A stretch of 64,000 nucleotides of DNA from an uncultured Ignavibacteriales bacterium (GCA_964650395.1 CAZYRH010000001.1:6-64005); one strand, 5' to 3'; positions 1 through 64,000 are shown, numbered from the stretch's first letter. Numbers and translations: made by a program. Notes: generated by a model not told the origin, from the sequence alone.

Positions 1-930
1 CCTGAATATCAAAAGTGGAGCGTGAGAATGAAATACGGCAAACAGAGTACTCTGCGATATGTCGGCGGCGTATGGCCGGAATTCGGTGACATGCGGAATG
101 TGATTCCCGCCGAAGGTTCACGATTTATCAACGAACGTGACATGGCCGAGAAACGAAGGGTGATATTCCTCGGAGATCGTTTGAAGAAGGATCTGTTCGA
201 CACCGAAGAAGCGATTGGCAAACGAATTCTGGTCAACGGCACGCCGTTTACCGTTATCGGGGTGATGAAGGAGAAGGAGCAAAACAGTTCCTATACCGGA
301 CGAGACAACCGGCACTCATGGATTCCATCCTCGACTTTCAGGACGATGTTTTCACACCGCTATATCAATCTGTTTATTGTCCAGGCGCTGCCGACGTTGA
401 GCATGGAAGTAACCAAGCGCGAGATATCTGAACTGCTTGGCTCGAGGTACAAGTTTGATCCCTCTGACACGGAAACCCTGGGTATATGGGACACTACCCG
501 GGGGATTGCTTTCCTGAAGACGTTCTTTCTGGCGTTCCAATATTTTTTGGTGGGGATTGGCGTTGCTACTCTTATCACCGGCGGTATCGGCGTTTCCAAC
601 ATTATGAATGTCGTTCTGGAGGAACGAACCAAGGAAGTCGGCATCAAGATGGCGTTGGGCGCCCACAAGGGAATGATATTGATGCAGTTTGTTATGGAAA
701 CTCTTCTGATCACCGCCGTGGGTGGCTTCTTTGGATTTGTGTTTGCTTACGTTATCGTGCAACTGTTCCCGATGTGGCAGTTGGAAGAATATGTTGGTAT
801 CCCGAGTGTAGACGTTTGGGGCGGCATTATGGTCACTATAGTGCTCGGTTTGGTCGGTCTGGCGGCTGGTTTCTTCCCAGCCCGGCGGGCTGCAAACCTG
901 CAGCCGGTTCAAGCACTGAAGCTGTTTTAG
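1..930 (+). CDS. ABC transporter permease, MacB/FtsX family (5' end outside window)
   Basis: The frame is open from base 1, and the track ORF at 22 is an internal GTG. It is colinear with the paralogue at 937-2184 (FTVIGVMKEKEQNSSY vs FTVVGVMKEKLQNSSY). The C-terminal FtsX-type block reads EERTKEVGIKMALGA, followed by TM helices. Confidence 0.85.
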   Translation, partial: PEYQKWSVRMKYGKQSTLRYVGGVWPEFGDMRNVIPAEGSRFINERDMAEKRRVIFLGDRLKKDLFDTEEAIGKRILVNGTPFTVIGVMKEKEQNSSYTGRDNRHSWIPSSTFRTMFSHRYINLFIVQALPTLSMEVTKREISELLGSRYKFDPSDTETLGIWDTTRGIAFLKTFFLAFQYFLVGIGVATLITGGIGVSNIMNVVLEERTKEVGIKMALGAHKGMILMQFVMETLLITAVGGFFGFVFAYVIVQLFPMWQLEEYVGIPSVDVWGGIMVTIVLGLVGLAAGFFPARRAANLQPVQALKLF

Positions 931-936
931 GATTCT

Positions 937-2184
937 ATGAGACTATCGATCATTTACAATGTGTTCATTCGGGATTTCCGCAAGCAGAAAAAGCGTATAA
1001 CGCTTACTGTACTGGCCTTAGGCTGGGGAACGGTTTCCATTATGCTGCTGCTTGGCTTTGGTGAAGGACTGCACCGGCAGATGACTATCAACAGCAAGGG
1101 CCTGGGTGAAGGGATCGCCATCATGTGGGGTGGGCAGACATCGATTCCATTCAAGGGCATGGGTAAGGGGCGACGCATACACCTGTTTCCTGATGATGTC
1201 AACTATCTGAAGGAAAGAATACCAGAGATCAAAGAGATCGGCGGCCAGTACGACCGGTGGGGTATGAAGCTCAAGTATGGGGACAACCTTGTCAGCGAAC
1301 ACATCTGTGGCGTCCCGCCGAATTACGAGCAGATGCGCAACCTCATTCCGGAACGCGGCGGCCGTATGATCAATAACCTCGATGTCAAACTACGTCGCCG
1401 GGTCGCCTTTCTGGGGAATAACCTCAAAGAACGACTGTTCGGTGACGAAGATGCCGTCGGCAAGTGCTTGCTGATGAACAGTATGCCTTTTACGGTTGTC
1501 GGGGTGATGAAGGAGAAACTGCAAAACAGCAGCTACCACGGCCCCGACGAAGATATTTTCTTTATACCGCCAACGACCTTCGTGGCCATCTTCGGCGATC
1601 CCTACCTCGACAACATCGTCTACCAGCTACGCGACCCGAATGAGAACGAGATTGTGGAGCGCAAGGTGTTCGAGGCAATGGGAGTCAGGTATAAATTTGA
1701 TCCTGACGACGACCGAGCGCTGTCGGTCTGGGACACGGTTGCCGGCAGCCGCGAGTTTGACAACATCATGTTCGGGATAACTATATTCATGGGTATTATC
1801 GGAGGTTTGACGCTGCTCATTGCCGGGGTAGGGGTAGCCAATATCATGTATGTATCCATCAAGGAACGCACGCGCGAAATCGGTATCAAGATGGCTGTTG
1901 GCGCTCGCAGATCATATATCCTCGCTCAATTCCTGCTGGAAGCGTTGCTGATAACATTCCTTGGTGGAGCAGGGGGGATGGCCGTCAGTTATGTCCTGAC
2001 GGAAGGATTCAAGCGGATACCAATTGAATCGGACGTGTTGAACTTCCTCGGACGCCCGACTCTTTCGTTTGAGATAGGAGTGGTTGTGATTATCATCCTC
2101 GGTGTGATGGGGATACTTTCGGGTTTGTTTCCGGCTATGAGAGCAGCGTCGGTTAACCCGGTGGAGTCGCTGAGATATGAGTAA
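937..2184 (+). CDS. ABC transporter permease, MacB/FtsX family
   Basis: 415 aa with an N-terminal TM helix, a periplasmic MacB-like domain and a C-terminal FtsX block (KERTREIGIKMAVGA plus 3 TM helices). It is a tandem paralogue of the upstream gene. Confidence 0.9.
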   Translation: MRLSIIYNVFIRDFRKQKKRITLTVLALGWGTVSIMLLLGFGEGLHRQMTINSKGLGEGIAIMWGGQTSIPFKGMGKGRRIHLFPDDVNYLKERIPEIKEIGGQYDRWGMKLKYGDNLVSEHICGVPPNYEQMRNLIPERGGRMINNLDVKLRRRVAFLGNNLKERLFGDEDAVGKCLLMNSMPFTVVGVMKEKLQNSSYHGPDEDIFFIPPTTFVAIFGDPYLDNIVYQLRDPNENEIVERKVFEAMGVRYKFDPDDDRALSVWDTVAGSREFDNIMFGITIFMGIIGGLTLLIAGVGVANIMYVSIKERTREIGIKMAVGARRSYILAQFLLEALLITFLGGAGGMAVSYVLTEGFKRIPIESDVLNFLGRPTLSFEIGVVVIIILGVMGILSGLFPAMRAASVNPVESLRYE

Positions 2185-2202
2185 GGGTAGAGTCTATCCA
2201 TG

Positions 2203-2282
2203 TCATTCCCGCGAAAGCGGGAATCTTTCGTGGGCAGCTCGCCAAAGGCAAGTCCACATCTGCCCCATTCGAGTTCGCACAC
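2203..2282 (+). repeat. Composite intergenic hairpin repeat (TCATTCCCGC-GAAA-GCGGGAATC hairpin plus 56-nt structured repeat)
   Basis: Perfect stem ATTCCCGC/GCGGGAAT at 2204-2224. Bases 2227-2282 are about 89% identical to 32292-32347 by hand alignment. It lies between the permease stop and the ATPase start. Confidence 0.8.
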
Positions 2283-2328
2283 AAGAAGCTGTGTTAACCA
2301 CCGACTTGATAAGATGGAGAAAGCGACA

Positions 2329-3006
2329 ATGATAGATCTTCAACAGGTTACCAAAACCTACATAACCGGCACGGTTGAATTTCAGGCGTTGAAGGGAATT
2401 GACCTTCAGGTAAACAAAGGTGAGCTTATCGCCGTAGTGGGCCCCTCCGGCTCCGGAAAGTCAACTCTGATGAATATCGTCGGCTGCCTTGATATTCCCA
2501 CGTCGGGTGAGTACCGGCTTGACGGGCGGTTGGTCACGACTCTGACATCCAACCAACTGGCCGACATTCGCAACAAGAAGGTCGGTTTTGTGTTTCAGGC
2601 TTTTAATTTGTTGCCGTATGCCACGGCTTACGAAAATGTCGAAGTGCCGCTGCTTTTTGCCAAGGTCGGTGGGCGGAAAAGGAGACAAAGAGTAACCGAG
2701 GTTCTGGCACAGGTGGGATTAGCTGATAAGGCCAACAATAAGCCGACCGAACTATCGGGCGGGGAGATGCAAAGGGTGGCTATTGCTCGCGCCCTGGCCA
2801 ACGAGCCGGAGATAATTCTGGCCGACGAACCAACCGGCAATCTTGATACCAAATCCGGCGGAGAGATCATCAACTTATTCGATGGACTCTGGAGATCGGG
2901 GAAAACTGTCATCATCATTAGTCACGACGTTTCTATTGCTAAACGTGCTCAACGGATTGTCAAACTCAAGGACGGTCTTGTCGAATCCAACGGCAACTTG
3001 CTGTAA
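2329..3006 (+). CDS. ABC transporter ATP-binding protein (MacB/LolD-like)
   Basis: Walker [10 protein letters not shown], signature [15 protein letters not shown], Walker [13 protein letters not shown] chose the ATG at 2329 (GGAG 9 nt upstream); the ATG at 2314 is also possible. The track start at 2200 reads through the repeat and is rejected. Confidence 0.9.
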
Positions 3007-3107
3007 CTTTGACGGTTGCTACCCCATCGATGCAATTATGGTTCGGTAGTCAAGAATCAAGTTGCATACCATTTACAAACATGTATATTGGGCTTGGAGA
3101 GAATCGC

Positions 3108-3821
3108 ATGGCGACTTCCATAGATGCTATCATAAACCGTCAGCTTTTGAAGTGGGAACTGGGGAAAAAGAAGGCTGACGAAGAAAGGAAACCAAGACCA
3201 ACTCCACCCCGAATTGTAACCGTCAGCCGACAACTTGGCAGCCGTGGTTCATACTTCGCTCAACAGCTCGCAGAAAGACTGAGTTATCAAAGCTTGCACC
3301 GCGAAGTAATTGATGCTATTTGTCAGTCTTCAGGCTACCGCAAAAGAGTGGTTCAATCGCTGGATGAGAAATTCTGCGGCGACTTAGAAGTCATGATAGA
3401 GTCGCTATTCACCGGCCAGTCAGTGGATCATCACGACTACTATCGGCACCTGTTTCAAATAGTGTTGTCAATGTCCCAACTGGGGGGCGTTATCCTTATT
3501 GGCCGAGGGGGAAATTTCATTCTCGGGCCTAATCGCGCTTTCCGCATGCGCTTTGTTGCTCCCAGGGAAAAGCGGATTGATAACCTCGTTAAATACATAA
3601 AGGTAACTGAGTCTGAAGCCGCCAAGATGATTGATACTTCTGACGCCGAACGAAAGGAATTGATCGCCAAGCTCTTTCATGTCGACAACGACAACCCTCG
3701 CCACTATGATTTGGTTGTTAACACTGCCTTTATTGATCTTAACAACCTGCTGGATACTGCGGTTAAGATGATTGAGACCAAATTTAAGAAGTTAGGGGCT
3801 ATGAACCTCTCGTCCTCTTAG
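3108..3821 (+). CDS. Cytidylate kinase-like family protein (AAA/Cytidylate_kin2-type)
   Basis: The N-terminal motif RIVTVSRQLGSRGSYFAQQLAERL is typical of the cytidylate-kinase-like family. The ATG at 3108 is preceded by GGAGAG. Confidence 0.65.
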   Translation: MATSIDAIINRQLLKWELGKKKADEERKPRPTPPRIVTVSRQLGSRGSYFAQQLAERLSYQSLHREVIDAICQSSGYRKRVVQSLDEKFCGDLEVMIESLFTGQSVDHHDYYRHLFQIVLSMSQLGGVILIGRGGNFILGPNRAFRMRFVAPREKRIDNLVKYIKVTESEAAKMIDTSDAERKELIAKLFHVDNDNPRHYDLVVNTAFIDLNNLLDTAVKMIETKFKKLGAMNLSSS

Positions 3822-3843
3822 GAGACCGTCTTAAAAGTCAACA

Positions 3844-3948
3844 GTCATCGCGAGCGACCGAAGTGAGAGTGGCGATCTCAATTGTGTAATTGTCTCCTCT
3901 GTAAGGGATTGCCACGTCGTCCGCCTCAGGCGGACTCCTCGCAATGAC
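3844..3948. repeat. Inverted-repeat element GTCATYGCGAGCGAC...CTCCTCGCWATGAC (copy 1)
   Basis: The termini GTCATCGCGAG and CTCGCAATGAC are reverse complements. The second copy is at 45390-45469. It lies in a convergent intergenic region. Confidence 0.75.
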
Positions 3949-4052
3949 AGTTTCGGGAGCTTGTGCGGTCAAAAGTCATTCTTTTGTCACAACCTCTGGA
4001 GAGAGCTGCCCTACTGAGCCGCTGTTTCATTTAGTTGACGAAAAAATGAGTC

Positions 4053-4805
4053 TTAGACGACCGGCAAAACTTCCCGAGGATCAAACTTCGCCTTCAACTT
4101 GCGGGAATAGACAGCGTCAGGTGCGTTGTTGCTCTCGGCCAAACCGGCCAAAAAATTCTCTCGGTCAATGGCGTTCATTTTCATTGAGCTCGAATCCGCC
4201 TTCGCTGTACTGGGCAAAATACGAAACGATGCGGACACGATCAGACCGAGCAGCCCCCAGGAATTAGAGAAGATTTTGACTAGATCATATCCAGAAACAG
4301 ATTTGAAGCAGATAGAGCCAGGGTTGATGATATCCCCTTTGGGGGTGACGATTTCCGCTTTGATGAAATACTTTTTCAAAGGGAAATCATGGCCATCCAG
4401 TTCAGCGCTCAGCCCGGTTGCGATGGCTCCGCCCACCGAACCAACGTAGGGAAGAGAGGAATGGGGTAGATAGAGCTTGATTCTTTCGAGTTGAAGATTG
4501 ATTTCTTGCAGTGGGTATCCGGAACCGGTGGTGATATAGAAATCTTTGGGAGCAATCTCAAGTACAGTGTTCAGCCGGTCGGTTCTGATTGACACCATAT
4601 CGACAAAGGGCTGGCCTACCGGATCGATGTTGTTGCCGAAGCCGGTGATGTACATTTTTTGACCGTATTGGTTGGCCAGCTTAAACAGTCTGGCGGCTTC
4701 ATCTGCTGACTCCGGATGAAAAGTGGGCACGGCTTTCTGGTAGGTCAACCTGTCATCAGGGAATTCGGATTTGATAATCGAAATGAAGTTTCCAGTCTCA
4801 CTCAT
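4053..4805 (-). CDS. FAD-binding oxidoreductase (FAD_binding_4 / GlcE-like)
   Basis: 250 aa. The pattern GFGNN...VSIRTDRLN...I..GSGYPL..IN..L...LYLP...VGSVGG resembles the FAD-binding PCMH domain of glycolate oxidase subunit-like proteins. Confidence 0.6.
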   Translation of the reverse strand: MSETGNFISIIKSEFPDDRLTYQKAVPTFHPESADEAARLFKLANQYGQKMYITGFGNNIDPVGQPFVDMVSIRTDRLNTVLEIAPKDFYITTGSGYPLQEINLQLERIKLYLPHSSLPYVGSVGGAIATGLSAELDGHDFPLKKYFIKAEIVTPKGDIINPGSICFKSVSGYDLVKIFSNSWGLLGLIVSASFRILPSTAKADSSSMKMNAIDRENFLAGLAESNNAPDAVYSRKLKAKFDPREVLPVV

Positions 4806-5307
4806 AGTAAGAAGATAGGAATCTTTTTAAGGCTGTCAATCAGAGGATTACAAATAGATACTGATTGATGTGGTTTTAAGGAGTACTCACGACTTGATGA
4901 TCAAAGTACCTTCAGCTTTTCATGTTACAAAGATGTCCCCTTTTTTAATAAGTGCTGCGGCGATGTCAACATTATTTTAATGCCTTATGACATCATCCGA
5001 CTCAAAAACAATCTTAGCATCAGCCCCAGTGAATTGTGTTACTAATTTCCTATACGTATTTATAACCCTCAAAACGATAAAAATTCTGCCATCGAACCAT
5101 CGCCCTGACGTGCTCAACTCGCAATTATCAAGCGATTGGCTTACTTGGCCATCAGGAACGTTTTAACACCCTCCCGGTTACCATTTGTTTAGACTGCGAT
5201 ACTGAATCCAGATTCAAGGGGTTAAGCAGTTCTCTTGACACGGGAAGTGTAATTACTCTAATTACCCATGAGTGAACTTGTGAGGGATTGGAAATTGATA
5301 AATCGAT

Positions 5308-6882
5308 ATGAAGAGCGAATCTAAAATCGTAACGTTATTTGCAGCGTGCGGCTTCTGCTTACTGGTTTTGCTGCTGAGTTGTTCGGAGGAACCCACCAAT
5401 TCCTCAACCCCGACTCTGCAGGTTGAGCCGACATCTCTCCATCGGACCACTGTGTGCAACAGACCAATCGGTCGAAGTGAGATTGATGTCCGAGGCATAG
5501 GGGAAGAGGGGATAACCTTCACCGCGATGAGTTCGGCAACCTGGCTCACTCTTACCAATGCTTCTGGAGCTACCCCCGGCACTATTTTCGTGAATTTTGG
5601 TGTTGGAAGTTTTGACGTAGGGGTGTATGTTGACACAATTGTAATTACATCTTTGCAGGCGATCAATTCTCCCCAATTTGTTGAAGTCACTTTGACTATT
5701 GCGTCGGAAATAAAAGTCTCCTCCGATAGTCTCAACTTTCTGGGATTAAGGTCTGGTGCCAATCCACAGCCACAGAAGATTGTCATCACCGATACCTGTG
5801 AGACTGGTTTTAGCTACACTCTCAGCGAATCAGCCTCGTGGCTCGCTCTTTCCCCTGAGAGTGGGACGGCGCCGGACACGGTCACGGTGAGCGTCGATAT
5901 CGCCGGCCTGCCCATCGGCATCTTCACGGAGATCATCACTATAGATGCTCCGCAGGCGGCCAATTCGCCGCGAGGAGTTCCCTGTACTCTGGTCATGTCC
6001 AGTTGGGGTCAGCAGGAAAACCCAATCCAGCAGGATTTGCGAGGAGTGACGTTTGTGGACGAATACCGTGGCTGGGCGGTTGGTATCGATAATAACTTTC
6101 CTGAAAGAATGGGGTTCATTATTACCACCGTCGATGGGGGACAGCACTGGGTTCCCCAGAGGGTGGCAGTAGACTCGGGACTGGGGGATGTGGCTTTTGT
6201 CGATGCCAGCACCGGTTGGACGGTTGGCGTCGGCGGCTACATTGTACATACATCTAACGGCGGCAACAGTTGGACCAGTCAAACCAGCGGAACTACCAAG
6301 GATTTGTGGGGAGTAACTTTCATTGATCCCGATACCGGTTGGGCAGTAGGTCGAGATGGCGTGGTTTTGCATACCACTAACGGTGGAGACAATTGGAATG
6401 AACAGTCAAGTAGCACAACCGCTCCCTTGAGCCAAGTTGCCTTTGTTGACTCCCGATATGGCTGGGCAGTGGGCAATGCCGGAACAATCATTTACACTAA
6501 TGCCGGCGGGGACAACTGGACCAACCAGGTGAGCGGAACCGGCAGCAATCTGCGGGACGTCTATTTCACTGATAGAGATACCGGTTGGGTCGTTGGATCA
6601 GAAGGCACAGTCCTGCACACCACCGACGGTGGTGACACCTGGCTCCCTCAACTGGTATCCACTGATAACCAGTTGAATGGTATTGCTTTTTCAAGTGTGG
6701 GTCAAGGTTGGGCTGTTGGCGGTAACGGGACGATACTGTACACCACGGACGGCGAAAGTTGGTCGGTGCAGGTAAGCGGAATGACTAAAGATCTGTTTGA
6801 CGTTCATTTCTTTGATGAGAACATTGGCTGGGCGGTGGGGGAAAAGGGGCTAATTATTCATACTCTCAGCGGCGGCAACTAG
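5308..6882 (+). CDS. Lipoprotein with BACON-like domains and a Ycf48/BNR-like beta-propeller
   Basis: Signal peptide plus lipobox (LLLSC). There are two Ig-like segments (ATWLTL...GATPGT, ASWLALSPESGTAPDT), followed by about 7 repeats of the blade motif T.dGG..W. Confidence 0.75.
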   Translation: MKSESKIVTLFAACGFCLLVLLLSCSEEPTNSSTPTLQVEPTSLHRTTVCNRPIGRSEIDVRGIGEEGITFTAMSSATWLTLTNASGATPGTIFVNFGVGSFDVGVYVDTIVITSLQAINSPQFVEVTLTIASEIKVSSDSLNFLGLRSGANPQPQKIVITDTCETGFSYTLSESASWLALSPESGTAPDTVTVSVDIAGLPIGIFTEIITIDAPQAANSPRGVPCTLVMSSWGQQENPIQQDLRGVTFVDEYRGWAVGIDNNFPERMGFIITTVDGGQHWVPQRVAVDSGLGDVAFVDASTGWTVGVGGYIVHTSNGGNSWTSQTSGTTKDLWGVTFIDPDTGWAVGRDGVVLHTTNGGDNWNEQSSSTTAPLSQVAFVDSRYGWAVGNAGTIIYTNAGGDNWTNQVSGTGSNLRDVYFTDRDTGWVVGSEGTVLHTTDGGDTWLPQLVSTDNQLNGIAFSSVGQGWAVGGNGTILYTTDGESWSVQVSGMTKDLFDVHFFDENIGWAVGEKGLIIHTLSGGN

Positions 6883-6936
6883 TGTGATGTCCCAGAAATA
6901 CATGCTAATAAAAAAAGCAGCAAATTAAATCGTGGC

Positions 6937-6982
6937 ATGGGCATCTTGCCCATGATTCACGGGCATGATGCCCGAGCTACAG
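6937..6982. repeat. Tandem twin-hairpin element (ATGGGCA-TCT-TGCCCAT, CGGGCAT-G-ATGCCCG)
   Basis: Two adjacent perfect 7-bp stems are visible in the sequence. The element sits in a convergent intergenic region between 6882 and 7081. Confidence 0.7.
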
Positions 6983-7080
6983 CAAAAGAATATGTGAACA
7001 TATATTTGGGACGCAACACTAGTTATACTATCCCAAGTAAAAAAATAGTGTCACATGTTATAAGTGGTGGACAAAGAAAT

Positions 7081-7896
7081 TTAACCTGCTGCCATAATGT
7101 TAACTGCCCCTCTTTTTCTCTGGTAAACGTATATACCGAGGCCGAGCAGAAACAGTCCTATCGAGATAGCCTGGTTGTAGGTTGGATGCATTCCGAACAA
7201 GTGAAAACGCATTTCCTCTTCGTAGTAGCGGACATATTCAATTGCAAAACGGAAAACTGCCTCGATCATAAACAGTAGAGCCACCAGCTGCCCAGCAAAC
7301 CGCTTCCGCTTCATCATGAAATGCAACAGGAGGAACAATCCAAATCCGTACAATGAAATGTAGAGTTGTGACGGATGTATGGGGGCGTCGAGATACACTG
7401 CGTAGGGAATCGAATCCGGGGGGAATGAAACACCCCAGGGCAGGTCGGTGGGCGTCCCAAAGCAGCAGCCGTTCAGGAAGCACCCGATTCGTGCAATTCC
7501 CAGCCCCAACCCAAAAGCTGGTGAAAAATAATCGAAAACCTCCAATGTGGATATCTTCCTCCAATGGCAGTAGATAAAGGTGCCTATGATTGCCACCAGC
7601 ACCCCGCCGTACACGTTCAGTCCGGCGATACCAAACTGATCGGTCCCGAAGGGATTAAAGGAAGCCGTCCAATTGCCCTCGAATTCGTGGAGGTGGAACA
7701 GAACGTAAAACAGACGGGCGCCGAAAATGCCCCCGAAAATCATGATGTAGGCGACAGTTAGAAACCGTTCGAACGGTTTGTTGTCGCGTGATGTGAGATA
7801 TTTGATATACAGCACGCCGGCAAAAAAAGCCAGTGCCATCATTACCCCGTAGCTGCGAATGATAATTGGGCCAATACGAAAGAGTTCAGGATGCAT
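7081..7896 (-). CDS. lgt: Prolipoprotein diacylglyceryl transferase
   Basis: The motifs GARLFYVLFH and RIGCFLNGCCFGTPTDLPWGV, together with the multi-TM profile, match Lgt. Confidence 0.9.
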   Translation of the reverse strand: MHPELFRIGPIIIRSYGVMMALAFFAGVLYIKYLTSRDNKPFERFLTVAYIMIFGGIFGARLFYVLFHLHEFEGNWTASFNPFGTDQFGIAGLNVYGGVLVAIIGTFIYCHWRKISTLEVFDYFSPAFGLGLGIARIGCFLNGCCFGTPTDLPWGVSFPPDSIPYAVYLDAPIHPSQLYISLYGFGLFLLLHFMMKRKRFAGQLVALLFMIEAVFRFAIEYVRYYEEEMRFHLFGMHPTYNQAISIGLFLLGLGIYVYQRKRGAVNIMAAG

Positions 7897-8830
7897 GTTC
7901 TACCTCCAAATCCCTTTGAGGAAGGTGTGTGATACACGAACGGTTCCACCTTGGGTAGTATTTCCAGACCATCAAGGTAGTTACCAGTCCAAGGATACCC
8001 CCCACGAAAACGTCAGAAACGTAGTGAAACCTGCCCCAGACAGTGCCGATTGCCAGACCGATGTTTAGCGGCAACAATGTCCAGCCCGCTTTACGGTACT
8101 GTCGAAAGCAGTACATCATTATGACCAGCATCACTCCAAAATGCGACGATGGCATACACCCGCCCCGCACGGCGCCGTTGTCAATAACAACTTCCACCAT
8201 TTTTCTGAACAACGGACCTTCAATCTGGTTCACATATTGTCCTGCTAAATGCCATCGAGGTCCCTCGATTGGGTAAAGGAAAAAGAGGATATATGAGAGA
8301 AAAAAGGTGAGACAGGCAGCAGTCAGAAAACTCTTAATTGTTTCATAATGCTTCTTGACAAACAGCACCAGCAGGAAAACGAGTATCCAAAAGTAGTAAC
8401 TGAAATAGCAAAACGAAAACACCTCGTTGGCCCAAATGTTGAGCAAGTGCCGGTCAATATAGAGGGTGGGATTGACACCGAAAATCGCTTTCTCAAACGA
8501 GACCAGCTGGCTGTCATAGAAATGGCCAAACACCAGAAACATTAATCCACCTGTCGCTTGGTAAAAGAAGGTAAACAGCAGGATGGGATACGTGATGCGA
8601 ATAAGCGTGGACAAGCGGTTCCTGTGCTCATCAACATATCGGGCGATAAGAAGTGCCACAGCAATCATACAGGTATAGAACGCGATTTCGTCATAGTACA
8701 TCCGCATGGGCCTTCCAAGCAGCCCGATGAGCACCAACATCAGAAAAGAGTAACCGACAATCAGCCAGTCAAACGGATAGAGTCTGACAGTCGGTTTGTC
8801 CGGCGTTGGACTTGTCGCTGCGGAGGGCAC
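7886..8830 (-). CDS. PAP2-superfamily membrane protein (phosphatase/phosphotransferase-like)
   Basis: Polytopic protein with the PAP2 motifs PSSH and GRFHYVSD (H-x3-D). It overlaps lgt by 11 nt. Confidence 0.65.
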   Translation of the reverse strand: MPSAATSPTPDKPTVRLYPFDWLIVGYSFLMLVLIGLLGRPMRMYYDEIAFYTCMIAVALLIARYVDEHRNRLSTLIRITYPILLFTFFYQATGGLMFLVFGHFYDSQLVSFEKAIFGVNPTLYIDRHLLNIWANEVFSFCYFSYYFWILVFLLVLFVKKHYETIKSFLTAACLTFFLSYILFFLYPIEGPRWHLAGQYVNQIEGPLFRKMVEVVIDNGAVRGGCMPSSHFGVMLVIMMYCFRQYRKAGWTLLPLNIGLAIGTVWGRFHYVSDVFVGGILGLVTTLMVWKYYPRWNRSCITHLPQRDLEVEHAS

Positions 8831-9520
8831 CTACTTTTGTTCCTTTCCGCTCATCACCAAAACAATCTCACCTTTCACCGGTTTCTGAGTAATTGTATTT
8901 AAGATATCGCTTATTTGACCCCGCTGAAACTGCTCAAACCGCTTGCTTATCTCTCTGGCGAGACATGCCTTACGGTCGCCAAGCACTTCCAGCATATCAG
9001 TAAGAGACTTTGTGATACGATGAGGAGACTCATAAAAGACAAGAGTGTGTTCCAACTCTCTCAGTTTTTCCAGACGTTTCCTTCTGGCTGCAGACTTATG
9101 GGGCAGAAACCCCTCGAAGAAAAACCTATCGGTGGGGAGCCCTGAGGCGCTCAGAGCGGGAATTATAGCTGTTGCACCGGGGAGGGGAACAATATCTACG
9201 TCATTGGCAATGGCAGCTTGAACAATGCGGTAGGCAGGGTCGGAGATTCCCGGCGAGCCGGCATCAGTAATCACAGCTATTGAAATCCCCTGCTTGATCT
9301 TTGTTAAAAGCAACCTGGCTCGGCTGGCTTCATTGAAGTCGTAGTAGCTTACCAGTTTTTTTTTAATTCCGATTTTTTTAAGTAGAAGGCCGGAATGGCG
9401 GGTGTCTTCACACGCCACAAGATCGACTTTCTGCAGTACCTCCAATGCCCGCTGGGTTATGTCGCCCATATTTCCAATCGGGGTGGGAACGAGGTACAGT
9501 TTCCCGAATTCTGCAGTCAT
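8831..9520 (-). CDS. rsmI: 16S rRNA (cytidine1402-2'-O)-methyltransferase
   Basis: LYLVPTPIGNMGDIT, CEDTRHSG and the tetrapyrrole-methylase-like fold motifs. Confidence 0.9.
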   Translation of the reverse strand: MTAEFGKLYLVPTPIGNMGDITQRALEVLQKVDLVACEDTRHSGLLLKKIGIKKKLVSYYDFNEASRARLLLTKIKQGISIAVITDAGSPGISDPAYRIVQAAIANDVDIVPLPGATAIIPALSASGLPTDRFFFEGFLPHKSAARRKRLEKLRELEHTLVFYESPHRITKSLTDMLEVLGDRKACLAREISKRFEQFQRGQISDILNTITQKPVKGEIVLVMSGKEQK

Positions 9521-9530
9521 CGGAGAAATC

Positions 9531-10340
9531 CTATTCGCTCAATTCAATGTATTCGGGAACCGGACCTCGACCCAGCGTGGCAATATCGGGTATCCGTCGT
9601 TTGAAGGAATTTCTGTTCAGAAGCGAAACAACCCGACTAATATCGGTGGGGCTAAACCCTTCCCCTTCCAACGTGTTTATAGAGGTTTCCCTGTCGTCTA
9701 CAAGACGCCGCAAGAGGCGGTCAATCTCCTCATATTGAACGCCAATCTCACTTTCATCCGTCTGACCAATCCATAAATCAGCCGAGGGAATCTTTTTGAC
9801 GATGGTCTCAGGCACTGACAGGGCTTTGGCAAGCAGACGCACTTCCGTTTTATACAGTTCGCCAATAGGGTTGAGGGAACAAGCTGCATCGCCAAACCAT
9901 GTTGTGTAACCTAAACATATCTCGGTTCGGTTGCCGGTTCCAAGTACTAGACAGTCAAGCTCCTGGGCAATGTCAAAAAGAATCGACATTCTCTCGCGAG
10001 CCATTTTGTTGCCGGCCCTCAGCTTGTTTGTCTGATTGATTTGCGGGAAGTAAGCGTCAATCATCGGAGTAATGTCAACTGTACGATGTTTAATACCGAG
10101 TTTTTTTGCTAGTTCGACAGCGTCAACGACTGAGCTCTCAGAAGATGTTCGATAAGGCATGAGCACGCCCGCGACTTTCTCTTCACCCACGGCTTCAACC
10201 GCAAGCGTCGCCGACACGGATGAGTCAATGCCGCCCGAAAGACCAACTACGTATCTCTTCAACCCCGATTGCAGGAGCTTACTTGAAATAAATCTCTTTA
10301 TGGTAGTAGTTGCCTTGTCAATTTCAAGCGTTGTCGTCAT
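9531..10340 (-). CDS. nadE: NH3-dependent NAD+ synthetase
   Basis: PP-loop motif GLSGGIDSSV. I chose the ATG at 10340 because GGAGAAGG lies 8 nt upstream. The track start at 10370 is a TTG. Confidence 0.9.
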   Translation of the reverse strand: MTTTLEIDKATTTIKRFISSKLLQSGLKRYVVGLSGGIDSSVSATLAVEAVGEEKVAGVLMPYRTSSESSVVDAVELAKKLGIKHRTVDITPMIDAYFPQINQTNKLRAGNKMARERMSILFDIAQELDCLVLGTGNRTEICLGYTTWFGDAACSLNPIGELYKTEVRLLAKALSVPETIVKKIPSADLWIGQTDESEIGVQYEEIDRLLRRLVDDRETSINTLEGEGFSPTDISRVVSLLNRNSFKRRIPDIATLGRGPVPEYIELSE

Positions 10341-10451
10341 AGCATAGACCTTCTCCAAGCCGGTAAACAATATGCTTTTTGTATGTCGCTATCAAGAAAA
10401 ATGTTGCTCTTATTGACAGACCAACAGAGCGACACTACTTTGCACTTGCCC

Positions 10452-10992
10452 ATGGTTCACCATATTGTTATCACTGGCGCACCGGCGTCAGGTAAGACTG
10501 TGTTTCTCGAAAGGCTCAAAAAAAACCCCCGATTTCTCCGATTTTATTTTCTTTAATGAACTGGCCCGCCAACTTCTTTCTCGGAATCCGCAGTACAGAA
10601 AAAACTGGGGTGAGTTTCATGTCAAATTGTATCACCAGCAAGTGGCGTTGGAAGAGCAGGCTCACAACCGGTCCTTTATTGCCGACCGGGGAACGGTTGA
10701 TGCCTTTGCCTTTCACCCGGAAACCATGTCCAGTGTCGGAACAACTCTCGAAAGGGAATACCAAAGATACAGCGCGGTGATGCAACTGGGCACTGCGGCT
10801 GTGCTTGGAGACAGGTTCTATCAACGGGACACCATTCGAAATGAACCAGCCTCGGCTACCATTGCAATTGAACAGGCCATCACTGATGTATGGCGGGCAC
10901 ATCCACGATACTTTTTTGTCAAAGCGGAGATTGATTTCGAAAAAAAATATCGTACCTTTTTACAAATAGCGAAGAGACTGACTAGTGATTGA
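10452..10992 (+). pseudogene. P-loop ATPase (AAA_28-like) split by a +1 frameshift in an A8C5 homopolymer
   Basis: The ATG at 10452 encodes MVHHIVITGAPASGKTVFLERLKK (Walker A) and terminates at 10554. The rest of the protein continues in the +1 frame from about 10513 to 10992. Deleting one A from the run at 10518-10525 restores a single 179-aa ORF. Confidence 0.65.
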
Positions 10993-11069
10993 TGGCTGGC
11001 ATAATTAAACAAATGTGCGGATCAAACGTCATTAGTAAAGAGAATCAATCCTTTAGCGGGGAGAGAGAT

Positions 11070-13289
11070 ATGAAAACAAAATTGTTCTTCGTGATCATCG
11101 TCGTATCCGGTCTATTGGCAGGTGCTGTATCGGCTGAGTCGACATTCTTTAAGAAGTTCAAACAGGACTATGCTGCTTTGGATATGGACTTATTGAACAA
11201 CATGGGCGAGCTGGCTACGATCAAGGATTTTGTTTACCACAAAGATGTTGCCACCTTTACGTTCCGTGAAGGGACCATTCATCTGCTGCGTTATGTGGAA
11301 GGGCGGCCGACAACGGCCATATTCGTGGGGAGGGGTAATGCCAAAATAGAAGTTCCCTCGCATGTGGAACGACAGGGATTGGAGTGCGTGACCAAGGACA
11401 GTCTGGTGGATGAGGACTTTGAAGTGGCTTTCATTCGCATGGCAGACGACTTTGACCTCAAGCTCAAGGAAAAATTCACCTTTAAGCCTAAAGAGCTTTC
11501 CTGGAAAACGTTCACTATAGCCAAGCAAGCTCAGGGAGAAGTCTTTTTTAAGCCGAGGATACTTCATACTTATGATAACTACTTCCAACTAATACGATCG
11601 CTTTACGAACGTTCCAGCGACGGATATTTCTGGATTGACTTTAGCCGGTATGTATTCACGTTCGATCCCAACCGGCCTCAGCAGGTGGTAGTTGCCTACG
11701 AGCTGGGTGTTTCAGATATTGTAACCAAGGAAGCGGCGGTCTTTCAGAGAAAAGAGCTGGGCATCTATGATGACAGCCTGGTATCCGATATATCATATTC
11801 CACCACCATCATTGAAAAACACGGTAGGATCGAGATGGCCGGCTCTGACGGACTTGATATTGGGCAAGCAGAGGTTATCGTAAAGGTTTTGATAAATGCC
11901 GACAGTATGAAATTTGTGTCGTTATTTCTCCCTACCACGCTTAGTGAGGATTCGATATACCTTGATGGCCAACCGGTTGATTATTACCGAAGAAAGGACT
12001 TTGAATTCATCGGCATTATTCTGTCTGAGTATCGATACCGGGGAGATACACTACAGTCCACACTATGGTATAAGGGAAAGAATATTGACCGCTTTATGCC
12101 GTATGTTGAAAATCCGCAGGCGTGTGTTAATACTTTCACCTTTATTATCCCTAAGGGCTTCAATTACTATATGCCCGGTATGAGTAAGGTTGAACCATTG
12201 GACGACAAGAGAGACCAGTTTACGGTTTCGTCTTCTAATCTGTACAACAAATTTTATTTCCATGCCTATGCTTCAGATATTGATACTATAGCTGTGCCCT
12301 CCGATATCGGGATCACGTTGAACTTTTTGAAACAAAAGCACATTCCCAAGAGATTGCTCACCTGTTTCATTTCCGATCAGCAATTTCAAAGCTCCATTGA
12401 GGACGCGTTTAATTACATGGCCGCCCATCTTGGCGGCCCACCCAATACCTTTGTGGAGTATATCGTCCCGGAGCGGACAAGGAGCATGCCGGGGCTGATC
12501 CAGACTCCACAAACAGCTTGCGTTAACGAGGGGGCGATGGAAGCATCGGGTGGGTTTGACGTTGTTGCCGGGGTCGCTGTTGGCAAGCAGTGGTTTGGAT
12601 CGCTGTTAAGGCCGGTATCAGACCGAGAGATGTGGATTGCGGATGCTCTCCCACACTATCTGGCGCTCATGTTTCTTCAGAATCAGCGGGGGACACCATA
12701 TTACACCAACCTTCTCAGCCGCCGCGACTCGATTTTTACCCAGGCCAAACGCGACCGGGATATGCCTCTTGCGACTGGGAAGAAGGCAATGGCCTACGTT
12801 CGAGTTAACAAAGGGGTCTGGTTGCTTCATATGCTCAGGTTTTTAATGTATGATTTGGAGACGCAGTCCGAAGGGAGCTTCCTGCGATTTTTGCAGGAGT
12901 TGTCTATGACCTGCAATACCAGGCAGTTCACGAATAGAGACTTCATAGACCTTGCCGAAAAACAGTATGGCCAATCGCTGGACTGGTTCTTCAAGCAGTG
13001 GCTTTACGGACGGGGTTTCCCGGAGTACGAAGTCGAGTACAAGATCAATCAACAGGACGGTGAGTACTTTATAAATGCACAAGCGGAAACCAAAGGGGTA
13101 GACGCAAATTTCACCATGCCGGTTGTTATGCGAGTAGTGGGGGGTGATGGAGAATCAACTTATTTCAGACAGGCCATCGGTGGGTCGAAAACGGAATTTG
13201 AGCTGGGTCCGTTTGCAAGTCAACCCCAAAAGCTGGTTTTCAACGAGTTCTTTAGTGTGTTGTCAAAGGATAAGGTGAAGAAAAGATAA
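11070..13289 (+). CDS. Secreted M1-aminopeptidase-like protein lacking the zinc-binding motif
   Basis: Signal peptide MKTKLFFVIIVVSGLLAGAVSA, with GGGGAGAG upstream of the ATG at 11070. It has a GAMEN-like motif (GAMEA). The HExxH-x18-E position reads GVAVGKQWFG...WIADALPHY. Confidence 0.7.
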   Translation: MKTKLFFVIIVVSGLLAGAVSAESTFFKKFKQDYAALDMDLLNNMGELATIKDFVYHKDVATFTFREGTIHLLRYVEGRPTTAIFVGRGNAKIEVPSHVERQGLECVTKDSLVDEDFEVAFIRMADDFDLKLKEKFTFKPKELSWKTFTIAKQAQGEVFFKPRILHTYDNYFQLIRSLYERSSDGYFWIDFSRYVFTFDPNRPQQVVVAYELGVSDIVTKEAAVFQRKELGIYDDSLVSDISYSTTIIEKHGRIEMAGSDGLDIGQAEVIVKVLINADSMKFVSLFLPTTLSEDSIYLDGQPVDYYRRKDFEFIGIILSEYRYRGDTLQSTLWYKGKNIDRFMPYVENPQACVNTFTFIIPKGFNYYMPGMSKVEPLDDKRDQFTVSSSNLYNKFYFHAYASDIDTIAVPSDIGITLNFLKQKHIPKRLLTCFISDQQFQSSIEDAFNYMAAHLGGPPNTFVEYIVPERTRSMPGLIQTPQTACVNEGAMEASGGFDVVAGVAVGKQWFGSLLRPVSDREMWIADALPHYLALMFLQNQRGTPYYTNLLSRRDSIFTQAKRDRDMPLATGKKAMAYVRVNKGVWLLHMLRFLMYDLETQSEGSFLRFLQELSMTCNTRQFTNRDFIDLAEKQYGQSLDWFFKQWLYGRGFPEYEVEYKINQQDGEYFINAQAETKGVDANFTMPVVMRVVGGDGESTYFRQAIGGSKTEFELGPFASQPQKLVFNEFFSVLSKDKVKKR

Positions 13290-13480
13290 ACTTGGGGCTA
13301 ATATACAGTGTCAGGTAATGATACCCAATGTGCAGTTCCACCGCACTCACTATGACAGGTAATAGATATGTGAACACGTGCCATGGCTCCCTCGCTGCAG
13401 GCAGAGTCGAAGGGTAAGTGACGTCAACAGAAAGGTAACTTAAGGCAGAATCATGGTGAGTGTTGAGATAGTGCCAGGAA

Positions 13481-14389
13481 ATGGCGCGGCGTAGCTTGCT
13501 TGCACCAGTGACCAGTTTGCTGAGAACTCTCAAGTCAACTGGTCCCTTTTTACGTCATTATGTTGGTGGCTTGTACTACAGGATCGACGAGCACCATGTT
13601 TTCCTGCTGGCGGGAGGCTTGGCATTCTCGTTGTTTGTCTGTATTATCCCTTTCGTTCTTATCATCTTCGCGGCTTTGGGCATTGTTTTGGAAGCGTCAT
13701 CCCTTGAGCGGGAAATAACCTCTTACATAGATAAATTCATCCCGTACGAGACGTACGCCTCTTATGTCAAGGAGTTTATCACTTCACGTCTCGAAGAGTT
13801 CCGCGTCTACAAGAACGTAGCTGGTTATGTGGGAGTTGTAGGCTTATTGTTTGCTGCCAGTGGGCTGTTTAGCAGTATGAGGACAGTATTGAACAGGATT
13901 TACAAAGTTGATATCGGTAAGCATGTAATTATCGCAAAACTGAGAGACTTTGGAATGATTCTTTTGGTGCTGCTGTTTTTCTTGATTTCAACAACCTCGC
14001 TGCCGGTAATGGAGATCATTAAGGACTCGGCCTACAAGATCGAGTTTTTGAATCTCTTCCAGTTGAGCTTTGTCCAAAATGTCACATTTAGGGTGATATC
14101 TTTCGCACTAGTATTTATCGTTTTTTTCACTCTCTATTACCTCATCCCATATGGCAAACTGAGCAAAAAAGTAACCGCCGTCAGCGCGCTCTCGGCTACG
14201 TTGCTCTGGGAAATCGCCAAGCAGGCCTTTGGGTTCTACATCACCAATTTTGCTTCTCTCAAGAGGTTTTACGGCACCTATGTGCTGATGATTGTCGTTG
14301 CTTTTTGGATTTATTATTCATCTATAACCTTCATCCTTGGTGCGGAAATCGGGCAACTGTACCGAGAGCGTCGTGGGAAGCCCAGCTAA
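13481..14389 (+). CDS. YihY/BrkB-family inner membrane protein
   Basis: 302 aa and polytopic. HHVFLLAGGLAFSLFVCIIPF and the C-terminal Y..S..F.LGAE motif are typical of the family. Confidence 0.8.
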   Translation: MARRSLLAPVTSLLRTLKSTGPFLRHYVGGLYYRIDEHHVFLLAGGLAFSLFVCIIPFVLIIFAALGIVLEASSLEREITSYIDKFIPYETYASYVKEFITSRLEEFRVYKNVAGYVGVVGLLFAASGLFSSMRTVLNRIYKVDIGKHVIIAKLRDFGMILLVLLFFLISTTSLPVMEIIKDSAYKIEFLNLFQLSFVQNVTFRVISFALVFIVFFTLYYLIPYGKLSKKVTAVSALSATLLWEIAKQAFGFYITNFASLKRFYGTYVLMIVVAFWIYYSSITFILGAEIGQLYRERRGKPS

Positions 14390-14430
14390 GCACGTATAAT
14401 ATCATTTTTTGATTGTGATAGTATAAAAAT

Positions 14431-14460
14431 GTAGGGTAGGAGTCTCCGACTCCTGCCTAT
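14431..14460 (+). repeat. REP-like hairpin GTAGGGYAGGAGTC-TCC-GACTCCTGCC (copy 1 of 4)
   Basis: The stem is 10 bp including one G-U pair. Related copies lie at 51171-51197, 62466-62495 and 63406-63434. Each sits 17-53 nt after a stop codon, in the same orientation relative to the upstream gene. Confidence 0.8.
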
Positions 14461-14495
14461 TGCCTGTTAGGTGCGCTAAGAGTGGTATTGCGACT

Positions 14496-14996
14496 CTATT
14501 CCGTGGAACGGATGGTACGGATGAGCTCTCCCGGGGAAGTGATAGACATCAACTCGTCCCGGAACGATTCGTACTGAAGCATCTCGCCCAAACTTTTGAA
14601 TATCCGGAGATACAAGGTGTCATCGTAGGGAGGAGCGGCCATGATAAAGAACAAATGCGTTGGACAATTGTCTAAAGCGCCGAAGTCGTATCCCTGGGTG
14701 GAGCGGGCAAAAGCAATCATAAAGTCCTTTGCCTGCACGGACCTGATGTGCGGTATCGCAACGCCGTGTCCAATGCCGGTGGAGGCTTTCTTTTCACGGT
14801 TGATGAAGTCAAGCAGGAGCTTGTTGCTGTTGCCGATGCGAGCGCCATGTTGGAGAAGGTCGACCAATTCCAACAAAATGAGTTCCTTACTACGCTGGCG
14901 CCACTTCTCAATGGATACCCCCTCTTCGGGAGGGGCAATCTCAGTGGTCATCTCCAGTTTGACCATACTCTCGTTAAAGCAGCGTGCAAGATTCAT
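14496..14996 (-). CDS. ptsN: PTS IIA-like nitrogen regulatory protein
   Basis: PTS_EIIA_2 signature STGIGHGVAIPHIR. I chose the start at M14 of the track ORF (MNLARCF...), which gives a family-typical length of about 166 aa. Confidence 0.8.
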   Translation of the reverse strand: MNLARCFNESMVKLEMTTEIAPPEEGVSIEKWRQRSKELILLELVDLLQHGARIGNSNKLLLDFINREKKASTGIGHGVAIPHIRSVQAKDFMIAFARSTQGYDFGALDNCPTHLFFIMAAPPYDDTLYLRIFKSLGEMLQYESFRDELMSITSPGELIRTIRSTE

Positions 14997-15390
14997 ATTG
15001 ATGGTTATCGGCATCACACAGTATAAATTTTGCATGAAAATAGCTATGTTTGCTCCTGTTTGTCAATAGCCGGTCACTTGAGCCGACAATAGCATCTGAA
15101 ACGGATATGAAGTATTCCGACGATCACAGAAGGTTAACTGAAGAGATATTCTTTGACGCAGCACAGAGGGAACAATCACCATTTGTAGTTTGGCGTTGAG
15201 CTATCGTTTCGAATGGGATCAGTCTTTTGTTTCTTGTTCTGGCACTTAGATACAATCACAGTTTGAAGCAGTACGTTTACCTGCAATGTGTAGCATCCCC
15301 ATAACAACCACATGAACTTCTGCCACTACGGTTGGGAAGCTCTTAGCTTTTCAGGTCAGAAGCGATCCAGGTGTGCCTCGCCGAAGAGCT

Positions 15391-15651
15391 CTAACTGCCA
15401 GGCGACTGACTTGACTTATTGCTGCCCTCGCTTTCGGGACGTCCCTTAATAAGCAGCGCGATGGGAATCAGAACGCAGTACCCCAGCACGAGCAGAATTG
15501 GAGCTAAGGTAATCGAACCCTCTCCGAGGGTGATGTACCCGATTATTATGACCACCAGCGCCAGAGCAAAAATTAGGTAGTTCTTCTTGCCGAAGGGCCA
15601 CCTGACTTGTTCCTGGTTCGAATCAGTCGTTTTTTTTGTTTTTACTGCCAT
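15391..15651 (-). CDS. Small membrane protein (DUF3098-like)
   Basis: 86 aa. A basic N-terminus with WPFGKKNY is followed by two TM helices, which resembles the DUF3098 family common in Bacteroidota-like genomes. Confidence 0.5.
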   Translation of the reverse strand: MAVKTKKTTDSNQEQVRWPFGKKNYLIFALALVVIIIGYITLGEGSITLAPILLVLGYCVLIPIALLIKGRPESEGSNKSSQSPGS

Positions 15652-15703
15652 GATTCAACTGATCTGTATTAAAACTAAAACTTGCCTTTTGTCAAGTAAT
15701 TTT

Positions 15704-16960
15704 CTAAGTCGCCGTTTTCCCGTGGTTAATTTCCTTATACCACGGCCATAGCCCGGCCGCCCAGATAAACATCAACATTTGACGAACTTCCTCGTCGGCA
15801 AATGTGGCTTCAAAAAGGGAAGTTACAAAGAAAACAATCGAACCCAGCAGAGCCGCCAGCAAAAAGCTTTCGTCCGGTTCTCCACTCCGCTTTGTTCGCC
15901 AACCTTTCCAGAAGTAACCGATTGCCGCTACCCACATCCCTGCAAAAAAGACAGCTCCGGGAATACCTGAAAAGGCGGCAATATTAAGCAGGTCGTTGTG
16001 GGCATGGACATGTTTTCGCTTTTCGGGGATGCCCGGCCGAAGGTAGGCGGAATAAGCAGCCTTAAAATTCCCCTGTCCCACGCCAAACGCCGGGTTTTCT
16101 CCTACCACTTTGAGCGAATTTTTCCAGATGAAGACCCGGCCGCCCTCGTAGACGCCACCTAAGTCTTTATCAGTTTTACCACTGAAGCGAGTTGTTAGCC
16201 CCGGCATGATGATAACTATGGCCACTGCGAGTACTGCAATGGTGCCAAGAGAAAAGAAAAGATACCTCCGCCCGATCATCAGTCCCAGTAACACCAGAGC
16301 GATGGCCATGCCGGCTATGGCGCCTCTGCTGTAGCTCAGTACAGTGGCAATCATGCTAAGCAAGGATGAAGAAATGAAAAAGAGCCGTAGGGGTTTCGTT
16401 AGCCACTTGCTCCCTGCCAGAGCGTATCCGGCCAGGAAAAGGGAGGCGGTGCCGTAGTAGTTGCCGAAGGTAAGAGGATGAGAAAAGTTGCCATAGGCCA
16501 GGTAACCAAAATCAGAAGCTGCTTTGAGCGGGGTGGCCTTAAACCAGTGGATTCCGGTGAAGTGCTGGATTATACCGTAGATTGAAATAAGCATTACGCC
16601 AGCGGCAAAAGCGACTACCAGTTTGTTCCGGCAGCTGGGAGAGTGAAATAGGAAGACTCCAATTGGAATTACACAAAAAAGCCATTCCTCTTTTATAATC
16701 AGTGTTGACTTAAGCGGGGTAGATCCAAGCAAAGCTGACAACAACATCCAAAAGATATAGAGAGCGATAAATAGATAAAACCACTTCAATGAAGGTGGGA
16801 ACGGATTATAGCGTGACACAATGGCAATGGTAAGAAACATGATTAAGCACACGCCTAATGAGATTTGAGCGAGAGCGATGGAAAAGGCGGAGCTGAAGAT
16901 AAACAGCGCAAAAAAGTAAAACAGAGCTTGGTTGAGGGACTTGAGGCTATGATTAGTCAT
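15704..16960 (-). CDS. O-antigen ligase / Wzy_C family membrane protein
   Basis: About 10-12 TM helices, a periplasmic loop containing HAHNDLLN, and SYSRGAIAGM. The start overlaps the gmhA stop by 4 nt. Confidence 0.75.
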   Translation of the reverse strand: MTNHSLKSLNQALFYFFALFIFSSAFSIALAQISLGVCLIMFLTIAIVSRYNPFPPSLKWFYLFIALYIFWMLLSALLGSTPLKSTLIIKEEWLFCVIPIGVFLFHSPSCRNKLVVAFAAGVMLISIYGIIQHFTGIHWFKATPLKAASDFGYLAYGNFSHPLTFGNYYGTASLFLAGYALAGSKWLTKPLRLFFISSSLLSMIATVLSYSRGAIAGMAIALVLLGLMIGRRYLFFSLGTIAVLAVAIVIIMPGLTTRFSGKTDKDLGGVYEGGRVFIWKNSLKVVGENPAFGVGQGNFKAAYSAYLRPGIPEKRKHVHAHNDLLNIAAFSGIPGAVFFAGMWVAAIGYFWKGWRTKRSGEPDESFLLAALLGSIVFFVTSLFEATFADEEVRQMLMFIWAAGLWPWYKEINHGKTAT

Positions 16961-17547
16961 CGAAAGAGATCACTTTCGACTAATTCAACCAATAGATGGA
17001 TAACAAATATATGCTCTTCCTGTATCCTTTGAGTTGACGGATGAGGGATAATCAGAGCTCGGTCGACAATACCACTCAGCTTCCCTCCTTTATCGCCCAG
17101 AAGGCCGGAGGTTAAGAGCCCGAGTTCCTTTGCTGTATGTGCAGCTTTAACCAGGTTCGATGAGTTACCGGAGGTCGATATGACAAACAGCATGTCACCC
17201 TTGTTGCCAATTCCTTGAATCTGGCGGGCAAAGACGTTTTCATACCCGAAGTCGTTAGCGGCGGCTGTCATTATGGCCGGGTCTGTACAAAGAGCTATGG
17301 CAGGCAATGCCTGTCGGTTTCTGTCCGCCGTTAATCTCACGATCATCTCCCCGGAAAAGTGGCAGGCGTCGGCAGCTGAACCACCGTTGCCCGCAATCAG
17401 AATTTTGCCTCCCGAACCAATCACACCGGAAATGACGGCCGCCATCTCCAGAATCTGCTCACCAAGCCCGTCAACAACGGACTTGCGCAGGATAGCAGTT
17501 TCGCAGGCTAACTTTTTTAGTTGCGCCAACCGCTTGTCTTTCTTCAT
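16957..17547 (-). CDS. gmhA: D-sedoheptulose-7-phosphate isomerase (SIS domain)
   Basis: GNGGSAADACHFSGEM, ISTSGNSSNL and RIQEEHIFVIH match GmhA closely. Confidence 0.85.
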   Translation of the reverse strand: MKKDKRLAQLKKLACETAILRKSVVDGLGEQILEMAAVISGVIGSGGKILIAGNGGSAADACHFSGEMIVRLTADRNRQALPAIALCTDPAIMTAAANDFGYENVFARQIQGIGNKGDMLFVISTSGNSSNLVKAAHTAKELGLLTSGLLGDKGGKLSGIVDRALIIPHPSTQRIQEEHIFVIHLLVELVESDLFR

Positions 17548-18281
17548 ACAGCGACAGACTCCTTAGGATGAGTGGCTGCGGTTAGCTCGCACAGGAGAGC
17601 AAAGGTGGGATCGTTCTCGAGTCCGGTACCGACTACTATAAACGATGCCCCGGCTTCGATCCGCGCTGCACACTCTTCAGCGGTGGTCAAACCTCCTCCG
17701 ACCAGCATTGGTATATCGATATAAGAAGCCACAGCACGAATCATCTCTTCAGGCACAGGTTGTTGGGCGCCGGAACCTGCCTCCAGATAGACGATTTTCA
17801 TCCCCAGATACTGGGCAGCCAGGGCGTGGGCAGAGGCGATATCGTACTTTGTGCGAGGAATTGGATGGGTGCCTGATATGTATTGTACGGATGTCTGCAT
17901 CCCCGATTCAACAAGCATGTAGCCTGTGGGTATCGGCTCCAGGTCAAACCGTTTCACCAGCGGCGCCCCCCGAACCTGTTCGTCGATCAGGTAGTTAGGG
18001 TTTCGTCCGGATATGAGTGATGTAAACAGGATAGCATCGGCATCGGGAGTGACCTGCGCAAATGAACCGGGGAAAATGATAACCGGTAGAGGCGTGACCC
18101 CTTTTATCTGTTTCACAGCAGAGGCAAAGTTAGTGTTAAGCATAAACGATGTGCCAACTAAGATAGCATCGACGCCGCACTCTTCGGCAGCTTCGGAGAG
18201 CGAAAGATAAACCCTCTCAGTTACTCGGTCAGGGTCAATCAGAAGAAAGAACCCCCCGCCCCGCTGTTCTTTCACCATCAT
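17544..18281 (-). CDS. (Geranyl)geranylglyceryl-phosphate synthase family protein (GGGPS/PcrB)
   Basis: FLLIDPDR, YLEAGSGA and LVGGGLTT....IEAGASFIVVGT are the family motifs. I chose the ATG at 18281, which begins 7 nt after the alaS stop. The track start at 18323 would overlap alaS by 35 nt. The stop overlaps the gmhA ATG (ATGA). Confidence 0.8.
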   Translation of the reverse strand: MMVKEQRGGGFFLLIDPDRVTERVYLSLSEAAEECGVDAILVGTSFMLNTNFASAVKQIKGVTPLPVIIFPGSFAQVTPDADAILFTSLISGRNPNYLIDEQVRGAPLVKRFDLEPIPTGYMLVESGMQTSVQYISGTHPIPRTKYDIASAHALAAQYLGMKIVYLEAGSGAQQPVPEEMIRAVASYIDIPMLVGGGLTTAEECAARIEAGASFIVVGTGLENDPTFALLCELTAATHPKESVAV

Positions 18282-18288
18282 TAATCTA

Positions 18289-20982
18289 CTATAGATTAGC
18301 CCCTTTACCATTCTTCTTTTCAACCTCCTTTTTGATGATTAAGCGGGCAGCATCGAATAGCTCTTGTGGCTTCGTTCCTTGAGCCACTGATCCTTGAGCG
18401 AAAGACGACTTGCCGCCCCCACGACCGCCAAATTGCGGCAACATTTGTTTGGATAGCTTACCGACATTTATGTGCAGCTGCGTGACCGCAGAGTGACTCG
18501 CCGATGCCATATACGTGACTTTTCCATTCACCATTCCCAAACCAAACGCCACCACAGCTTCGTTGCGCGCCTTTTGGGCGTCGATCCATCCGGCCATAAC
18601 ATCGCGGTCGGTTTCTCCAAAGTCATGGGTGATGACCGAAACAGGCCCTACGGCAGATTCTTCTCCTATTGTTTGTCGAGCACCGGCGAACATTTCCGCT
18701 TTCACTTTTTTGATCTCTTTTTGTAGAGCGAGATTGGTTTCCTGTAACTGTCGGACGCCTTCAACTGCATCGGCCTCGGTTCGACCGACAATAGATGAAA
18801 CCTGTTGTTGGAATTGCTTGGCGGAAAGCATGTACTTAATCGCTTCCCGACCCGTGATCGCCTCAAGGCGCCGCACACCGGAGGCAATACCGGTCTCCAG
18901 CGTGATGAAAAACGGCCCGATCTGGTTGACATTGTCGACATGAGTGCCGCCGCACAACTCTTTAGAAAAATCTCCTACTGATACCACCCGCACAGTGTCG
19001 CCATACTTCTCACCAAACAGTGCCATCGCCCCTGAGGACATTGCTTCCTCAACAGGCATTTCTTTTTTATCTACATTGCTGCCCTTAAGAATTTGTTCGT
19101 TGACGATCTCTTCAACCGCTTGAATCTCTTCCGGCGTCATCGGCTGATGGTGCGAAAAATCGAAGCGCAGCCGATCCGGGCCAACGTACGAGCCGGACTG
19201 CCTGATATGCTCTCCCAGCACTTTCCGCAAGGCTGCGTGTGTCAGATGCGTAGCGGTGTGGTTACGCATGGTGTCCCAGCGAATAGCGTTATCTACTTTG
19301 GCTGTTACTTCCACTCCCTTTTTGATGTTGGCTATCGCCACCGTGTCACCGATAGTCCTGATGACAATCCTGTCCTTACTCAAAAACGATCCAATTACAC
19401 GCAGGCTAAAGCTGCCGTCGACTGCTACGATTTCGCCGACATCAGCGATTTGACCACCGGCCTCCACGTAGAATGGCGAGGCGGCTAAGATAACTTGTAT
19501 CTCTATTTCTCCCCCGGCAGGCATAGGAGGAATGTAGAAGTCCTGAACAAACGTGGCTACCGAGTAAGGTTTACGCCAAGGGTAATACTTGGTAGCATCT
19601 GTGCTTTCCTCTGTCTCGTCGTGTAAAGTGAAAGAACGATCGATATGCGTACCCTTGAACGCAGAACTCTGTCGGGAACGCTCTTGTTGTTCGCGAAGGG
19701 CCTCTTCGTATCCCAAACTGTCCAATGTCAAATTGTATTCCCGCGCGATAATATCAGTCAGATCGTAGGGGAAACCATAGGTATCCTGTAGCTCAAAGAC
19801 GTCCCGGCCTGGGACAATGGTTTGACCTGATGCCAGTAGTTCCTCTGCGGTTTCCCTGAACATCCTCAAGCCATTATCGAGAGTTCGGGCAAAAGTTTCT
19901 TCTTCTGCGCGAATTGCATTTTGGATATGTGTCTCCCTCTCTCTGATTTCGCTATAGGTCTGGCCCATTTCATCAACAACGAGTTCCACAAGTTTGAATA
20001 TGAAAGGCTCCTCCATCCCTAACAATCTTCCATGAAAAGCCGCGCGCCGCAGAATCCTTCGCAACACATAACCCTGCCCCTCGTTGGAAATGCCGGCCCC
20101 GTCGGCTATGGCAAACGTAAGCGCCCGCACATGATCGGCAATGATGTTATGTGAAGCAGGATTGTCTTTGTAATTAGATTTGGTGATGTCAGAGATAGCC
20201 TCGATGATGCTCTTGAAAATGTCTATCTTGAAAATGTCTGTCTCGTAGCTGCAATCGACGCCTTGCACGACGGCAGCCAGACGCTCCAAGCCAGCACCGG
20301 TGTCGATAGACGGTTTGGGTAAGTCGATGACTTTGCCGTCCGGTTGCTGGTCATACTGCATGAAGACTAAGTTCCAAATCTCGACAAAGCGATCCGTATC
20401 GCCATTGATAACATCATTCGGCCCAGTTCCAAACTTCTCACCTCGGTCAAAATGAATCTCCGAACATGGTCCACAGGGGCCGGTGTCGCCCATAGCCCAG
20501 TAGTTGTCTTTCTTTCCGAAACGCAGGATGCTGCCTTTCTTTTTGAGTGGCGACGCCACCTTCTCCCAGAGCGTGAAGGCTTCATCATCCTCTTCGTATA
20601 CGGTGGCGTAAAGTCGGTCAGTCGGCAGCGCCAGCACTTTGGTCAGCCATTCCCAGGCATAATAAATGGCCTGCTCTTTGAAGTAATCCCCGAACGAGAA
20701 ATTGCCCAGCATCTCAAAAAAGGTGTGATGGCGGGCGGTAAAGCCGACATTATCGAGGTCGTTGTGCTTACCTCCGGCGCGGATGCACTTCTGGACACTG
20801 GCCGCCCGCTTGTACTCCACCCTGCGCTGGCCGGTAAAAACGTCTTTGAACTGGTTCATGCCGGCGTTGGTGAACAACAGCGTCGGATCGTCAAACGGAA
20901 TAACCGGTGAAGAAGGGACAATGCGGTGGTCGTTTTTCTTGAAATAGTCTAAAAAAGACTGTCTGATATCGGCTGTTTTAAT
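18289..20982 (-). CDS. alaS: Alanine--tRNA ligase (apparent ATT start)
   Basis: FTNAGMNQFK, HHTFFEMLGNFSFGDYFK, GPCGPCSEIH, the editing motifs HTATHL and CGGTHV, and a C-terminal DHHA1-like region. The conserved N-terminus (I)KTADIRQSFLDYFKKNDHRIVPSS... lies upstream of the track's TTG start. Confidence 0.9.
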   Translation of the reverse strand: MKTADIRQSFLDYFKKNDHRIVPSSPVIPFDDPTLLFTNAGMNQFKDVFTGQRRVEYKRAASVQKCIRAGGKHNDLDNVGFTARHHTFFEMLGNFSFGDYFKEQAIYYAWEWLTKVLALPTDRLYATVYEEDDEAFTLWEKVASPLKKKGSILRFGKKDNYWAMGDTGPCGPCSEIHFDRGEKFGTGPNDVINGDTDRFVEIWNLVFMQYDQQPDGKVIDLPKPSIDTGAGLERLAAVVQGVDCSYETDIFKIDIFKSIIEAISDITKSNYKDNPASHNIIADHVRALTFAIADGAGISNEGQGYVLRRILRRAAFHGRLLGMEEPFIFKLVELVVDEMGQTYSEIRERETHIQNAIRAEEETFARTLDNGLRMFRETAEELLASGQTIVPGRDVFELQDTYGFPYDLTDIIAREYNLTLDSLGYEEALREQQERSRQSSAFKGTHIDRSFTLHDETEESTDATKYYPWRKPYSVATFVQDFYIPPMPAGGEIEIQVILAASPFYVEAGGQIADVGEIVAVDGSFSLRVIGSFLSKDRIVIRTIGDTVAIANIKKGVEVTAKVDNAIRWDTMRNHTATHLTHAALRKVLGEHIRQSGSYVGPDRLRFDFSHHQPMTPEEIQAVEEIVNEQILKGSNVDKKEMPVEEAMSSGAMALFGEKYGDTVRVVSVGDFSKELCGGTHVDNVNQIGPFFITLETGIASGVRRLEAITGREAIKYMLSAKQFQQQVSSIVGRTEADAVEGVRQLQETNLALQKEIKKVKAEMFAGARQTIGEESAVGPVSVITHDFGETDRDVMAGWIDAQKARNEAVVAFGLGMVNGKVTYMASASHSAVTQLHINVGKLSKQMLPQFGGRGGGKSSFAQGSVAQGTKPQELFDAARLIIKKEVEKKNGKGANL

Positions 20983-21631
20983 CTTTCGTTACCTCATCTT
21001 GCAGTTTCTGAAGTTGCTCAAATGCCGCTCTGGCTGCCTCATAACCAAACCCGCGGCGAGCGAGATAATTATATGACTTTCGTCGAGCTACTTCAAGTTC
21101 AAATTGACTGAATTCAGCCCATCGGTTCTCCAGAGCACTAACAGCCAGCTCACTTTCGTCCTTCCCTGACAGTACCTCCTCGACAGTTTGATCTGCGAGG
21201 GAACGACTTATCATCTTCCGTTGAAGGTAGCCTGTCAAGTAGGCCCTTCCGCTCGGGCGGCGCTCCAACAGGTTCTTAGCCAAGGTATGGGCGTAACGAG
21301 CGTCGTCCAGCACACCCCGGTCTTTGTATTTTTTGATTACGTGTAGTATTACGTCGGGAGTGAAATGTTTTTTTACCAGCTTGGCTTTGAGCTCACCAAT
21401 TGAGTGCTCGCGGAGAGCAAGAAGCCGAACCGTCTCTCGGTCACAGCGGAACAGTTCCGCCTCGGATTTCAGCTTCTCAAGCTGGGGAGTCGTTATCACA
21501 ATCCCCTCTTTGAGCCGGTGCTTGTGCGCAGCATCTTCAGGTAGAACTACCGGCGAGTCCAGAGTGGAAACTGTCACCGACACTTCTGAAGCAGTGCGGT
21601 TGAGCCGGAGTATTTTGATTATTTCGTCCAT
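20978..21631 (-). CDS. recX: Recombination regulator RecX
   Basis: 217 aa built from three-helix repeats (RSGRAYLTGYLQRKMI, RRKSYNYLARRGFGYEAARAAFE). The recX-alaS order matches the classic recA-recX-alaS locus. Confidence 0.75.
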   Translation of the reverse strand: MDEIIKILRLNRTASEVSVTVSTLDSPVVLPEDAAHKHRLKEGIVITTPQLEKLKSEAELFRCDRETVRLLALREHSIGELKAKLVKKHFTPDVILHVIKKYKDRGVLDDARYAHTLAKNLLERRPSGRAYLTGYLQRKMISRSLADQTVEEVLSGKDESELAVSALENRWAEFSQFELEVARRKSYNYLARRGFGYEAARAAFEQLQKLQDEVTKD

Positions 21632-21946
21632 CAGTCAAGCGGCTGTTATCTTCAGCATCAATGCTGGAGCGTTAAGGCCTTATGTTGTTTAGATATTAAG
21701 CTGCTTTCTTGCATGAAAAAAGCTAAAAACGACATTTTCACCAACTTCTATATTGACTTGTTGTTTTAGTTTTATTATTCTTACTATTCGTTAGATGATG
21801 TTAGTAACTTGTTATTATTTTGTAGGTTGATCTATTGAAAAATAAACTTATTTTCTATCATGCTGATATGTATACAGTAACAAAAGAGGAATATTATAAC
21901 TGTTTCATGTCAAGTAGCTGGCATTCTCTGTCAGCAGGGAGCGGTT

Positions 21947-22807
21947 ATGGAGCTTGATCTACAAGGGAACATCGAACTATTTACGGTGCCGGAAGTATTT
22001 CAATTGATAGCTTCGGGGCGCAAATCGGGAACTCTGGGGATTCAACGAGATGAGTCCATTGTCATGGTCTATTTCAAGGAGGGCAACATTACCTATGGCT
22101 ACGGCCCCCGCGAGACATTTCACATAGGACAGTTATTGAAGGAACGGGGAGTTATTGCGGCGGAACAGCTCGAAGAGGCGGTCAATATCCAGGCCAAGAC
22201 AGAAAATTCCAGGCGCTTGGGCGATATACTCGTGTCACGGCATTTTATAGATCGGGCTGACCTGGAGGCCGTTGTTAAAAAGCAGGTAGAGCAGCTTTTG
22301 TATTCACTTTTAAGCTGGCAAAGCGGATCATTTAAGTTCTACGAAGGCCAGTTTCCTACTGAAGAGGAAATCACCGTCAATCTCTCGGCAGAAAACGTAA
22401 TTCTCGAAGGGCTGCGGCGTATAGACGAGATGAACATGGTGAAGGAAACGTTGCCTGATCTTGATGCCGTGTATACAATTTCTGCATCGCAAGGAGGACG
22501 CTCCCGTGCTGTTACCCTGCAGGCCGATGAATGGAATATCATGGCCCTGGTGGATGCGCATCGGACAGTAAATGAGATTTGCACACTGAGCCCAGTTGAC
22601 CGCGATGACACGCTGAAGAAACTTGCTCAGCTCAAGCTGGCCGGTATTATAACCAAAACTAAAAAAAAGGAGAGACCGCCCTCATCTGATCTTGAAAAGA
22701 TGGTGGACCGTCTGGCTAACTTATTCGAGGACTACCTGACGGAAAAGACGGCTAATCGCCCTGTGCACCGCAAAATCACAAAAACATACGTGGAGAGTGT
22801 TGATTGA
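21947..22807 (+). CDS. DUF4388 domain protein with MshEN/T2SSE_N-like domain
   Basis: The N-terminus LFTVPEVFQLIASGRKSGTLGIQ...VYFKEGNITYG is DUF4388-like. It is followed by GQLLKERGVIAAEQLEEAV..Q......RLGDILV, which is like the N-terminal domain of a T2SS E protein. Confidence 0.6.
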   Translation: MELDLQGNIELFTVPEVFQLIASGRKSGTLGIQRDESIVMVYFKEGNITYGYGPRETFHIGQLLKERGVIAAEQLEEAVNIQAKTENSRRLGDILVSRHFIDRADLEAVVKKQVEQLLYSLLSWQSGSFKFYEGQFPTEEEITVNLSAENVILEGLRRIDEMNMVKETLPDLDAVYTISASQGGRSRAVTLQADEWNIMALVDAHRTVNEICTLSPVDRDDTLKKLAQLKLAGIITKTKKKERPPSSDLEKMVDRLANLFEDYLTEKTANRPVHRKITKTYVESVD

Positions 22808-23466
22808 GCTACGGTGACGCTCTGCAATCGCTTGAGAACCTTCTGGAATCGTTCCTGGAACGGGCAGTGGCCGCAAAAGAAGAACGGCTGCGGGTCCTGA
22901 GCGGTGTCAGTCGTCTCGATGACATAGCTCATACCACAAAGGACGGTGGGGATATCACTGAGAGCCTCGGCGAGTGGTTCGCCGAGCACAACTCATGGCT
23001 TTCCGGTGATGGTCTAAGGCCGGCGGATGCTTTACGTATTAATGAAATTCTCACTGAAATCAGAGAAGGTCTAACGACATCTGCTGATACCTCACCGGCC
23101 CTTGACAAACTGGGCTCAGAAATCGACCGCTGGGGCCAACGGGCTACATCCACAGCCCAGAAGCTGGTTCTAAAAAGAGGACCGGAAACTCCAACTGAAC
23201 CGGCTGAAGGTTCTATTGCTCTTTTTGATCGAGTCCTGAAAAGGGTTGCCAACCTCTATGCCGATTCTTCCGGCTCCCGTCAGCATATTCTGTCAGCTCT
23301 GGATGACTCCCTGGAATCAGCCAAGGAACAAAAGAGTAAAGATGCGTTGCTTTTGTCTGCTTTTATTATATATTACCTTAAACTAAATAATTATCTTGTT
23401 GATCCATATGTTAAGAGGCTGAAAGAGGCCGAAAGCGTAATCAAAAGTGAGAAGCGGCATGCTTAA
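22804..23466 (+). CDS. Hypothetical protein
   Basis: 220-aa ORF. Its TTG start overlaps the upstream stop, and it is coupled to the downstream ORF by an 8-nt overlap. I recognise no motif. Confidence 0.45.
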   Translation: MSYGDALQSLENLLESFLERAVAAKEERLRVLSGVSRLDDIAHTTKDGGDITESLGEWFAEHNSWLSGDGLRPADALRINEILTEIREGLTTSADTSPALDKLGSEIDRWGQRATSTAQKLVLKRGPETPTEPAEGSIALFDRVLKRVANLYADSSGSRQHILSALDDSLESAKEQKSKDALLLSAFIIYYLKLNNYLVDPYVKRLKEAESVIKSEKRHA

Positions 23467-23707
23467 TCAGTCTGAAAAGTCATACTGTGAAGCTCTTTTG
23501 GCCTTGAAACATAAAGATTACCGGGTTGCAGCCAATCATTTTGACGCAGCCGCCCTGCATTTTAAGGACAACCGGGAGTTCAATCTTCTAAAGGAGACAA
23601 CAAATCTGTTGTTGACGGTTAAGGCGGAACGGCAGGAGCTGGATAGTAAAGATAAAATAGAAATTGAGGAGGTGTTCTCTTATGGGCAAGAAGAAAACCT
23701 TCGCTGA
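23459..23707 (+). CDS. Hypothetical protein (single TPR-like motif)
   Basis: The ATG at 23459 overlaps the preceding stop (ATGCTTAA). YCEALLALKHKDYRVAANHFDAAALHF is TPR-like. Confidence 0.4.
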   Translation: MLNQSEKSYCEALLALKHKDYRVAANHFDAAALHFKDNREFNLLKETTNLLLTVKAERQELDSKDKIEIEEVFSYGQEENLR

Positions 23708-23858
23708 TAAAGTGAAGAAGGCAGCAGGCAAGCAAGATAAACCGCCGGTCGAGTATGTGAAATGGGTGAAGGCATACCGGACAGAAGACGGTTCCTGGAA
23801 ATTCCGCACTGTAAATATCGCCGTTACCGACGAGAACAAGAGTGAAATTTACGGCTAA
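23682..23858 (+). CDS. Small Lys-rich protein (58 aa)
   Basis: A strong SD (GAGGAGGTG) lies 7 nt before the ATG at 23682, and an intrinsic terminator follows about 30 nt after the stop. The pattern MGKKKTFADKVKKAAGK...VKWVKA is vaguely DUF4295-like. Confidence 0.5.
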   Translation: MGKKKTFADKVKKAAGKQDKPPVEYVKWVKAYRTEDGSWKFRTVNIAVTDENKSEIYG

Positions 23859-23886
23859 GTTTTAGCTGCCTTTAAATAACTTATTG

Positions 23887-23916
23887 CCTCCCCGTGAAGA
23901 ATGGGGAGGTTTTTTA
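23887..23916 (+). terminator. Rho-independent terminator
   Basis: CCTCCCC-gtgaagaat-GGGGAGG followed by TTTTTT. Confidence 0.75.
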
Positions 23917-24098
23917 TTGGGAAGATGTAGATATCCGTATAATCAGTAGAACGGTTTCGGCGCTTGGTGATGCACCTTGGGTTGGTTCTACCACTTCGTG
24001 GAGAATTGAATCTCTCCGGCCTAAGAGCAGGTCTGTGATTTCAGTTTGCCTTTTCGCTTGGCGTCAATATATTAATTGGCCAGGAAAGTAAAGCAAAC

Positions 24099-24542
24099 AT
24101 GCGAATAGTAGTCCAACGAACTACCGGCGCCGAGGTATGGATTGATAACAGCTTGCACAGCAAGAGCAAAGGCGGCCTGTTGCTGTTAGTGGGGACCAGA
24201 ACGGGCGATACGGAAGAGTCGTGTGCTTTTCTGGCCGACAAAGCGGTCAATCTGCGTATCTTTGAAGACAGCAACGGCAAAATGAATCTGTCAGCCTTGG
24301 ACATCGGCGCGGAAATAATGATTGTTTCTCAGTTTACTCTTTATGCCGACACCAGGAAGGGACGGCGCCCCTCGTTCATAGAAGCGATGGAACCGATCGA
24401 GGCGGAGCGCCTGTACAATCGATTCGTAGAGCTGGTCGGAGCGAGCGGGCTGGCGGTGCACACCGGAGTGTTTGGCGCCAGAATGGACATCAAATTCACC
24501 AACCATGGGCCAGTGACAATCATTTTAGAACATGAGGTATAA
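24099..24542 (+). CDS. dtd: D-aminoacyl-tRNA deacylase
   Basis: MRIVVQR, GLLLLVG, SQFTLYADTRKGRRPSF, NHGPVT. Confidence 0.9.
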   Translation: MRIVVQRTTGAEVWIDNSLHSKSKGGLLLLVGTRTGDTEESCAFLADKAVNLRIFEDSNGKMNLSALDIGAEIMIVSQFTLYADTRKGRRPSFIEAMEPIEAERLYNRFVELVGASGLAVHTGVFGARMDIKFTNHGPVTIILEHEV

Positions 24543-25149
24543 CTACATCAAGCAGTTGGCCGACCAATGGAAGCTGGTTCTTGGGTCAAAGTCTCCCCGG
24601 CGGGTTGCTCTCTTAAAAGAGGTTGGCGTTGCGTTTGAGCAAATCATCCCTCCCCTGGAAGAGTCACGTGAAGCCGGTGAACCTGCTTACTTGTTTGCGA
24701 AGCGTTTAGCTGAGGATAAAGCTCTATGGGTGGCACGTCAGATTGACGCCGGTCATGTAGTTATCGGCTGTGATACAATAGTTGTTCTTGGTGATAGAGT
24801 TCTTCAGAAGCCGGATGACGAAGCCGAGGCCTTTGAGATTTTGTCTATACTTTCCGGGCGGATGCATGTCGTCTGTACCGCTCTGGCGTTGGTCAAAGAT
24901 AAGAAACTGCTGGCCTCAGGATATGAGCTGACGGAGGTCTTTTTCAACCCAGCCAAGGCCGAGCAAATACGTGACTACATCGCTACCGGTGAGCCGAGGG
25001 ACAAAGCGGGCGCCTACGGGATACAGGGAATGGGGGCGTTTTTAGTTGACAGAATAAATGGCAACGTGGATAATGTCATTGGCCTGCCGCGTACGCTACT
25101 GAACAAACTCGCGGAAGAGGTAATTGCGAAACCGAATCACTCACGGTAG
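24532..25149 (+). CDS. maf: Maf-like nucleoside triphosphate pyrophosphatase
   Basis: LGSKSPRR, GCDTIV, AGAYGIQG. Confidence 0.85.
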   Translation: MRYNYIKQLADQWKLVLGSKSPRRVALLKEVGVAFEQIIPPLEESREAGEPAYLFAKRLAEDKALWVARQIDAGHVVIGCDTIVVLGDRVLQKPDDEAEAFEILSILSGRMHVVCTALALVKDKKLLASGYELTEVFFNPAKAEQIRDYIATGEPRDKAGAYGIQGMGAFLVDRINGNVDNVIGLPRTLLNKLAEEVIAKPNHSR

Positions 25150-25154
25150 TTTTA

Positions 25155-26171
25155 GTGATGACTGAATTGTACAGAAAAATCGGGATACTGTTAAAACTGG
25201 AACGCGAACGGCAGGCTCTGACTTTGGAAGATTTGTCGGTCCAGCTCAAGATTGCCAAAAGCAATCTTGAGCGTATCGAACAGGGAGAGGCTGACGCTCT
25301 TCCTTCAGAGCTGTACTTCAATCTTTTTGCTAAATCCTACGCTGAAGCGCTCGGCATAGATTACACGAAAACGGTCGAGGCCATCAAGGAAGACCTTGGC
25401 GAATCGCTCGAACCGTTAGGTTACCCAAAGGAAAGTAAAAAGGACGTTACAGATTCAGGTGAAGCGACCGCTGGAAAAGAGGCTGAGCCTGTGAGCGACC
25501 GGAAGGAATCTGGAACAAACTATCTAAAAATTTGGATTTCCGTGTTTGCTGCAATCATAGTTCTCTTTTTTATCTTTCTGTTAGTGAATAAGTTATTTTT
25601 CAACTCCGGTGAAGTTGTCACTCCAGCTGAGGAACAAGTTGAAGCAGCCGCGGAAAGTTCCCTTGTTGGCAATCAGGCAGAACCTGAACGGGGCAGCTTG
25701 GCTCGATATAATTGGGATGTGACAACTTATCAAAAGCCGCCCGAATTGGAGATGCAACTTGTTGCAAAAGAAAAAAGCTGGGCAACGGTTCTGGCGGATG
25801 GTGACACAGCTATTTTCAGAACCCTGACCCCGGGCCGAGTCTACAAGGTAAAGGCTAAGTATCGGTTTCTGGTGTCCATAGCGGTTCCATCTATTGTTGA
25901 TGTAAAGCTGAACGGTCAGTCGGTGGACCTACGCTCCCCGAATAAGGGACGAATCTCGAGAGTGGAGATCAACCAGACGAATTTGGATTCTTTTCTTAAT
26001 TCACCGGCTTCTACTATCGGCAACAACTTTAATGTCAAGCCCTTGTCTTCCTTGCAAGTTCAGTCCATAGATTCAAGTACTTCTTTAACCTCGGGCGTTG
26101 AAGCGCCGGGGGCGATTGAAAAGGATGCTGACAGCGCTCAGGTAGATTGGAAGCGTAATGATGAGCCTTAG
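25155..26171 (+). CDS. RodZ-like protein (HTH, TM helix, DUF4115-like C-terminus)
   Basis: N-terminal XRE-type HTH (LTLEDLSVQLKIAKSNLERIEQGE), a single TM helix, and a C-terminal beta domain (WATVLADGD...YRFLVSIAVPSIVDVKLNGQ). Confidence 0.65.
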   Translation: MMTELYRKIGILLKLERERQALTLEDLSVQLKIAKSNLERIEQGEADALPSELYFNLFAKSYAEALGIDYTKTVEAIKEDLGESLEPLGYPKESKKDVTDSGEATAGKEAEPVSDRKESGTNYLKIWISVFAAIIVLFFIFLLVNKLFFNSGEVVTPAEEQVEAAAESSLVGNQAEPERGSLARYNWDVTTYQKPPELEMQLVAKEKSWATVLADGDTAIFRTLTPGRVYKVKAKYRFLVSIAVPSIVDVKLNGQSVDLRSPNKGRISRVEINQTNLDSFLNSPASTIGNNFNVKPLSSLQVQSIDSSTSLTSGVEAPGAIEKDADSAQVDWKRNDEP

Positions 26172-26763
26172 AAACTTTCTTGCCAGAATAACGCTTGAAC
26201 GGCTCAAAAGTAAGATGACCACCGAGGCATTTGATTTTCCGGATGTTCTGTTTGCTCCAAAGCATGTCCTGGTGTGTTTGCCGGCAGGTCTGCGGCAGCT
26301 CACGCTTGTCAAACAGTTTTTGCCTAACATCACCGAGCTTTTCAAGCCTGCCGAAATCACTCTTCTACCCATGCCCGGAATGAAGATTGCTGACATTTTC
26401 CCTCGTAAGGGGTTTCACGTCCTGACTCCCTTGCCGGACCAGAAGGCCTGGACCGGACTGGCTAGGAAAAGCTACCTACGAGTGCTTCAGGATTACAAAT
26501 TCGACCTGCTTTTGGACCTCAATCTCGATTCAACGTTTTTTACCTCAAGCGTTTTGCTTAACTTTCCGAAGGCTTTGCGGATTGGTCGGGGGAACCACTT
26601 GGGACAACCGTTTTATAATCTTGAAATTAAGACTAAGTACTTGAGGGATGAACGCAACATTTACCGTTCTCTCTTTGAGACGCTGAGGTTACTCAAGAAC
26701 AGCCGGCAGAAAAAAACTGTCTCTGTGCGCAAAGCACAAGCATCGGAGGAAGCGTGTACTTAA
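26158..26763 (+). CDS. Hypothetical protein resembling the N-terminal half of a GT9 heptosyltransferase
   Basis: 201 aa. KHVLVCLPAGLRQL...FDLLLDLNLDS...FPKALRIGRG recalls the N-terminal Rossmann half of GT9 enzymes. It overlaps both neighbouring genes. Confidence 0.4.
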   Translation: MMSLRNFLARITLERLKSKMTTEAFDFPDVLFAPKHVLVCLPAGLRQLTLVKQFLPNITELFKPAEITLLPMPGMKIADIFPRKGFHVLTPLPDQKAWTGLARKSYLRVLQDYKFDLLLDLNLDSTFFTSSVLLNFPKALRIGRGNHLGQPFYNLEIKTKYLRDERNIYRSLFETLRLLKNSRQKKTVSVRKAQASEEACT

Positions 26764-29700
26764 AACGACTCGACGTACTGGGATTTAAGTCTTTTGCTAA
26801 CAAAACTACCATTTATTTTTCAAACGGCATCACATCTATTGTCGGACCGAACGGGTGCGGCAAGACAAATACTCTCGATGCCCTGCGCTGGGTGCTGGGT
26901 GAGCAGAAAGTTTCTCTGTTGCGCAGCAGTAAAATGGAAGAGGTTATTTTTAACGGTACCCGCGATCTCAAACCGCTAAACATGGCTGAAGTGACCATCA
27001 CCCTGGTCAATGACCGCGGGCTGCTGCCCACGGAATACAACGAAGTGCAAGTTACGCGCCGCTTGTTCCGCAGCGGGGAGTCAGAATATCTGCTCAACAA
27101 AGTGCCATGCCGGTTGAAAGATATTACGGAACTCTTTTTGGACACCGGCGTGGGCTCCCATTCATATTCGGTCATTCAGCAGGAAATGATTGAAGCCATC
27201 GTCTCCGACAAGGCTGAGGAAAGGCGGTTTCTGTTCGAAGAAGCGGCTGGAATCACTAAATACAAACAGCGCAAAAAAGCAGCCCTGCGAAAGCTTGAAG
27301 CCACTGAGAACGACTTGTTGCGCCTCAATGATATTCACGCTGAAGTGAAAACACAAGTCAACTCGCTTAAGCGTCAACACCGCAAGGCTGAACGGTATCA
27401 GACTATCGTTGATGACATCAAGAAGTGGGAGGTGTATTTAAGCACACTCAGAATGCAAGCTATTGAATCGGAAAGCGGGGAGATGAAAACTGAGCTTGCT
27501 GCGCTATCAGATCAGAGGTTGGACAAAGAAGCGAAGCTCAACAGCATTTCTGCCCAATTGGAGCAGGACCGCAAGAAGCAAGTTGATCTGGAGCATGAAC
27601 TGAGTGGGGTGGGAGGTGAAGCTTATGAGATTTCCGAGAAGGCTCATTCATATGAGAAGGAAATCTCTATCTTGACTGAAAAACGGGCCAACGCCAGAGC
27701 GCTTATCGAGCGCAATCAAAATGATATTCAAGCCTTACAGGCTAGAGAGAATATCCTCAAAGATCAGGCGACCGCATCAGAGGCCGAGTTGAATCAAGAC
27801 CGAGCTGAAGTCGATTCTCTTATGTCCAAACTCCATGAGTCAGAAGAGGCTCAGGCGGAAGCTGACCAGAGGCTTTTGGAAGTCCGGGCGGCCAAGGAAC
27901 AAGGAAACAAGAAGCTTATCGACTTTGAGGGGAAGCTGTCCTCGGGACGAGCTGAGGAGGCCGGTCTGCTTGAGCAGCAGCAGGAGCTTAGCCGACTTCT
28001 CACAGAGCTGGACAATAGTCTTGCTGAACATGCCGCCTTGAAAGAAAGCTTGAATGAGCAAGCAGTGGTTCACCAGCAAACCTTGAATGAAACCAGCGCC
28101 AAGAAGTCTGATGCTGAGAAGTCGCAGGTTGCGCTGACGGAACGTATCGAACAGTTGCTCGAAAAGAACGAGGAACTATCCCTTGAGATTTCAAACCTCT
28201 CCGCGTCAATTGAGGCTTGTGAGGCTCGACGGAACCTGCTGGAGGAAATGATCTTCCAGTATGAGGGTTACGAGTCCGGTGTTGTCGCGGCTATGGAAGT
28301 GAGAAACCGTTTTGAGGGTATTGTGGGAACTGTTGCTGAAAAGTTTGTGCCCGTGGAAGGCCTCGAAACAGCAGTAGAGGCTGCTTTGGGCGAAATGGCT
28401 GGTTTCATCATCTGCAACAGCCGCCAAACCGCTGAACGAATTATCGATTATCTAAAAGCCGAAAACAAGGGCAAGCTGGGTATTCTTGTACCCGACAGCG
28501 GTACTCTTAACCCGGTGGTAAAGCGCCCGGAGCTAAACATGACAGAGTTTGTCGGATGGATGGATGGTTTTATCTCCACTGATGATGAGCTGCGTCCTCT
28601 CATGGAGGCAGTTATCTCACGGACGGCAGTTTTCAAAAAGGGAAGTGATCCAACTGAGATTCTCACTCTGCTCCCGTACGGATTCAAAGCTGTTTCCACC
28701 GACGGGGTTGTTTACAGTAAGAATATTATCGCTGGCGGTTCACAGGACAAGTTCCCCCTCTTCCGACGAAAAGAAAAGGTGTCCCAGCAGCAGCAGATGA
28801 TTGAAGAGTTGAATGAGAAACTGAAGGCTGTTCACCAAGAGAGGAATAGAATCACAACCGACATTGCTGCTGCCCGCGCAGAATCTTTACAACTGACCCA
28901 GGCACTTGACGACTTGGCTGAAGACCTTGAGTCGATCAAGGAGAAACACAGCGAAACAGACTACCAAATTCGGACGGCTGAGAGAGAAATCGACCGCTTA
29001 CAAAAGGAACGCGGACATTGCCAGGCCAAACTTGACAATATTCAATCTCGCCAGAACACCCTGGGGCTGGACTTTGAACAGCTCTCCGATCGAAAAGAGG
29101 ATCTGGACGGTGACATTTCGCGGACGGATCAGCAGTTGAGCCGTTTTGAAGAAGCCGCAAGTGCCGCTCTGGAGAGCTTCTCACAACTGCAGGTGGCGGT
29201 GGTAGAGGCCAAAAGCAGAGTAGATAAAGAAGAGAGCGAGCTGTCTTACATCGGTGAACTGCGCCAGGAGATTGCCAACGGCGCGGCAACCAAAAACCTC
29301 CAGATTAGCAATGCCGAACAGGAGATCGAAACTTCCACCCAGCGAATTTCTGACCTTGAAGGTGAATTAAAGCTTTCATTTGAGCAACGAGCCGAGGTTG
29401 TCGCTCATCAAAACAGTTTAAGAACTACTCAGTCCGAACTGCTTCAACGTGTTTCGACAAGAGAAGAACAACTGAAAGAAATCAGGAATGGGAGAGATTC
29501 GTTAAGTGACCGGATACATCAGCTTGAAATTCGTCTCAATACGCTGGAGTTGGAAATCAAGGCCATTAGCGACCGGATCCGTGATGACTACGAGCTTGAC
29601 ATAAGTGCAGTCGAGGTCATAAAGCCCGATGCAAGTCTTTCAGAACAAGAAGCTCACGAGCATATACAGAAACAGAAGGAACTTCTGAAAAAATTCGGTG

Positions 29701-30476
29701 CGGTCAACCTACTTGCTCTTGAAGAATACCAGACTACCAGCGAACGTGAGAAGTTCTTGAGGGAACAATTGAAGGATTTGAGCAATGCGAAGGCCGATCT
29801 TCAAGCGACTATCACGAAAATAAACCAAACGGCAAGGACTTTATTCACTGAAACCCTTGAGAAAGTACGGGGCAATTTCAAAAAACTCTTTGTGGAGTTG
29901 TTTGCCGGTGGCGAAGTCGACATCTTTTTAGAAGACCCTTCCGATTCACTGGAATCCAACATTGAAATTATCGCTCGCCCCGGCCGCAAGAAACTGCTTT
30001 CGATAAACCAGATGTCCGGTGGCGAACGGGCTTTAACGGCCATTTCGTTGCTTTTCTCTCTCTACCTGGTCAAACCTTCACCGTTTTGCATCCTCGATGA
30101 AATCGACTCTCCGCTGGATGACGCCAATTGCCGCCGTTTTCTTAAGATCATCGACACTTTCTCTGAGCGAACGCAGTTTGTTATTATTACCCACAATAAA
30201 ATCACAATGGAGGCCGCCCATAACCTTTACGGCGTAACCATGGAACAACCCGGTGTTTCCAAACTGGTTGCCGTCAAATTTACCGATGTCCACGAAGATG
30301 AAGCGACCGGGACCGTAACGATAGATGTGGAGTCTGGAGAGGCACTACAGATGTCGGGACCCGTGTCTGACCAGGTAGGAGACGATATAGGCGGACTTCC
30401 CGAAACAGTAGTGGAACGGCTGCAGCCTGCGATACCCACCGGCGGTGAAAGTAATAAACCGCCCGACCAGACCTAA
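26754..30476 (+). CDS. smc: Chromosome segregation protein SMC
   Basis: GTG start, Walker A GPNGCGKTN, long coiled coils, a hinge, the signature MSGGERALTAISLLFSLY and Walker B ILDEIDSPLDD. Confidence 0.95.
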   Translation: MYLKRLDVLGFKSFANKTTIYFSNGITSIVGPNGCGKTNTLDALRWVLGEQKVSLLRSSKMEEVIFNGTRDLKPLNMAEVTITLVNDRGLLPTEYNEVQVTRRLFRSGESEYLLNKVPCRLKDITELFLDTGVGSHSYSVIQQEMIEAIVSDKAEERRFLFEEAAGITKYKQRKKAALRKLEATENDLLRLNDIHAEVKTQVNSLKRQHRKAERYQTIVDDIKKWEVYLSTLRMQAIESESGEMKTELAALSDQRLDKEAKLNSISAQLEQDRKKQVDLEHELSGVGGEAYEISEKAHSYEKEISILTEKRANARALIERNQNDIQALQARENILKDQATASEAELNQDRAEVDSLMSKLHESEEAQAEADQRLLEVRAAKEQGNKKLIDFEGKLSSGRAEEAGLLEQQQELSRLLTELDNSLAEHAALKESLNEQAVVHQQTLNETSAKKSDAEKSQVALTERIEQLLEKNEELSLEISNLSASIEACEARRNLLEEMIFQYEGYESGVVAAMEVRNRFEGIVGTVAEKFVPVEGLETAVEAALGEMAGFIICNSRQTAERIIDYLKAENKGKLGILVPDSGTLNPVVKRPELNMTEFVGWMDGFISTDDELRPLMEAVISRTAVFKKGSDPTEILTLLPYGFKAVSTDGVVYSKNIIAGGSQDKFPLFRRKEKVSQQQQMIEELNEKLKAVHQERNRITTDIAAARAESLQLTQALDDLAEDLESIKEKHSETDYQIRTAEREIDRLQKERGHCQAKLDNIQSRQNTLGLDFEQLSDRKEDLDGDISRTDQQLSRFEEAASAALESFSQLQVAVVEAKSRVDKEESELSYIGELRQEIANGAATKNLQISNAEQEIETSTQRISDLEGELKLSFEQRAEVVAHQNSLRTTQSELLQRVSTREEQLKEIRNGRDSLSDRIHQLEIRLNTLELEIKAISDRIRDDYELDISAVEVIKPDASLSEQEAHEHIQKQKELLKKFGAVNLLALEEYQTTSEREKFLREQLKDLSNAKADLQATITKINQTARTLFTETLEKVRGNFKKLFVELFAGGEVDIFLEDPSDSLESNIEIIARPGRKKLLSINQMSGGERALTAISLLFSLYLVKPSPFCILDEIDSPLDDANCRRFLKIIDTFSERTQFVIITHNKITMEAAHNLYGVTMEQPGVSKLVAVKFTDVHEDEATGTVTIDVESGEALQMSGPVSDQVGDDIGGLPETVVERLQPAIPTGGESNKPPDQT

Positions 30477-30490
30477 GTGTACAAACGGTA

Positions 30491-31405
30491 ATGTTCAATC
30501 CCTTTGAAAAGCTGAAAGAATCGCTGGCTAAAACCAAGCAAACTATTGCCGGCAAAATCACGCGCGTGGTTCGACACCGCAAGATCGATGATGAGCTTCT
30601 GGATGAAATTGAACAGATCCTTATTGAGGCTGACGTTGGTGTCAAGGCGACTACCAGGTTGATTGAAAGCATAAAGGAGCAGGCAAAAGAGAGAAGGCTG
30701 ACCGAGGGGGAAGAGATTATAACGCTTCTAAAAGAAGAAATCGCTGCCATACTTTCACGAGAAAAGCTGCCGGTTGTCACAGGGAACGATAAGAAGCCGG
30801 CGGTATGGCTTATTATCGGCGTTAACGGCGGCGGCAAGACGACTACTATCGGCAAGCTGGCTACAAGGTTCTCATCCGAAGGCAAGAAGGTTATCATTGC
30901 GGCCTGTGACACCTTTCGAGCTGCCGCTATCGATCAGATTACCATCTGGGCCGAACGAAGCAAAGTTGACATCGTAAAGGCCAAAGAAGGCTCGGACCCG
31001 GCGGCGGTTGCCTTTGACGCCGCCAAGGCGGCCGCAGCCCGCTCAGCCAACATCCTGCTGGTCGATACGGCGGGTCGTCTCCACACCAGGGTGAACCTGA
31101 TGGAAGAGCTGAAAAAGATCAAGCGCGTTATAGCCAAAGCTTTGCCCGAGGCACCCATTTACAGCAAGCTCATTGTTGACGGATCCACCGGGCAGAACGC
31201 CATCTCGCAGGTTCAGGTATTCACTGAGGCGGTTGACTGTGACGGCATCATCGTCACCAAACTCGACGGCACCGCCAAGGGGGGAGTCATTATTGGGGTG
31301 ACTGAAGAACTGGGAGTACCGGTTGATTTCATTGGGTTGGGAGAAGGGATCGAGGACCTCCAGCCTTTCGATCCGAACCAGTTTGTCGAGGCGTTGTTTG
31401 CATGA
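30491..31405 (+). CDS. ftsY: Signal recognition particle receptor FtsY
   Basis: GVNGGGKTTTIGKLA, DTAGRLH, TKLDGTAKGG. Confidence 0.95.
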   Translation: MFNPFEKLKESLAKTKQTIAGKITRVVRHRKIDDELLDEIEQILIEADVGVKATTRLIESIKEQAKERRLTEGEEIITLLKEEIAAILSREKLPVVTGNDKKPAVWLIIGVNGGGKTTTIGKLATRFSSEGKKVIIAACDTFRAAAIDQITIWAERSKVDIVKAKEGSDPAAVAFDAAKAAAARSANILLVDTAGRLHTRVNLMEELKKIKRVIAKALPEAPIYSKLIVDGSTGQNAISQVQVFTEAVDCDGIIVTKLDGTAKGGVIIGVTEELGVPVDFIGLGEGIEDLQPFDPNQFVEALFA

Positions 31406-31803
31406 TGTACGAGTTTACCGTTGAATCCAAAGTCCGCGAGGAGATGATTAACGTCACCACGTTAGTACAGCAGGCAGTATCCGAAAGCGGACTTGATTTG
31501 GGGTTGGCATTCTGCTTTGTCCCTCATACCACTGCCGCCATTACCATCAATGAAGATGCCGACCCGGATGTGAAGCGGGATCTGCTGTACAAGCTCCACA
31601 AGGAAATTCCTCAGGCTGACGGGTATCACCATGCGGAAGGCAACTCCGATGCTCATATTAAGTCTTCTCTAATCGGCTGTAGTGAACTGGTTCCCTTTGA
31701 AAAGAAACAGCTCGTGCTGGGTCGCTGGCAGGGGATCTACTTTTGCGAATTTGATGGCCCTCGCCGCCGTCGGCTGATAGTCAGGGTCGGCTCGTTTGCT
31801 TAG
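31402..31803 (+). CDS. yjbQ: YjbQ/UPF0047 family protein (secondary thiamine-phosphate synthase)
   Basis: HTTAAITINEDADPDVKRDL and GNSDAHIKSSLIG. Confidence 0.85.
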   Translation: MMYEFTVESKVREEMINVTTLVQQAVSESGLDLGLAFCFVPHTTAAITINEDADPDVKRDLLYKLHKEIPQADGYHHAEGNSDAHIKSSLIGCSELVPFEKKQLVLGRWQGIYFCEFDGPRRRRLIVRVGSFA

Positions 31804-32266
31804 AATTCGAATAATTGCTATCGGGAAACACAAGGACCGCTGGGTCGAAGAAGGCTGCGCCCATTTTGAAAAGATGCTTTCCCGCTTTGCCAAAATCGAG
31901 TGGAAGATTCTGCCTTCGCCAAAAGAATCGCCCTCACTGACACCTGCTGAGATCAAAAAACGTGAAGCCAGGCTGTTAGAGAAGGAATGTCAAAAAGGAT
32001 TGTGTATTGCTCTGACCGACAAGGGTAAGCAAAGAGATACACCTGCTTTTGCCAAAATGCTTGAGACGCTTCAAATCAAAAGTGGAGGGGTGGTGAGCTT
32101 TATTATTGGCGGAGCGTACGGACTTGATGATTCTGTCCTCAACAAAGCTGACCACGTTCTGTCTTTATCTTCTCTGACTTTTTCCCACCAACTTGTCAGG
32201 CTGATTTTGCTGGAACAGCTCTACCGCGCTTTTTCTATTCTTCATGGCACTGACTATCACAAGTAA
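31796..32266 (+). CDS. rlmH: 23S rRNA (pseudouridine1915-N3)-methyltransferase
   Basis: SPOUT fold, with IIGGAYGL and LSLSSLTFSHQLVRLILLEQLYRA. Confidence 0.9.
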   Translation: MLRIRIIAIGKHKDRWVEEGCAHFEKMLSRFAKIEWKILPSPKESPSLTPAEIKKREARLLEKECQKGLCIALTDKGKQRDTPAFAKMLETLQIKSGGVVSFIIGGAYGLDDSVLNKADHVLSLSSLTFSHQLVRLILLEQLYRAFSILHGTDYHK

Positions 32267-32291
32267 CGCTGTCGTTGTCTTGCCCTCCTTG

Positions 32292-32347
32292 TTCGTGAGC
32301 GGCTCGCCAAAGGCGAGTCCACATCTGCCCCATTCGGGTTGGCGCAC
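32292..32347 (+). repeat. 56-nt structured repeat (copy 2)
   Basis: It differs from 2227-2282 at 6 of 56 positions. It has nested stems, including a perfect inner one (CTCGCC/GGCGAG). It begins 26 nt after the rlmH stop. Confidence 0.8.
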
Positions 32348-32517
32348 GATCAGACCCTTGTGGTCCAGACAGATGTCATCTGCTTTATTTGTCAGGAGCA
32401 CAAGGCTCCTGACCTATTTCTACTTCAGAGTCAGGAGTACTGTTTGTTTGTCACATAAAAAAGCGCCCAACTGGTTAATCCACAGCGGGCGCTTTCGCGG
32501 GAGGATAAGAGGGAGGA

Positions 32518-35500
32518 TTATTTTAAAAGAATCATCTTTCTGGTTTCAGTGAAGTCAGCCGCTTCGAGACGGTAGAAATACACGCCGGAAGCAGCTTGCA
32601 CTCCGTCTTCGGTTCTCCCGTTCCATTCGAGGGTGATGGTTCCAGCCTCGCTTGAACCGCGGTACTCACGTACCAAACCGCCGGAAATATTGTAAATGTT
32701 CAGCGTCCACCCGGTCGATTGAGGCAGAGAGAAACTGATAGTTGTAGTCGGATTGAAGGGATTAGGATAATTTTGACTCAACACAAAGCCGGTAGGTATC
32801 TGAGAAACTTTGCCGGAGACCATGTATGGCCGACCTTGATAATCGACAATTTCAGCATGGGTCAGGTTCAATTGGCCGTTACCTCGGTAGGGAATCTCCA
32901 CCAGTCTGTTAGTACCGGCGGGAATCCTGTTTGTTCCTATGTTATAGATAAGCACCTTCAATTGACCTTCTTCTATGCCGTACATCAAATCCATTTCTTC
33001 CGCACCGGGGGCAAGTCGTGGTTCGTCAATAGCAAGGTTGTCATTGATGTCGTATACGAAAAGAGCAGCTCCGATGTCACTTACCGCATGAGAAGTGATT
33101 GAGATAACATCGCTATCATAGTCTGTTGATAGAGAAAGCTCTTCGTCATACGGGGTTAGTTTGGGTATTGGGTCGGCATCTCCGATAATGACCCTGATCA
33201 AATATACCATGTCGGCCACGCTCAAGGTCAGGCCGTCAGCGTTAATATCGGTGGCTGCAATTTGTCCGGCCAGATTAACCCTGAAAACGCTCAGGCCGTA
33301 AATGAAGTAGTTAGTGAACAGCACGGCATCGGCAATTTCGTAAGGAATGCCATTCAGGTTCACGTCCCCGCGCAAATCGAGAGACTCAGGCGGAGTAACA
33401 CAAATACCGCCATTGATGAATTCGATACAGCGGATTGGCTTCGGTTTGCCTACGCCGCCGCCCTCAACACATATATCGGGTGCTCCGAGGCCGTAAGAAC
33501 GTAAAGACTCAGGGAAATTAACGTCATCCTGCTCATCCCAGATTACTGTCCCTTCCATGTTGAAGATTCGAAGGTCTACGTATAGATCGTCGCCTGTTAC
33601 GTTTGAGAAGGTATTGTCCCCGCAGTCGTACCAAATAAAGCTTATCGGGAGGAACCAGCCCCCGAGGTTCTGGTCATTGGATACATAGAACTGCATCTCG
33701 ATAAAAAGACCGTCCGGCGACAGGGATGAATCGGGGGGATGGTGGGCGCCATTGTTTATGTCGGCAATTCCGATAAATCGGACCAGTCCGATCAAGGCTG
33801 AGTCACGGTAGGTGAAGTACTCCCAGCTTTCTATATCCGTACAGCTATCAGTAGCTCCAAGGAACGTCAAGCCGGGGACATCGTATTTTAGCAAAATGTC
33901 AAAGCCGCCAATAGTATTATCAGTCTCAATGAACATGTCGACTTCTTTGGTTACTCCAACCGGAACGCTCTCACCGCCGTCAATAGACAGCCTTATGCAC
34001 ACGTCGCTAATTTCTATTGTGGTGAAGCAGGTGTCCGTGCCGCAGACACCGCTGGCGGCAATCTCAATCTCGTAGATGCCTGCTGTATCCACAGGAATGC
34101 ACACCTGACCATCGTAATAGAACCCGATGGGGCTCACATCTATCTGCGAAATGGTGCCGACCACACTAACCGGGTAACAGAGAGTATCCCGCTCAATTAA
34201 ATACAGCATTGTATCAATCTGGTTCGGGCAGGTAATCTCCGGCGGCTGGGCAAGCGTCACATCCAATGTAAACACGCATGTATCGCTGCCACATAATGCT
34301 TCAGCGATCACGGTAACATTGATGGTATCACTCTGGTCAACAGGAATGCAAACCTGGCTGGTAAGCGAATCGTAATACCCAGTGGGCGGCAAAACTGTAA
34401 CCTGGGCGTTCTCAGGCATGATTGTTACCGAATCGCATATCGTAGTGGGTCCACAAATGGTGTCGTACTGGATGTCCGAGGGACAGACGATGTTCACTGT
34501 GCCACCCGGATTGACAGTCACTACCACGGTATCAGAATCTGAGGCGCCGCATTCGTCAACGGCTGCAATGATAATATCATAAGTCTCAAAGTCCTGTGGA
34601 GTGAAACAAACCTGACTATCCTCAACAACCCCAAGAGAACTGGTGACGTTAACAATGTTAGTGTCGATGTCGGTAGCGGTGAACGGTATGCAGATCTCGC
34701 TCAGATCACAAAGTGTGAACGTGGTATCATTACCTGCATCTACATCCGGTGGGCTGTTGAACCGGGCCGTAACGGTGAATGTGCAGGTGTCGGATCCACA
34801 CGGTCCGTCGGCAATCATCGTCATTGTGGAGTCACCTGCTTCCAAAAGAGGCACGCAGACCGTCGAATCGTTTATTATATAAGCCGGTGGTGAGACACGT
34901 ACCGAATCAACGTTGGATGAAACCCCGTATTGAAAACAACGGGTATCAGGCCCGCATAACAAGACAGTCGTGTCAGATGGGCAGGTGATGGACACCTCTT
35001 CGGAAATCAGGACGTCAAAAAGAACATAGCAGGTGTCCTTATTGCATTCCGAGGTAGCGATCACCTCGATATTATAAAGGCCATTGGTATTTGCGAAGAA
35101 ACAGAGGCTGTCGTTATGCCAGGTGCCGGAACTGGTTTGAACCTGGTAATTGTCGCCCATGATATCCAGCGGCCAGAAAACCTCACCGGCATTACAAAGC
35201 CAGATATCGATTGTATCAAGCGGGCAGTCAATCTGTACGAAGTCTCCCATTTCTACAATGACACATATCTCAGCCGTATCCGCCTCACCGCAGGCATCAG
35301 TCGCAATGAGAGTTATCGTGTTGGCTCCCTCTACCGGTGTGAAGCAGACGGTATCCCCGCTGAGCGTACCAGGCGACACCTCACACGAAGTCAGATTGCC
35401 ATCCGGATCGCTGCAAATAAAACCGTCGATACAAATCTCCGACAGATCACACACAAACAGAGTGTCATCATCTGGACAAGTGGCCTCCGGCGGACTGTTG

Positions 35501-37242
35501 GTCACAACCTGCACAGCAATCTGGTCTTGACCGGTTGCTTTACAGGCATCATGAGCAGTTACATTTATTAGGTAGATTATTGTCGTATCGGGCGTGAAAC
35601 ACACTTTGCTTGTTGCCGAGTTATAGTACCCTTCACCTCCATCGACATCAACATCAACATACGAGAGGTTGCCGTCAACGTCGCTGATACCCACCGGCAA
35701 GCAGATGTCGTCTGTTTCACACGCCACAATTGTCGTATCCGGTGGTAGTATCACTAGCGGATCGCTGTTACATACTACAGTGACTGTAAAATCGCAGCTA
35801 TAGGTATTGCAGGGAGTGGTAACACGAACGGTGATATGATTTGTGTTCCCACACGCCGACCAAAAACAAACATTGCCTGTGCTGTCGGTCAGAGGATCAT
35901 ACCAGGTGTTTATTCCTTCCACCTCAATGTTTTCATGAAATCCGTGAATAACAATGGGGAAGCAAAAGGTGTCAACCAGTTGACAGGTAAAGATGTAGGT
36001 ATCATCGGGACATTCAATAGAGACTCCCTGATCCGTCTCGATAACTACGATCGCCGTATCGGCTCCCACGTTGCCGTAGCTATCGACAGCAGTGACGATG
36101 ATTTCGTAATGCCCGCTATCGTAGGGGATAAAACAAACAGAGTCGTTGTTGTAGCTGCCGCGGTTCACTATGATGGTGTCGATATCTCCATCCTGGTCGA
36201 ATATTTCGACGGGCAGACAGATTTCCTGCGGGTAACACAGATAAAGCGTAGTGTCGGGCATGCCGCTCACGACCGGTGGGCTGTTGATCACGACGTGAAT
36301 GGTCGTCTGACAGGTATCCGCCTCGCTGCAGTTATCAGTAGCAATCAGAGTAATTGTGTTGGGTCCCGGCACCGGCGTGAAGCAGACGGTGTTGCTGTTG
36401 AGCGTGCCGGGTGACGACACGCACGAGACCAAGTTGTCATCTGGATCGTTGCAAACAAAACCTGCCACACAGACGTCCGAGAGGTTACTCACAAAGAGTG
36501 TGTCGTCGCCGGGACAGGCAGCCACCGGTGCACTGTTGAGTTCAACCGTGACAATCGTGGTGTCGGCGGCTGTAATGGCACAGGTATCCACTGCATTAAG
36601 GATTAGGGTATACACGCCCGGGGTATCAGCGTAAAAACAGAACTGGTTAGTAGCGCTGTGGTAGCTGCCGTACTCGGTCCAGACACTATCAATATCAAAG
36701 TCGAGGTCGTCAGCGTGGGCAGGAAAACAGAGGTTCTCCGGGTGGCACAGAAGAATGGAGAAATCTTCGGCCATATTCACATAGGGGGGTTGGTTCAAAA
36801 CAACCGTTATTCTTACCGTATCCCAATTGCAGGCTGGTGAATCAGGTGCTGGCTCGTCTCCGTTGGTGCTGCTGATCCCGTCAACAGTGTAACCAAACAT
36901 GTAGGTAGTCGAATCCACCTCGATAGGCGTGAAACAGGTCTGGCCCGAGGTGTCGGTCAGCATCTCGAACTGACCTGGCCCTTCCACTTGAGTAATAAGC
37001 AGCGAATCACCACCAGAATTCACGGCAACGACATCAAAACAGATCTGGTCAACTTCACAAAGATAAATGGTGGAATCGTAGCTAAGGACGTGAGGTGGAG
37101 GACATGATGTTGAATCACCCCCATAGTCAGTTGATGAATCCCCCGGATAGGACGCCTCTTTCCCAGAGGCTGCGAAAGTCTGCATTAAAGCAAAGAGGAT
37201 AAACCCTATTGCCCAGATATAGGTATGTCTAAAGCTTTTCAT
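32518..37242 (-). CDS. Giant T9SS-sorted surface protein: about 12 Cys-rich Ig-like repeats, a cohesin-like module, a dockerin-like module and a T9SS C-terminal domain
   Basis: The ATG at 37242 has GGGAGG upstream and opens a signal peptide (MKSFRHTYIWAIGFILFALMQTFAAS). About 12 tandem units of about 86 aa span 34009-37110. The cohesin-like block is at about 33500-34005 (GGFDILLKYDVPGLTFLGA). Dockerin-like EF-hand pairs are at about 33175-33385 (DVNLNGIPYEIADAVLF and DINADGLTLSVADMVYL). The CTD is at 32521-32795 (NYPNPFNP...GVYFYRLEA...KMILLK). Confidence 0.85.
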   Translation of the reverse strand: MKSFRHTYIWAIGFILFALMQTFAASGKEASYPGDSSTDYGGDSTSCPPPHVLSYDSTIYLCEVDQICFDVVAVNSGGDSLLITQVEGPGQFEMLTDTSGQTCFTPIEVDSTTYMFGYTVDGISSTNGDEPAPDSPACNWDTVRITVVLNQPPYVNMAEDFSILLCHPENLCFPAHADDLDFDIDSVWTEYGSYHSATNQFCFYADTPGVYTLILNAVDTCAITAADTTIVTVELNSAPVAACPGDDTLFVSNLSDVCVAGFVCNDPDDNLVSCVSSPGTLNSNTVCFTPVPGPNTITLIATDNCSEADTCQTTIHVVINSPPVVSGMPDTTLYLCYPQEICLPVEIFDQDGDIDTIIVNRGSYNNDSVCFIPYDSGHYEIIVTAVDSYGNVGADTAIVVIETDQGVSIECPDDTYIFTCQLVDTFCFPIVIHGFHENIEVEGINTWYDPLTDSTGNVCFWSACGNTNHITVRVTTPCNTYSCDFTVTVVCNSDPLVILPPDTTIVACETDDICLPVGISDVDGNLSYVDVDVDGGEGYYNSATSKVCFTPDTTIIYLINVTAHDACKATGQDQIAVQVVTNSPPEATCPDDDTLFVCDLSEICIDGFICSDPDGNLTSCEVSPGTLSGDTVCFTPVEGANTITLIATDACGEADTAEICVIVEMGDFVQIDCPLDTIDIWLCNAGEVFWPLDIMGDNYQVQTSSGTWHNDSLCFFANTNGLYNIEVIATSECNKDTCYVLFDVLISEEVSITCPSDTTVLLCGPDTRCFQYGVSSNVDSVRVSPPAYIINDSTVCVPLLEAGDSTMTMIADGPCGSDTCTFTVTARFNSPPDVDAGNDTTFTLCDLSEICIPFTATDIDTNIVNVTSSLGVVEDSQVCFTPQDFETYDIIIAAVDECGASDSDTVVVTVNPGGTVNIVCPSDIQYDTICGPTTICDSVTIMPENAQVTVLPPTGYYDSLTSQVCIPVDQSDTINVTVIAEALCGSDTCVFTLDVTLAQPPEITCPNQIDTMLYLIERDTLCYPVSVVGTISQIDVSPIGFYYDGQVCIPVDTAGIYEIEIAASGVCGTDTCFTTIEISDVCIRLSIDGGESVPVGVTKEVDMFIETDNTIGGFDILLKYDVPGLTFLGATDSCTDIESWEYFTYRDSALIGLVRFIGIADINNGAHHPPDSSLSPDGLFIEMQFYVSNDQNLGGWFLPISFIWYDCGDNTFSNVTGDDLYVDLRIFNMEGTVIWDEQDDVNFPESLRSYGLGAPDICVEGGGVGKPKPIRCIEFINGGICVTPPESLDLRGDVNLNGIPYEIADAVLFTNYFIYGLSVFRVNLAGQIAATDINADGLTLSVADMVYLIRVIIGDADPIPKLTPYDEELSLSTDYDSDVISITSHAVSDIGAALFVYDINDNLAIDEPRLAPGAEEMDLMYGIEEGQLKVLIYNIGTNRIPAGTNRLVEIPYRGNGQLNLTHAEIVDYQGRPYMVSGKVSQIPTGFVLSQNYPNPFNPTTTISFSLPQSTGWTLNIYNISGGLVREYRGSSEAGTITLEWNGRTEDGVQAASGVYFYRLEAADFTETRKMILLK

Positions 37243-37739
37243 CTTTCCTCCCAGTGAGGGATGTCGGACCTCAGGCGTGAAAACTACGCTCCAAGCCCTC
37301 ATTAAGAACCTCAGTTTTCCATACATTTATTTTGAAAGAGGCTACAGCTTCCCCCTTAGGCGCAAACTTTGCCTCCGTCAAGCCACCTTCCAACTTCGGA
37401 GATGTGATGTAATAAGCTTCTGTAGTACTTTGGTACTCTTCTTTAATCATATTAATATACTATTTCCGTTACATAAGTCAAGACTTAAACCTCTGAGAAA
37501 CCTCAGATGCAAGAATCAGGCCAACAAGCCAACTTATTGATTCGGTGGAGGTTACAGGCTAATTTGGACGAAATCTGCATATAGCTGTCTATTTTGTGAA
37601 GACAGATAATCAATTTGTGCGTTATATTATATATAGTCGCAAATCTACAGGCTGGAACGGGCCAGTGATAAGGGCAGCTTTTGAGGCTCAGTTCCGGTGG
37701 AAGGGGAGATAAGATTGAGTCGTGCCTAAGGAAAGTTGC

Positions 37740-40700
37740 ATGAAGAACTTGTTCATTGTAGTACTTGCAGTTATCGGATTGGGGGTGCATGCTCTGACAG
37801 ACCCTGGTCCTTTTCGGAAGGGTGATGTCCGCGATACCACCACGGTGCCTGCCAAGGGTGGTAGGAGGATTTTAAGCGCCTCAGAAGGTAACCCTTACTT
37901 CTATGACAGTCGCTGGCCGGCAGTAGGAGCCACCCATAGGACGTCCAAATTTGCTGGGTCAGTACTAAGCAACGGCAGGATGGAGGGATTTCGAGACAAT
38001 ACCACTAACAAGTTGAATCCCGGTTTTGAATTTCCTGTCAATAGCGGTAGTGATTATCTCTGGGTAGCGAGCCTGTGGATTGGCGGTATAGTCGGGGAAG
38101 ATACATTAGTTTCGACGGGATACACAGCGGACTATTACAACGGTTATTTTACAGGATGGGGTGGTGAGTTCTTTCCTCCCGACGACCCGAGTGGAGGTAG
38201 GGGCATAAGCCCTTCCGACGTCGGTGAGGGGGCGACCTACCGGGCTTACTATGTTGACACGTTTACCATCGATGTGCCCGATTTACCGAATGATTATTTC
38301 GGTCGTCCTCACGTTCCCTTGAATCTCTCAGTACATCAGAAATCATACAGCCTGGATGTTAATCCTTACCGTAATATCATGCTTCTGGACTTCATTATCA
38401 CCAACATTGGTCCGGACCCAATTGAAAAAGTATGTATGGGGATCCTTGTTGACGGAGATGTTTGCAGTGAGGAAGATAACCAGTTTTCCTATTGTTGGAA
38501 TGACGATTTGGTCGGCTCCTTTCGCGACATCAGTACCGGTTACATCATAGACAATGATGGGGATCCGAAGAATGACCGATTTCAAGATCGAGTCAGTCCT
38601 ATTGATGGGCTTGCTCTACGACCGGTCATGATTTACCCTTCGGTCACCGACACCAGTTTCAACTGGTGGGTCACTACTTATTGGGACCTTGAAGATGGAG
38701 TTGACTTTGGACCCCGTTTGAGAGGAATACCTCAAGACCCATTCAGGGATTTTCTGACCGGGGGGATTGGAGCTCCCATGGGGGATGTAAACAAATACTA
38801 CATTTTGAGTCACGGTGAATGGGACTATGACCAGGTAATGACGCCAACGGTGGATTCGACCGACAGCCTGTGGCTTTATCCCGACCAGTCGAATGCAGGC
38901 GATATTGCCAAGGGGTTCGATACTCGATTTCTGTTGTCGGTCGGGCCTGTGGACCTTATGCCCGACAGCTCCATGAGAGCTGTTTTTGCTCTGTTTGGGG
39001 CCGACTTCATACATATTGACCCGAAGAATAGATTCAACCTGCTTGGGAGCAATTACCGCACTTACTATGACAACCTGCAGTTTGTCATCCTTCGGGAAAC
39101 CGCCGAATACGCCGCCAGCTTTGCCCGTTCGATGATAGACCCAATGCGGCCGCCGACTGGTCTTAATGTTGTCAAGGTCTCGGCAGATACGGCAGTCCTG
39201 AGTTGGGACCCTTGGGTCTTTCCCGAAGTGACGGGCTACAATATTTACCTCCAGCCGGTCGATGATCCCTACCTGATAGCCCCCGGCGTAGTGATGCCCG
39301 GTGTCGGTCCCGAAAATATGGGAAACAATGCCCACTATTTTACGGCGGGCAGAACAATCGGTGAAATTACAGGTTTGCAACCTGGCCGCCTCTACTTTGC
39401 GGCAATTGCTCAGGTAACAGAATCCGGTGAAGGCAAACTTTCAAAACCGGTAGTTGTGGGATACGACAATGTGGCTTTGCAGGTCAAACCGGTGCAAACG
39501 TATGGAGAATATGTGTTTTTCATGGAAGGTGATTCTTCCGTGACACTCTCCTGGGCGCCTTCTGAAACCTCAGATGTTCGATACTATAGAATTTACAAGA
39601 CTCTCGATACAGCAATAGCCAATAACCGTTACTATCCATTTGTAATTGGCGATTCCTCGCTGGTTCCCTATGCTCCGAAAGTGTGTCGCGAAGCTGGAGG
39701 TGCAACCTACTGTTACTATGAGATGAAACCGTATGATTCTACCGTTTCCGATGTTGCCGCCTACACCGACCGTTATCCGGTCGACGACGCGATATACTGG
39801 GTTTGTGCAATTGGACACCCAGGGGGGTACCAGTCACCTTATTCCGACCTTATAACAACGGAGGAGATTGTTAGCCCCACTAAAGAGATTGTTGTGGTAC
39901 TTGGTGCTAATTGGACGGAATATGATTATGTGTACTCCGATTCATTGGTTAGCTATTACAGTCGTCTGTTAAGCGGTTATGATTTTGACATCTATAACTG
40001 GCTGGACACAAATCTGCTCCTGGCTACTTGCCCGTCACGCTACTGCACCGACTGGCGAGACATCGCCAGGTATGAACTGGTTATTGTCGAAGAATTTCCC
40101 GCGCCGAAGATACTGTGCCGAAAGACCGAACCAGCTCACAAGCTGCTGACTAGGATTCTGGACTCCGGTCGCGATCTGGTCTATTTCGGCACCCCGCCCG
40201 GTCAAGAGTTGCTCGACCTCTCGTCGGACGTAGATACAATAATCTATGAATCAAATTCCTTTGAAGCCCGATACTTTGATATGGACTCAGCATTTTTGAA
40301 AAGCTGGGATCGCAACTATCGCACCTTCAACGCCGTTGACAGTTTGGCGGGCTTTAACGGCGCTGTACCGACCAAAGACGAACTACCGCAGCTCTTCCTG
40401 GATTCCACGAATAACCGCCTCAAGCACGAGATACAGGAGCTGTTCACTGTGGAAAACGATTTGCCGCACACCCCTGCTTTTTGCCCCAATCAGGACGCTG
40501 AGGTATTATACCTGTATAATTCCCGTTATCCAAACACTTCGGAGCTACAGGGGATGCCATGCGGCCTGCTGAGCCGAAGTGAATCATCGAAGGCTTATGT
40601 ATTCTCATTTCATCTATGGGCCATGGAAGAGACGGCCGCCCGTCAACTGATAGACTATATCATGGAACACCGAACGGATGATTCCAGTAGCAACTCACCG

Positions 40701-40991
40701 CTTCTTCCAACCAGCGTGCGCTTATATCAAAACTTTCCGAATCCCTTTAACTCAGTCACTAAAATTTCGTTTGACCTGCCGCCTAACCTATCGCGAGTCA
40801 CACTTGAGGTTTACAACATTCTCGGTCAGCGAGTACGGACGTTACTAGATGAAACAAAGCCAGCCGGTTCATACACGATTGCCTGGAACAGCCGGAACGA
40901 CCATGGTGAAACTGTGGCTTCAGGTATCTATTTCTACCTATTGAATGCCGGAGACATGACCATAGCAAAGAAAATGGTGTTGTTGAAATAA
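37740..40991 (+). CDS. Large secreted protein with an FN3-like domain and a T9SS C-terminal sorting domain
   Basis: The ATG at 37740 opens a signal peptide (MKNLFIVVLAVIGLGVHA). The FN3-like segment is PPTGLNVVKVSADTAVLSWDPW...GYNIY. The CTD is NFPNPFNS...GIYFYLLNA...KMVLLK. Confidence 0.8.
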   Translation: MKNLFIVVLAVIGLGVHALTDPGPFRKGDVRDTTTVPAKGGRRILSASEGNPYFYDSRWPAVGATHRTSKFAGSVLSNGRMEGFRDNTTNKLNPGFEFPVNSGSDYLWVASLWIGGIVGEDTLVSTGYTADYYNGYFTGWGGEFFPPDDPSGGRGISPSDVGEGATYRAYYVDTFTIDVPDLPNDYFGRPHVPLNLSVHQKSYSLDVNPYRNIMLLDFIITNIGPDPIEKVCMGILVDGDVCSEEDNQFSYCWNDDLVGSFRDISTGYIIDNDGDPKNDRFQDRVSPIDGLALRPVMIYPSVTDTSFNWWVTTYWDLEDGVDFGPRLRGIPQDPFRDFLTGGIGAPMGDVNKYYILSHGEWDYDQVMTPTVDSTDSLWLYPDQSNAGDIAKGFDTRFLLSVGPVDLMPDSSMRAVFALFGADFIHIDPKNRFNLLGSNYRTYYDNLQFVILRETAEYAASFARSMIDPMRPPTGLNVVKVSADTAVLSWDPWVFPEVTGYNIYLQPVDDPYLIAPGVVMPGVGPENMGNNAHYFTAGRTIGEITGLQPGRLYFAAIAQVTESGEGKLSKPVVVGYDNVALQVKPVQTYGEYVFFMEGDSSVTLSWAPSETSDVRYYRIYKTLDTAIANNRYYPFVIGDSSLVPYAPKVCREAGGATYCYYEMKPYDSTVSDVAAYTDRYPVDDAIYWVCAIGHPGGYQSPYSDLITTEEIVSPTKEIVVVLGANWTEYDYVYSDSLVSYYSRLLSGYDFDIYNWLDTNLLLATCPSRYCTDWRDIARYELVIVEEFPAPKILCRKTEPAHKLLTRILDSGRDLVYFGTPPGQELLDLSSDVDTIIYESNSFEARYFDMDSAFLKSWDRNYRTFNAVDSLAGFNGAVPTKDELPQLFLDSTNNRLKHEIQELFTVENDLPHTPAFCPNQDAEVLYLYNSRYPNTSELQGMPCGLLSRSESSKAYVFSFHLWAMEETAARQLIDYIMEHRTDDSSSNSPLLPTSVRLYQNFPNPFNSVTKISFDLPPNLSRVTLEVYNILGQRVRTLLDETKPAGSYTIAWNSRNDHGETVASGIYFYLLNAGDMTIAKKMVLLK

Positions 40992-41040
40992 GAGAAAGCC
41001 CCTGTTTTTTACAACCGATACTACTCTTCCGACTTGGCCA

Positions 41041-41068
41041 AAAAAAAACGCCCACCATAGGCGGGCGT
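41041..41068 (-). terminator. Rho-independent terminator of pilin gene 41095-41517
   Basis: On the minus strand it reads ACGCCCGCC-tat-GGTGGGCGT followed by T8. It lies 27 nt after the stop. Confidence 0.7.
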
Positions 41069-41094
41069 ATCAGACTCGACCTGATATGCTTATG

Positions 41095-41517
41095 TTAGGT
41101 CGTTACATCGTTAATCGTATTTGTTAAAGTGCCATCCTGGTCTATTGTCCAGGTGTCAATCGTGGCGTCATCGTCAAGGTCGGCGGTGGCGGTGAAGGTG
41201 AAGGTATTCACAGCTTGCACAAGAGCGTAACTGTATCTGGCACTGGCCATGATCTCAACGCCGAGAACTGGGAAAGAACCACCGGCCGCTTGAGGTGTGG
41301 CATCACCGGTTACGTAGGTATTGTTCTCCTGACGATAAGCCCGTTCCATCGTATAGATCTGCTTCAAGATCTCCTTGGCTTCTGACTGCTTCGACTTGGT
41401 CGTGGCCTGCATGAAACGCGGGATAGCCAGAGCAGCAAGGATGCCGATGATCACGACCACGATCATCAACTCGATAAGAGTGAAGCCCTTCTGGCGATTT
41501 TGGAATTTGGTGAACAT
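41095..41517 (-). CDS. Type IV pilin-like protein (prepilin N-terminal methylation domain)
   Basis: The leader MFTKFQNRQKG is followed by FTLIELMIVVVIIGILAALAIPRF. A strong SD (GGAGG) lies upstream. Confidence 0.85.
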   Translation of the reverse strand: MFTKFQNRQKGFTLIELMIVVVIIGILAALAIPRFMQATTKSKQSEAKEILKQIYTMERAYRQENNTYVTGDATPQAAGGSFPVLGVEIMASARYSYALVQAVNTFTFTATADLDDDATIDTWTIDQDGTLTNTINDVTT

Positions 41518-41588
41518 TGAGACCTCCTACGGTTTTTGATTAAAGGTTTCTGGCCTTATTTGATCCTTTTTCTCTAAGCAAATCATCG

Positions 41589-41603
41589 GCAAAGACCGTA
41601 CCA
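41589..41603 (-). promoter_or_regulatory. Candidate sigma-54 (-24/-12) promoter for pilin 41095-41517
   Basis: The minus strand reads TGGTACGGTCTTTGC, against the consensus TGGCACG-N4-TTGC. The GG-N10-GC spacing is exact. It lies about 70 nt upstream of the ATG, and a sigma-54 activator is encoded nearby. Confidence 0.55.
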
Positions 41604-41766
41604 CCGTTGATGATTATTTTTGAACAGCTGCCAGTGGCCATAACCCATTGCCACGATGGAAATTCCCGTTTTGCGCGCGTGGCCTATGGTGCTGTTCCTT
41701 CAATTCTAAGAGGATTGTTCGGATTCTTATCAGAGCAAAACGCCAAAGTCTTTGCGTTCTGCAAGG

Positions 41767-41829
41767 GGTCAAGCCCCAAGTGAGCTTGACCTACAATTTC
41801 AGTCATGGTGAGCGGAGTTGAACCATGAC
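41767..41829. repeat. Two adjacent hairpins in the inter-pilin spacer
   Basis: GGTCAAGC-N9-GCTTGACC at 41767-41791 and GTCATGGT-N12-ACCATGAC at 41802-41829. Both have perfect 8-bp stems. Confidence 0.65.
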
Positions 41830-41897
41830 AATTACCTATTTGTCGACCTAAGAAAAAGCCCGTCTATGGCAGGTTAAAGGAGTCATGTCTGTGTCTG

Positions 41898-42326
41898 TTA
41901 TGTGGAAGCGTCATTTATGGTATTGACTAATGCACCGGTATGATCGATTGTCCAGGTGTCGATGGCCACGTCATCGTCGATATTGGCTGTAGCCGTTGCT
42001 GTGAAGGCATTTGCCCCTCCGACAATTGTGTAGGTATACTTGGCGTCTGTCATAATCTCAATCCAGATGGCGTTCAGAGCGTTGGGGCTGGCGGCAGAGG
42101 CCGGACCAGCGGGAATAAAATAATTATTAGTACCCGATTGCTGACGATAGGTACGTTCGTTGACATAGATCTGCTTGAGGATCAGCTTGGCCTCTGACTG
42201 CTTGGTCTTGGTAGCACTGCGCATAAAGCGCGGTATTGCCAAAGCAGCCAGAATACCAATAATGACAACTACTATCATTATTTCAATCAGAGTAAAACCC
42301 TTTGATCCTGCCTTTTGTGATCTCAT
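41898..42326 (-). CDS. Type IV pilin-like protein (paralogue)
   Basis: The leader MRSQKAGSKG is followed by FTLIEIMIVVVIIGILAALAIPRF. Its C-terminus (DDDVAIDTWTIDHTGALVNTINDAST) parallels that of the other pilin. Confidence 0.85.
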   Translation of the reverse strand: MRSQKAGSKGFTLIEIMIVVVIIGILAALAIPRFMRSATKTKQSEAKLILKQIYVNERTYRQQSGTNNYFIPAGPASAASPNALNAIWIEIMTDAKYTYTIVGGANAFTATATANIDDDVAIDTWTIDHTGALVNTINDAST

Positions 42327-42368
42327 CCTGATCCCGCTTTGCTTTTCGATCTGTTTGTTCTGATTACG

Positions 42369-42383
42369 GCAATTCTCATTCCA
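42369..42383 (-). promoter_or_regulatory. Candidate sigma-54 (-24/-12) promoter for pilin 41898-42326 (weaker match)
   Basis: The minus strand reads TGGAATGAGAATTGC. The GG-N10-GC spacing is correct, and it lies about 43 nt upstream of the ATG. Confidence 0.35.
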
Positions 42384-42402
42384 GAAATCTGTTTAAAAAT
42401 TG

Positions 42403-43806
42403 CTATTTCTTTTTGACCTTGGTTTTAGCCTGGTCGGATTTGTTGAGTAGAAACTCCTCCATGTTGTAGCGCTGAATCTTGCGGTACAGCGTTGAAGTAT
42501 CTATTCCTAAGAGCCTTGCAGCTTCAGCCTTTTTCCCGTCTGTTTGGCTCATTACGTAATGGATGTACGCTTTTTCCATTGACTCCAAGGTTGGGTTAGG
42601 AGGTTCAGCCTCGTTGACCACAGCCACCCGCTGGGGCTGGCGCAGTTTTTCTGGGAAGTCAGGGGCCTCCAGGGTATCGGCTCGATTGAGTAACACGGCG
42701 CGCTCTATAGTGTTTTCCAATTCACGGACGTTTCCGGGCCAGTGATATTTCACCAGCAAGCTCATGGCTGTATCGGAAATATGTTTAGTCGGGATGTTCA
42801 TCTTAGAACAATACTTGGTGATAAAATGCTTGCACAAAAGTTCGATGTCTTCTTGGCGTTCCCGCAGGGGTGGAATATGTATTGGGATTACGTTGAGACG
42901 GTAGAAAAGATCGGCCCGAAACCGTCCCATTTTTACCTCTTCTTCGATATCGGAGTTGGTAGCGGCGATCAGGCGTACGTCGACTTCAATCGGTGTTGTT
43001 TCACCTACAGGCGTTATTATCTTGTCCTCCAACACCCGCAGGAGCTTGACCTGAATAGCGGTTGAAGTGTTGCCGATCTCGTCAAGGAAAAACGTCCCAC
43101 CATCGGCCACTTTGAAAAGTCCGTCCTTGTCTCTTATCGCACCTGTAAATGCCCCTCTCTTATGCCCGAACAACTCCGATTCTAACAGGGTCTCAGGGAG
43201 AGCAGCGCAGTTAATAGTTACGAAAGGGCCGGCGCGACGGGGTGAATGGTGGTGAATGGCTTTAGCTATCAGGTCTTTACCAGTACCTGACTCGCCTAGT
43301 ATCAGAACGGTTGAACCTGAAGAGGCGATGCGCATGGCCAGTTTCTTAAGTTTTGTCACTGCTTCCGAGGTTCCAATGAAATTGTCAAAGGTATTGTCCC
43401 CCCGAAGCTGCTTTTTTAACGTGTCGTTTTCGATGATCAGCCGCTTATGACTGATGCTTTTTTCTATGACCAGCTTGATTTCATCCACCTTGAACGGCTT
43501 GGTGATATAGTCGACTGCGCCCCGTTTCATCGCCTCAATAGCGGTGTTCACTGAAGCATAGGCGGTCATGACAATGAGGTCCTGTTCCTGTTTGAAGGAC
43601 CGAATCTCTTTGAGGACGTCAATGCCCGACATCTGGGGCATGTTCAAATCAGCTATGACCAGATCATAATTTTTCTCTTTCAGCAGATCTACTCCGTCTT
43701 TTCCGGAAGTGACCGTGTCGACCTGGTAGCCTTCCTTGGCCAGCATAATTTCCATGAAATTGCACATAGAGTCTTCGTCGTCTATGACAAGGATTTTGGC
43801 CGCCAT
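42403..43806 (-). CDS. Sigma-54-dependent two-component response regulator (NtrC/PilR family)
   Basis: REC domain (ILVIDDE...DLVIADLNMP), AAA+ domain with GESGTGKD and the GAFTGA loop (ESELFGHKRGAFTGA), and a C-terminal Fis-type HTH (AARLLGIDTSTLYRKI). Confidence 0.9.
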   Translation of the reverse strand: MAAKILVIDDEDSMCNFMEIMLAKEGYQVDTVTSGKDGVDLLKEKNYDLVIADLNMPQMSGIDVLKEIRSFKQEQDLIVMTAYASVNTAIEAMKRGAVDYITKPFKVDEIKLVIEKSISHKRLIIENDTLKKQLRGDNTFDNFIGTSEAVTKLKKLAMRIASSGSTVLILGESGTGKDLIAKAIHHHSPRRAGPFVTINCAALPETLLESELFGHKRGAFTGAIRDKDGLFKVADGGTFFLDEIGNTSTAIQVKLLRVLEDKIITPVGETTPIEVDVRLIAATNSDIEEEVKMGRFRADLFYRLNVIPIHIPPLRERQEDIELLCKHFITKYCSKMNIPTKHISDTAMSLLVKYHWPGNVRELENTIERAVLLNRADTLEAPDFPEKLRQPQRVAVVNEAEPPNPTLESMEKAYIHYVMSQTDGKKAEAARLLGIDTSTLYRKIQRYNMEEFLLNKSDQAKTKVKKK

Positions 43807-44046
43807 GGAAGTCCTCGTTGCTTGTACCTATGTCTTTAGCACGTATCAATATCATTTTCGGCAGACGAGTATGTGACTCCACAGGGAAGCTGGACATTGC
43901 TCATTGATTGAACAGCTCGTTGACTGTTGGCCAGCCATCTGTATATTTAGTGACTTTGATGGTTATTACCTTGCCACGTGCCGATATTTGTATGGTTTAG
44001 ATTCATAAGTACCGATGGAAAACCTTCAAGTAATCAGGGACAGGCT

Positions 44047-44514
44047 ATGATAAGCGGCAAGCGTAAGCAACTGATTGACAACGTCAGGATAGCCATTGCC
44101 GATGAGCGCACTGAAATCGACATTTTGAGAACCGCCGCTCAGTTGATAGATAGTTTCTCAAATGGGTATAACTGGACCGGTTTTTATATAATGCATGGAG
44201 ACGTCCTCGTGGTTGGGCCATATATAGGTCCTCAAACACCCCACACCAGAATTGAATCTAACCAGGGCATTTGCGGCTTGGCGGCCTCGGGAAAGCGGTC
44301 GATTATTGTCGATGACGTCAATGCCGATCCCCGTTATCTTGCTTGTTCCACCATCACCCGGTCGGAAATTGTCGTGCCGCTTATGGACGGTGACACCTGT
44401 TTAGGTGAAATTGATATCGATTCCAACCAACCATCATTTTTCACTGCCAAAGACAAAGAGATGCTGGAATCGATAGCTGCGGTGATTGTAGACCGACTTA
44501 AGGAAATCAGTTAG
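44047..44514 (+). CDS. GAF domain protein (free methionine-R-sulfoxide reductase-like)
   Basis: YNWTGFYI...VVGPYIGP...I....GICG.AA......VDDV...P.YLAC......EIVVPL...G...GEIDIDS matches the YebR/MsrC-type GAF pattern. I chose the ATG at 44047. Confidence 0.75.
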   Translation: MISGKRKQLIDNVRIAIADERTEIDILRTAAQLIDSFSNGYNWTGFYIMHGDVLVVGPYIGPQTPHTRIESNQGICGLAASGKRSIIVDDVNADPRYLACSTITRSEIVVPLMDGDTCLGEIDIDSNQPSFFTAKDKEMLESIAAVIVDRLKEIS

Positions 44515-44792
44515 TTTCGTTACGAATTCAGCGTGATTGCACACTGTGGCCGGGAACTGGGACAAACTTAGGTTACTTGTCCTGCTCGGAAATCTTGATT
44601 GACAGCTTCCGTGAGCTGTACTCTTCTTTCCCAAGAAGTCAGGAGACAAGGTCGCATCAGTTACTGCAAGTACTGTGATTGCATTGCCAGTTTACGGGAG
44701 TAGTAACCTTTACTCTCTGGAAGTAAACCAAATCCTGAGACTGCCGATACTTAAGTTTGAAGTAACAACAAACTCACAAAAAGGAGGGATAA

Positions 44793-45280
44793 ATGAATCA
44801 ACCATTCAATACGAGGCACGGTTTCACGCTGGTAGAGATTATAATTGTGATCGTGATTATTGGTATCCTTGCCACGGTTGCAATTCCAAAATTCCTTGAG
44901 CTAAGAGCCGAGGCCGAAAGAGCAGCCGTAGATACCATGGTCAGTTCCCTTGAATCAGCCTTGTCAATCTATGCATCACGGCAATTCGTAAACGGTAATT
45001 CTATTGTATACATAACCCATTTGATGACCTGAGCAATATTCCGAATAACTACAAGGGCGTCAAAGACCCGGTCACTTCTTCCAACACCCCCGATCGAAAC
45101 TGGTCTTACAGGCCTAGCGGTAACTGGATCATGTACAATCCAAAGGCACCTATTTCCGGCGGATGGTTGAACCAGGGAGAACGATTTATCATCTACAAGG
45201 TTGAAGCTGTGGCTGAGGGGGCCGACACCGTTGGCCTGCGGCTGAACACTACCAGCCAGTATGCCTACACGTGGGACTGA
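44793..45280 (+). pseudogene. Prepilin-type (pseudo)pilin gene interrupted by a frameshift
   Basis: The SD AAAGGAGGG precedes an ATG encoding MNQPFNTRHGFTLVEIIIVIVIIGILATVAIPKF... The frame stops at 45030-45032. A 93-codon open frame with no start codon (44999-45280) continues as ...NPFDDLSNIPNNYKG...YAYTWD. The switch must fall between 44999 and 45030. Confidence 0.6.
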
Positions 45281-45389
45281 GGCACAAAGTTGCAGCTCAC
45301 TGTAGCATCTTCCTTCGCAATACAATATTAACGGGACCGTCCGCTGGTGAGGCAGGCCGGTTAGGGCTTGTTGAAAAAGTCCCGTTCTT

Positions 45390-45469
45390 GTCATTGCGAG
45401 CGACAGCGAAGCAATCTCAACTATTGAATGACAACAAGATAGGCATGTCGCTTCGCTCCTCGCTATGAC
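45390..45469. repeat. Inverted-repeat element GTCATTGCGAGCGAC...CTCCTCGCTATGAC (copy 2)
   Basis: Its termini are the same as in copy 1 at 3844-3948. It lies in a convergent intergenic region before the ispG stop. Confidence 0.75.
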
Positions 45470-45505
45470 GCTTTCTATGTTTTTCAACACACCCGTTAGT
45501 GCAGG

Positions 45506-46594
45506 TCACCGTGGGATCTTCTCGCCCGTCATAGCTTCGATTTCATCAAGGAGGGATTTTTCCAGATCGGCTTCGGCCATGCGTTTGACGATCTGACCCT
45601 TCTTAATAAGAATCCCCTTGCCATCGCCGCCGGCAATGCCGACATCGGCCGCCGCCGCCTCGCCGGGGCCATTGACGACGCAGCCCATCACTGCTACTTT
45701 GAGCGGTGTCCTGATATGCTTGGTCTTTTCGGAAATGGACTCAGCTAGGGGAATAAGATCAATCTGGCAGCGTCCACAGGTGGGACAGGCTATTATATCA
45801 ACACCTTCGGTTTTGAGTTCGCATGAGGCCAGTATCTGTCTGGCTACTCTCACCTCATGAATGGGGTCGGCCGTCAGAGAAACACGTATAGTGTCGCCGA
45901 TTCCAGTCAGCAGGATAGCGCCGATGCCGACGGCAGATTTGATTGTGCCGGTTTCAAGAATACCCGCCTCGGTAATGCCGACGTGCAGTGGGTAATCGCA
46001 CTTTTCCGCCAGCAGGTGATAGGCCCCAAAGGCAGTTACCGTGTTGGTTGACTTAACGGAGATAACAATATCACTGAAGTTCATATCTTCTAGAATCTCC
46101 GCTTCGTGCAGGGCAGCTTGCACAAACGCCTGAGGGTCGTCGTGGCCGTATTTCTCAAGTAAGTCTTTGGGAAGGGAACCGGAATTGACGCCAATGCGAA
46201 TAGGTACCTCGGCATCCTTAGCGGCTTTAGCAACTTCGCGGACCTTCCACTTGGCGCCGATGTTGCCCGGGTTGATACGGATTTTGTCAAAACCGGTTTC
46301 AATGGCTTGTAAAGCAAGACGGTACTGGAAGTGAATATCAGCCACCAGTGGCTTGGAAACCTGCGCTCGAATATCGGCCAGCCGGTCAGCAGCGTCATGA
46401 TTGAGCACAGAAATGCGGACAATGTCACAGCCGGCGTCAAAGAGCTGCTTTGTCTGTGCAATGGTTGCTTCGACATCGCGCGTGTCGGTGGTGGTCATGG
46501 ATTGAATCGTAATCGGAAAACCGCCGCCGATCAGCACGTCGCCTACTTTTACAACCCGGCTTTTGCGCCGTTTTATGGGATAGGAAAACTCCAT
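45506..46594 (-). CDS. ispG: 4-hydroxy-3-methylbut-2-en-1-yl diphosphate synthase
   Basis: PITIQSMT, RINPGNIG and the cluster ligands CPTCGRC. Confidence 0.95.
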   Translation of the reverse strand: MEFSYPIKRRKSRVVKVGDVLIGGGFPITIQSMTTTDTRDVEATIAQTKQLFDAGCDIVRISVLNHDAADRLADIRAQVSKPLVADIHFQYRLALQAIETGFDKIRINPGNIGAKWKVREVAKAAKDAEVPIRIGVNSGSLPKDLLEKYGHDDPQAFVQAALHEAEILEDMNFSDIVISVKSTNTVTAFGAYHLLAEKCDYPLHVGITEAGILETGTIKSAVGIGAILLTGIGDTIRVSLTADPIHEVRVARQILASCELKTEGVDIIACPTCGRCQIDLIPLAESISEKTKHIRTPLKVAVMGCVVNGPGEAAAADVGIAGGDGKGILIKKGQIVKRMAEADLEKSLLDEIEAMTGEKIPR

Positions 46595-46637
46595 TTGCTA
46601 AATCTTGATCTATTCCAAAATTTATATATAATTTACA

Positions 46638-47063
46638 GTGTCTTACATCAATAGGCAACGGAAGGATGGTGTAATCTTGCTGTGGGTCAAACGCCTCGTA
46701 CCCTTTATCTTGATGGTAGCCGTAGTACTTGGTTATTTTCTGTATCACGATATCAGCGCTAAGCGGCAGTATCAGCAGGTCCAAAGATATGCTCTTGTCA
46801 CCGCGCAAGTATGGATCGCAACCGCCAAATTCCGCAGCGAGCCGGAGCGGTTCATAGCCTACCGTGATTCGCTGCTGAAAGTCCACTCTCTGTCTGAAGA
46901 ACGTATGCAGAATTACCTTGAGCAGTACAAAAAGCACCCTGAGAGATACGACCTTTTCACAAGGCTGGTGAAGCAGTATGTGGATTCTTTATCTGCTATC
47001 AAAATTTTACCCTTGGAGGATAGCACTGCCACTAAAGCGGAAACAGCCAGAGTCACCAAGTGA
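46638..47063 (+). CDS. Hypothetical membrane-anchored protein
   Basis: One N-terminal TM helix (LVPFILMVAVVLGYFLY) followed by a helical soluble part. The start is uncertain: either the GTG at 46638, or the TTG at 46677 with GAAGGA upstream. Confidence 0.45.
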   Translation: MSYINRQRKDGVILLWVKRLVPFILMVAVVLGYFLYHDISAKRQYQQVQRYALVTAQVWIATAKFRSEPERFIAYRDSLLKVHSLSEERMQNYLEQYKKHPERYDLFTRLVKQYVDSLSAIKILPLEDSTATKAETARVTK

Positions 47064-47064
47064 C

Positions 47065-47547
47065 TCACTCGCTGGCCGGAAAAGCATTAGGGAAATATTC
47101 CAGCTTGCCATTGACGAAGGTAACTACGTCAAAACGCAGGTCGTATTTTTCGATTTTGTTGTCGATGAGATACTGCTGGGCGGCTTTAGTTAAATTGATG
47201 ATTTTTTTGTCATCGACGCGTTCGGCGGGATGCCCGAATTTGCGAGACGAAGCTGACTTAACTTCCACGAAGATGATAAGGGTGCCTTTTCTTACGATAA
47301 GATCAATCTCACGGTGTCCGGTTTGCCAGTTGCGCTGTAAAATCTCAAAACCGTTTTGTTCAAAGAATGATGCTGCCAGCCGTTCGTAACTTCTCCATGT
47401 TTCCTTTTTCGTAGGTGGTAGATGTCCGTATCTGTCCTTTTTCGTGGGCGGCAGATGTCCAGGTCTGCCCCTTTTGGATTTAACAGAACTCACCCGTTGG
47501 GGTGGGTGGCGGGTTGCATTGTGGTCGCCTTTCTTAGAGGAGGGCAT
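47065..47547 (-). CDS. yraN: YraN/UPF0102 family endonuclease-like protein with a repeat-derived N-terminal extension
   Basis: Core YERLAASFFEQNGFEILQRNW..GHREIDLIVRKG.LIIFVEVK...RFDVV. The only in-frame ATG is at 47547, overlapping the rnhB stop by 14 nt. Residues about 25-45 are encoded by the tandem repeat. Confidence 0.7.
   Translation of the reverse strand: MPSSKKGDHNATRHPPQRVSSVKSKRGRPGHLPPTKKDRYGHLPPTKKETWRSYERLAASFFEQNGFEILQRNWQTGHREIDLIVRKGTLIIFVEVKSASSRKFGHPAERVDDKKIINLTKAAQQYLIDNKIEKYDLRFDVVTFVNGKLEYFPNAFPASE
47404..47471. repeat. Two tandem 34-nt copies of the short variant of the structured repeat, inside the yraN reading frame
   Basis: CTTTTTCGTAGGTGGTAGATGTCCGTATCTGTCC followed by TTTTTCGTGGGCGGCAGATGTCCAGGTCTGCCCC. 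On the minus strand these translate as GHLPPTKK twice. Confidence 0.8.
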
Positions 47548-48214
47548 ATTCTTTGAGTAAGTCGGCCACCGGCTTAAATGACTTGCGGTGAATCTTGCAC
47601 GGGCCGTGCTCGCGCAATTCCTCCAGATGCGCCTGAGTGGGATACCCTTTGTGTTGGGAAAAGGAAAAGGAGGGATACAACGCTTCATAGCGGTCCATGA
47701 TTCGGTCGCGGGTGACTTTGGCAACAATTGAGGCCGCCGCTATACACCGGCAGCGTCGATCACCGCTGATTATAGCGAACTGGGGTTGTTCTATCTTGGG
47801 AATGGGATACTCACCATCGACCAAAACAAAATCAGGCGCTGGCTTCAAGTCCATAACCGCCTTGCGCATAGCCATAAGAGAGGCTTTCAGGATGTTCATC
47901 TTGTCGATGCTCTCGTTGTCCATGATACCAACAGCACAAGGGAGTCCCAGTTTAACGATCTCTTCAAAGAGTATCTCGCGACGTGTGGCGGACAACTTCT
48001 TGGAATCTGCCAGGCCCTCAAGCGTCGTGTTCGGCGGTAAGATAACAGCCGCCGCCACCACTGGCCCGGCCAGTGGTCCCCGACCCGCCTCGTCCACGCC
48101 GCAAACAGCCCGGTATCCTTTGTCAGCCACCATCTGTTCGATATAGTCGAAGTCGGAAATGATTTGGTCCATCCTAAGCTTGACTTTTCGCTTTACGTCT
48201 TCAAGTTGGCTCAT
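47534..48214 (-). CDS. rnhB: Ribonuclease HII
   Basis: GVDEAGRGPLAGPVV, and the DSK and SIVAK motifs. Confidence 0.9.
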   Translation of the reverse strand: MSQLEDVKRKVKLRMDQIISDFDYIEQMVADKGYRAVCGVDEAGRGPLAGPVVAAAVILPPNTTLEGLADSKKLSATRREILFEEIVKLGLPCAVGIMDNESIDKMNILKASLMAMRKAVMDLKPAPDFVLVDGEYPIPKIEQPQFAIISGDRRCRCIAAASIVAKVTRDRIMDRYEALYPSFSFSQHKGYPTQAHLEELREHGPCKIHRKSFKPVADLLKEYALL

Positions 48215-48326
48215 AAGAGTGCCTTAATCAACAAAATTATTGCTTATCTGTATTGTCGACCGGCCAAAAGGCTTTTCTTAGGTCTTTTGCTGGCTATATT
48301 GAAGTGTTCAAAACTGATGTGCAAAA

Positions 48327-48914
48327 ATGCGTGGTAAAAAACGCTCATTTTTTAGGTTCACTGTAGTTGCCGGGACGTTGAAAGGGAAAGTTATCACCGC
48401 CCCCGATCTCGGTATCACTCGCCCACCACTAACCCGCCTGCGACGGGCGATATTTGATTTCCTGATGCCGTACCTTGAATCCGCTCACTACCTCGATCTG
48501 TTCAGCGGCACCGGCTCGTATCTTTTTGAAGCGGTCTCACGCGGAGCACGTGAAGCGCTCGGAGTTGATATTGAAAAACGGCTGGCTGAGGCAATTAATA
48601 GACAGGCTGAAAGGCTGCACGTTGAAGACCACCTGCTATGCCTTTGCGATGATGTCTTCAAAGTTATTCCTCGTTTATCTTCTCAAAACCAGCGTTTCGA
48701 CATCATTATGATTGCCCCTCCGCAATATGCAGGGCTGATTGACAAGACGTTGCTGCTTTTGCAGAATAACCGCATTTTGAGCAAGGGCGGGTTGATAATC
48801 TGCCAGCATGATACGTCAGAAACTCCAACAATAGAGTTCGCAGGTTTTAAGATTGAACAGCGAAGAAAGTACGGAAATACTACTTTTACAGTTTGTACAT
48901 CGTTGAGCAGGTGA
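48327..48914 (+). CDS. rsmD: RsmD-like 16S rRNA (guanine-N2)-methyltransferase
   Basis: TRPPLTRLRRAIFDFL and DLFSGTGS (motif I). Motif IV reads IAPPQY rather than DPPY/F. Confidence 0.7.
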   Translation: MRGKKRSFFRFTVVAGTLKGKVITAPDLGITRPPLTRLRRAIFDFLMPYLESAHYLDLFSGTGSYLFEAVSRGAREALGVDIEKRLAEAINRQAERLHVEDHLLCLCDDVFKVIPRLSSQNQRFDIIMIAPPQYAGLIDKTLLLLQNNRILSKGGLIICQHDTSETPTIEFAGFKIEQRRKYGNTTFTVCTSLSR

Positions 48915-48934
48915 GTACAAATCATCGGGCATGT

Positions 48935-48974
48935 TAAAAAAACAGGGGAAAGGCTGAAAAGCGCTGACCCCTGT
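48935..48974 (-). terminator. Rho-independent terminator of 48994-49590 (possibly bidirectional)
   Basis: On the minus strand it reads ACAGGGG-N19-CCCCTGT followed by T7. It lies 20 nt after the stop. Confidence 0.55.
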
Positions 48975-48993
48975 TCTTAGCGTTATACTCGTA

Positions 48994-49590
48994 TTACTTC
49001 AACAGTACCATCTTCTTGACTTCTACGAAGTGTTCGGCTTCAAGTCGATAGAAGTAGACACCGCTGGCTACACGACTGCTCGACTCATCCCGGCCATCCC
49101 ACACTGTCTGGTAGGTTCCTTGAGACATAGGTTGATCGACCAAAGTGACTACCCTTTGTCCAAGCAGGTTGTAGACCGAGACTTCTACCTGACTTCGACT
49201 GGGAACGGTAAACTCGATCACCGTGGACGGGTTGAACGGGTTTGGATAATTCTGCGAAAGACTGAATGTTAAGGGTAACTCGCCTGAGGGCATTTCTTGC
49301 ACATCGGTAGGTGCCGTCACACCCTGCTGCCAGAAGCCGAAGTTCACCTGAAAGTTCGCCGAGTGGCAAACGCCGCTCACCGGCTGGCCGCAGGAAAGTC
49401 CCGACGCGAAGTTGGTCGAGGACTGCTCCGTCGCTCCTCCGGTGTTGATCGACAGCCAGGGCAGCTGGTACTGGGCAGGAGAACCTGCCACATTCGCTGT
49501 CGCCGGTGATTTATTGTTTTCCGCCAGACTCACGCTGGAAACAAGACAGAGCGTGAGAGCTAAGGCGCAGATTAATAATCGCAATTTCAT
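48994..49590 (-). CDS. Small secreted protein with a T9SS C-terminal sorting domain
   Basis: The ATG at 49590 opens a signal peptide (MKLRLLICALALTLCLVSSVSLA). The CTD is NYPNPFNPST...GVYFYRLEA...KMVLLK. Confidence 0.75.
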   Translation of the reverse strand: MKLRLLICALALTLCLVSSVSLAENNKSPATANVAGSPAQYQLPWLSINTGGATEQSSTNFASGLSCGQPVSGVCHSANFQVNFGFWQQGVTAPTDVQEMPSGELPLTFSLSQNYPNPFNPSTVIEFTVPSRSQVEVSVYNLLGQRVVTLVDQPMSQGTYQTVWDGRDESSSRVASGVYFYRLEAEHFVEVKKMVLLK

Positions 49591-49621
49591 TGTCGCTTTC
49601 CTCGCTTTCGTTTTGCAACTC

Positions 49622-50764
49622 TCACGGGCTGTCAAATATGTAAACAATAAGCTTCCCTGAGATGCTATTGGTTACCGGTATGTACGGAGCAGACGCCATA
49701 GGAGTAACAACCGTTGCATAGTCCCAGCAGAGGTAGCTTTCTCCGGTTATTGTAATTTCATACCTGTCACTAGTAGCGTTCCAAGCACACGAGAAGTTCC
49801 CTGTCCCCGACTTAATAGTCCCATCATCCTGGATCATGCCGTAGGCGATGACGCCCGAGCCCGGCTTGTAGGTAACAAAACTGAAGTGACTTTGAACCTT
49901 TGTGTGTGAAGCGGCAGTAGTCTGCACTGTTCCATCAGGAAATTTGAAGCCGCCGGAGGTTGATTCAATGGTGCTATCGGCCTGGACATAACCGTCATTG
50001 CTAATCGAAAAGCGCAGATTGGGTCCGGGAGTATTGTATAGCTCGAGCAGGTTGCCTGAGCTGGCATAGCCGGTGATCGCCGGGCCGGTTCCCTGATTCT
50101 GGCCCTTTATACCAGGCCCGGAACCGTCATTCCTGCCCATGATGGCAGCATTGGAATTACTGTTAATTCCAAGCACCGCATGCCAGGTATCACTGTATGC
50201 ATACAGCCCAGCTGCGGCCCCGGTGCCACCATTGCTGAAAGCTTGAACGGCGGTGCCGTTGGATTCCACGACGTGAAGTCTGGCTGAGGGACTAGCCGTT
50301 CCGATCCCAACACTGTCAGTGCTGGTTTCCAGTCTCACAATATTGCCATCATCAGCCCAACCGCCACCGACAGCAGCGCCTGACGAGCGAAAGGAATAGG
50401 GGGCAGTGGTGAGCCGCTGACGGGGCGTCATCTCCGGGTCGGTATGTACCTTAATCCCCAACCATAACTCGGTACTGTCAAACAGCGAAGCAGGAAGAGT
50501 AACGTTTTCGCCAAGGCCAATACTGAACAGGCCGTCGCTTGCCTCGACCGTGTCTGGTTCTTGCCACAAGACGCTTCCTCCGCTGGCTGCTGTGTAGATG
50601 GTGAACACCACCGGGTACAAGCCATCCGTCACCGGATCGCCGACAGCGTCGGTCAGCTTACCCTGGACGTTGATGAGCTGAGGCACGTCGGCGGCGCCGG
50701 CCGGAGAGGTCATGGCCAGACACAGAAGCACCAGTGAGCACATGAGCGTTAAAGAAGCTTTCAT
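49622..50764 (-). CDS. Secreted tail-fibre-like repeat protein
   Basis: Signal peptide followed by INVQGKLTDAVGDPVTDGLYPVVFTIY..ASGGSVLWQE, VGIGTASPSARLHV and FKFPDGTVQTTAA. These motifs recur in fibre-like surface proteins. SD GGAGGA lies upstream. Confidence 0.55.
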   Translation of the reverse strand: MKASLTLMCSLVLLCLAMTSPAGAADVPQLINVQGKLTDAVGDPVTDGLYPVVFTIYTAASGGSVLWQEPDTVEASDGLFSIGLGENVTLPASLFDSTELWLGIKVHTDPEMTPRQRLTTAPYSFRSSGAAVGGGWADDGNIVRLETSTDSVGIGTASPSARLHVVESNGTAVQAFSNGGTGAAAGLYAYSDTWHAVLGINSNSNAAIMGRNDGSGPGIKGQNQGTGPAITGYASSGNLLELYNTPGPNLRFSISNDGYVQADSTIESTSGGFKFPDGTVQTTAASHTKVQSHFSFVTYKPGSGVIAYGMIQDDGTIKSGTGNFSCAWNATSDRYEITITGESYLCWDYATVVTPMASAPYIPVTNSISGKLIVYIFDSP

Positions 50765-51170
50765 ATGGAATCCTCCATAAGCTTAAGGTTAATAGGTTTA
50801 TTACTTTTGAGTTTTTGTCTAAGGGTACAAAAGACCGCAATATTGGCATCTAATATCTTTAAGCGTATTTTCAAGGACTGCATGTATATCCTATAAGCGA
50901 TGCAGCACGTCTTTGCGTATCTGCTTACAAAATGAAAACCTGCACTTTTCACTTTCGTTGTCCTCAAACCAACAGAGCTTAGATGTTCGCTCTCCTCCAT
51001 CAAACATGGTGCACTAACCCTCAATAGTGCGAAAAACGTACTGTCAAGGCAACTTAAAAAGTGAATTTGGACAGAAGTTATATCTTAATGGCGATAAGAC
51101 GAAACAATTAAGCAGAATTGTGGGGCACAATTCCTGTGACAGTTGCGCGTGAGCGTGAAATGCATGAATT

Positions 51171-51197
51171 GGCAGGAGTTGGGGACTCCTGTCCTAC
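51171..51197 (-). repeat. REP-like hairpin (copy 2)
   Basis: GGCAGGAGTTGGGGACTCCTGTCCTAC. It lies 17 nt after the stop of the 736-aa gene. Confidence 0.75.
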
Positions 51198-51214
51198 GGG
51201 ACCTATATTTGGCT

Positions 51215-53425
51215 CTAGAAAGCCGCTAAACCAAATATTGTCGCAACGAATAAACCAGCCAACGGTAGCCATTGCTTCCAATGTTTGTTGGCCGGGTAGC
51301 ATAGAAGTAGGGAGAGAATTGCCAATTCACCTGCTACGCTGATCAGTATCCGGTTCGGATGAGCCAATAACGAGGGCCACGATAGGAAGATGTCATGCCT
51401 CCACCAAACAAAGCTGAGGATTACAGCTGCTGCAATGAAGATGCCCCATTTCTTTATGGAGGTTTTGTATTCTCTAAATCGTGTCTGCAGGTCCTCCTGG
51501 CTTTTTCCAAACTGTGTCTCGAGGTTCTTTTTTTCAGATTTCAGGGTTTTAACGAGGCCTTCTAATTCCTCGGCCTTTGAAGCCACAACACTCTTGTTTT
51601 CTGCAGTGGTTTCCAAGTTATCTTTGACAATCTGAATTTCCTTCTCCTGAAGTTCGTAGTTTTTTTCAAGATCACCGAATTTATGTTCCAGCTCCTTTCC
51701 CCTATTTCTTTCTACGTCGATCTGTTTCTCCAAAGTTTTAATTTGAGACAGGTAAGTCGCAGCTACATCAACAACTTTACTTTCAATCTTTTCCTGCTTT
51801 TCGGCTTCGTCTGTTTCCAATGCCATGCTTACCATAAAGTGCGTGTCGGTGGCAACTTTGAGGGCAAGTTCAGGATTCATGCTCTGGTATCGATTGAGAC
51901 GTCCGAGTACCTCGTTATAAGCCTTTTCCAGTGAAAATGAAGACGTTATAGTCCTCAAGAAAGGCTGAGTGACTAACACATGGAAAGACTCTTCGTATTC
52001 CTTTTCATTGCTCGTTCTTGCGAGAAGTGGACGGTTTATCTGCACCCATTGATCGGTGGTAATACAAAATGGTAAATATCCCTTCCCCCTCCTTGCTACC
52101 CTTCCATAAACCGGTAGCTTGCTGTCGTGCGTTAAAAACCATGCTATGGCATCCCCAAAATTAAATTTTGGCCCCTTTCTCACTTTGTTAATAAATATTC
52201 TGTGGAAAGCATCGTGCTCAAGAACACTTTCATGTATCTCTCCTTTGACTACAGTTTGCAGGACGCTTTCCTCGTCCAGAAGCTCTTGTGATTCCTCAAT
52301 GTCTTTCCTGTGCTTGTTTGTTTTCTCAATATCCAACCCATCAAGGATGGACTCTATGTGTGACCTATCCGCTATGAACTCATCTATAGTTGTTCTATTT
52401 TTTGCGAGTTCTTTCCAGTACGAAGTCACGAAGCTGTCTTCTTCCAAATTATCTATCGCGATTCTCGCCAATTCAGCCGGAAGCGTGGGCTTCTGTTTTA
52501 GCTCCTTCTTTTGCCACCTTAACGATTCTTGGAACTCATCGACGGTTTTTGTCGTCACCCATAAGTCGTATCCCAATTCCCCTGCAAATTTCAGCATACT
52601 ATGAACTGATTGGAGCATATCAGCACCGTGAAAGCCGACAAGGCTATACAATATATTGTTGTCAAGATAAAGTCTTTGGCCCGTTATGACTTTTCGTAAC
52701 AGTTTTGAGCACTTCTCATCGACCTGTATCAGATGCCAGAAGAAACTACTATTGAAAAGACTTGAAATATAATCCCTTCTTTGATTATCGGGATTCTTGA
52801 AGAAGCGAGGTATTTCTAACCGGACAATTGCATCAGTAAAGGAATCGATTGATGGTAGTTCTTCCAGAATGATTTTCTCTGATTCTGTCAACCAAGCTTG
52901 GGCTTTATTATCTTCTGGGTATAATAAAGCGACACTTTCGGTACCGTGCTTCTTAAGCATCTTAGAGGTAAAAACATGCAGGTTATCAACAATACAATCT
53001 ATTTTATCAATCACTGAGCGATTCCCTTTATACCTTTCAGAAAGCTCCATTTTCCATTCCTCAAGCACTTCATTTTCTCTATTTTGCACTTCCAGACAGT
53101 TACCGGTAATTGTATGTTCCGTTTCGGGTAGAATTTCAAGGCGGGGCCTTTCGAATCTTTCACCTTCCTTATAAATAATCAAATTCCGTCCACCTAAACG
53201 TTTTCCAGATGCATTTATTTCAGGCTCTTCAAAGTCAAGATGAAATGTCCCTTTCAAATGCCTCTTTACGTCAACTGCTGTCGCTTTTAGTCCTCCAAGC
53301 GCAGCCAAAGAGTCCAAAACAAGATAGTCTAGGACTTGATTTCCATACTCATCCTGGCAAGTGGGGTTAAAATGCGCTAACCTGCATATCGCTTGCTTAA
53401 CGTCGTCTTGTTGTTCAAGAGTCAT
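51215..53425 (-). CDS. Orphan 736-aa protein: N-terminal domain, PIN-like core, coiled coil, three C-terminal TM helices
   Basis: A long uninterrupted ORF with the SD AGGAGGTG 6 nt before the ATG. See the findings for the architecture. I recognise no family. Confidence 0.8.
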   Translation of the reverse strand: MTLEQQDDVKQAICRLAHFNPTCQDEYGNQVLDYLVLDSLAALGGLKATAVDVKRHLKGTFHLDFEEPEINASGKRLGGRNLIIYKEGERFERPRLEILPETEHTITGNCLEVQNRENEVLEEWKMELSERYKGNRSVIDKIDCIVDNLHVFTSKMLKKHGTESVALLYPEDNKAQAWLTESEKIILEELPSIDSFTDAIVRLEIPRFFKNPDNQRRDYISSLFNSSFFWHLIQVDEKCSKLLRKVITGQRLYLDNNILYSLVGFHGADMLQSVHSMLKFAGELGYDLWVTTKTVDEFQESLRWQKKELKQKPTLPAELARIAIDNLEEDSFVTSYWKELAKNRTTIDEFIADRSHIESILDGLDIEKTNKHRKDIEESQELLDEESVLQTVVKGEIHESVLEHDAFHRIFINKVRKGPKFNFGDAIAWFLTHDSKLPVYGRVARRGKGYLPFCITTDQWVQINRPLLARTSNEKEYEESFHVLVTQPFLRTITSSFSLEKAYNEVLGRLNRYQSMNPELALKVATDTHFMVSMALETDEAEKQEKIESKVVDVAATYLSQIKTLEKQIDVERNRGKELEHKFGDLEKNYELQEKEIQIVKDNLETTAENKSVVASKAEELEGLVKTLKSEKKNLETQFGKSQEDLQTRFREYKTSIKKWGIFIAAAVILSFVWWRHDIFLSWPSLLAHPNRILISVAGELAILSLLLCYPANKHWKQWLPLAGLFVATIFGLAAF

Positions 53426-53604
53426 GTTTACACCTCCTGTGCATTTTGTATTCTGGTTGAAAATATACTTCTCCAGAGATCATTTCAAGCAGTTTAAAAA
53501 CCACAAGTGATGTACTCATTTTCAAGTGGTGTGCGGTATGCCATCCCAAATGAAACATATGCTTCTTCGAGCTTGTATGGCAATTGGTAGCGTAATGCCA
53601 CAAC

Positions 53605-53634
53605 ACAAAAAAGCGCCCTCGATCTGGGGCGCTT
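53605..53634 (-). terminator. Rho-independent terminator of the rplS operon
   Basis: On the minus strand it reads AGCGCCC-cagatcga-GGGCGCT followed by TTTTT. It lies 20 nt after the rplS stop. Confidence 0.7.
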
Positions 53635-53655
53635 TCCTGTAAGTAGTCGATTTGA

Positions 53656-54066
53656 TTAGTCAGCTGACGACTCTTCTTCGGCGTTTTTTTCCTTAAGCTT
53701 GGCGGCGTTGGTCTTGTTCGTCTCGGCAAATTGTTCCTTGATGCGAGCCGATTTGCCGGTGAGGTTGCGTAGATAGTACAGCTTCTTGCGCCGTACCGAG
53801 CCTGAGCGGACTTTTTCGATTTTGGCAATGTTGGGTGAACACAGAGGGAACACCCGCTCCACACCGATGCCGGAAGATGTCTTGCGCACTGTAAAAGAGG
53901 CGCCAGTGCCGCTGCCACGGCGGCTGATAACCGTCCCCTGAAAGACCTGTATTCTCTCTTTGTCTCCCTCTATAATTTTCACATGTACACGCAGGGTATC
54001 GCCTGAACCGAACTCGGGGTAATCGTCCCGCATGTAGCTTTTTTCAATCTGGGCTATACGTTTCAT
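53656..54066 (-). CDS. rplS: 50S ribosomal protein L19
   Basis: [29 protein letters not shown], plus a Lys/Glu-rich C-terminal tail. Confidence 0.95.
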
Positions 54067-54084
54067 GATCTGTTCCTTTCCGAT

Positions 54085-54849
54085 TCAGTCAATATCAACA
54101 GTTGGGTCAAGTTGTTTTATCTGTTTTATCTCTTCCTCAGTCATGTCCGCCGTTTTCAATAGGACGGGTCGGTTTTTCAAGCATTTCTTGATCGCTTCCC
54201 CGCGCCGGTATTTCTCAATTTCCTTATGGTTGCCCGACAGCAGTGTTGCCGGGACCTCTAATCCCTTATATGTGGCAGGTTTGGTATAACAAGGTGCACC
54301 AAGCATCGGTTCCATGTACGAATCTTTCAGGGCCGACTCAAAATTGCCGAGTACCTTTGGAATCAACCTGACCACCGCGTCAACAATGACGGCCGCTGCC
54401 GGCTCGCCACCGGTCAGAACATAGTCACCAATCGATACTTCGTCAATATCGTACAATTGAACAACCCTTTCATCCACTCCTAAGTAGTGACCGCAGATGA
54501 TGGTCAGCCGCTCGCAGAGTGAATACGTTATAGCCCTCTCCTGGTCAAACCTAATGCCTGCTGCCGAGGTTAGGATAATCTTCTCATTATCTTTGCCTCT
54601 CTGGTTGCCGTTTCGACGGCTATATCGGAGTTCCTGCAAGCAGCGGTCAATCGGCTCGACCTTCATAACCATGCCGCCGCCGCCGCCGAACGGGGTGTCA
54701 TCGACTGTACGATGGCGGTCGGTGGCAAAGTCACGAAGATTTATTATGTTGATTTCAAAGAGCTTCTTTTCCAAAGCTTTTCCCAGAAGAGACTGCTGTA
54801 GCGAAAGGCTGAAGTAATCCGGGAAAAGCGTGACAATTTCAAATTTCAT
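54085..54849 (-). CDS. trmD: tRNA (guanine37-N1)-methyltransferase
   Basis: VDDTPFGGGGGMVMK, GHYLGVDERV and VLTGGEPAA. Confidence 0.95.
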   Translation of the reverse strand: MKFEIVTLFPDYFSLSLQQSLLGKALEKKLFEINIINLRDFATDRHRTVDDTPFGGGGGMVMKVEPIDRCLQELRYSRRNGNQRGKDNEKIILTSAAGIRFDQERAITYSLCERLTIICGHYLGVDERVVQLYDIDEVSIGDYVLTGGEPAAAVIVDAVVRLIPKVLGNFESALKDSYMEPMLGAPCYTKPATYKGLEVPATLLSGNHKEIEKYRRGEAIKKCLKNRPVLLKTADMTEEEIKQIKQLDPTVDID

Positions 54850-54863
54850 CAGCTACCACCGGT

Positions 54864-55391
54864 TCAGACCTCTTGATCTTCTAACCATCCGGTTGTGACG
54901 ATAGTAATTTCTCGCTTTTTCATATCCACTTTCTTGACAAACTGTTTCACAACCGGACAACGAACCTCCTTCCCTGAGGTTGTGTCAATCACGTACACAT
55001 CGTTAGCCGGATATCGTTCTACTTCCGTCACGAGGCCGATTAAGCGATTCGAACCTTCCTCCATCACCCGGCACCCGATAAGGTCAAAAATAAAGTAGGT
55101 GCCTCTGGGCAAAGCCACAATTTGGCTTTTTGGTACGGCCAATAGCCGGTTAGTCATACGTGCCGCCTCTTGAGGCGTCGTTATTTCCTCAAAACGTATG
55201 ACCGGTCGACCGGAAATCAACTGACTGGAGATAATGTTGAACTTATCCCAGCGTTGACGATCTCTTACGTAAATCTCTTTTAGGCCGACGAAACGCTCAG
55301 GAAAGTCCGTGTCTGGAGTGACATAGATTTCTCCGTGCACACCCCGGGGTCGCCCTAATTTGCCGACAATCACATACGTCTCAGAGGACAC
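54864..55391 (-). CDS. rimM: 16S rRNA processing protein RimM
   Basis: VGKLGRPRGVHGEIYV, a PRC barrel, and its position between the KH gene and trmD. Confidence 0.9.
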   Translation of the reverse strand: MSSETYVIVGKLGRPRGVHGEIYVTPDTDFPERFVGLKEIYVRDRQRWDKFNIISSQLISGRPVIRFEEITTPQEAARMTNRLLAVPKSQIVALPRGTYFIFDLIGCRVMEEGSNRLIGLVTEVERYPANDVYVIDTTSGKEVRCPVVKQFVKKVDMKKREITIVTTGWLEDQEV

Positions 55392-55394
55392 AGG

Positions 55395-55625
55395 TCATTC
55401 AAGAATCTCAAGAACAGCTCGTTTGCCCTGACGGGCTGACGCCGCCGAAAGTAACGTCCGAATCGATTTTGCCGTTTGGCCGTTCTTTCCAATCACTTTA
55501 CCTAAGTCACCCTGTGCCACGCGGAGTTCATAAACCGTGGTGCGACTACCTACAATTTCCTTTATGTCCACTTGGTCGGGGTTATCAACCAACGCCCTAA
55601 CGATTTGCTCGACAAAGTCCTTCAT
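55395..55625 (-). CDS. KH-domain RNA-binding protein (YlqC/UPF0109)
   Basis: [20 protein letters not shown]. The ATG at 55625 has AAGGA upstream. It occupies the canonical position between rpsP and rimM. Confidence 0.85.
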
Positions 55626-55730
55626 CTCAACATTCCTTTCTGTTTGTCGTTTTCGTTTCAGGAACTGCATCTTCGTCTACTTCTTCAAAACAGTCGTTCC
55701 AAGCGATGCTGTCTAGGACCAGACGTGGTG

Positions 55731-56135
55731 TCATTCAGCTTGGTTAGTAGGTTCAGCCGGTTCGGCGGGAGCTTCCTCTACAGTCGCAACTGCGGCTTTC
55801 TTCATTTTCCGTGTTTTCTTGCGACGCTCAGTTATAGTGGCTTTCAAGGCTATCTCTGATGTGTCTTCACCTTTTTTAGCTTTACCATATTTCTCCGTAA
55901 ACCCGATCTGGGTCAACAGGGAACTGACAGTGTCGCTCGGTACCGCTCCCCGATCCAGCCATTTTGTTATTCTTTCCTCGAACACCTTCACCATGGCCGG
56001 TTTCGGAATCGGGTTGTAAGTGCCGAGAATCTCCAGAAAACGGCCGTCACGGGCACAGCGAGAGTCAGTTGCGACTATCCGATAAAAGGGGCGTTTCTTT
56101 GCTCCCATCCGTCGAAGTCTAATGTGTACCGCCAA
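55731..56135 (-). CDS. rpsP: 30S ribosomal protein S16
   Basis: [26 protein letters not shown], plus a charged C-terminal tail. Confidence 0.95.
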
Positions 56136-56163
56136 TAAACGAATCCTCCATCCTCAAAGGTTA

Positions 56164-57492
56164 CTAAAACGGCATTATCCCTTTCGGGATGCCCTTGAAC
56201 TTCATCTTGTTCATATTCATATTTTGAAACATTTTTTGCATGGCAGAGAACTGTTTCAACAGTTGGTTCACCGCTTGCACTGAGTTACCTGAGCCACTGG
56301 CGATCCTTCTCTTGCGCGAACCGTCGATTATGCTTGGATGGTGGCGTTCCTCGATGGTCATCGACTTGATGATAGCTACCATCCGCTCCATGTCTCTCTC
56401 ATCTACAGTGAGGCCTTTGAGAGCTTTGCTCACTCCGGGTATCATTTTAACTAATGATTCCAGCGGCCCCATCTTCTTGATCTGGGCCATCTGGGTCAGG
56501 AAGTCTTCAAAATCGAACTGTGCTTTTAGCAGCTTTTGCTGCATCTTCTCGGCTTGTTTGACATCGATCGTTTCCTGAGCCTTTTCCACCAGCGAGACAA
56601 TGTCGCCCATGCCGAGGATGCGGGATGCCATCCGATCCGGATGAAATGGCTCAAGATCAGCTAGTTTCTCACCAACTGAGGCCAGCTTGATCGGGCAGCC
56701 GGTCACAGCGCGGATAGATAAGGCCGCCCCGCCCCTCGCGTCACCGTCCAGTTTGGATAAAGCGACTCCCGTTATAGTGAGCCTCTGGTGGAACTGGTCG
56801 GCAACATTTACAGCGTCCTGGCCGGTCATGCTGTCAGCAACCAGAAGGACCTCATCGGGATGTACCAGCGACTTTATCTCTTCCAGTTCTGTCATCATCT
56901 GGTCGTCGATATGCAAACGGCCGGCGGTATCAAGAATAACTAGGTCGATAAAGTTCTTTTGGGCGTACTTGAGTGCTTCCCGGCAGATTTCCGGCGGTTT
57001 TTTACCCTCCAGAGAAAAGTGCTCAACAGCAATTGAATCAGCCAGCACCTTGAGCTGTTTAACCGCTGCGGGCCGATAGATGTCGGCTGCCACCATAAGC
57101 GGTTTTTTGTTTTTCCGTTTAGTCATCAAGGCCAACTTGCCGCATAGAGTGGTCTTGCCGGAGCCTTGAAGACCGCAGACCATGTAGACGGTGGGTGATT
57201 TGTCTATGGGAGCCAGCGGTTCGGCTTTGCCGCCGAGAAGGTTTATCAGCTCGTCGTGGACTATCTTGACTACCTGCTGCCCCGGCTCAATCGACTGTAG
57301 TACCTTGGCTCCAACGGCTTTTTCCTGGACTACCTTGACAAAATCACGAGCCACTTTGTAATTGACATCTGCTTCCAGCAGGGCCTGGCGGACCTCGCGC
57401 ATGGAGTCCTTGATATTCTTCTCGGTTAGTTTCCCGGCACCACGAAGCCTCTTGAAAACCAGCTCAAGTTTGTCGGTCAGATTGGCAAACAT
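56164..57492 (-). CDS. ffh: Signal recognition particle protein Ffh
   Basis: GLQGSGKTTLCGKLA, DTAGRLH, and a Met-rich M domain. Confidence 0.95.
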   Translation of the reverse strand: MFANLTDKLELVFKRLRGAGKLTEKNIKDSMREVRQALLEADVNYKVARDFVKVVQEKAVGAKVLQSIEPGQQVVKIVHDELINLLGGKAEPLAPIDKSPTVYMVCGLQGSGKTTLCGKLALMTKRKNKKPLMVAADIYRPAAVKQLKVLADSIAVEHFSLEGKKPPEICREALKYAQKNFIDLVILDTAGRLHIDDQMMTELEEIKSLVHPDEVLLVADSMTGQDAVNVADQFHQRLTITGVALSKLDGDARGGAALSIRAVTGCPIKLASVGEKLADLEPFHPDRMASRILGMGDIVSLVEKAQETIDVKQAEKMQQKLLKAQFDFEDFLTQMAQIKKMGPLESLVKMIPGVSKALKGLTVDERDMERMVAIIKSMTIEERHHPSIIDGSRKRRIASGSGNSVQAVNQLLKQFSAMQKMFQNMNMNKMKFKGIPKGIMPF

Positions 57493-57767
57493 TCTACACT
57501 ATGTCCCGTTCCAATCAATATTTGGATCACAATCCTTCACAAGCCCTCAGGGAAAAGGCAGCTACACAACCTGCGCAAATCACCCTCCAGGCAATACTCA
57601 AAACCAACAAATATAAATAAATCGAACAAATAGGCAAGAAGTTTATTAGGATGTCAATTTTTCGAGACTATCAACTATCTGGCTGACACTCAATTTGGTG
57701 CGATTTGGGCCGTTGGCAAAACACAGGATCACACTTATCCACAAATGATTATGATTAACCCTATCAC

Positions 57768-58580
57768 TCACTCCGTCGAACTAACCACCAAATCAATCTC
57801 AGTATCGACGTCCAATTCGGTGCCTTCCGGCTCCGATTGTTCCAACACCGTTTCCGGCAGGTAATTTTCATCAGTGCGGTAGGTAACGATACCGACTTTA
57901 AGCGACTTGTCCTCAATGCGCATCTTGGCAACATTGAATGTCAGGCCGAGGACTTTGGGCATGTAAGTGAAATGGGATGCCCGCCCGCGGTTGACCATCA
58001 GGTTGACTGGCGAACCGAGCGGAATCTCCATGTCTGCAGCAGGGTAAGAAAAAACCACCACTCGCTCCGGCAACGTGTCGGAAAAGGCCCAGGCTATCTC
58101 GCCCAGCACCAGACCGGCCGTCTCCAGATCAAGCATAGCCTGCCGTACCGACTTGCCGCTGAGGTCAGGGATAGGAACCAGCTTCTGCCCCAGCGAAACG
58201 ACAAACTTGATCGTTCGCCCAGCTTTCACCTTGGTGCCGGCGATAGGGAACTGGTTTATAATGATTCTCTTCTCTTTGCCGGGAGAATGCTCATAAGAGG
58301 TCACTTCATGGTTTAAGCCCAAATCGTCCAGGGAAATCTGTGCCTCGACAATCGTCTGGCCACTGAAATCAGGTAAAGGGAACTCACTGCCGTGACGGGT
58401 CACCCCCATCATGATGATGTCATCGGTAAGCCAGTATATGAAAAAGAGAATTGCCAAAGGTACCACACCCCACAGGACGATTTTCCTCTGCACGGTGCTA
58501 TACGGCAAGACACCGGCCAGAAATCCCTTGGGACGTCTTCGTTTCTTCTGATTCAATCTTGACGCTCGTAGCTGCGACAT
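57768..58580 (-). CDS. Membrane-anchored PASTA-repeat protein
   Basis: One TM helix followed by three PASTA-like units (PDFSGQTIVEAQ..L, PDLSGKSVRQAMLDL, MPKVLGLTFNVAKMRI). It has no kinase or PBP domain. Confidence 0.8.
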   Translation of the reverse strand: MSQLRASRLNQKKRRRPKGFLAGVLPYSTVQRKIVLWGVVPLAILFFIYWLTDDIIMMGVTRHGSEFPLPDFSGQTIVEAQISLDDLGLNHEVTSYEHSPGKEKRIIINQFPIAGTKVKAGRTIKFVVSLGQKLVPIPDLSGKSVRQAMLDLETAGLVLGEIAWAFSDTLPERVVVFSYPAADMEIPLGSPVNLMVNRGRASHFTYMPKVLGLTFNVAKMRIEDKSLKVGIVTYRTDENYLPETVLEQSEPEGTELDVDTEIDLVVSSTE

Positions 58581-58776
58581 ACGTTCTACGCCACCTTGTC
58601 ACATTCTATGGGCAGAGCTAAACGTTCACCGAACGCCGTTGGCAGGTGTTTGAGCGAGCCTGTTATTTCTGCCCACGTCTAATCCATTTGTATCGTAAAG
58701 AGTCAGTAAACGAGGGCATAAAATCAAGATAAAAGTGGCCAGGGAAATAACGAACCCGTGCAAAGTGGGGGAGAGG

Positions 58777-59205
58777 CTACGTACTATCCTGTCTCGCCTG
58801 ACCGGGCTCAAACCGTTTCAGCAGCCAGAGCTTATGTTTGTAAATAAAGGTCAAGACAATCGGGCGGATGGTCTGAGCCGTGCTATCCATCACATAACAG
58901 TCTATACGCGCTTTATCGGCGGTATAGACAATATCGCAGTCGCCGAATCGTTCAAAAGCAAATTTGTCATCCAGGCCGTAGACAAAACAGAGCAAGGAAT
59001 CCGGCCCCTGCTTTAATGACCGAATCTCAGGTGCCATGAGCGAATCAATCGCCGGTCGGTTTCTTTCTTTTACAGCCTGTTGGAGTGAATATACTCTCTC
59101 CTTCAATACGGGAATGTGATCGCGCGATGGGGTTTCTTTACTGCAACTTACCGTGAGCAAAGCCAATGCGATAATAACCATAGAAATGTTAAGCAATAAC
59201 CTCAT
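58777..59205 (-). CDS. Hypothetical lipoprotein
   Basis: Signal peptide plus lipobox (LLTVSC), 142 aa. Confidence 0.55.
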   Translation of the reverse strand: MRLLLNISMVIIALALLTVSCSKETPSRDHIPVLKERVYSLQQAVKERNRPAIDSLMAPEIRSLKQGPDSLLCFVYGLDDKFAFERFGDCDIVYTADKARIDCYVMDSTAQTIRPIVLTFIYKHKLWLLKRFEPGQARQDST

Positions 59206-59222
59206 AGAACCTTCTGTTACTC

Positions 59223-61238
59223 TTAAAGGCCATCAATCTTGAACTGTCCGTTGCCTCGTCTTACGAGGACACCGTTATCCACTAATTTCTTCAGCGTTCG
59301 GGTGGCAACCAGATTCCAGAACCAGTAGCGCTCGCCATACAAGAGCTTTCTGTGCCCGTATTTGACAGCGACGTCTCTCAATTTGTAATAGGCATCCACT
59401 AAGAGTGAGTCAGTCCCTTTGTCAAGTGCGTTCAGCGCCGGTTTGACCACCATCGTGTCCACCATAAAACTTTCCGGCTGAAACTCGTCTCCGTAACGCC
59501 AGTCGACACCTTGTCTGAGCCTTGACTTTAGGACGTAATCCTCTGCGCATTTGATAATCGGAATGGCGTCTCCATACAGAATCTGGTATTTTGGGTCGCC
59601 CAGAAACAATGCATAAAACTGGGTGCCGTTAAATGTGTCCCCACCCCGAACAGCATACATGTACTGCGGGATATGAGATCTGCATAGATCGGTGCCGTCG
59701 TAAATCAGCAAAGGCGCCGATCGGGTAATAAACTTCCGACCGAGATCAAACCACAAAAGGAGCGCCGAAACCACTGGGTACGGACGGTAGAGGATAGAGC
59801 CGCCGTCCATAAAGGAGTTACTGTCTTTGTCTACCGCCCCTGCTGAAACCAGGCTGTCGAGAGTCATTTTGTAGTGGCTCAGGTTCTTTTCAATCACAGT
59901 TGCCATAGTGTCGGAAAGTTTGACAGCGAGCTTCTTGGCTTCTTCAGCCTCGCTGACGGTAATAATTGGGAAAGTAACCTTGTACGAATCATCTTTTTTT
60001 CTCACATATGCTTTGTTCGTCATGTTTTGGACAACTTCTTGAACAAATGATGTATCGGTCATTGCGATGGAGGCGATTTCATCGACTGTATTACCCTCGT
60101 TAAGCAGAGTGAGCACAGCCCGGGCAAACTCGTTGTCAAAGTCGGGATGTCTTTCAACTCGCGGCGGTAGAGTAACTTTCTCGTTAAGGTAGGGAATTAT
60201 TTTATCCGGAATGTGGAATGTGATCAAGAAAGGCTGTTCAAAGAACTTCTGGTCGGGAAGAAGGATGTCAAGGGTATCGACAACTTCGTAGAGGGAGAGC
60301 TTTATCTGAGACCTCCCGTAGTTACCGGGGATATAGATGGTGGGGGTGAGAACTCGGGATTCGACGGGTTGGAGTATGTAATGCGACCGTGTGCGGCGGT
60401 TAGGATTAAGATATGAGCCGGAAAACTGCACTTCTATTTCAACCGTTATGAACTTGAGTTCATCGGTATTATTGGTGACCTCTAACGCCGTCGACTGTTG
60501 GCCCCATCGCAGAGATGATAAATCTATTTCTCCAATAGAGATGTCGGGTAGATTCACCGTCGGAACCTTGAGTGAGAAAGAAGCTCGGTACATCCCGTCC
60601 CTTTTTTTAAGATGCTTCTTATCGATCATGTTCTGGACAACTTCCTTGACAAACGACGTATCAGTCTTGGCCATAGTGGCAATTTCCTTGATTGTTTTGC
60701 CTTCGTCCAACAAGATGAGCGCCAGACAAGCTAATTCGTTGTCAAGTTCGGGACTGTGACCAATCATCGGCGAGACCTTTGGCAGGAGAGCGATTTTCTG
60801 GGAAAGGTAGGGGAGCATCTCATCCGGTGCGATAAATTCGGTTGAAGACGACTTTTCAAAGAACTTCTGACCCGGCACAAGGGTATCTAGCGTGTCTACT
60901 ACGTCACAGAAAGAGAATGTTACCTTAGCCTGGCCGTAATTGCCGGGTATGTAAACGGCGGTGGTGAGAGTTCGGGATTCAAGCGGTTCCAAGACGTAAT
61001 GCGTTTGTTCGCAACGGTTGGGACTTAGGTATGAACCGGTGAACTGCACTTCCGTTTTAACCGTCAGATACTTGACATTGTTAACTTTGTTGGTGACTTC
61101 GAACGAAGCCGTCTGTTCTCCCCATTGATGAGGTGAAAAGCTGATCTGACCCACAGAAAGCTCGTGCTGATGGGCATGTGAAAACTGGAAAAGAGCAAGA
61201 CAACCCAATGTGAATATAATTGATTTAATGGTACGCAT
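59223..61238 (-). CDS. Exported 671-aa protein with an internal tandem duplication of about 200 aa
   Basis: Signal peptide MRTIKSIIFTLGCLALFQFSHA. Residues 26-222 and 232-423 align throughout. The start overlaps the rlmN stop by 14 nt. Confidence 0.75.
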   Translation of the reverse strand: MRTIKSIIFTLGCLALFQFSHAHQHELSVGQISFSPHQWGEQTASFEVTNKVNNVKYLTVKTEVQFTGSYLSPNRCEQTHYVLEPLESRTLTTAVYIPGNYGQAKVTFSFCDVVDTLDTLVPGQKFFEKSSSTEFIAPDEMLPYLSQKIALLPKVSPMIGHSPELDNELACLALILLDEGKTIKEIATMAKTDTSFVKEVVQNMIDKKHLKKRDGMYRASFSLKVPTVNLPDISIGEIDLSSLRWGQQSTALEVTNNTDELKFITVEIEVQFSGSYLNPNRRTRSHYILQPVESRVLTPTIYIPGNYGRSQIKLSLYEVVDTLDILLPDQKFFEQPFLITFHIPDKIIPYLNEKVTLPPRVERHPDFDNEFARAVLTLLNEGNTVDEIASIAMTDTSFVQEVVQNMTNKAYVRKKDDSYKVTFPIITVSEAEEAKKLAVKLSDTMATVIEKNLSHYKMTLDSLVSAGAVDKDSNSFMDGGSILYRPYPVVSALLLWFDLGRKFITRSAPLLIYDGTDLCRSHIPQYMYAVRGGDTFNGTQFYALFLGDPKYQILYGDAIPIIKCAEDYVLKSRLRQGVDWRYGDEFQPESFMVDTMVVKPALNALDKGTDSLLVDAYYKLRDVAVKYGHRKLLYGERYWFWNLVATRTLKKLVDNGVLVRRGNGQFKIDGL

Positions 61239-62283
61239 TAGCTTTACCTCTTTTAAGCTGCTGGCCGGCTAGTTGTCCGCAGGCGGCATTAATATCCGTT
61301 CCTCGGCTTTTTCGCACTGTTACTGCCGGAACCTTAGGGTACAGTTGACGGGCAAACCAGTCCACCCGCTCATCCGACGGACGCCCAAAGTCTAGCCCCG
61401 CGACGGGATTATAAGCCAGGAGGTTTATCTTGCAAGGGATTCCTTGGACAAGCATGGCGAGGGCTTTGACATCGGCCATGCTGTCGTTAAAGTCTTTGAA
61501 AAGGATGTACTCGAACGTCACCCGGGTTCTGGTCTTCTCCGTATAGTATTTCACCGCCTCTATCAGTTCGTCAAGGCCGAATGTCTTACTTACCGGCATT
61601 AGCTTGGTTCGTTTTTCCTGGGTGGCGGCATTCAGCGAAACCGCCAGGTGGGTTTTCAGCCCGAGGTCGGCCAGTTTCTTGATCTTTGGTGAGATACCGA
61701 CAGTGGAGATAGTGATTTTTTTGGCACTGTGACACAACCCGATTTCATCGGTGATGATCTTGGTGGCCTCAACCACATTGTCAAAGTTGAGCAATGGTTC
61801 CCCCATTCCCATCATAACAATACTGCCAAAGGCGTCATCGCCGAATTGGTCGCGAAGGTACACAAGCTGTCCAACAATCTCTCCGACAGTCAAATCTCTC
61901 AGCAGACCCATCGTCCCTGTCGCACAGAACCGGCAGGCCAGAGCGCAGCCGGCCTGCGCCGAGATACAGGCAGTTTCCCTTTTGTCTTCATTGGGAATGA
62001 GAACCGTTTCCACCGGGTGCCCGTCGCTGAGGCGAAACAGGATTTTACGCGTACCGTCTGACGATTCGGCGATATGTTCCGCCTGAAGGCTTTCGAAGGT
62101 ATACTTTTCGTCAAGGTGGTCTCGTAGATTCTTGGATAGGTCCGTCATCAGAGTAAAGTCGTATTGACGGACCCGGTAGAGCCACTTAAATAACTGCCGT
62201 CCCTTGTACGGCTTCTCGCCGAGAGACACCATCAGGTTTTCCATTTGGCCAAGCGAATATCCGAGCAGATTCTCTTTTTGCAT
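61225..62283 (-). CDS. rlmN: 23S rRNA/tRNA (adenine-C2)-methyltransferase, radical SAM
   Basis: CALACRFCATG, MGMGEPL and the C-terminal CGQL. Confidence 0.95.
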   Translation of the reverse strand: MQKENLLGYSLGQMENLMVSLGEKPYKGRQLFKWLYRVRQYDFTLMTDLSKNLRDHLDEKYTFESLQAEHIAESSDGTRKILFRLSDGHPVETVLIPNEDKRETACISAQAGCALACRFCATGTMGLLRDLTVGEIVGQLVYLRDQFGDDAFGSIVMMGMGEPLLNFDNVVEATKIITDEIGLCHSAKKITISTVGISPKIKKLADLGLKTHLAVSLNAATQEKRTKLMPVSKTFGLDELIEAVKYYTEKTRTRVTFEYILFKDFNDSMADVKALAMLVQGIPCKINLLAYNPVAGLDFGRPSDERVDWFARQLYPKVPAVTVRKSRGTDINAACGQLAGQQLKRGKANAYH

Positions 62284-62420
62284 AGACTACAATTTAACCG
62301 AAAATCCTTGTTTGGCAAGAAACGGTTGGCCTCGATGTTCTGAGTTTCGTCGGGTATTGCCGTCGACGAAGTCAGCCGTCAAAGGTCCGGCTCTGACGGG
62401 GGTTGTGACCTGACGAGTCG

Positions 62421-62495
62421 TTTTCGTGGGCGGCAGATGTCCACATCTGCCTCATTCGGGCCAATATAGGCAGGAATCGGGGACTCCCGTCCCAC
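62421..62495. repeat. Composite repeat: short variant of the structured repeat plus REP-like hairpin (copy 3)
   Basis: TTTTCGTGGGCGGCAGATGTCCACATCTGCCTCATTCGGG at 62421-62460, with stem GGCAGATG/CATCTGCC. ATAGGCAGGAATCGGGGACTCCCGTCCCAC follows at 62466-62495. Confidence 0.8.
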
Positions 62496-62516
62496 ATCAA
62501 AGGCAGAATAGTCAGG

Positions 62517-63320
62517 CTACACTGGTTTCACCCCAGCCGACAGAAAGAAAGTAACTGCGTACATAAAGCGCCCTGCTGCAACGGTCCTATCGAAGAGAAT
62601 CTCCCATCTGGTTGCGTCCTCTTCCGACATATACCCGATTGATTGGGCGCTTCTCGCCCAGGTTCGCAGACCCATGACGTTGTCAACGGCCGTGGGGTCG
62701 CGCACTACAAGCGTCATTGCTTCTACCTGTATGTCGGACAATCCGAGGGCATTGAACATTTCCGGCATGCGATGGGCGAGTGTCCCGTTGCGGAGTCCGC
62801 AGTCTGCTCTAAACCGAAAGACCCGACGCGCCAGTTCCTGATCAGGAAAGTCCATGGCCTGGGTGCCATAGTCTGGGTCAACCACCACGATTCGACCCGC
62901 AGGTTTGGCCACCCGGACAATCTCGCGCAGAGCTTGGTCCGGATCCGCTAGGTGTTGAAAGGTTCGGTCAGCCCAACAGCCATCGAAAGTATTCTCAGCG
63001 AATGGTAGAGCCGCAGCGTCACCGACGATTGAGGTTTGGAGACCACGGCGTCGCGCTTCTGAAATCATCGTTTGTGAAATATCCATTCCAACTACGGTCG
63101 CTCGAGCGGCTTTTGCTATCGCTCGTGCATCGTCCCCGGTACCGGTGCCGACTTCGAGGTACATGCCATTACGCTGCGGCTTGAGAAGTTCGAAAACACG
63201 CGTCTTGTAGGCAACGTAGAAAGGTTCCTGGTGGAGTTTATCCAGGACCCTGACCCAAGAACGGGGACTCTTATGAGAATCTACCGTTGTGAAGCCGTGA
63301 GCTGTCTGTTTCCTACTCAT
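62517..63320 (-). CDS. Class I SAM-dependent methyltransferase (UbiE/Methyltransf_11-like)
   Basis: Motif I LEVGTGTGDDA, motif II VVGMDIS, and FDGCWADRTFQHL. Confidence 0.8.
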   Translation of the reverse strand: MSRKQTAHGFTTVDSHKSPRSWVRVLDKLHQEPFYVAYKTRVFELLKPQRNGMYLEVGTGTGDDARAIAKAARATVVGMDISQTMISEARRRGLQTSIVGDAAALPFAENTFDGCWADRTFQHLADPDQALREIVRVAKPAGRIVVVDPDYGTQAMDFPDQELARRVFRFRADCGLRNGTLAHRMPEMFNALGLSDIQVEAMTLVVRDPTAVDNVMGLRTWARSAQSIGYMSEEDATRWEILFDRTVAAGRFMYAVTFFLSAGVKPV

Positions 63321-63405
63321 TGGATCGCCTTACGATTTCATGGCAAGTTAAAGATGTCTAACGACCCAAGTTTTGGGCACGTGTCTCTGATGTGTGCCAA
63401 TTAGA

Positions 63406-63434
63406 GGAAGGAGCCGGAGACTCCTTTCCTACAC
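63406..63434 (-). repeat. REP-like hairpin (copy 4), nested in an outer GCACGTGT/ACACGTGC inverted repeat
   Basis: GGAAGGAGCCGGAGACTCCTTTCCTACAC. An 8-bp outer inverted repeat sits at 63378-63385 and 63431-63438. Confidence 0.7.
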
Positions 63435-63487
63435 GTGCTTTTTATGGTATCTGGGCTTTTGACCTACAAGGCTTTGCTCAGGGAGAA

Positions 63488-64000
63488 TCATTCAGTTGGC
63501 GGTTCTATCGGTGTCCACTCGCCAAAATTCTCCACTACAATCTTGCACCGGCCCTTGGAGGTCCACCGTTCGTTAGCGTTATACCCCCATTCAAGATATT
63601 CTGAACCGCCACCACCAATGGTTGTGATTAGGAAGCGGTTATTTAGAAAACCAAACGAGTTGGCTCTCGCTGACGGCCACTCAGAATCGCCGCGGGAGGG
63701 GTCAACCGGCAACCAGCCGTAGTTCGGCAGATAGATTTCCACCCAGCGATGGAAGACATTGTCCCACGAGGCGTCGTCACCACGAATGACAATCGAACCG
63801 GCATACCGAGCCGGCAGGCTGGCGGCTCGGCACATGGCAATGTACACAAAGCTGTACTCCGAGCAGGAGCCGTTACCGCGCTCAAGAACGGTCGGGGCGA
63901 TATTCCAGCCGCCGGACAATTCATACTCCATGTGTGCAAGGACATAGTTAAATATCTTACGCCCTATCCAATAGGGATTAGTCTCATCACCGACGGCCTC
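63488..64000 (-). CDS. Transglutaminase-like cysteine protease domain protein (N-terminus outside window)
   Basis: Cys-His-Asp core: CSEYSFVYIAMCRAASLPARY, HRWVEIYL, WLPVDPS. The frame stays open upstream of the track's ATG through base 64000. Confidence 0.75.
   Translation of the reverse strand, partial: EAVGDETNPYWIGRKIFNYVLAHMEYELSGGWNIAPTVLERGNGSCSEYSFVYIAMCRAASLPARYAGSIVIRGDDASWDNVFHRWVEIYLPNYGWLPVDPSRGDSEWPSARANSFGFLNNRFLITTIGGGGSEYLEWGYNANERWTSKGRCKIVVENFGEWTPIEPPTE

Follow-up and report, generated by a model that had tools for sequence, protein, structure and literature searches.

An alaS-GGGPS-SIS-Wzy_C locus of a Zixibacterium: known enzyme families in a probably inherited operon

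The bacterial geranylgeranylglyceryl phosphate synthase (GGGPS) gene described here lies within a chain of co-directional genes whose products, on present evidence, are ordinary representatives of known families, encoded in what is probably an inherited operon. We favor, with a probability of roughly 0.55, the reading that this chain is a zixibacterial housekeeping and envelope operon coupled by overlaps, whose genes would be kept together for co-expression rather than for making one molecule. The alaS-GGGPS-gmhA core looks to have been inherited from an ancestor common to other FCB-type lineages, and the WaaL-like gene is confined to Zixibacteria, as is its position. All coordinates are those of the window, by which we mean the whole 64-kb stretch of DNA that was analyzed.

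Organization of the locus

Table 1. Genes of the co-directional chain, with positions in the window and the main evidence for each assignment.
Gene or product	Coordinates	Strand	Evidence and remarks
recX	20978..21631	-	Pfam RecX_HTH1/2/3; first gene of the co-directional chain
alaS (alanine--tRNA ligase)	18289..20982 (putative start)	-	TIGR00344, 806 bits (cut-off 457)
Group II (IIb-like) GGGPS, 255 aa	17544..18311 (probable start)	-	Family scores, solved relatives, residues
GmhA-type SIS-domain isomerase (putative sedoheptulose-7-phosphate isomerase), 196 aa	16957..17547	-	SIS_2, GmhA residues
WaaL-like O-antigen-ligase-family membrane protein (Wzy_C), 418 aa	15704..16960	-	Wzy_C match
DUF3098-family small two-helix membrane protein, 86 aa	15391..15651	-	52 nt downstream of Wzy_C

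The recX, alaS, GGGPS, SIS and Wzy_C genes overlap one another on the minus strand, and the DUF3098 gene follows them (Table 1). Both of the overlaps described in the initial annotation are present, each a four-nucleotide ATGA: the GGGPS stop and the SIS start share positions 17544-17547 (in GTATGAAG), and the SIS stop and the Wzy_C ATG share 16957-16960 (in CGATGACT). Open reading frames and family matches also bear out its placement of recX and alaS directly upstream, although recX matches the NCBIfam RecX models with scores under their cut-offs. The start of GGGPS, by contrast, is probably ATG 18311 rather than the 18281 first proposed, because homologues, including a database protein of 100% identity, are 255 aa long and a GGAGG precedes 18311; from this start, GGGPS would overlap the alaS stop by 23 nt. 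For alaS, the listed ORF starts at TTG 20877 and the TIGR00344 match begins at profile position 32. The conserved N-terminus extends in frame upstream, where K-I-K-T-A-D-I-R-Q-S-F-L-D-Y-F aligns with M-K-A-T-D-V-R-Q-A-F of locus L018, and an ATT at 20982-20980, overlapping the stop of recX, may be the start.

Roughly 40% of same-strand neighbor pairs in the source genome overlap by ORF coordinates, and several other exact 4-nt overlaps occur (e.g., 10989/10992 and 22804/22807). With overlaps this common, an ATGA junction in a single genome is unremarkable; what is remarkable is that the GGGPS/SIS overlap is conserved in 70 of 78 related loci. Scans of the 64-kb window for tRNAs and Rfam families gave no matches. 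A promoter and terminator consensus scan of positions 14900-22000 yielded counts not above those of shuffled sequence and so does not define the transcription unit, and inside the recX-to-Wzy_C chain neither terminator-like nor promoter-like signals rose above shuffled expectation. The overlaps and the missing terminator-like sites point to co-transcription and translational coupling.

Enzyme families and conserved residues

The motifs FLLIDPDR, YLEAGSGA and VGGGL, reported earlier for the GGGPS homologue, are all found in the minus-strand ORF 17544-18323. Its product matches Pfam PcrB (PF01884; 3.2e-38, 131.9 bits, cut-off 23.9) and passes two NCBIfam cut-offs (NF003198, 281 > 247; TIGR01769 GGGP, 202.9 > 161.55). 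Placement among group I, group II and PcrB proteins, which the initial annotation had suggested, comes out by scores and residues in favor of group II GGGPS, and not of an unrelated TIM-barrel: the top PDB matches are all group II (4jej, 4mm1, 6jo3, 6nke), with no group I structure at E <= 1e-3, and the group I models score far under their cut-offs (NF003197, the PcrB/HepGP model, 25.7 bits against 260; TIGR04146, 38.5; TIGR04147, 21.6). A PcrB or other group I identity (PcrB, Archaeoglobus or Halobacteria type) was rejected on these model scores and PDB matches. Bacillus PcrB, a group Ib heptaprenylglyceryl phosphate synthase, is likewise a bacterial member of the common superfamily, and it makes a minor ether lipid whose function is not known, rather than a bulk membrane lipid, but its chain-length ruler is a different one, on another helix, with C35 specificity.

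The closest solved relative is the F. johnsoniae enzyme (FjGGGPS; 4jej, 1.8e-57), a group IIb GGGPS of Bacteroidota (Peterhoff et al. 2014, as summarised in PMC9385802), followed by that of M. thermautotrophicus (MtGGGPS; 4mm1). FjGGGPS and the window protein are ~50% identical over 230 residues and have in common the TIM-barrel of the PcrB family, the Mg-binding Asp, the Tyr/Tyr/Glu triad, the YLEAGSGA phosphate loop and a small aliphatic limiter. In MtGGGPS, the Mg-binding Asp and the triad (D25, Y134, Y178, E180) bind and polarise glycerol-1-phosphate (G1P), and the limiter that sets the C20 chain length sits on helix alpha3' (V86 in Mt, I90 in Fj; PMC9385802). The corresponding residues of the window protein, D26, Y131, Y175 and E177, are invariant in 20 orthologues; S55 aligns to MtGGGPS S54, and V87 aligns to the limiter within an ungapped stretch, at a position where the orthologue consensus is Ile. 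This small aliphatic residue predicts a C20 donor. Judged by its sequence, the protein is a bona fide group II enzyme with Mg, G1P and chain-length residues intact, and its predicted reaction, by homology, is the formation of geranylgeranylglyceryl phosphate (GGGP) from geranylgeranyl diphosphate (GGPP) and G1P. Where GGGPS representatives are fused to other domains, the partner is a 4'-phosphopantetheinyl transferase, a deaminase or a DAO fragment, and never a SIS or sugar enzyme; these fusions may be gene-calling artefacts and are uninformative as a Rosetta-stone clue.

The protein encoded next matches SIS_2 (8.3e-20). Its original label, gmhA, agrees with the catalytic and zinc residues and with the closest solved relatives, which are phosphoheptose isomerases, but not with the NCBIfam thresholds: gmhA models are the best matches in that collection, yet all fall under their equivalog cut-offs (TIGR00441, 172.7 < 209.45; NF010546, 172.8 < 276; NF001628, 144.9 < 265). 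The top PDB matches are to B. pseudomallei GmhA (2xbl/2x3y, 1.6e-41, over residues 35-195 for 2x3y and with the SIS_2 fold in common), and DiaA matches more weakly. GmhA-conserved features include the H..E of GNGGSAADACHFSGEM, the STSGNS motif and the Q..H....H of RIQEEHIFVIH, and alignment finds the His/Glu/Gln/His zinc-catalytic set and the S-T-S-G loop identical to those of the B. pseudomallei enzyme. This set also aligns with what we take to be the E. coli GmhA sequence, and it is kept in the GGGPS-linked SIS proteins of loci L085, L086 and L088. A DiaA identity was rejected, as the Glu and last His of GmhA, which E. coli DiaA presumably lacks, are present, the score for the DiaA model is 116.8, far short of its cut-off of 352, and DiaA structures rank under GmhA. 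What further distinguishes the zixibacterial SIS protein from known GmhA is its overlap coupling to GGGPS, which we did not find described in the literature searched. No nucleotide-heptose kinase, phosphatase, nucleotidyltransferase or heptosyltransferase is encoded in the 64-kb window. In E. coli, too, gmhA is separate from the waa LPS cluster, and finding a gmhA outside an LPS context is therefore nothing out of the ordinary.

The WaaL-like protein matches Wzy_C (PF04932; 1.2e-23, 84 bits, cut-off 31.7). The only PDB matches to a profile of 34 orthologues are 7tpg and 7tpj (5e-21), whose chain is described by the depositors as a cell-surface polysaccharide polymerase/ligase and which we take to be Cupriavidus metallidurans WaaL. 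The conserved Arg and His-x-His-Asn-Asp motifs of the domain align between the two proteins, with RGA, R..IW and HAHND falling on identical residues of 7tpg, and R275, H321 and D323 are invariant among orthologues. However, only the C-terminal two-thirds aligns, and the Wzy_C family also takes in polymerases and protein O-oligosaccharyltransferases; the ligase sub-type of the window protein is putative, and its acceptor may be lipid A-core, protein or another lipid. The DUF3098 protein scores 23.6 bits, slightly under the cut-off of 25; 26 of 27 orthologues of this small membrane protein have a DUF3098 match (best 9.4e-07), and its core, WPFG.KNY...GSITLAPILLVLGYCVLIP, is highly conserved.

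If these enzymes act as their homologues do, the soluble group II GGGPS would ether-link geranylgeranyl diphosphate to glycerol phosphate, yielding GGGP in the first committed step towards an isoprenoid glycerol-ether lipid, with later steps, such as that of a UbiA-type DGGGPS, encoded elsewhere. The GmhA-type enzyme would convert sedoheptulose-7-phosphate into D-glycero-D-manno-heptose-7-phosphate for nucleotide-heptose, and hence for LPS core or another glycan, and the WaaL-like protein would take a glycan linked to undecaprenyl diphosphate and pass it to an acceptor on the outer side of the inner membrane.

Conservation within and beyond Zixibacteria

Our related set comprises 80 species-level representative genomes, nearly all Zixibacteria, with GGGPS identities of 56-80%. 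The order recX-alaS-GGGPS-SIS-Wzy_C-DUF3098 is almost universal among them, with recX kept upstream of alaS in most loci, a median alaS/GGGPS gap of 3 nt, and the DUF3098 gene after Wzy_C in most loci (it follows SIS in the outgroup L086). The three-gene linkage pointed out in the initial annotation recurs in essentially every related genome: Wzy_C comes next after SIS in 75 of 78 loci, at a spacing of <= 0 nt in 66 of these 75, and the block persists at Wzy_C identities as low as 31%. Conservation across the 80 genomes does not extend to the genes past DUF3098 (EIIA, BrkB). Two deep-branching Zixibacteria (L056 and L061) have outer-membrane beta-barrel genes in place of Wzy_C, and one Zixibacteria-like contig (L135) has no SIS gene separating GGGPS from Wzy_C, which directly adjoin each other by tblastn (distance between hits, 0).

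Beyond the phylum, we compared 73-74 diverse metagenomic loci, which fall into 38-39 lineage clusters. The commonest downstream neighbor of GGGPS in this set is SIS_2 (36/73 loci), and the commonest upstream neighbor is alaS (about 32/74 loci, 16/38 clusters); Wzy_C drops out at this locus. By automatic count, SIS lies downstream of GGGPS in 10 of 39 clusters, or in 11 with L088, which that count missed, and in 3 further clusters a single gene, for a CpsB-type phosphatase or an IS200-like transposase, is inserted between the two. GGGPS-SIS adjacency thus totals about 11-14 of the 39 non-zixibacterial clusters. The pair also occurs away from alaS, both in an Ignavibacteria-type cluster (12 of 14 informative loci) and in a GcvH-GGGPS-SIS cluster (9/11). 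Sugar enzymes adjoin GGGPS elsewhere (PfkB kinase in 3 loci, NTP_transferase in 1, CpsB/PHP phosphatase in 10), as do GcvH, XerC/D, purD, HD and rho in other lineages, some of which have a geranylgeranyl reductase upstream. Whereas the zixibacterial gene, with its predicted activity, sits mid-operon and is overlap-coupled, the GGGPS gene of the one Bacteroidota genome examined, from Chitinophagia, relatives of the characterized Flavobacterium enzyme, has no alaS, SIS or Wzy_C neighbor. A search for the GGGPS-SIS pair in cultured organisms returned only MAG names.

Ether-lipid pathway context

Neither G1P dehydrogenase (G1PDH; egsA/araM, Fe-ADH), nor a UbiA-type DGGGPS, nor CarS is found among the ~50 real-looking ORFs of >= 150 aa in the window, and the G1PDH, UbiA and CarS families are likewise missing from a 9.6-kb contig (L001). 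GGGPS and DGGGPS orthologues were reported from all 12 FCB phyla surveyed, including Zixibacteria, and G1PDH only from Fibrobacteres and Cloacimonetes (Coleman et al. 2019, PMC6431249). The source of G1P in FCB bacteria without G1PDH has been called enigmatic (PMC6431249, PMC7852524). In E. coli, the GGGPS and DGGGPS of Cloacimonadota were shown to yield lipids of archaeal type (Villanueva et al. 2021, PMC7852524), and that system resembles ours in its FCB-superphylum setting, its archaeal-type GGGPS and its lack of G1PDH, with the G1P source and the lipid role equally in question. It differs in that our 64-kb window has no DGGGPS and that GGGPS has the conserved partners alaS, GmhA and WaaL-like; the text of PMC7852524 contains no operon, neighborhood, synteny or heptose terms. 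Literature searches combining GGGPS with phosphoheptose isomerase, or Zixibacteria with LPS or O-antigen, returned no papers. The terminal C5-C7 phosphate end of D-heptose-7-phosphate, which has G1P-like stereochemistry, was considered as a prenyl acceptor and set aside for want of support, with O5 being the pyranose ring oxygen and the G1P pocket residues unchanged.

Discussion

The initial annotation had proposed that the ether-linked product serves as anchor or carrier of a surface glycoconjugate, an idea that is partly supported here, its argument from adjacency alone being weakened by our data. Spelled out, GGGP or a derivative would anchor, accept or carry a heptose-containing surface glycoconjugate, with GmhA giving the heptose and the WaaL-like enzyme ligating the glycan onto the ether lipid, replacing or alongside lipid A-core. 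We regard this as unlikely, yet it has more than the zixibacterial overlap in its favor: the pair recurs in outside clusters, some of them without alaS, PfkB, NTP_transferase and PHP-phosphatase neighbors represent other enzyme classes of nucleotide-heptose pathways, and GGGPS abuts Wzy_C directly in L135. The chemistry has a precedent in pneumococcal TacL, a Wzy_C-family protein that joins a polymer to a glycolipid anchor. What the products of bacterial GGGPS do has been called unknown (PMC7888582), so that an ordinary membrane lipid is itself an assumption, and with FCB phyla mostly lacking G1PDH (PMC6431249), a bulk-lipid role is unproven. Against this, no glycosyltransferase, flippase or initiating phosphoglycosyl transferase lies in or next to the cluster, Wzy_C is missing from the locus outside Zixibacteria and in L056/L061, the upstream geranylgeranyl reductase of other lineages fits a conventional saturated ether-lipid role, and the Chitinophagia gene is unlinked (one genome). 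The alaS gene, which has no plausible tie to lipids, matches SIS in both the tightness and the breadth of its linkage to GGGPS. This makes adjacency alone weak evidence for a shared product and favors an inherited, co-expressed operon over enzymes of one pathway. That the GGGPS-SIS pair outlives the loss of alaS adjacency nonetheless suggests selection on the pair itself, and together with the sugar-activation neighbors it keeps part of the glycoconjugate idea alive as a lead. The fullest version, in which GGGP is a dedicated anchor or carrier of a heptose-containing glycoconjugate, not a bulk lipid, in Zixibacteria and several FCB-type lineages with the coupled pair, and the zixibacterial WaaL-like enzyme ligates glycan to GGGP, we consider more doubtful still.

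The tight and conserved stop/start coupling of GGGPS and SIS could also mean that the isomerase works directly with GGGPS rather than for LPS, for instance in a G1PDH-independent glycerol-phosphate route or by supplying an alternative phospho-polyol or sugar acceptor, perhaps as a complex. Zixibacteria and most FCB phyla lack G1PDH, the SIS protein is under all gmhA equivalog cut-offs, and acceptors other than G1P are used within the GGGPS family, for example 3-phosphoglycerate by MoeO5 (PMC9385802). We nevertheless judge this quite improbable, given that no catalytic or zinc residue of GmhA is missing from the SIS protein, whose best matches are authentic phosphoheptose isomerases (~45% identity), and that GGGPS keeps the triad and phosphate-binding loops of G1P-using enzymes. 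Moreover, an aldose-ketose isomerase cannot perform the reduction needed to make G1P from DHAP. A purely passive origin, in which the adjacency has no regulatory or functional meaning and the block persists by descent because overlapping stop and start codons make it hard to break, fits the inclusion of recX and alaS in the same overlap chain, the frequency of overlaps throughout this compact genome and the mixed neighbors in other lineages. It is nonetheless a poor candidate in our estimation: the outer flanks have been reshuffled many times as the block survived to 56% GGGPS and 31% Wzy_C identity, GGGPS-SIS recurs with different upstream partners, and IS200-like and CpsB insertions between the two genes have not dispersed them. 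An operon kept for co-expression remains our preferred reading.

The purpose of bacterial GGGPS enzymes has been an open question since their discovery (PMC7888582, PMC7852524, PMC6431249). To this we add an operon spanning the phylum and the recurrence of a GGGPS-GmhA pair in several lineages, neither of which we found described in the literature searched. The alaS gene serves as a control showing how easily conserved adjacency is over-read; if true, the anchor or carrier reading would give bacterial group II GGGPS its first function.

Gene order and gene boundaries

All genes across 15391-21631 are carried on the minus strand, as a chain that runs from recX to a small membrane-protein gene (table). 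The motifs FLLIDPDR, YLEAGSGA and VGGGL, ascribed to the GGGPS in the initial annotation, are all found in the protein, and the two overlaps it described, GGGPS/SIS and SIS/Wzy_C, are each an ATGA, in the sequences GTATGAAG and CGATGACT. The GGGPS start that it placed at 18281 is better moved to 18311, since homologues, a 100%-identical database entry among them, are 255 aa long and GGAGG stands 5' of the ATG at 18311. From this start, the GGGPS overlap with the alaS stop comes to 23 nt.

Features of the window
Feature	Coordinates	Strand	Length	Remarks
recX	20978-21631	minus		first transcribed in chain
alaS (ORF as listed)	18289-20877	minus		directly after recX
PcrB/GGGPS-family gene (longest ORF)	17544-18323	minus		after alaS
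SIS-domain gene	16957-17547	minus		after GGGPS
Wzy_C gene	15704-16960	minus		after SIS
Membrane-protein gene (DUF3098)	15391-15651	minus	86 codons	52-nt gap after Wzy_C
T9SS-sorted protein	32518-37326		1602 aa	very large
T9SS-sorted protein	37722-40991		1089 aa	very large
T9SS-sorted protein	48994-49647
Pfam-less ORF	10989-13289		766 aa	overlaps AAA_28-like gene by 4 nt
Pfam-less ORF	49622-50764		380 aa
Pfam-less ORF	51215-53425		736 aa
Pfam-less ORF	53415-53918		167 aa

The alaS ORF as listed is missing ~31 conserved N-terminal residues. It extends in frame (20877-20982, minus strand) to an ATT that overlaps the recX stop (GATTAA), and the AlaRS N-terminus K-I-K-T-A-D-I-R-Q-S-F-L-D-Y-F lies in this frame, 5' of the first ATG/GTG/TTG. 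A related locus, L018, has ATG where the window has the ATT, and K-I-K-T recurs in two other loci, L002 and L033. From the sequence, this non-canonical ATT seems to be the alaS start; if it is, the chain from recX to Wzy_C would be overlap-coupled throughout. The spacer before the DUF3098 gene (15652-15703) contains TTGACA and, ~17 nt on, TTAATA/TAATAC, a pair that may form a separate promoter of this gene and that is not among the sites listed by a promoter consensus scan.

Identity of the encoded proteins

The GGGPS scores above the NCBIfam cut-offs of NF003198 and TIGR01769, and among solved structures it is closest to group II enzymes, those of Flavobacterium johnsoniae (4jej, 1.8e-57) and Methanothermobacter (4mm1). 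The Mg-binding Asp, the Tyr/Tyr/Glu triad for G1P and the group II chain-length limiter, with roles taken from PMC9385802, are kept in the window protein and are invariant in 20 orthologues. On the strength of these model scores, structures and conserved residues, a C20-specific group II GGGPS is a credible prediction. PcrB and other group I identities were rejected: the protein fails the corresponding NCBIfam models, and no group I structure was matched at E <= 1e-3.

The name gmhA, given initially to the SIS-domain gene, holds in part: the best structure matches of its product are phosphoheptose isomerases (2xbl/2x3y, 1.6e-41) and the His/Glu/Gln/His set and STSG loop are retained, but the protein falls under every gmhA equivalog cut-off of NCBIfam. 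DiaA was rejected as an alternative identity, scoring lower than the phosphoheptose isomerases; it is also not known to carry two of the His/Glu/Gln/His residues. The Wzy_C protein matches Pfam Wzy_C, and a profile of 34 orthologues searched against the PDB has the ligase structure 7tpg as its only match (5e-21), with which the Arg and HAHND motifs align. The small protein belongs to DUF3098, matched by 26/27 orthologues. All of these proteins fall into known families, as ordinary new members, and nothing at the locus departs from known enzyme kinds.

Conservation within Zixibacteria

A scan with one genome per species yielded 80 loci whose GGGPS shows 56-80% identity; most are labelled Zixibacteria and some carry other or generic labels. 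By tblastn with the window proteins, the three-gene linkage noted initially recurs as recX-alaS-GGGPS-SIS-Wzy_C-DUF3098 in essentially all contigs that are long enough, while EIIA and BrkB, beyond DUF3098, are not conserved among the 80 loci. The GGGPS/SIS junction is a 4-nt overlap in 70/78 loci; at SIS/Wzy_C the distance is <= 0 nt in 66/75 loci (exactly -4 in 42), and alaS/GGGPS spacing has a median of 3 nt, with 62/75 loci at <= 30 nt. The exceptions are L055, where tblastn found no Wzy_C match after SIS, and the deep-branching L056 and L061, where Wzy_C is replaced by outer-membrane beta-barrel genes. A further exception is a Zixibacteria-like metagenomic contig (L135, 5001-6997), on which SIS is missing and GGGPS abuts Wzy_C, the tblastn matches lying at distance 0.

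Homologues that carry names come from Candidatus Zixibacteria, and the gene order is repeated on an identical 9.6-kb contig. The Zixibacteria-type locus is carried by many MAGs named "uncultured Ignavibacteriales/Ignavibacteriaceae bacterium" (binchicken co-assemblies; L002, L007, L011, L013, L015, L020 and others), with GGGPS at 56-80% identity and full synteny; these labels look unreliable.

GGGPS neighbours outside Zixibacteria

Nine contigs carry more distant GGGPS sequences (45-53% identity to the window protein). Their arrangements are GGGPS-SIS in L085 (Ignavibacteriaceae), recA-recX-alaS-GGGPS-SIS...DUF3098 in L086, alaS-x-GGGPS-SIS in L088, alaS-RNaseT-GGGPS in L084, geranylgeranyl reductase (GGR)-GGGPS in L083 and L090, and GGGPS-NTP_transferase in L082; the linkage is absent from L087 (Chitinophagia) and L089. 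A metagenome scan added 80 loci whose GGGPS is 42-65% identical to that of an Ignavibacteria representative. In a Pfam census of immediate neighbours over both sets, the 73 downstream ORFs include SIS_2 (36), CpsB/PHP phosphatase (10), XerC/D (4), PfkB (3), NTP_transferase (1) and Wzy_C (1), and the 74 upstream ORFs include alaS (~32), GcvH (12) and GGR (5). With GGGPS sequences clustered at 62% identity as a proxy for lineages, SIS is directly downstream in 10/39 informative clusters by automatic count, in 11 with L088, which the count missed, and in 14 if one inserted gene is allowed; alaS is directly upstream in 16/38.

The CpsB/CapC-type PHP phosphatase, the second commonest downstream neighbour here (L118:5741-6559, L151:5756-6505 and 8 others), could be a putative GGGP or heptose-bisphosphate phosphatase. 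In several loci one gene separates GGGPS from SIS, either CpsB or an IS200-like Y1 transposase (L131:5759-6451, by Pfam, with a homologue in the same place at L129:2129-2776). A PfkB-family sugar kinase follows alaS-GGGPS in one lineage (L123:1911-2807, L132, L137), and the NTP_transferase of L082 (855-1100), a sugar-1-phosphate nucleotidyltransferase, begins 7 nt after GGGPS; the kinase, the nucleotidyltransferase and GmhA all belong to the enzyme classes that make up nucleotide-heptose pathways. GGR lies directly upstream of GGGPS in at least three non-Zixibacterial lineages (L083:3829-4998, L090:6806-8029, L116, L142, L144), overlapping it in L090, which fits saturated isoprenoid ether lipids in those lineages. 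Two 50%-cluster representatives, P0174 and P0263, have a 4'-phosphopantetheinyl transferase (ACPS) domain fused N-terminal to GGGPS, and in P0224 GGGPS is fused to a deaminase; all three may be genuine fusions or the result of merged gene calls.

Remainder of the window

The other window ORFs of >= 150 aa judged real comprise housekeeping genes, including those for SMC, FtsY, Ffh, TrmD, RimM, RlmN, Lgt, NadE and IspG, and type IX secretion cargo. Three proteins end in T9SS C-terminal sorting domains (Por_Secre_tail/FlgD_ig), implying a T9SS-bearing outer membrane in the Zixibacterium source. In Bacteroidota, T9SS cargo is attached to anionic LPS, which lends some interest to the nearby WaaL-like ligase. 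For four long ORFs, Pfam gives no match at E <= 0.001 (table). Among the real-looking ORFs of >= 150 aa in the window, none encodes a G1P dehydrogenase (G1PDH), UbiA-type DGGGPS or CarS. GGGPS and DGGGPS orthologues were reported from 12/12 surveyed FCB phyla, including Zixibacteria, and G1PDH among these from Fibrobacteres and Cloacimonetes only (Coleman et al. 2019, PMC6431249).

Meaning of the linkage

The linkage of GGGPS, SIS and Wzy_C is real and conserved, and chance does not account for the block: its overlapping junctions have been kept over deep divergence while the flanks were reshuffled. The analysis establishes the gene identities, residues, junctions and conservation; we infer the substrates, co-transcription and the relation between the products. 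The likeliest reading, at a probability of about 55%, is an inherited, co-expressed operon of housekeeping and envelope genes. GGGPS would make GGGP for an ether lipid finished elsewhere, GmhA would supply nucleotide-heptose synthesis, and the WaaL-like enzyme would ligate an undecaprenyl-diphosphate-linked glycan; through their coupling, the genes would be expressed together, and probably constitutively, from a promoter region at recX/alaS. The adjacency of GGR elsewhere fits a conventional isoprenoid ether-lipid role.

The interpretation in the initial annotation, supported in part by the conserved linkage, was of a shared product, with the GGGPS lipid as anchor or carrier for a surface glycoconjugate. 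Of all the partners, alaS is the one best conserved beside GGGPS, and no lipid or glycan pathway can be common to the two, so conserved adjacency demonstrably occurs here without a shared product; this control weakens the proposal, which we hold to be doubtful, and the Wzy_C linkage is a Zixibacterial addition. That the synteny carries no meaning is unlikely. GGGPS-SIS persists where alaS has been lost, in an Ignavibacteria-type cluster and a GcvH-GGGPS-SIS cluster, and other sugar-phosphate or nucleotide-sugar enzymes adjoin GGGPS elsewhere, a modest signal that something beyond inertia may underlie its pairing with heptose or sugar activation. A direct biochemical tie, in which the SIS protein provides or alters the GGGPS acceptor, appears very improbable.

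GGGPS in Zixibacteria has been reported before. We found no description of the phylum-wide operon or the recurrent GGGPS-GmhA pair in the literature searched, the coverage of which was incomplete, and no paper combining GGGPS and phosphoheptose isomerase terms, which under such coverage is absence of evidence only; the text of an FCB ether-lipid paper (PMC7852524) contains no operon, neighbourhood, synteny or heptose terms. The locus offers a testable lead on the function of bacterial GGGPS.
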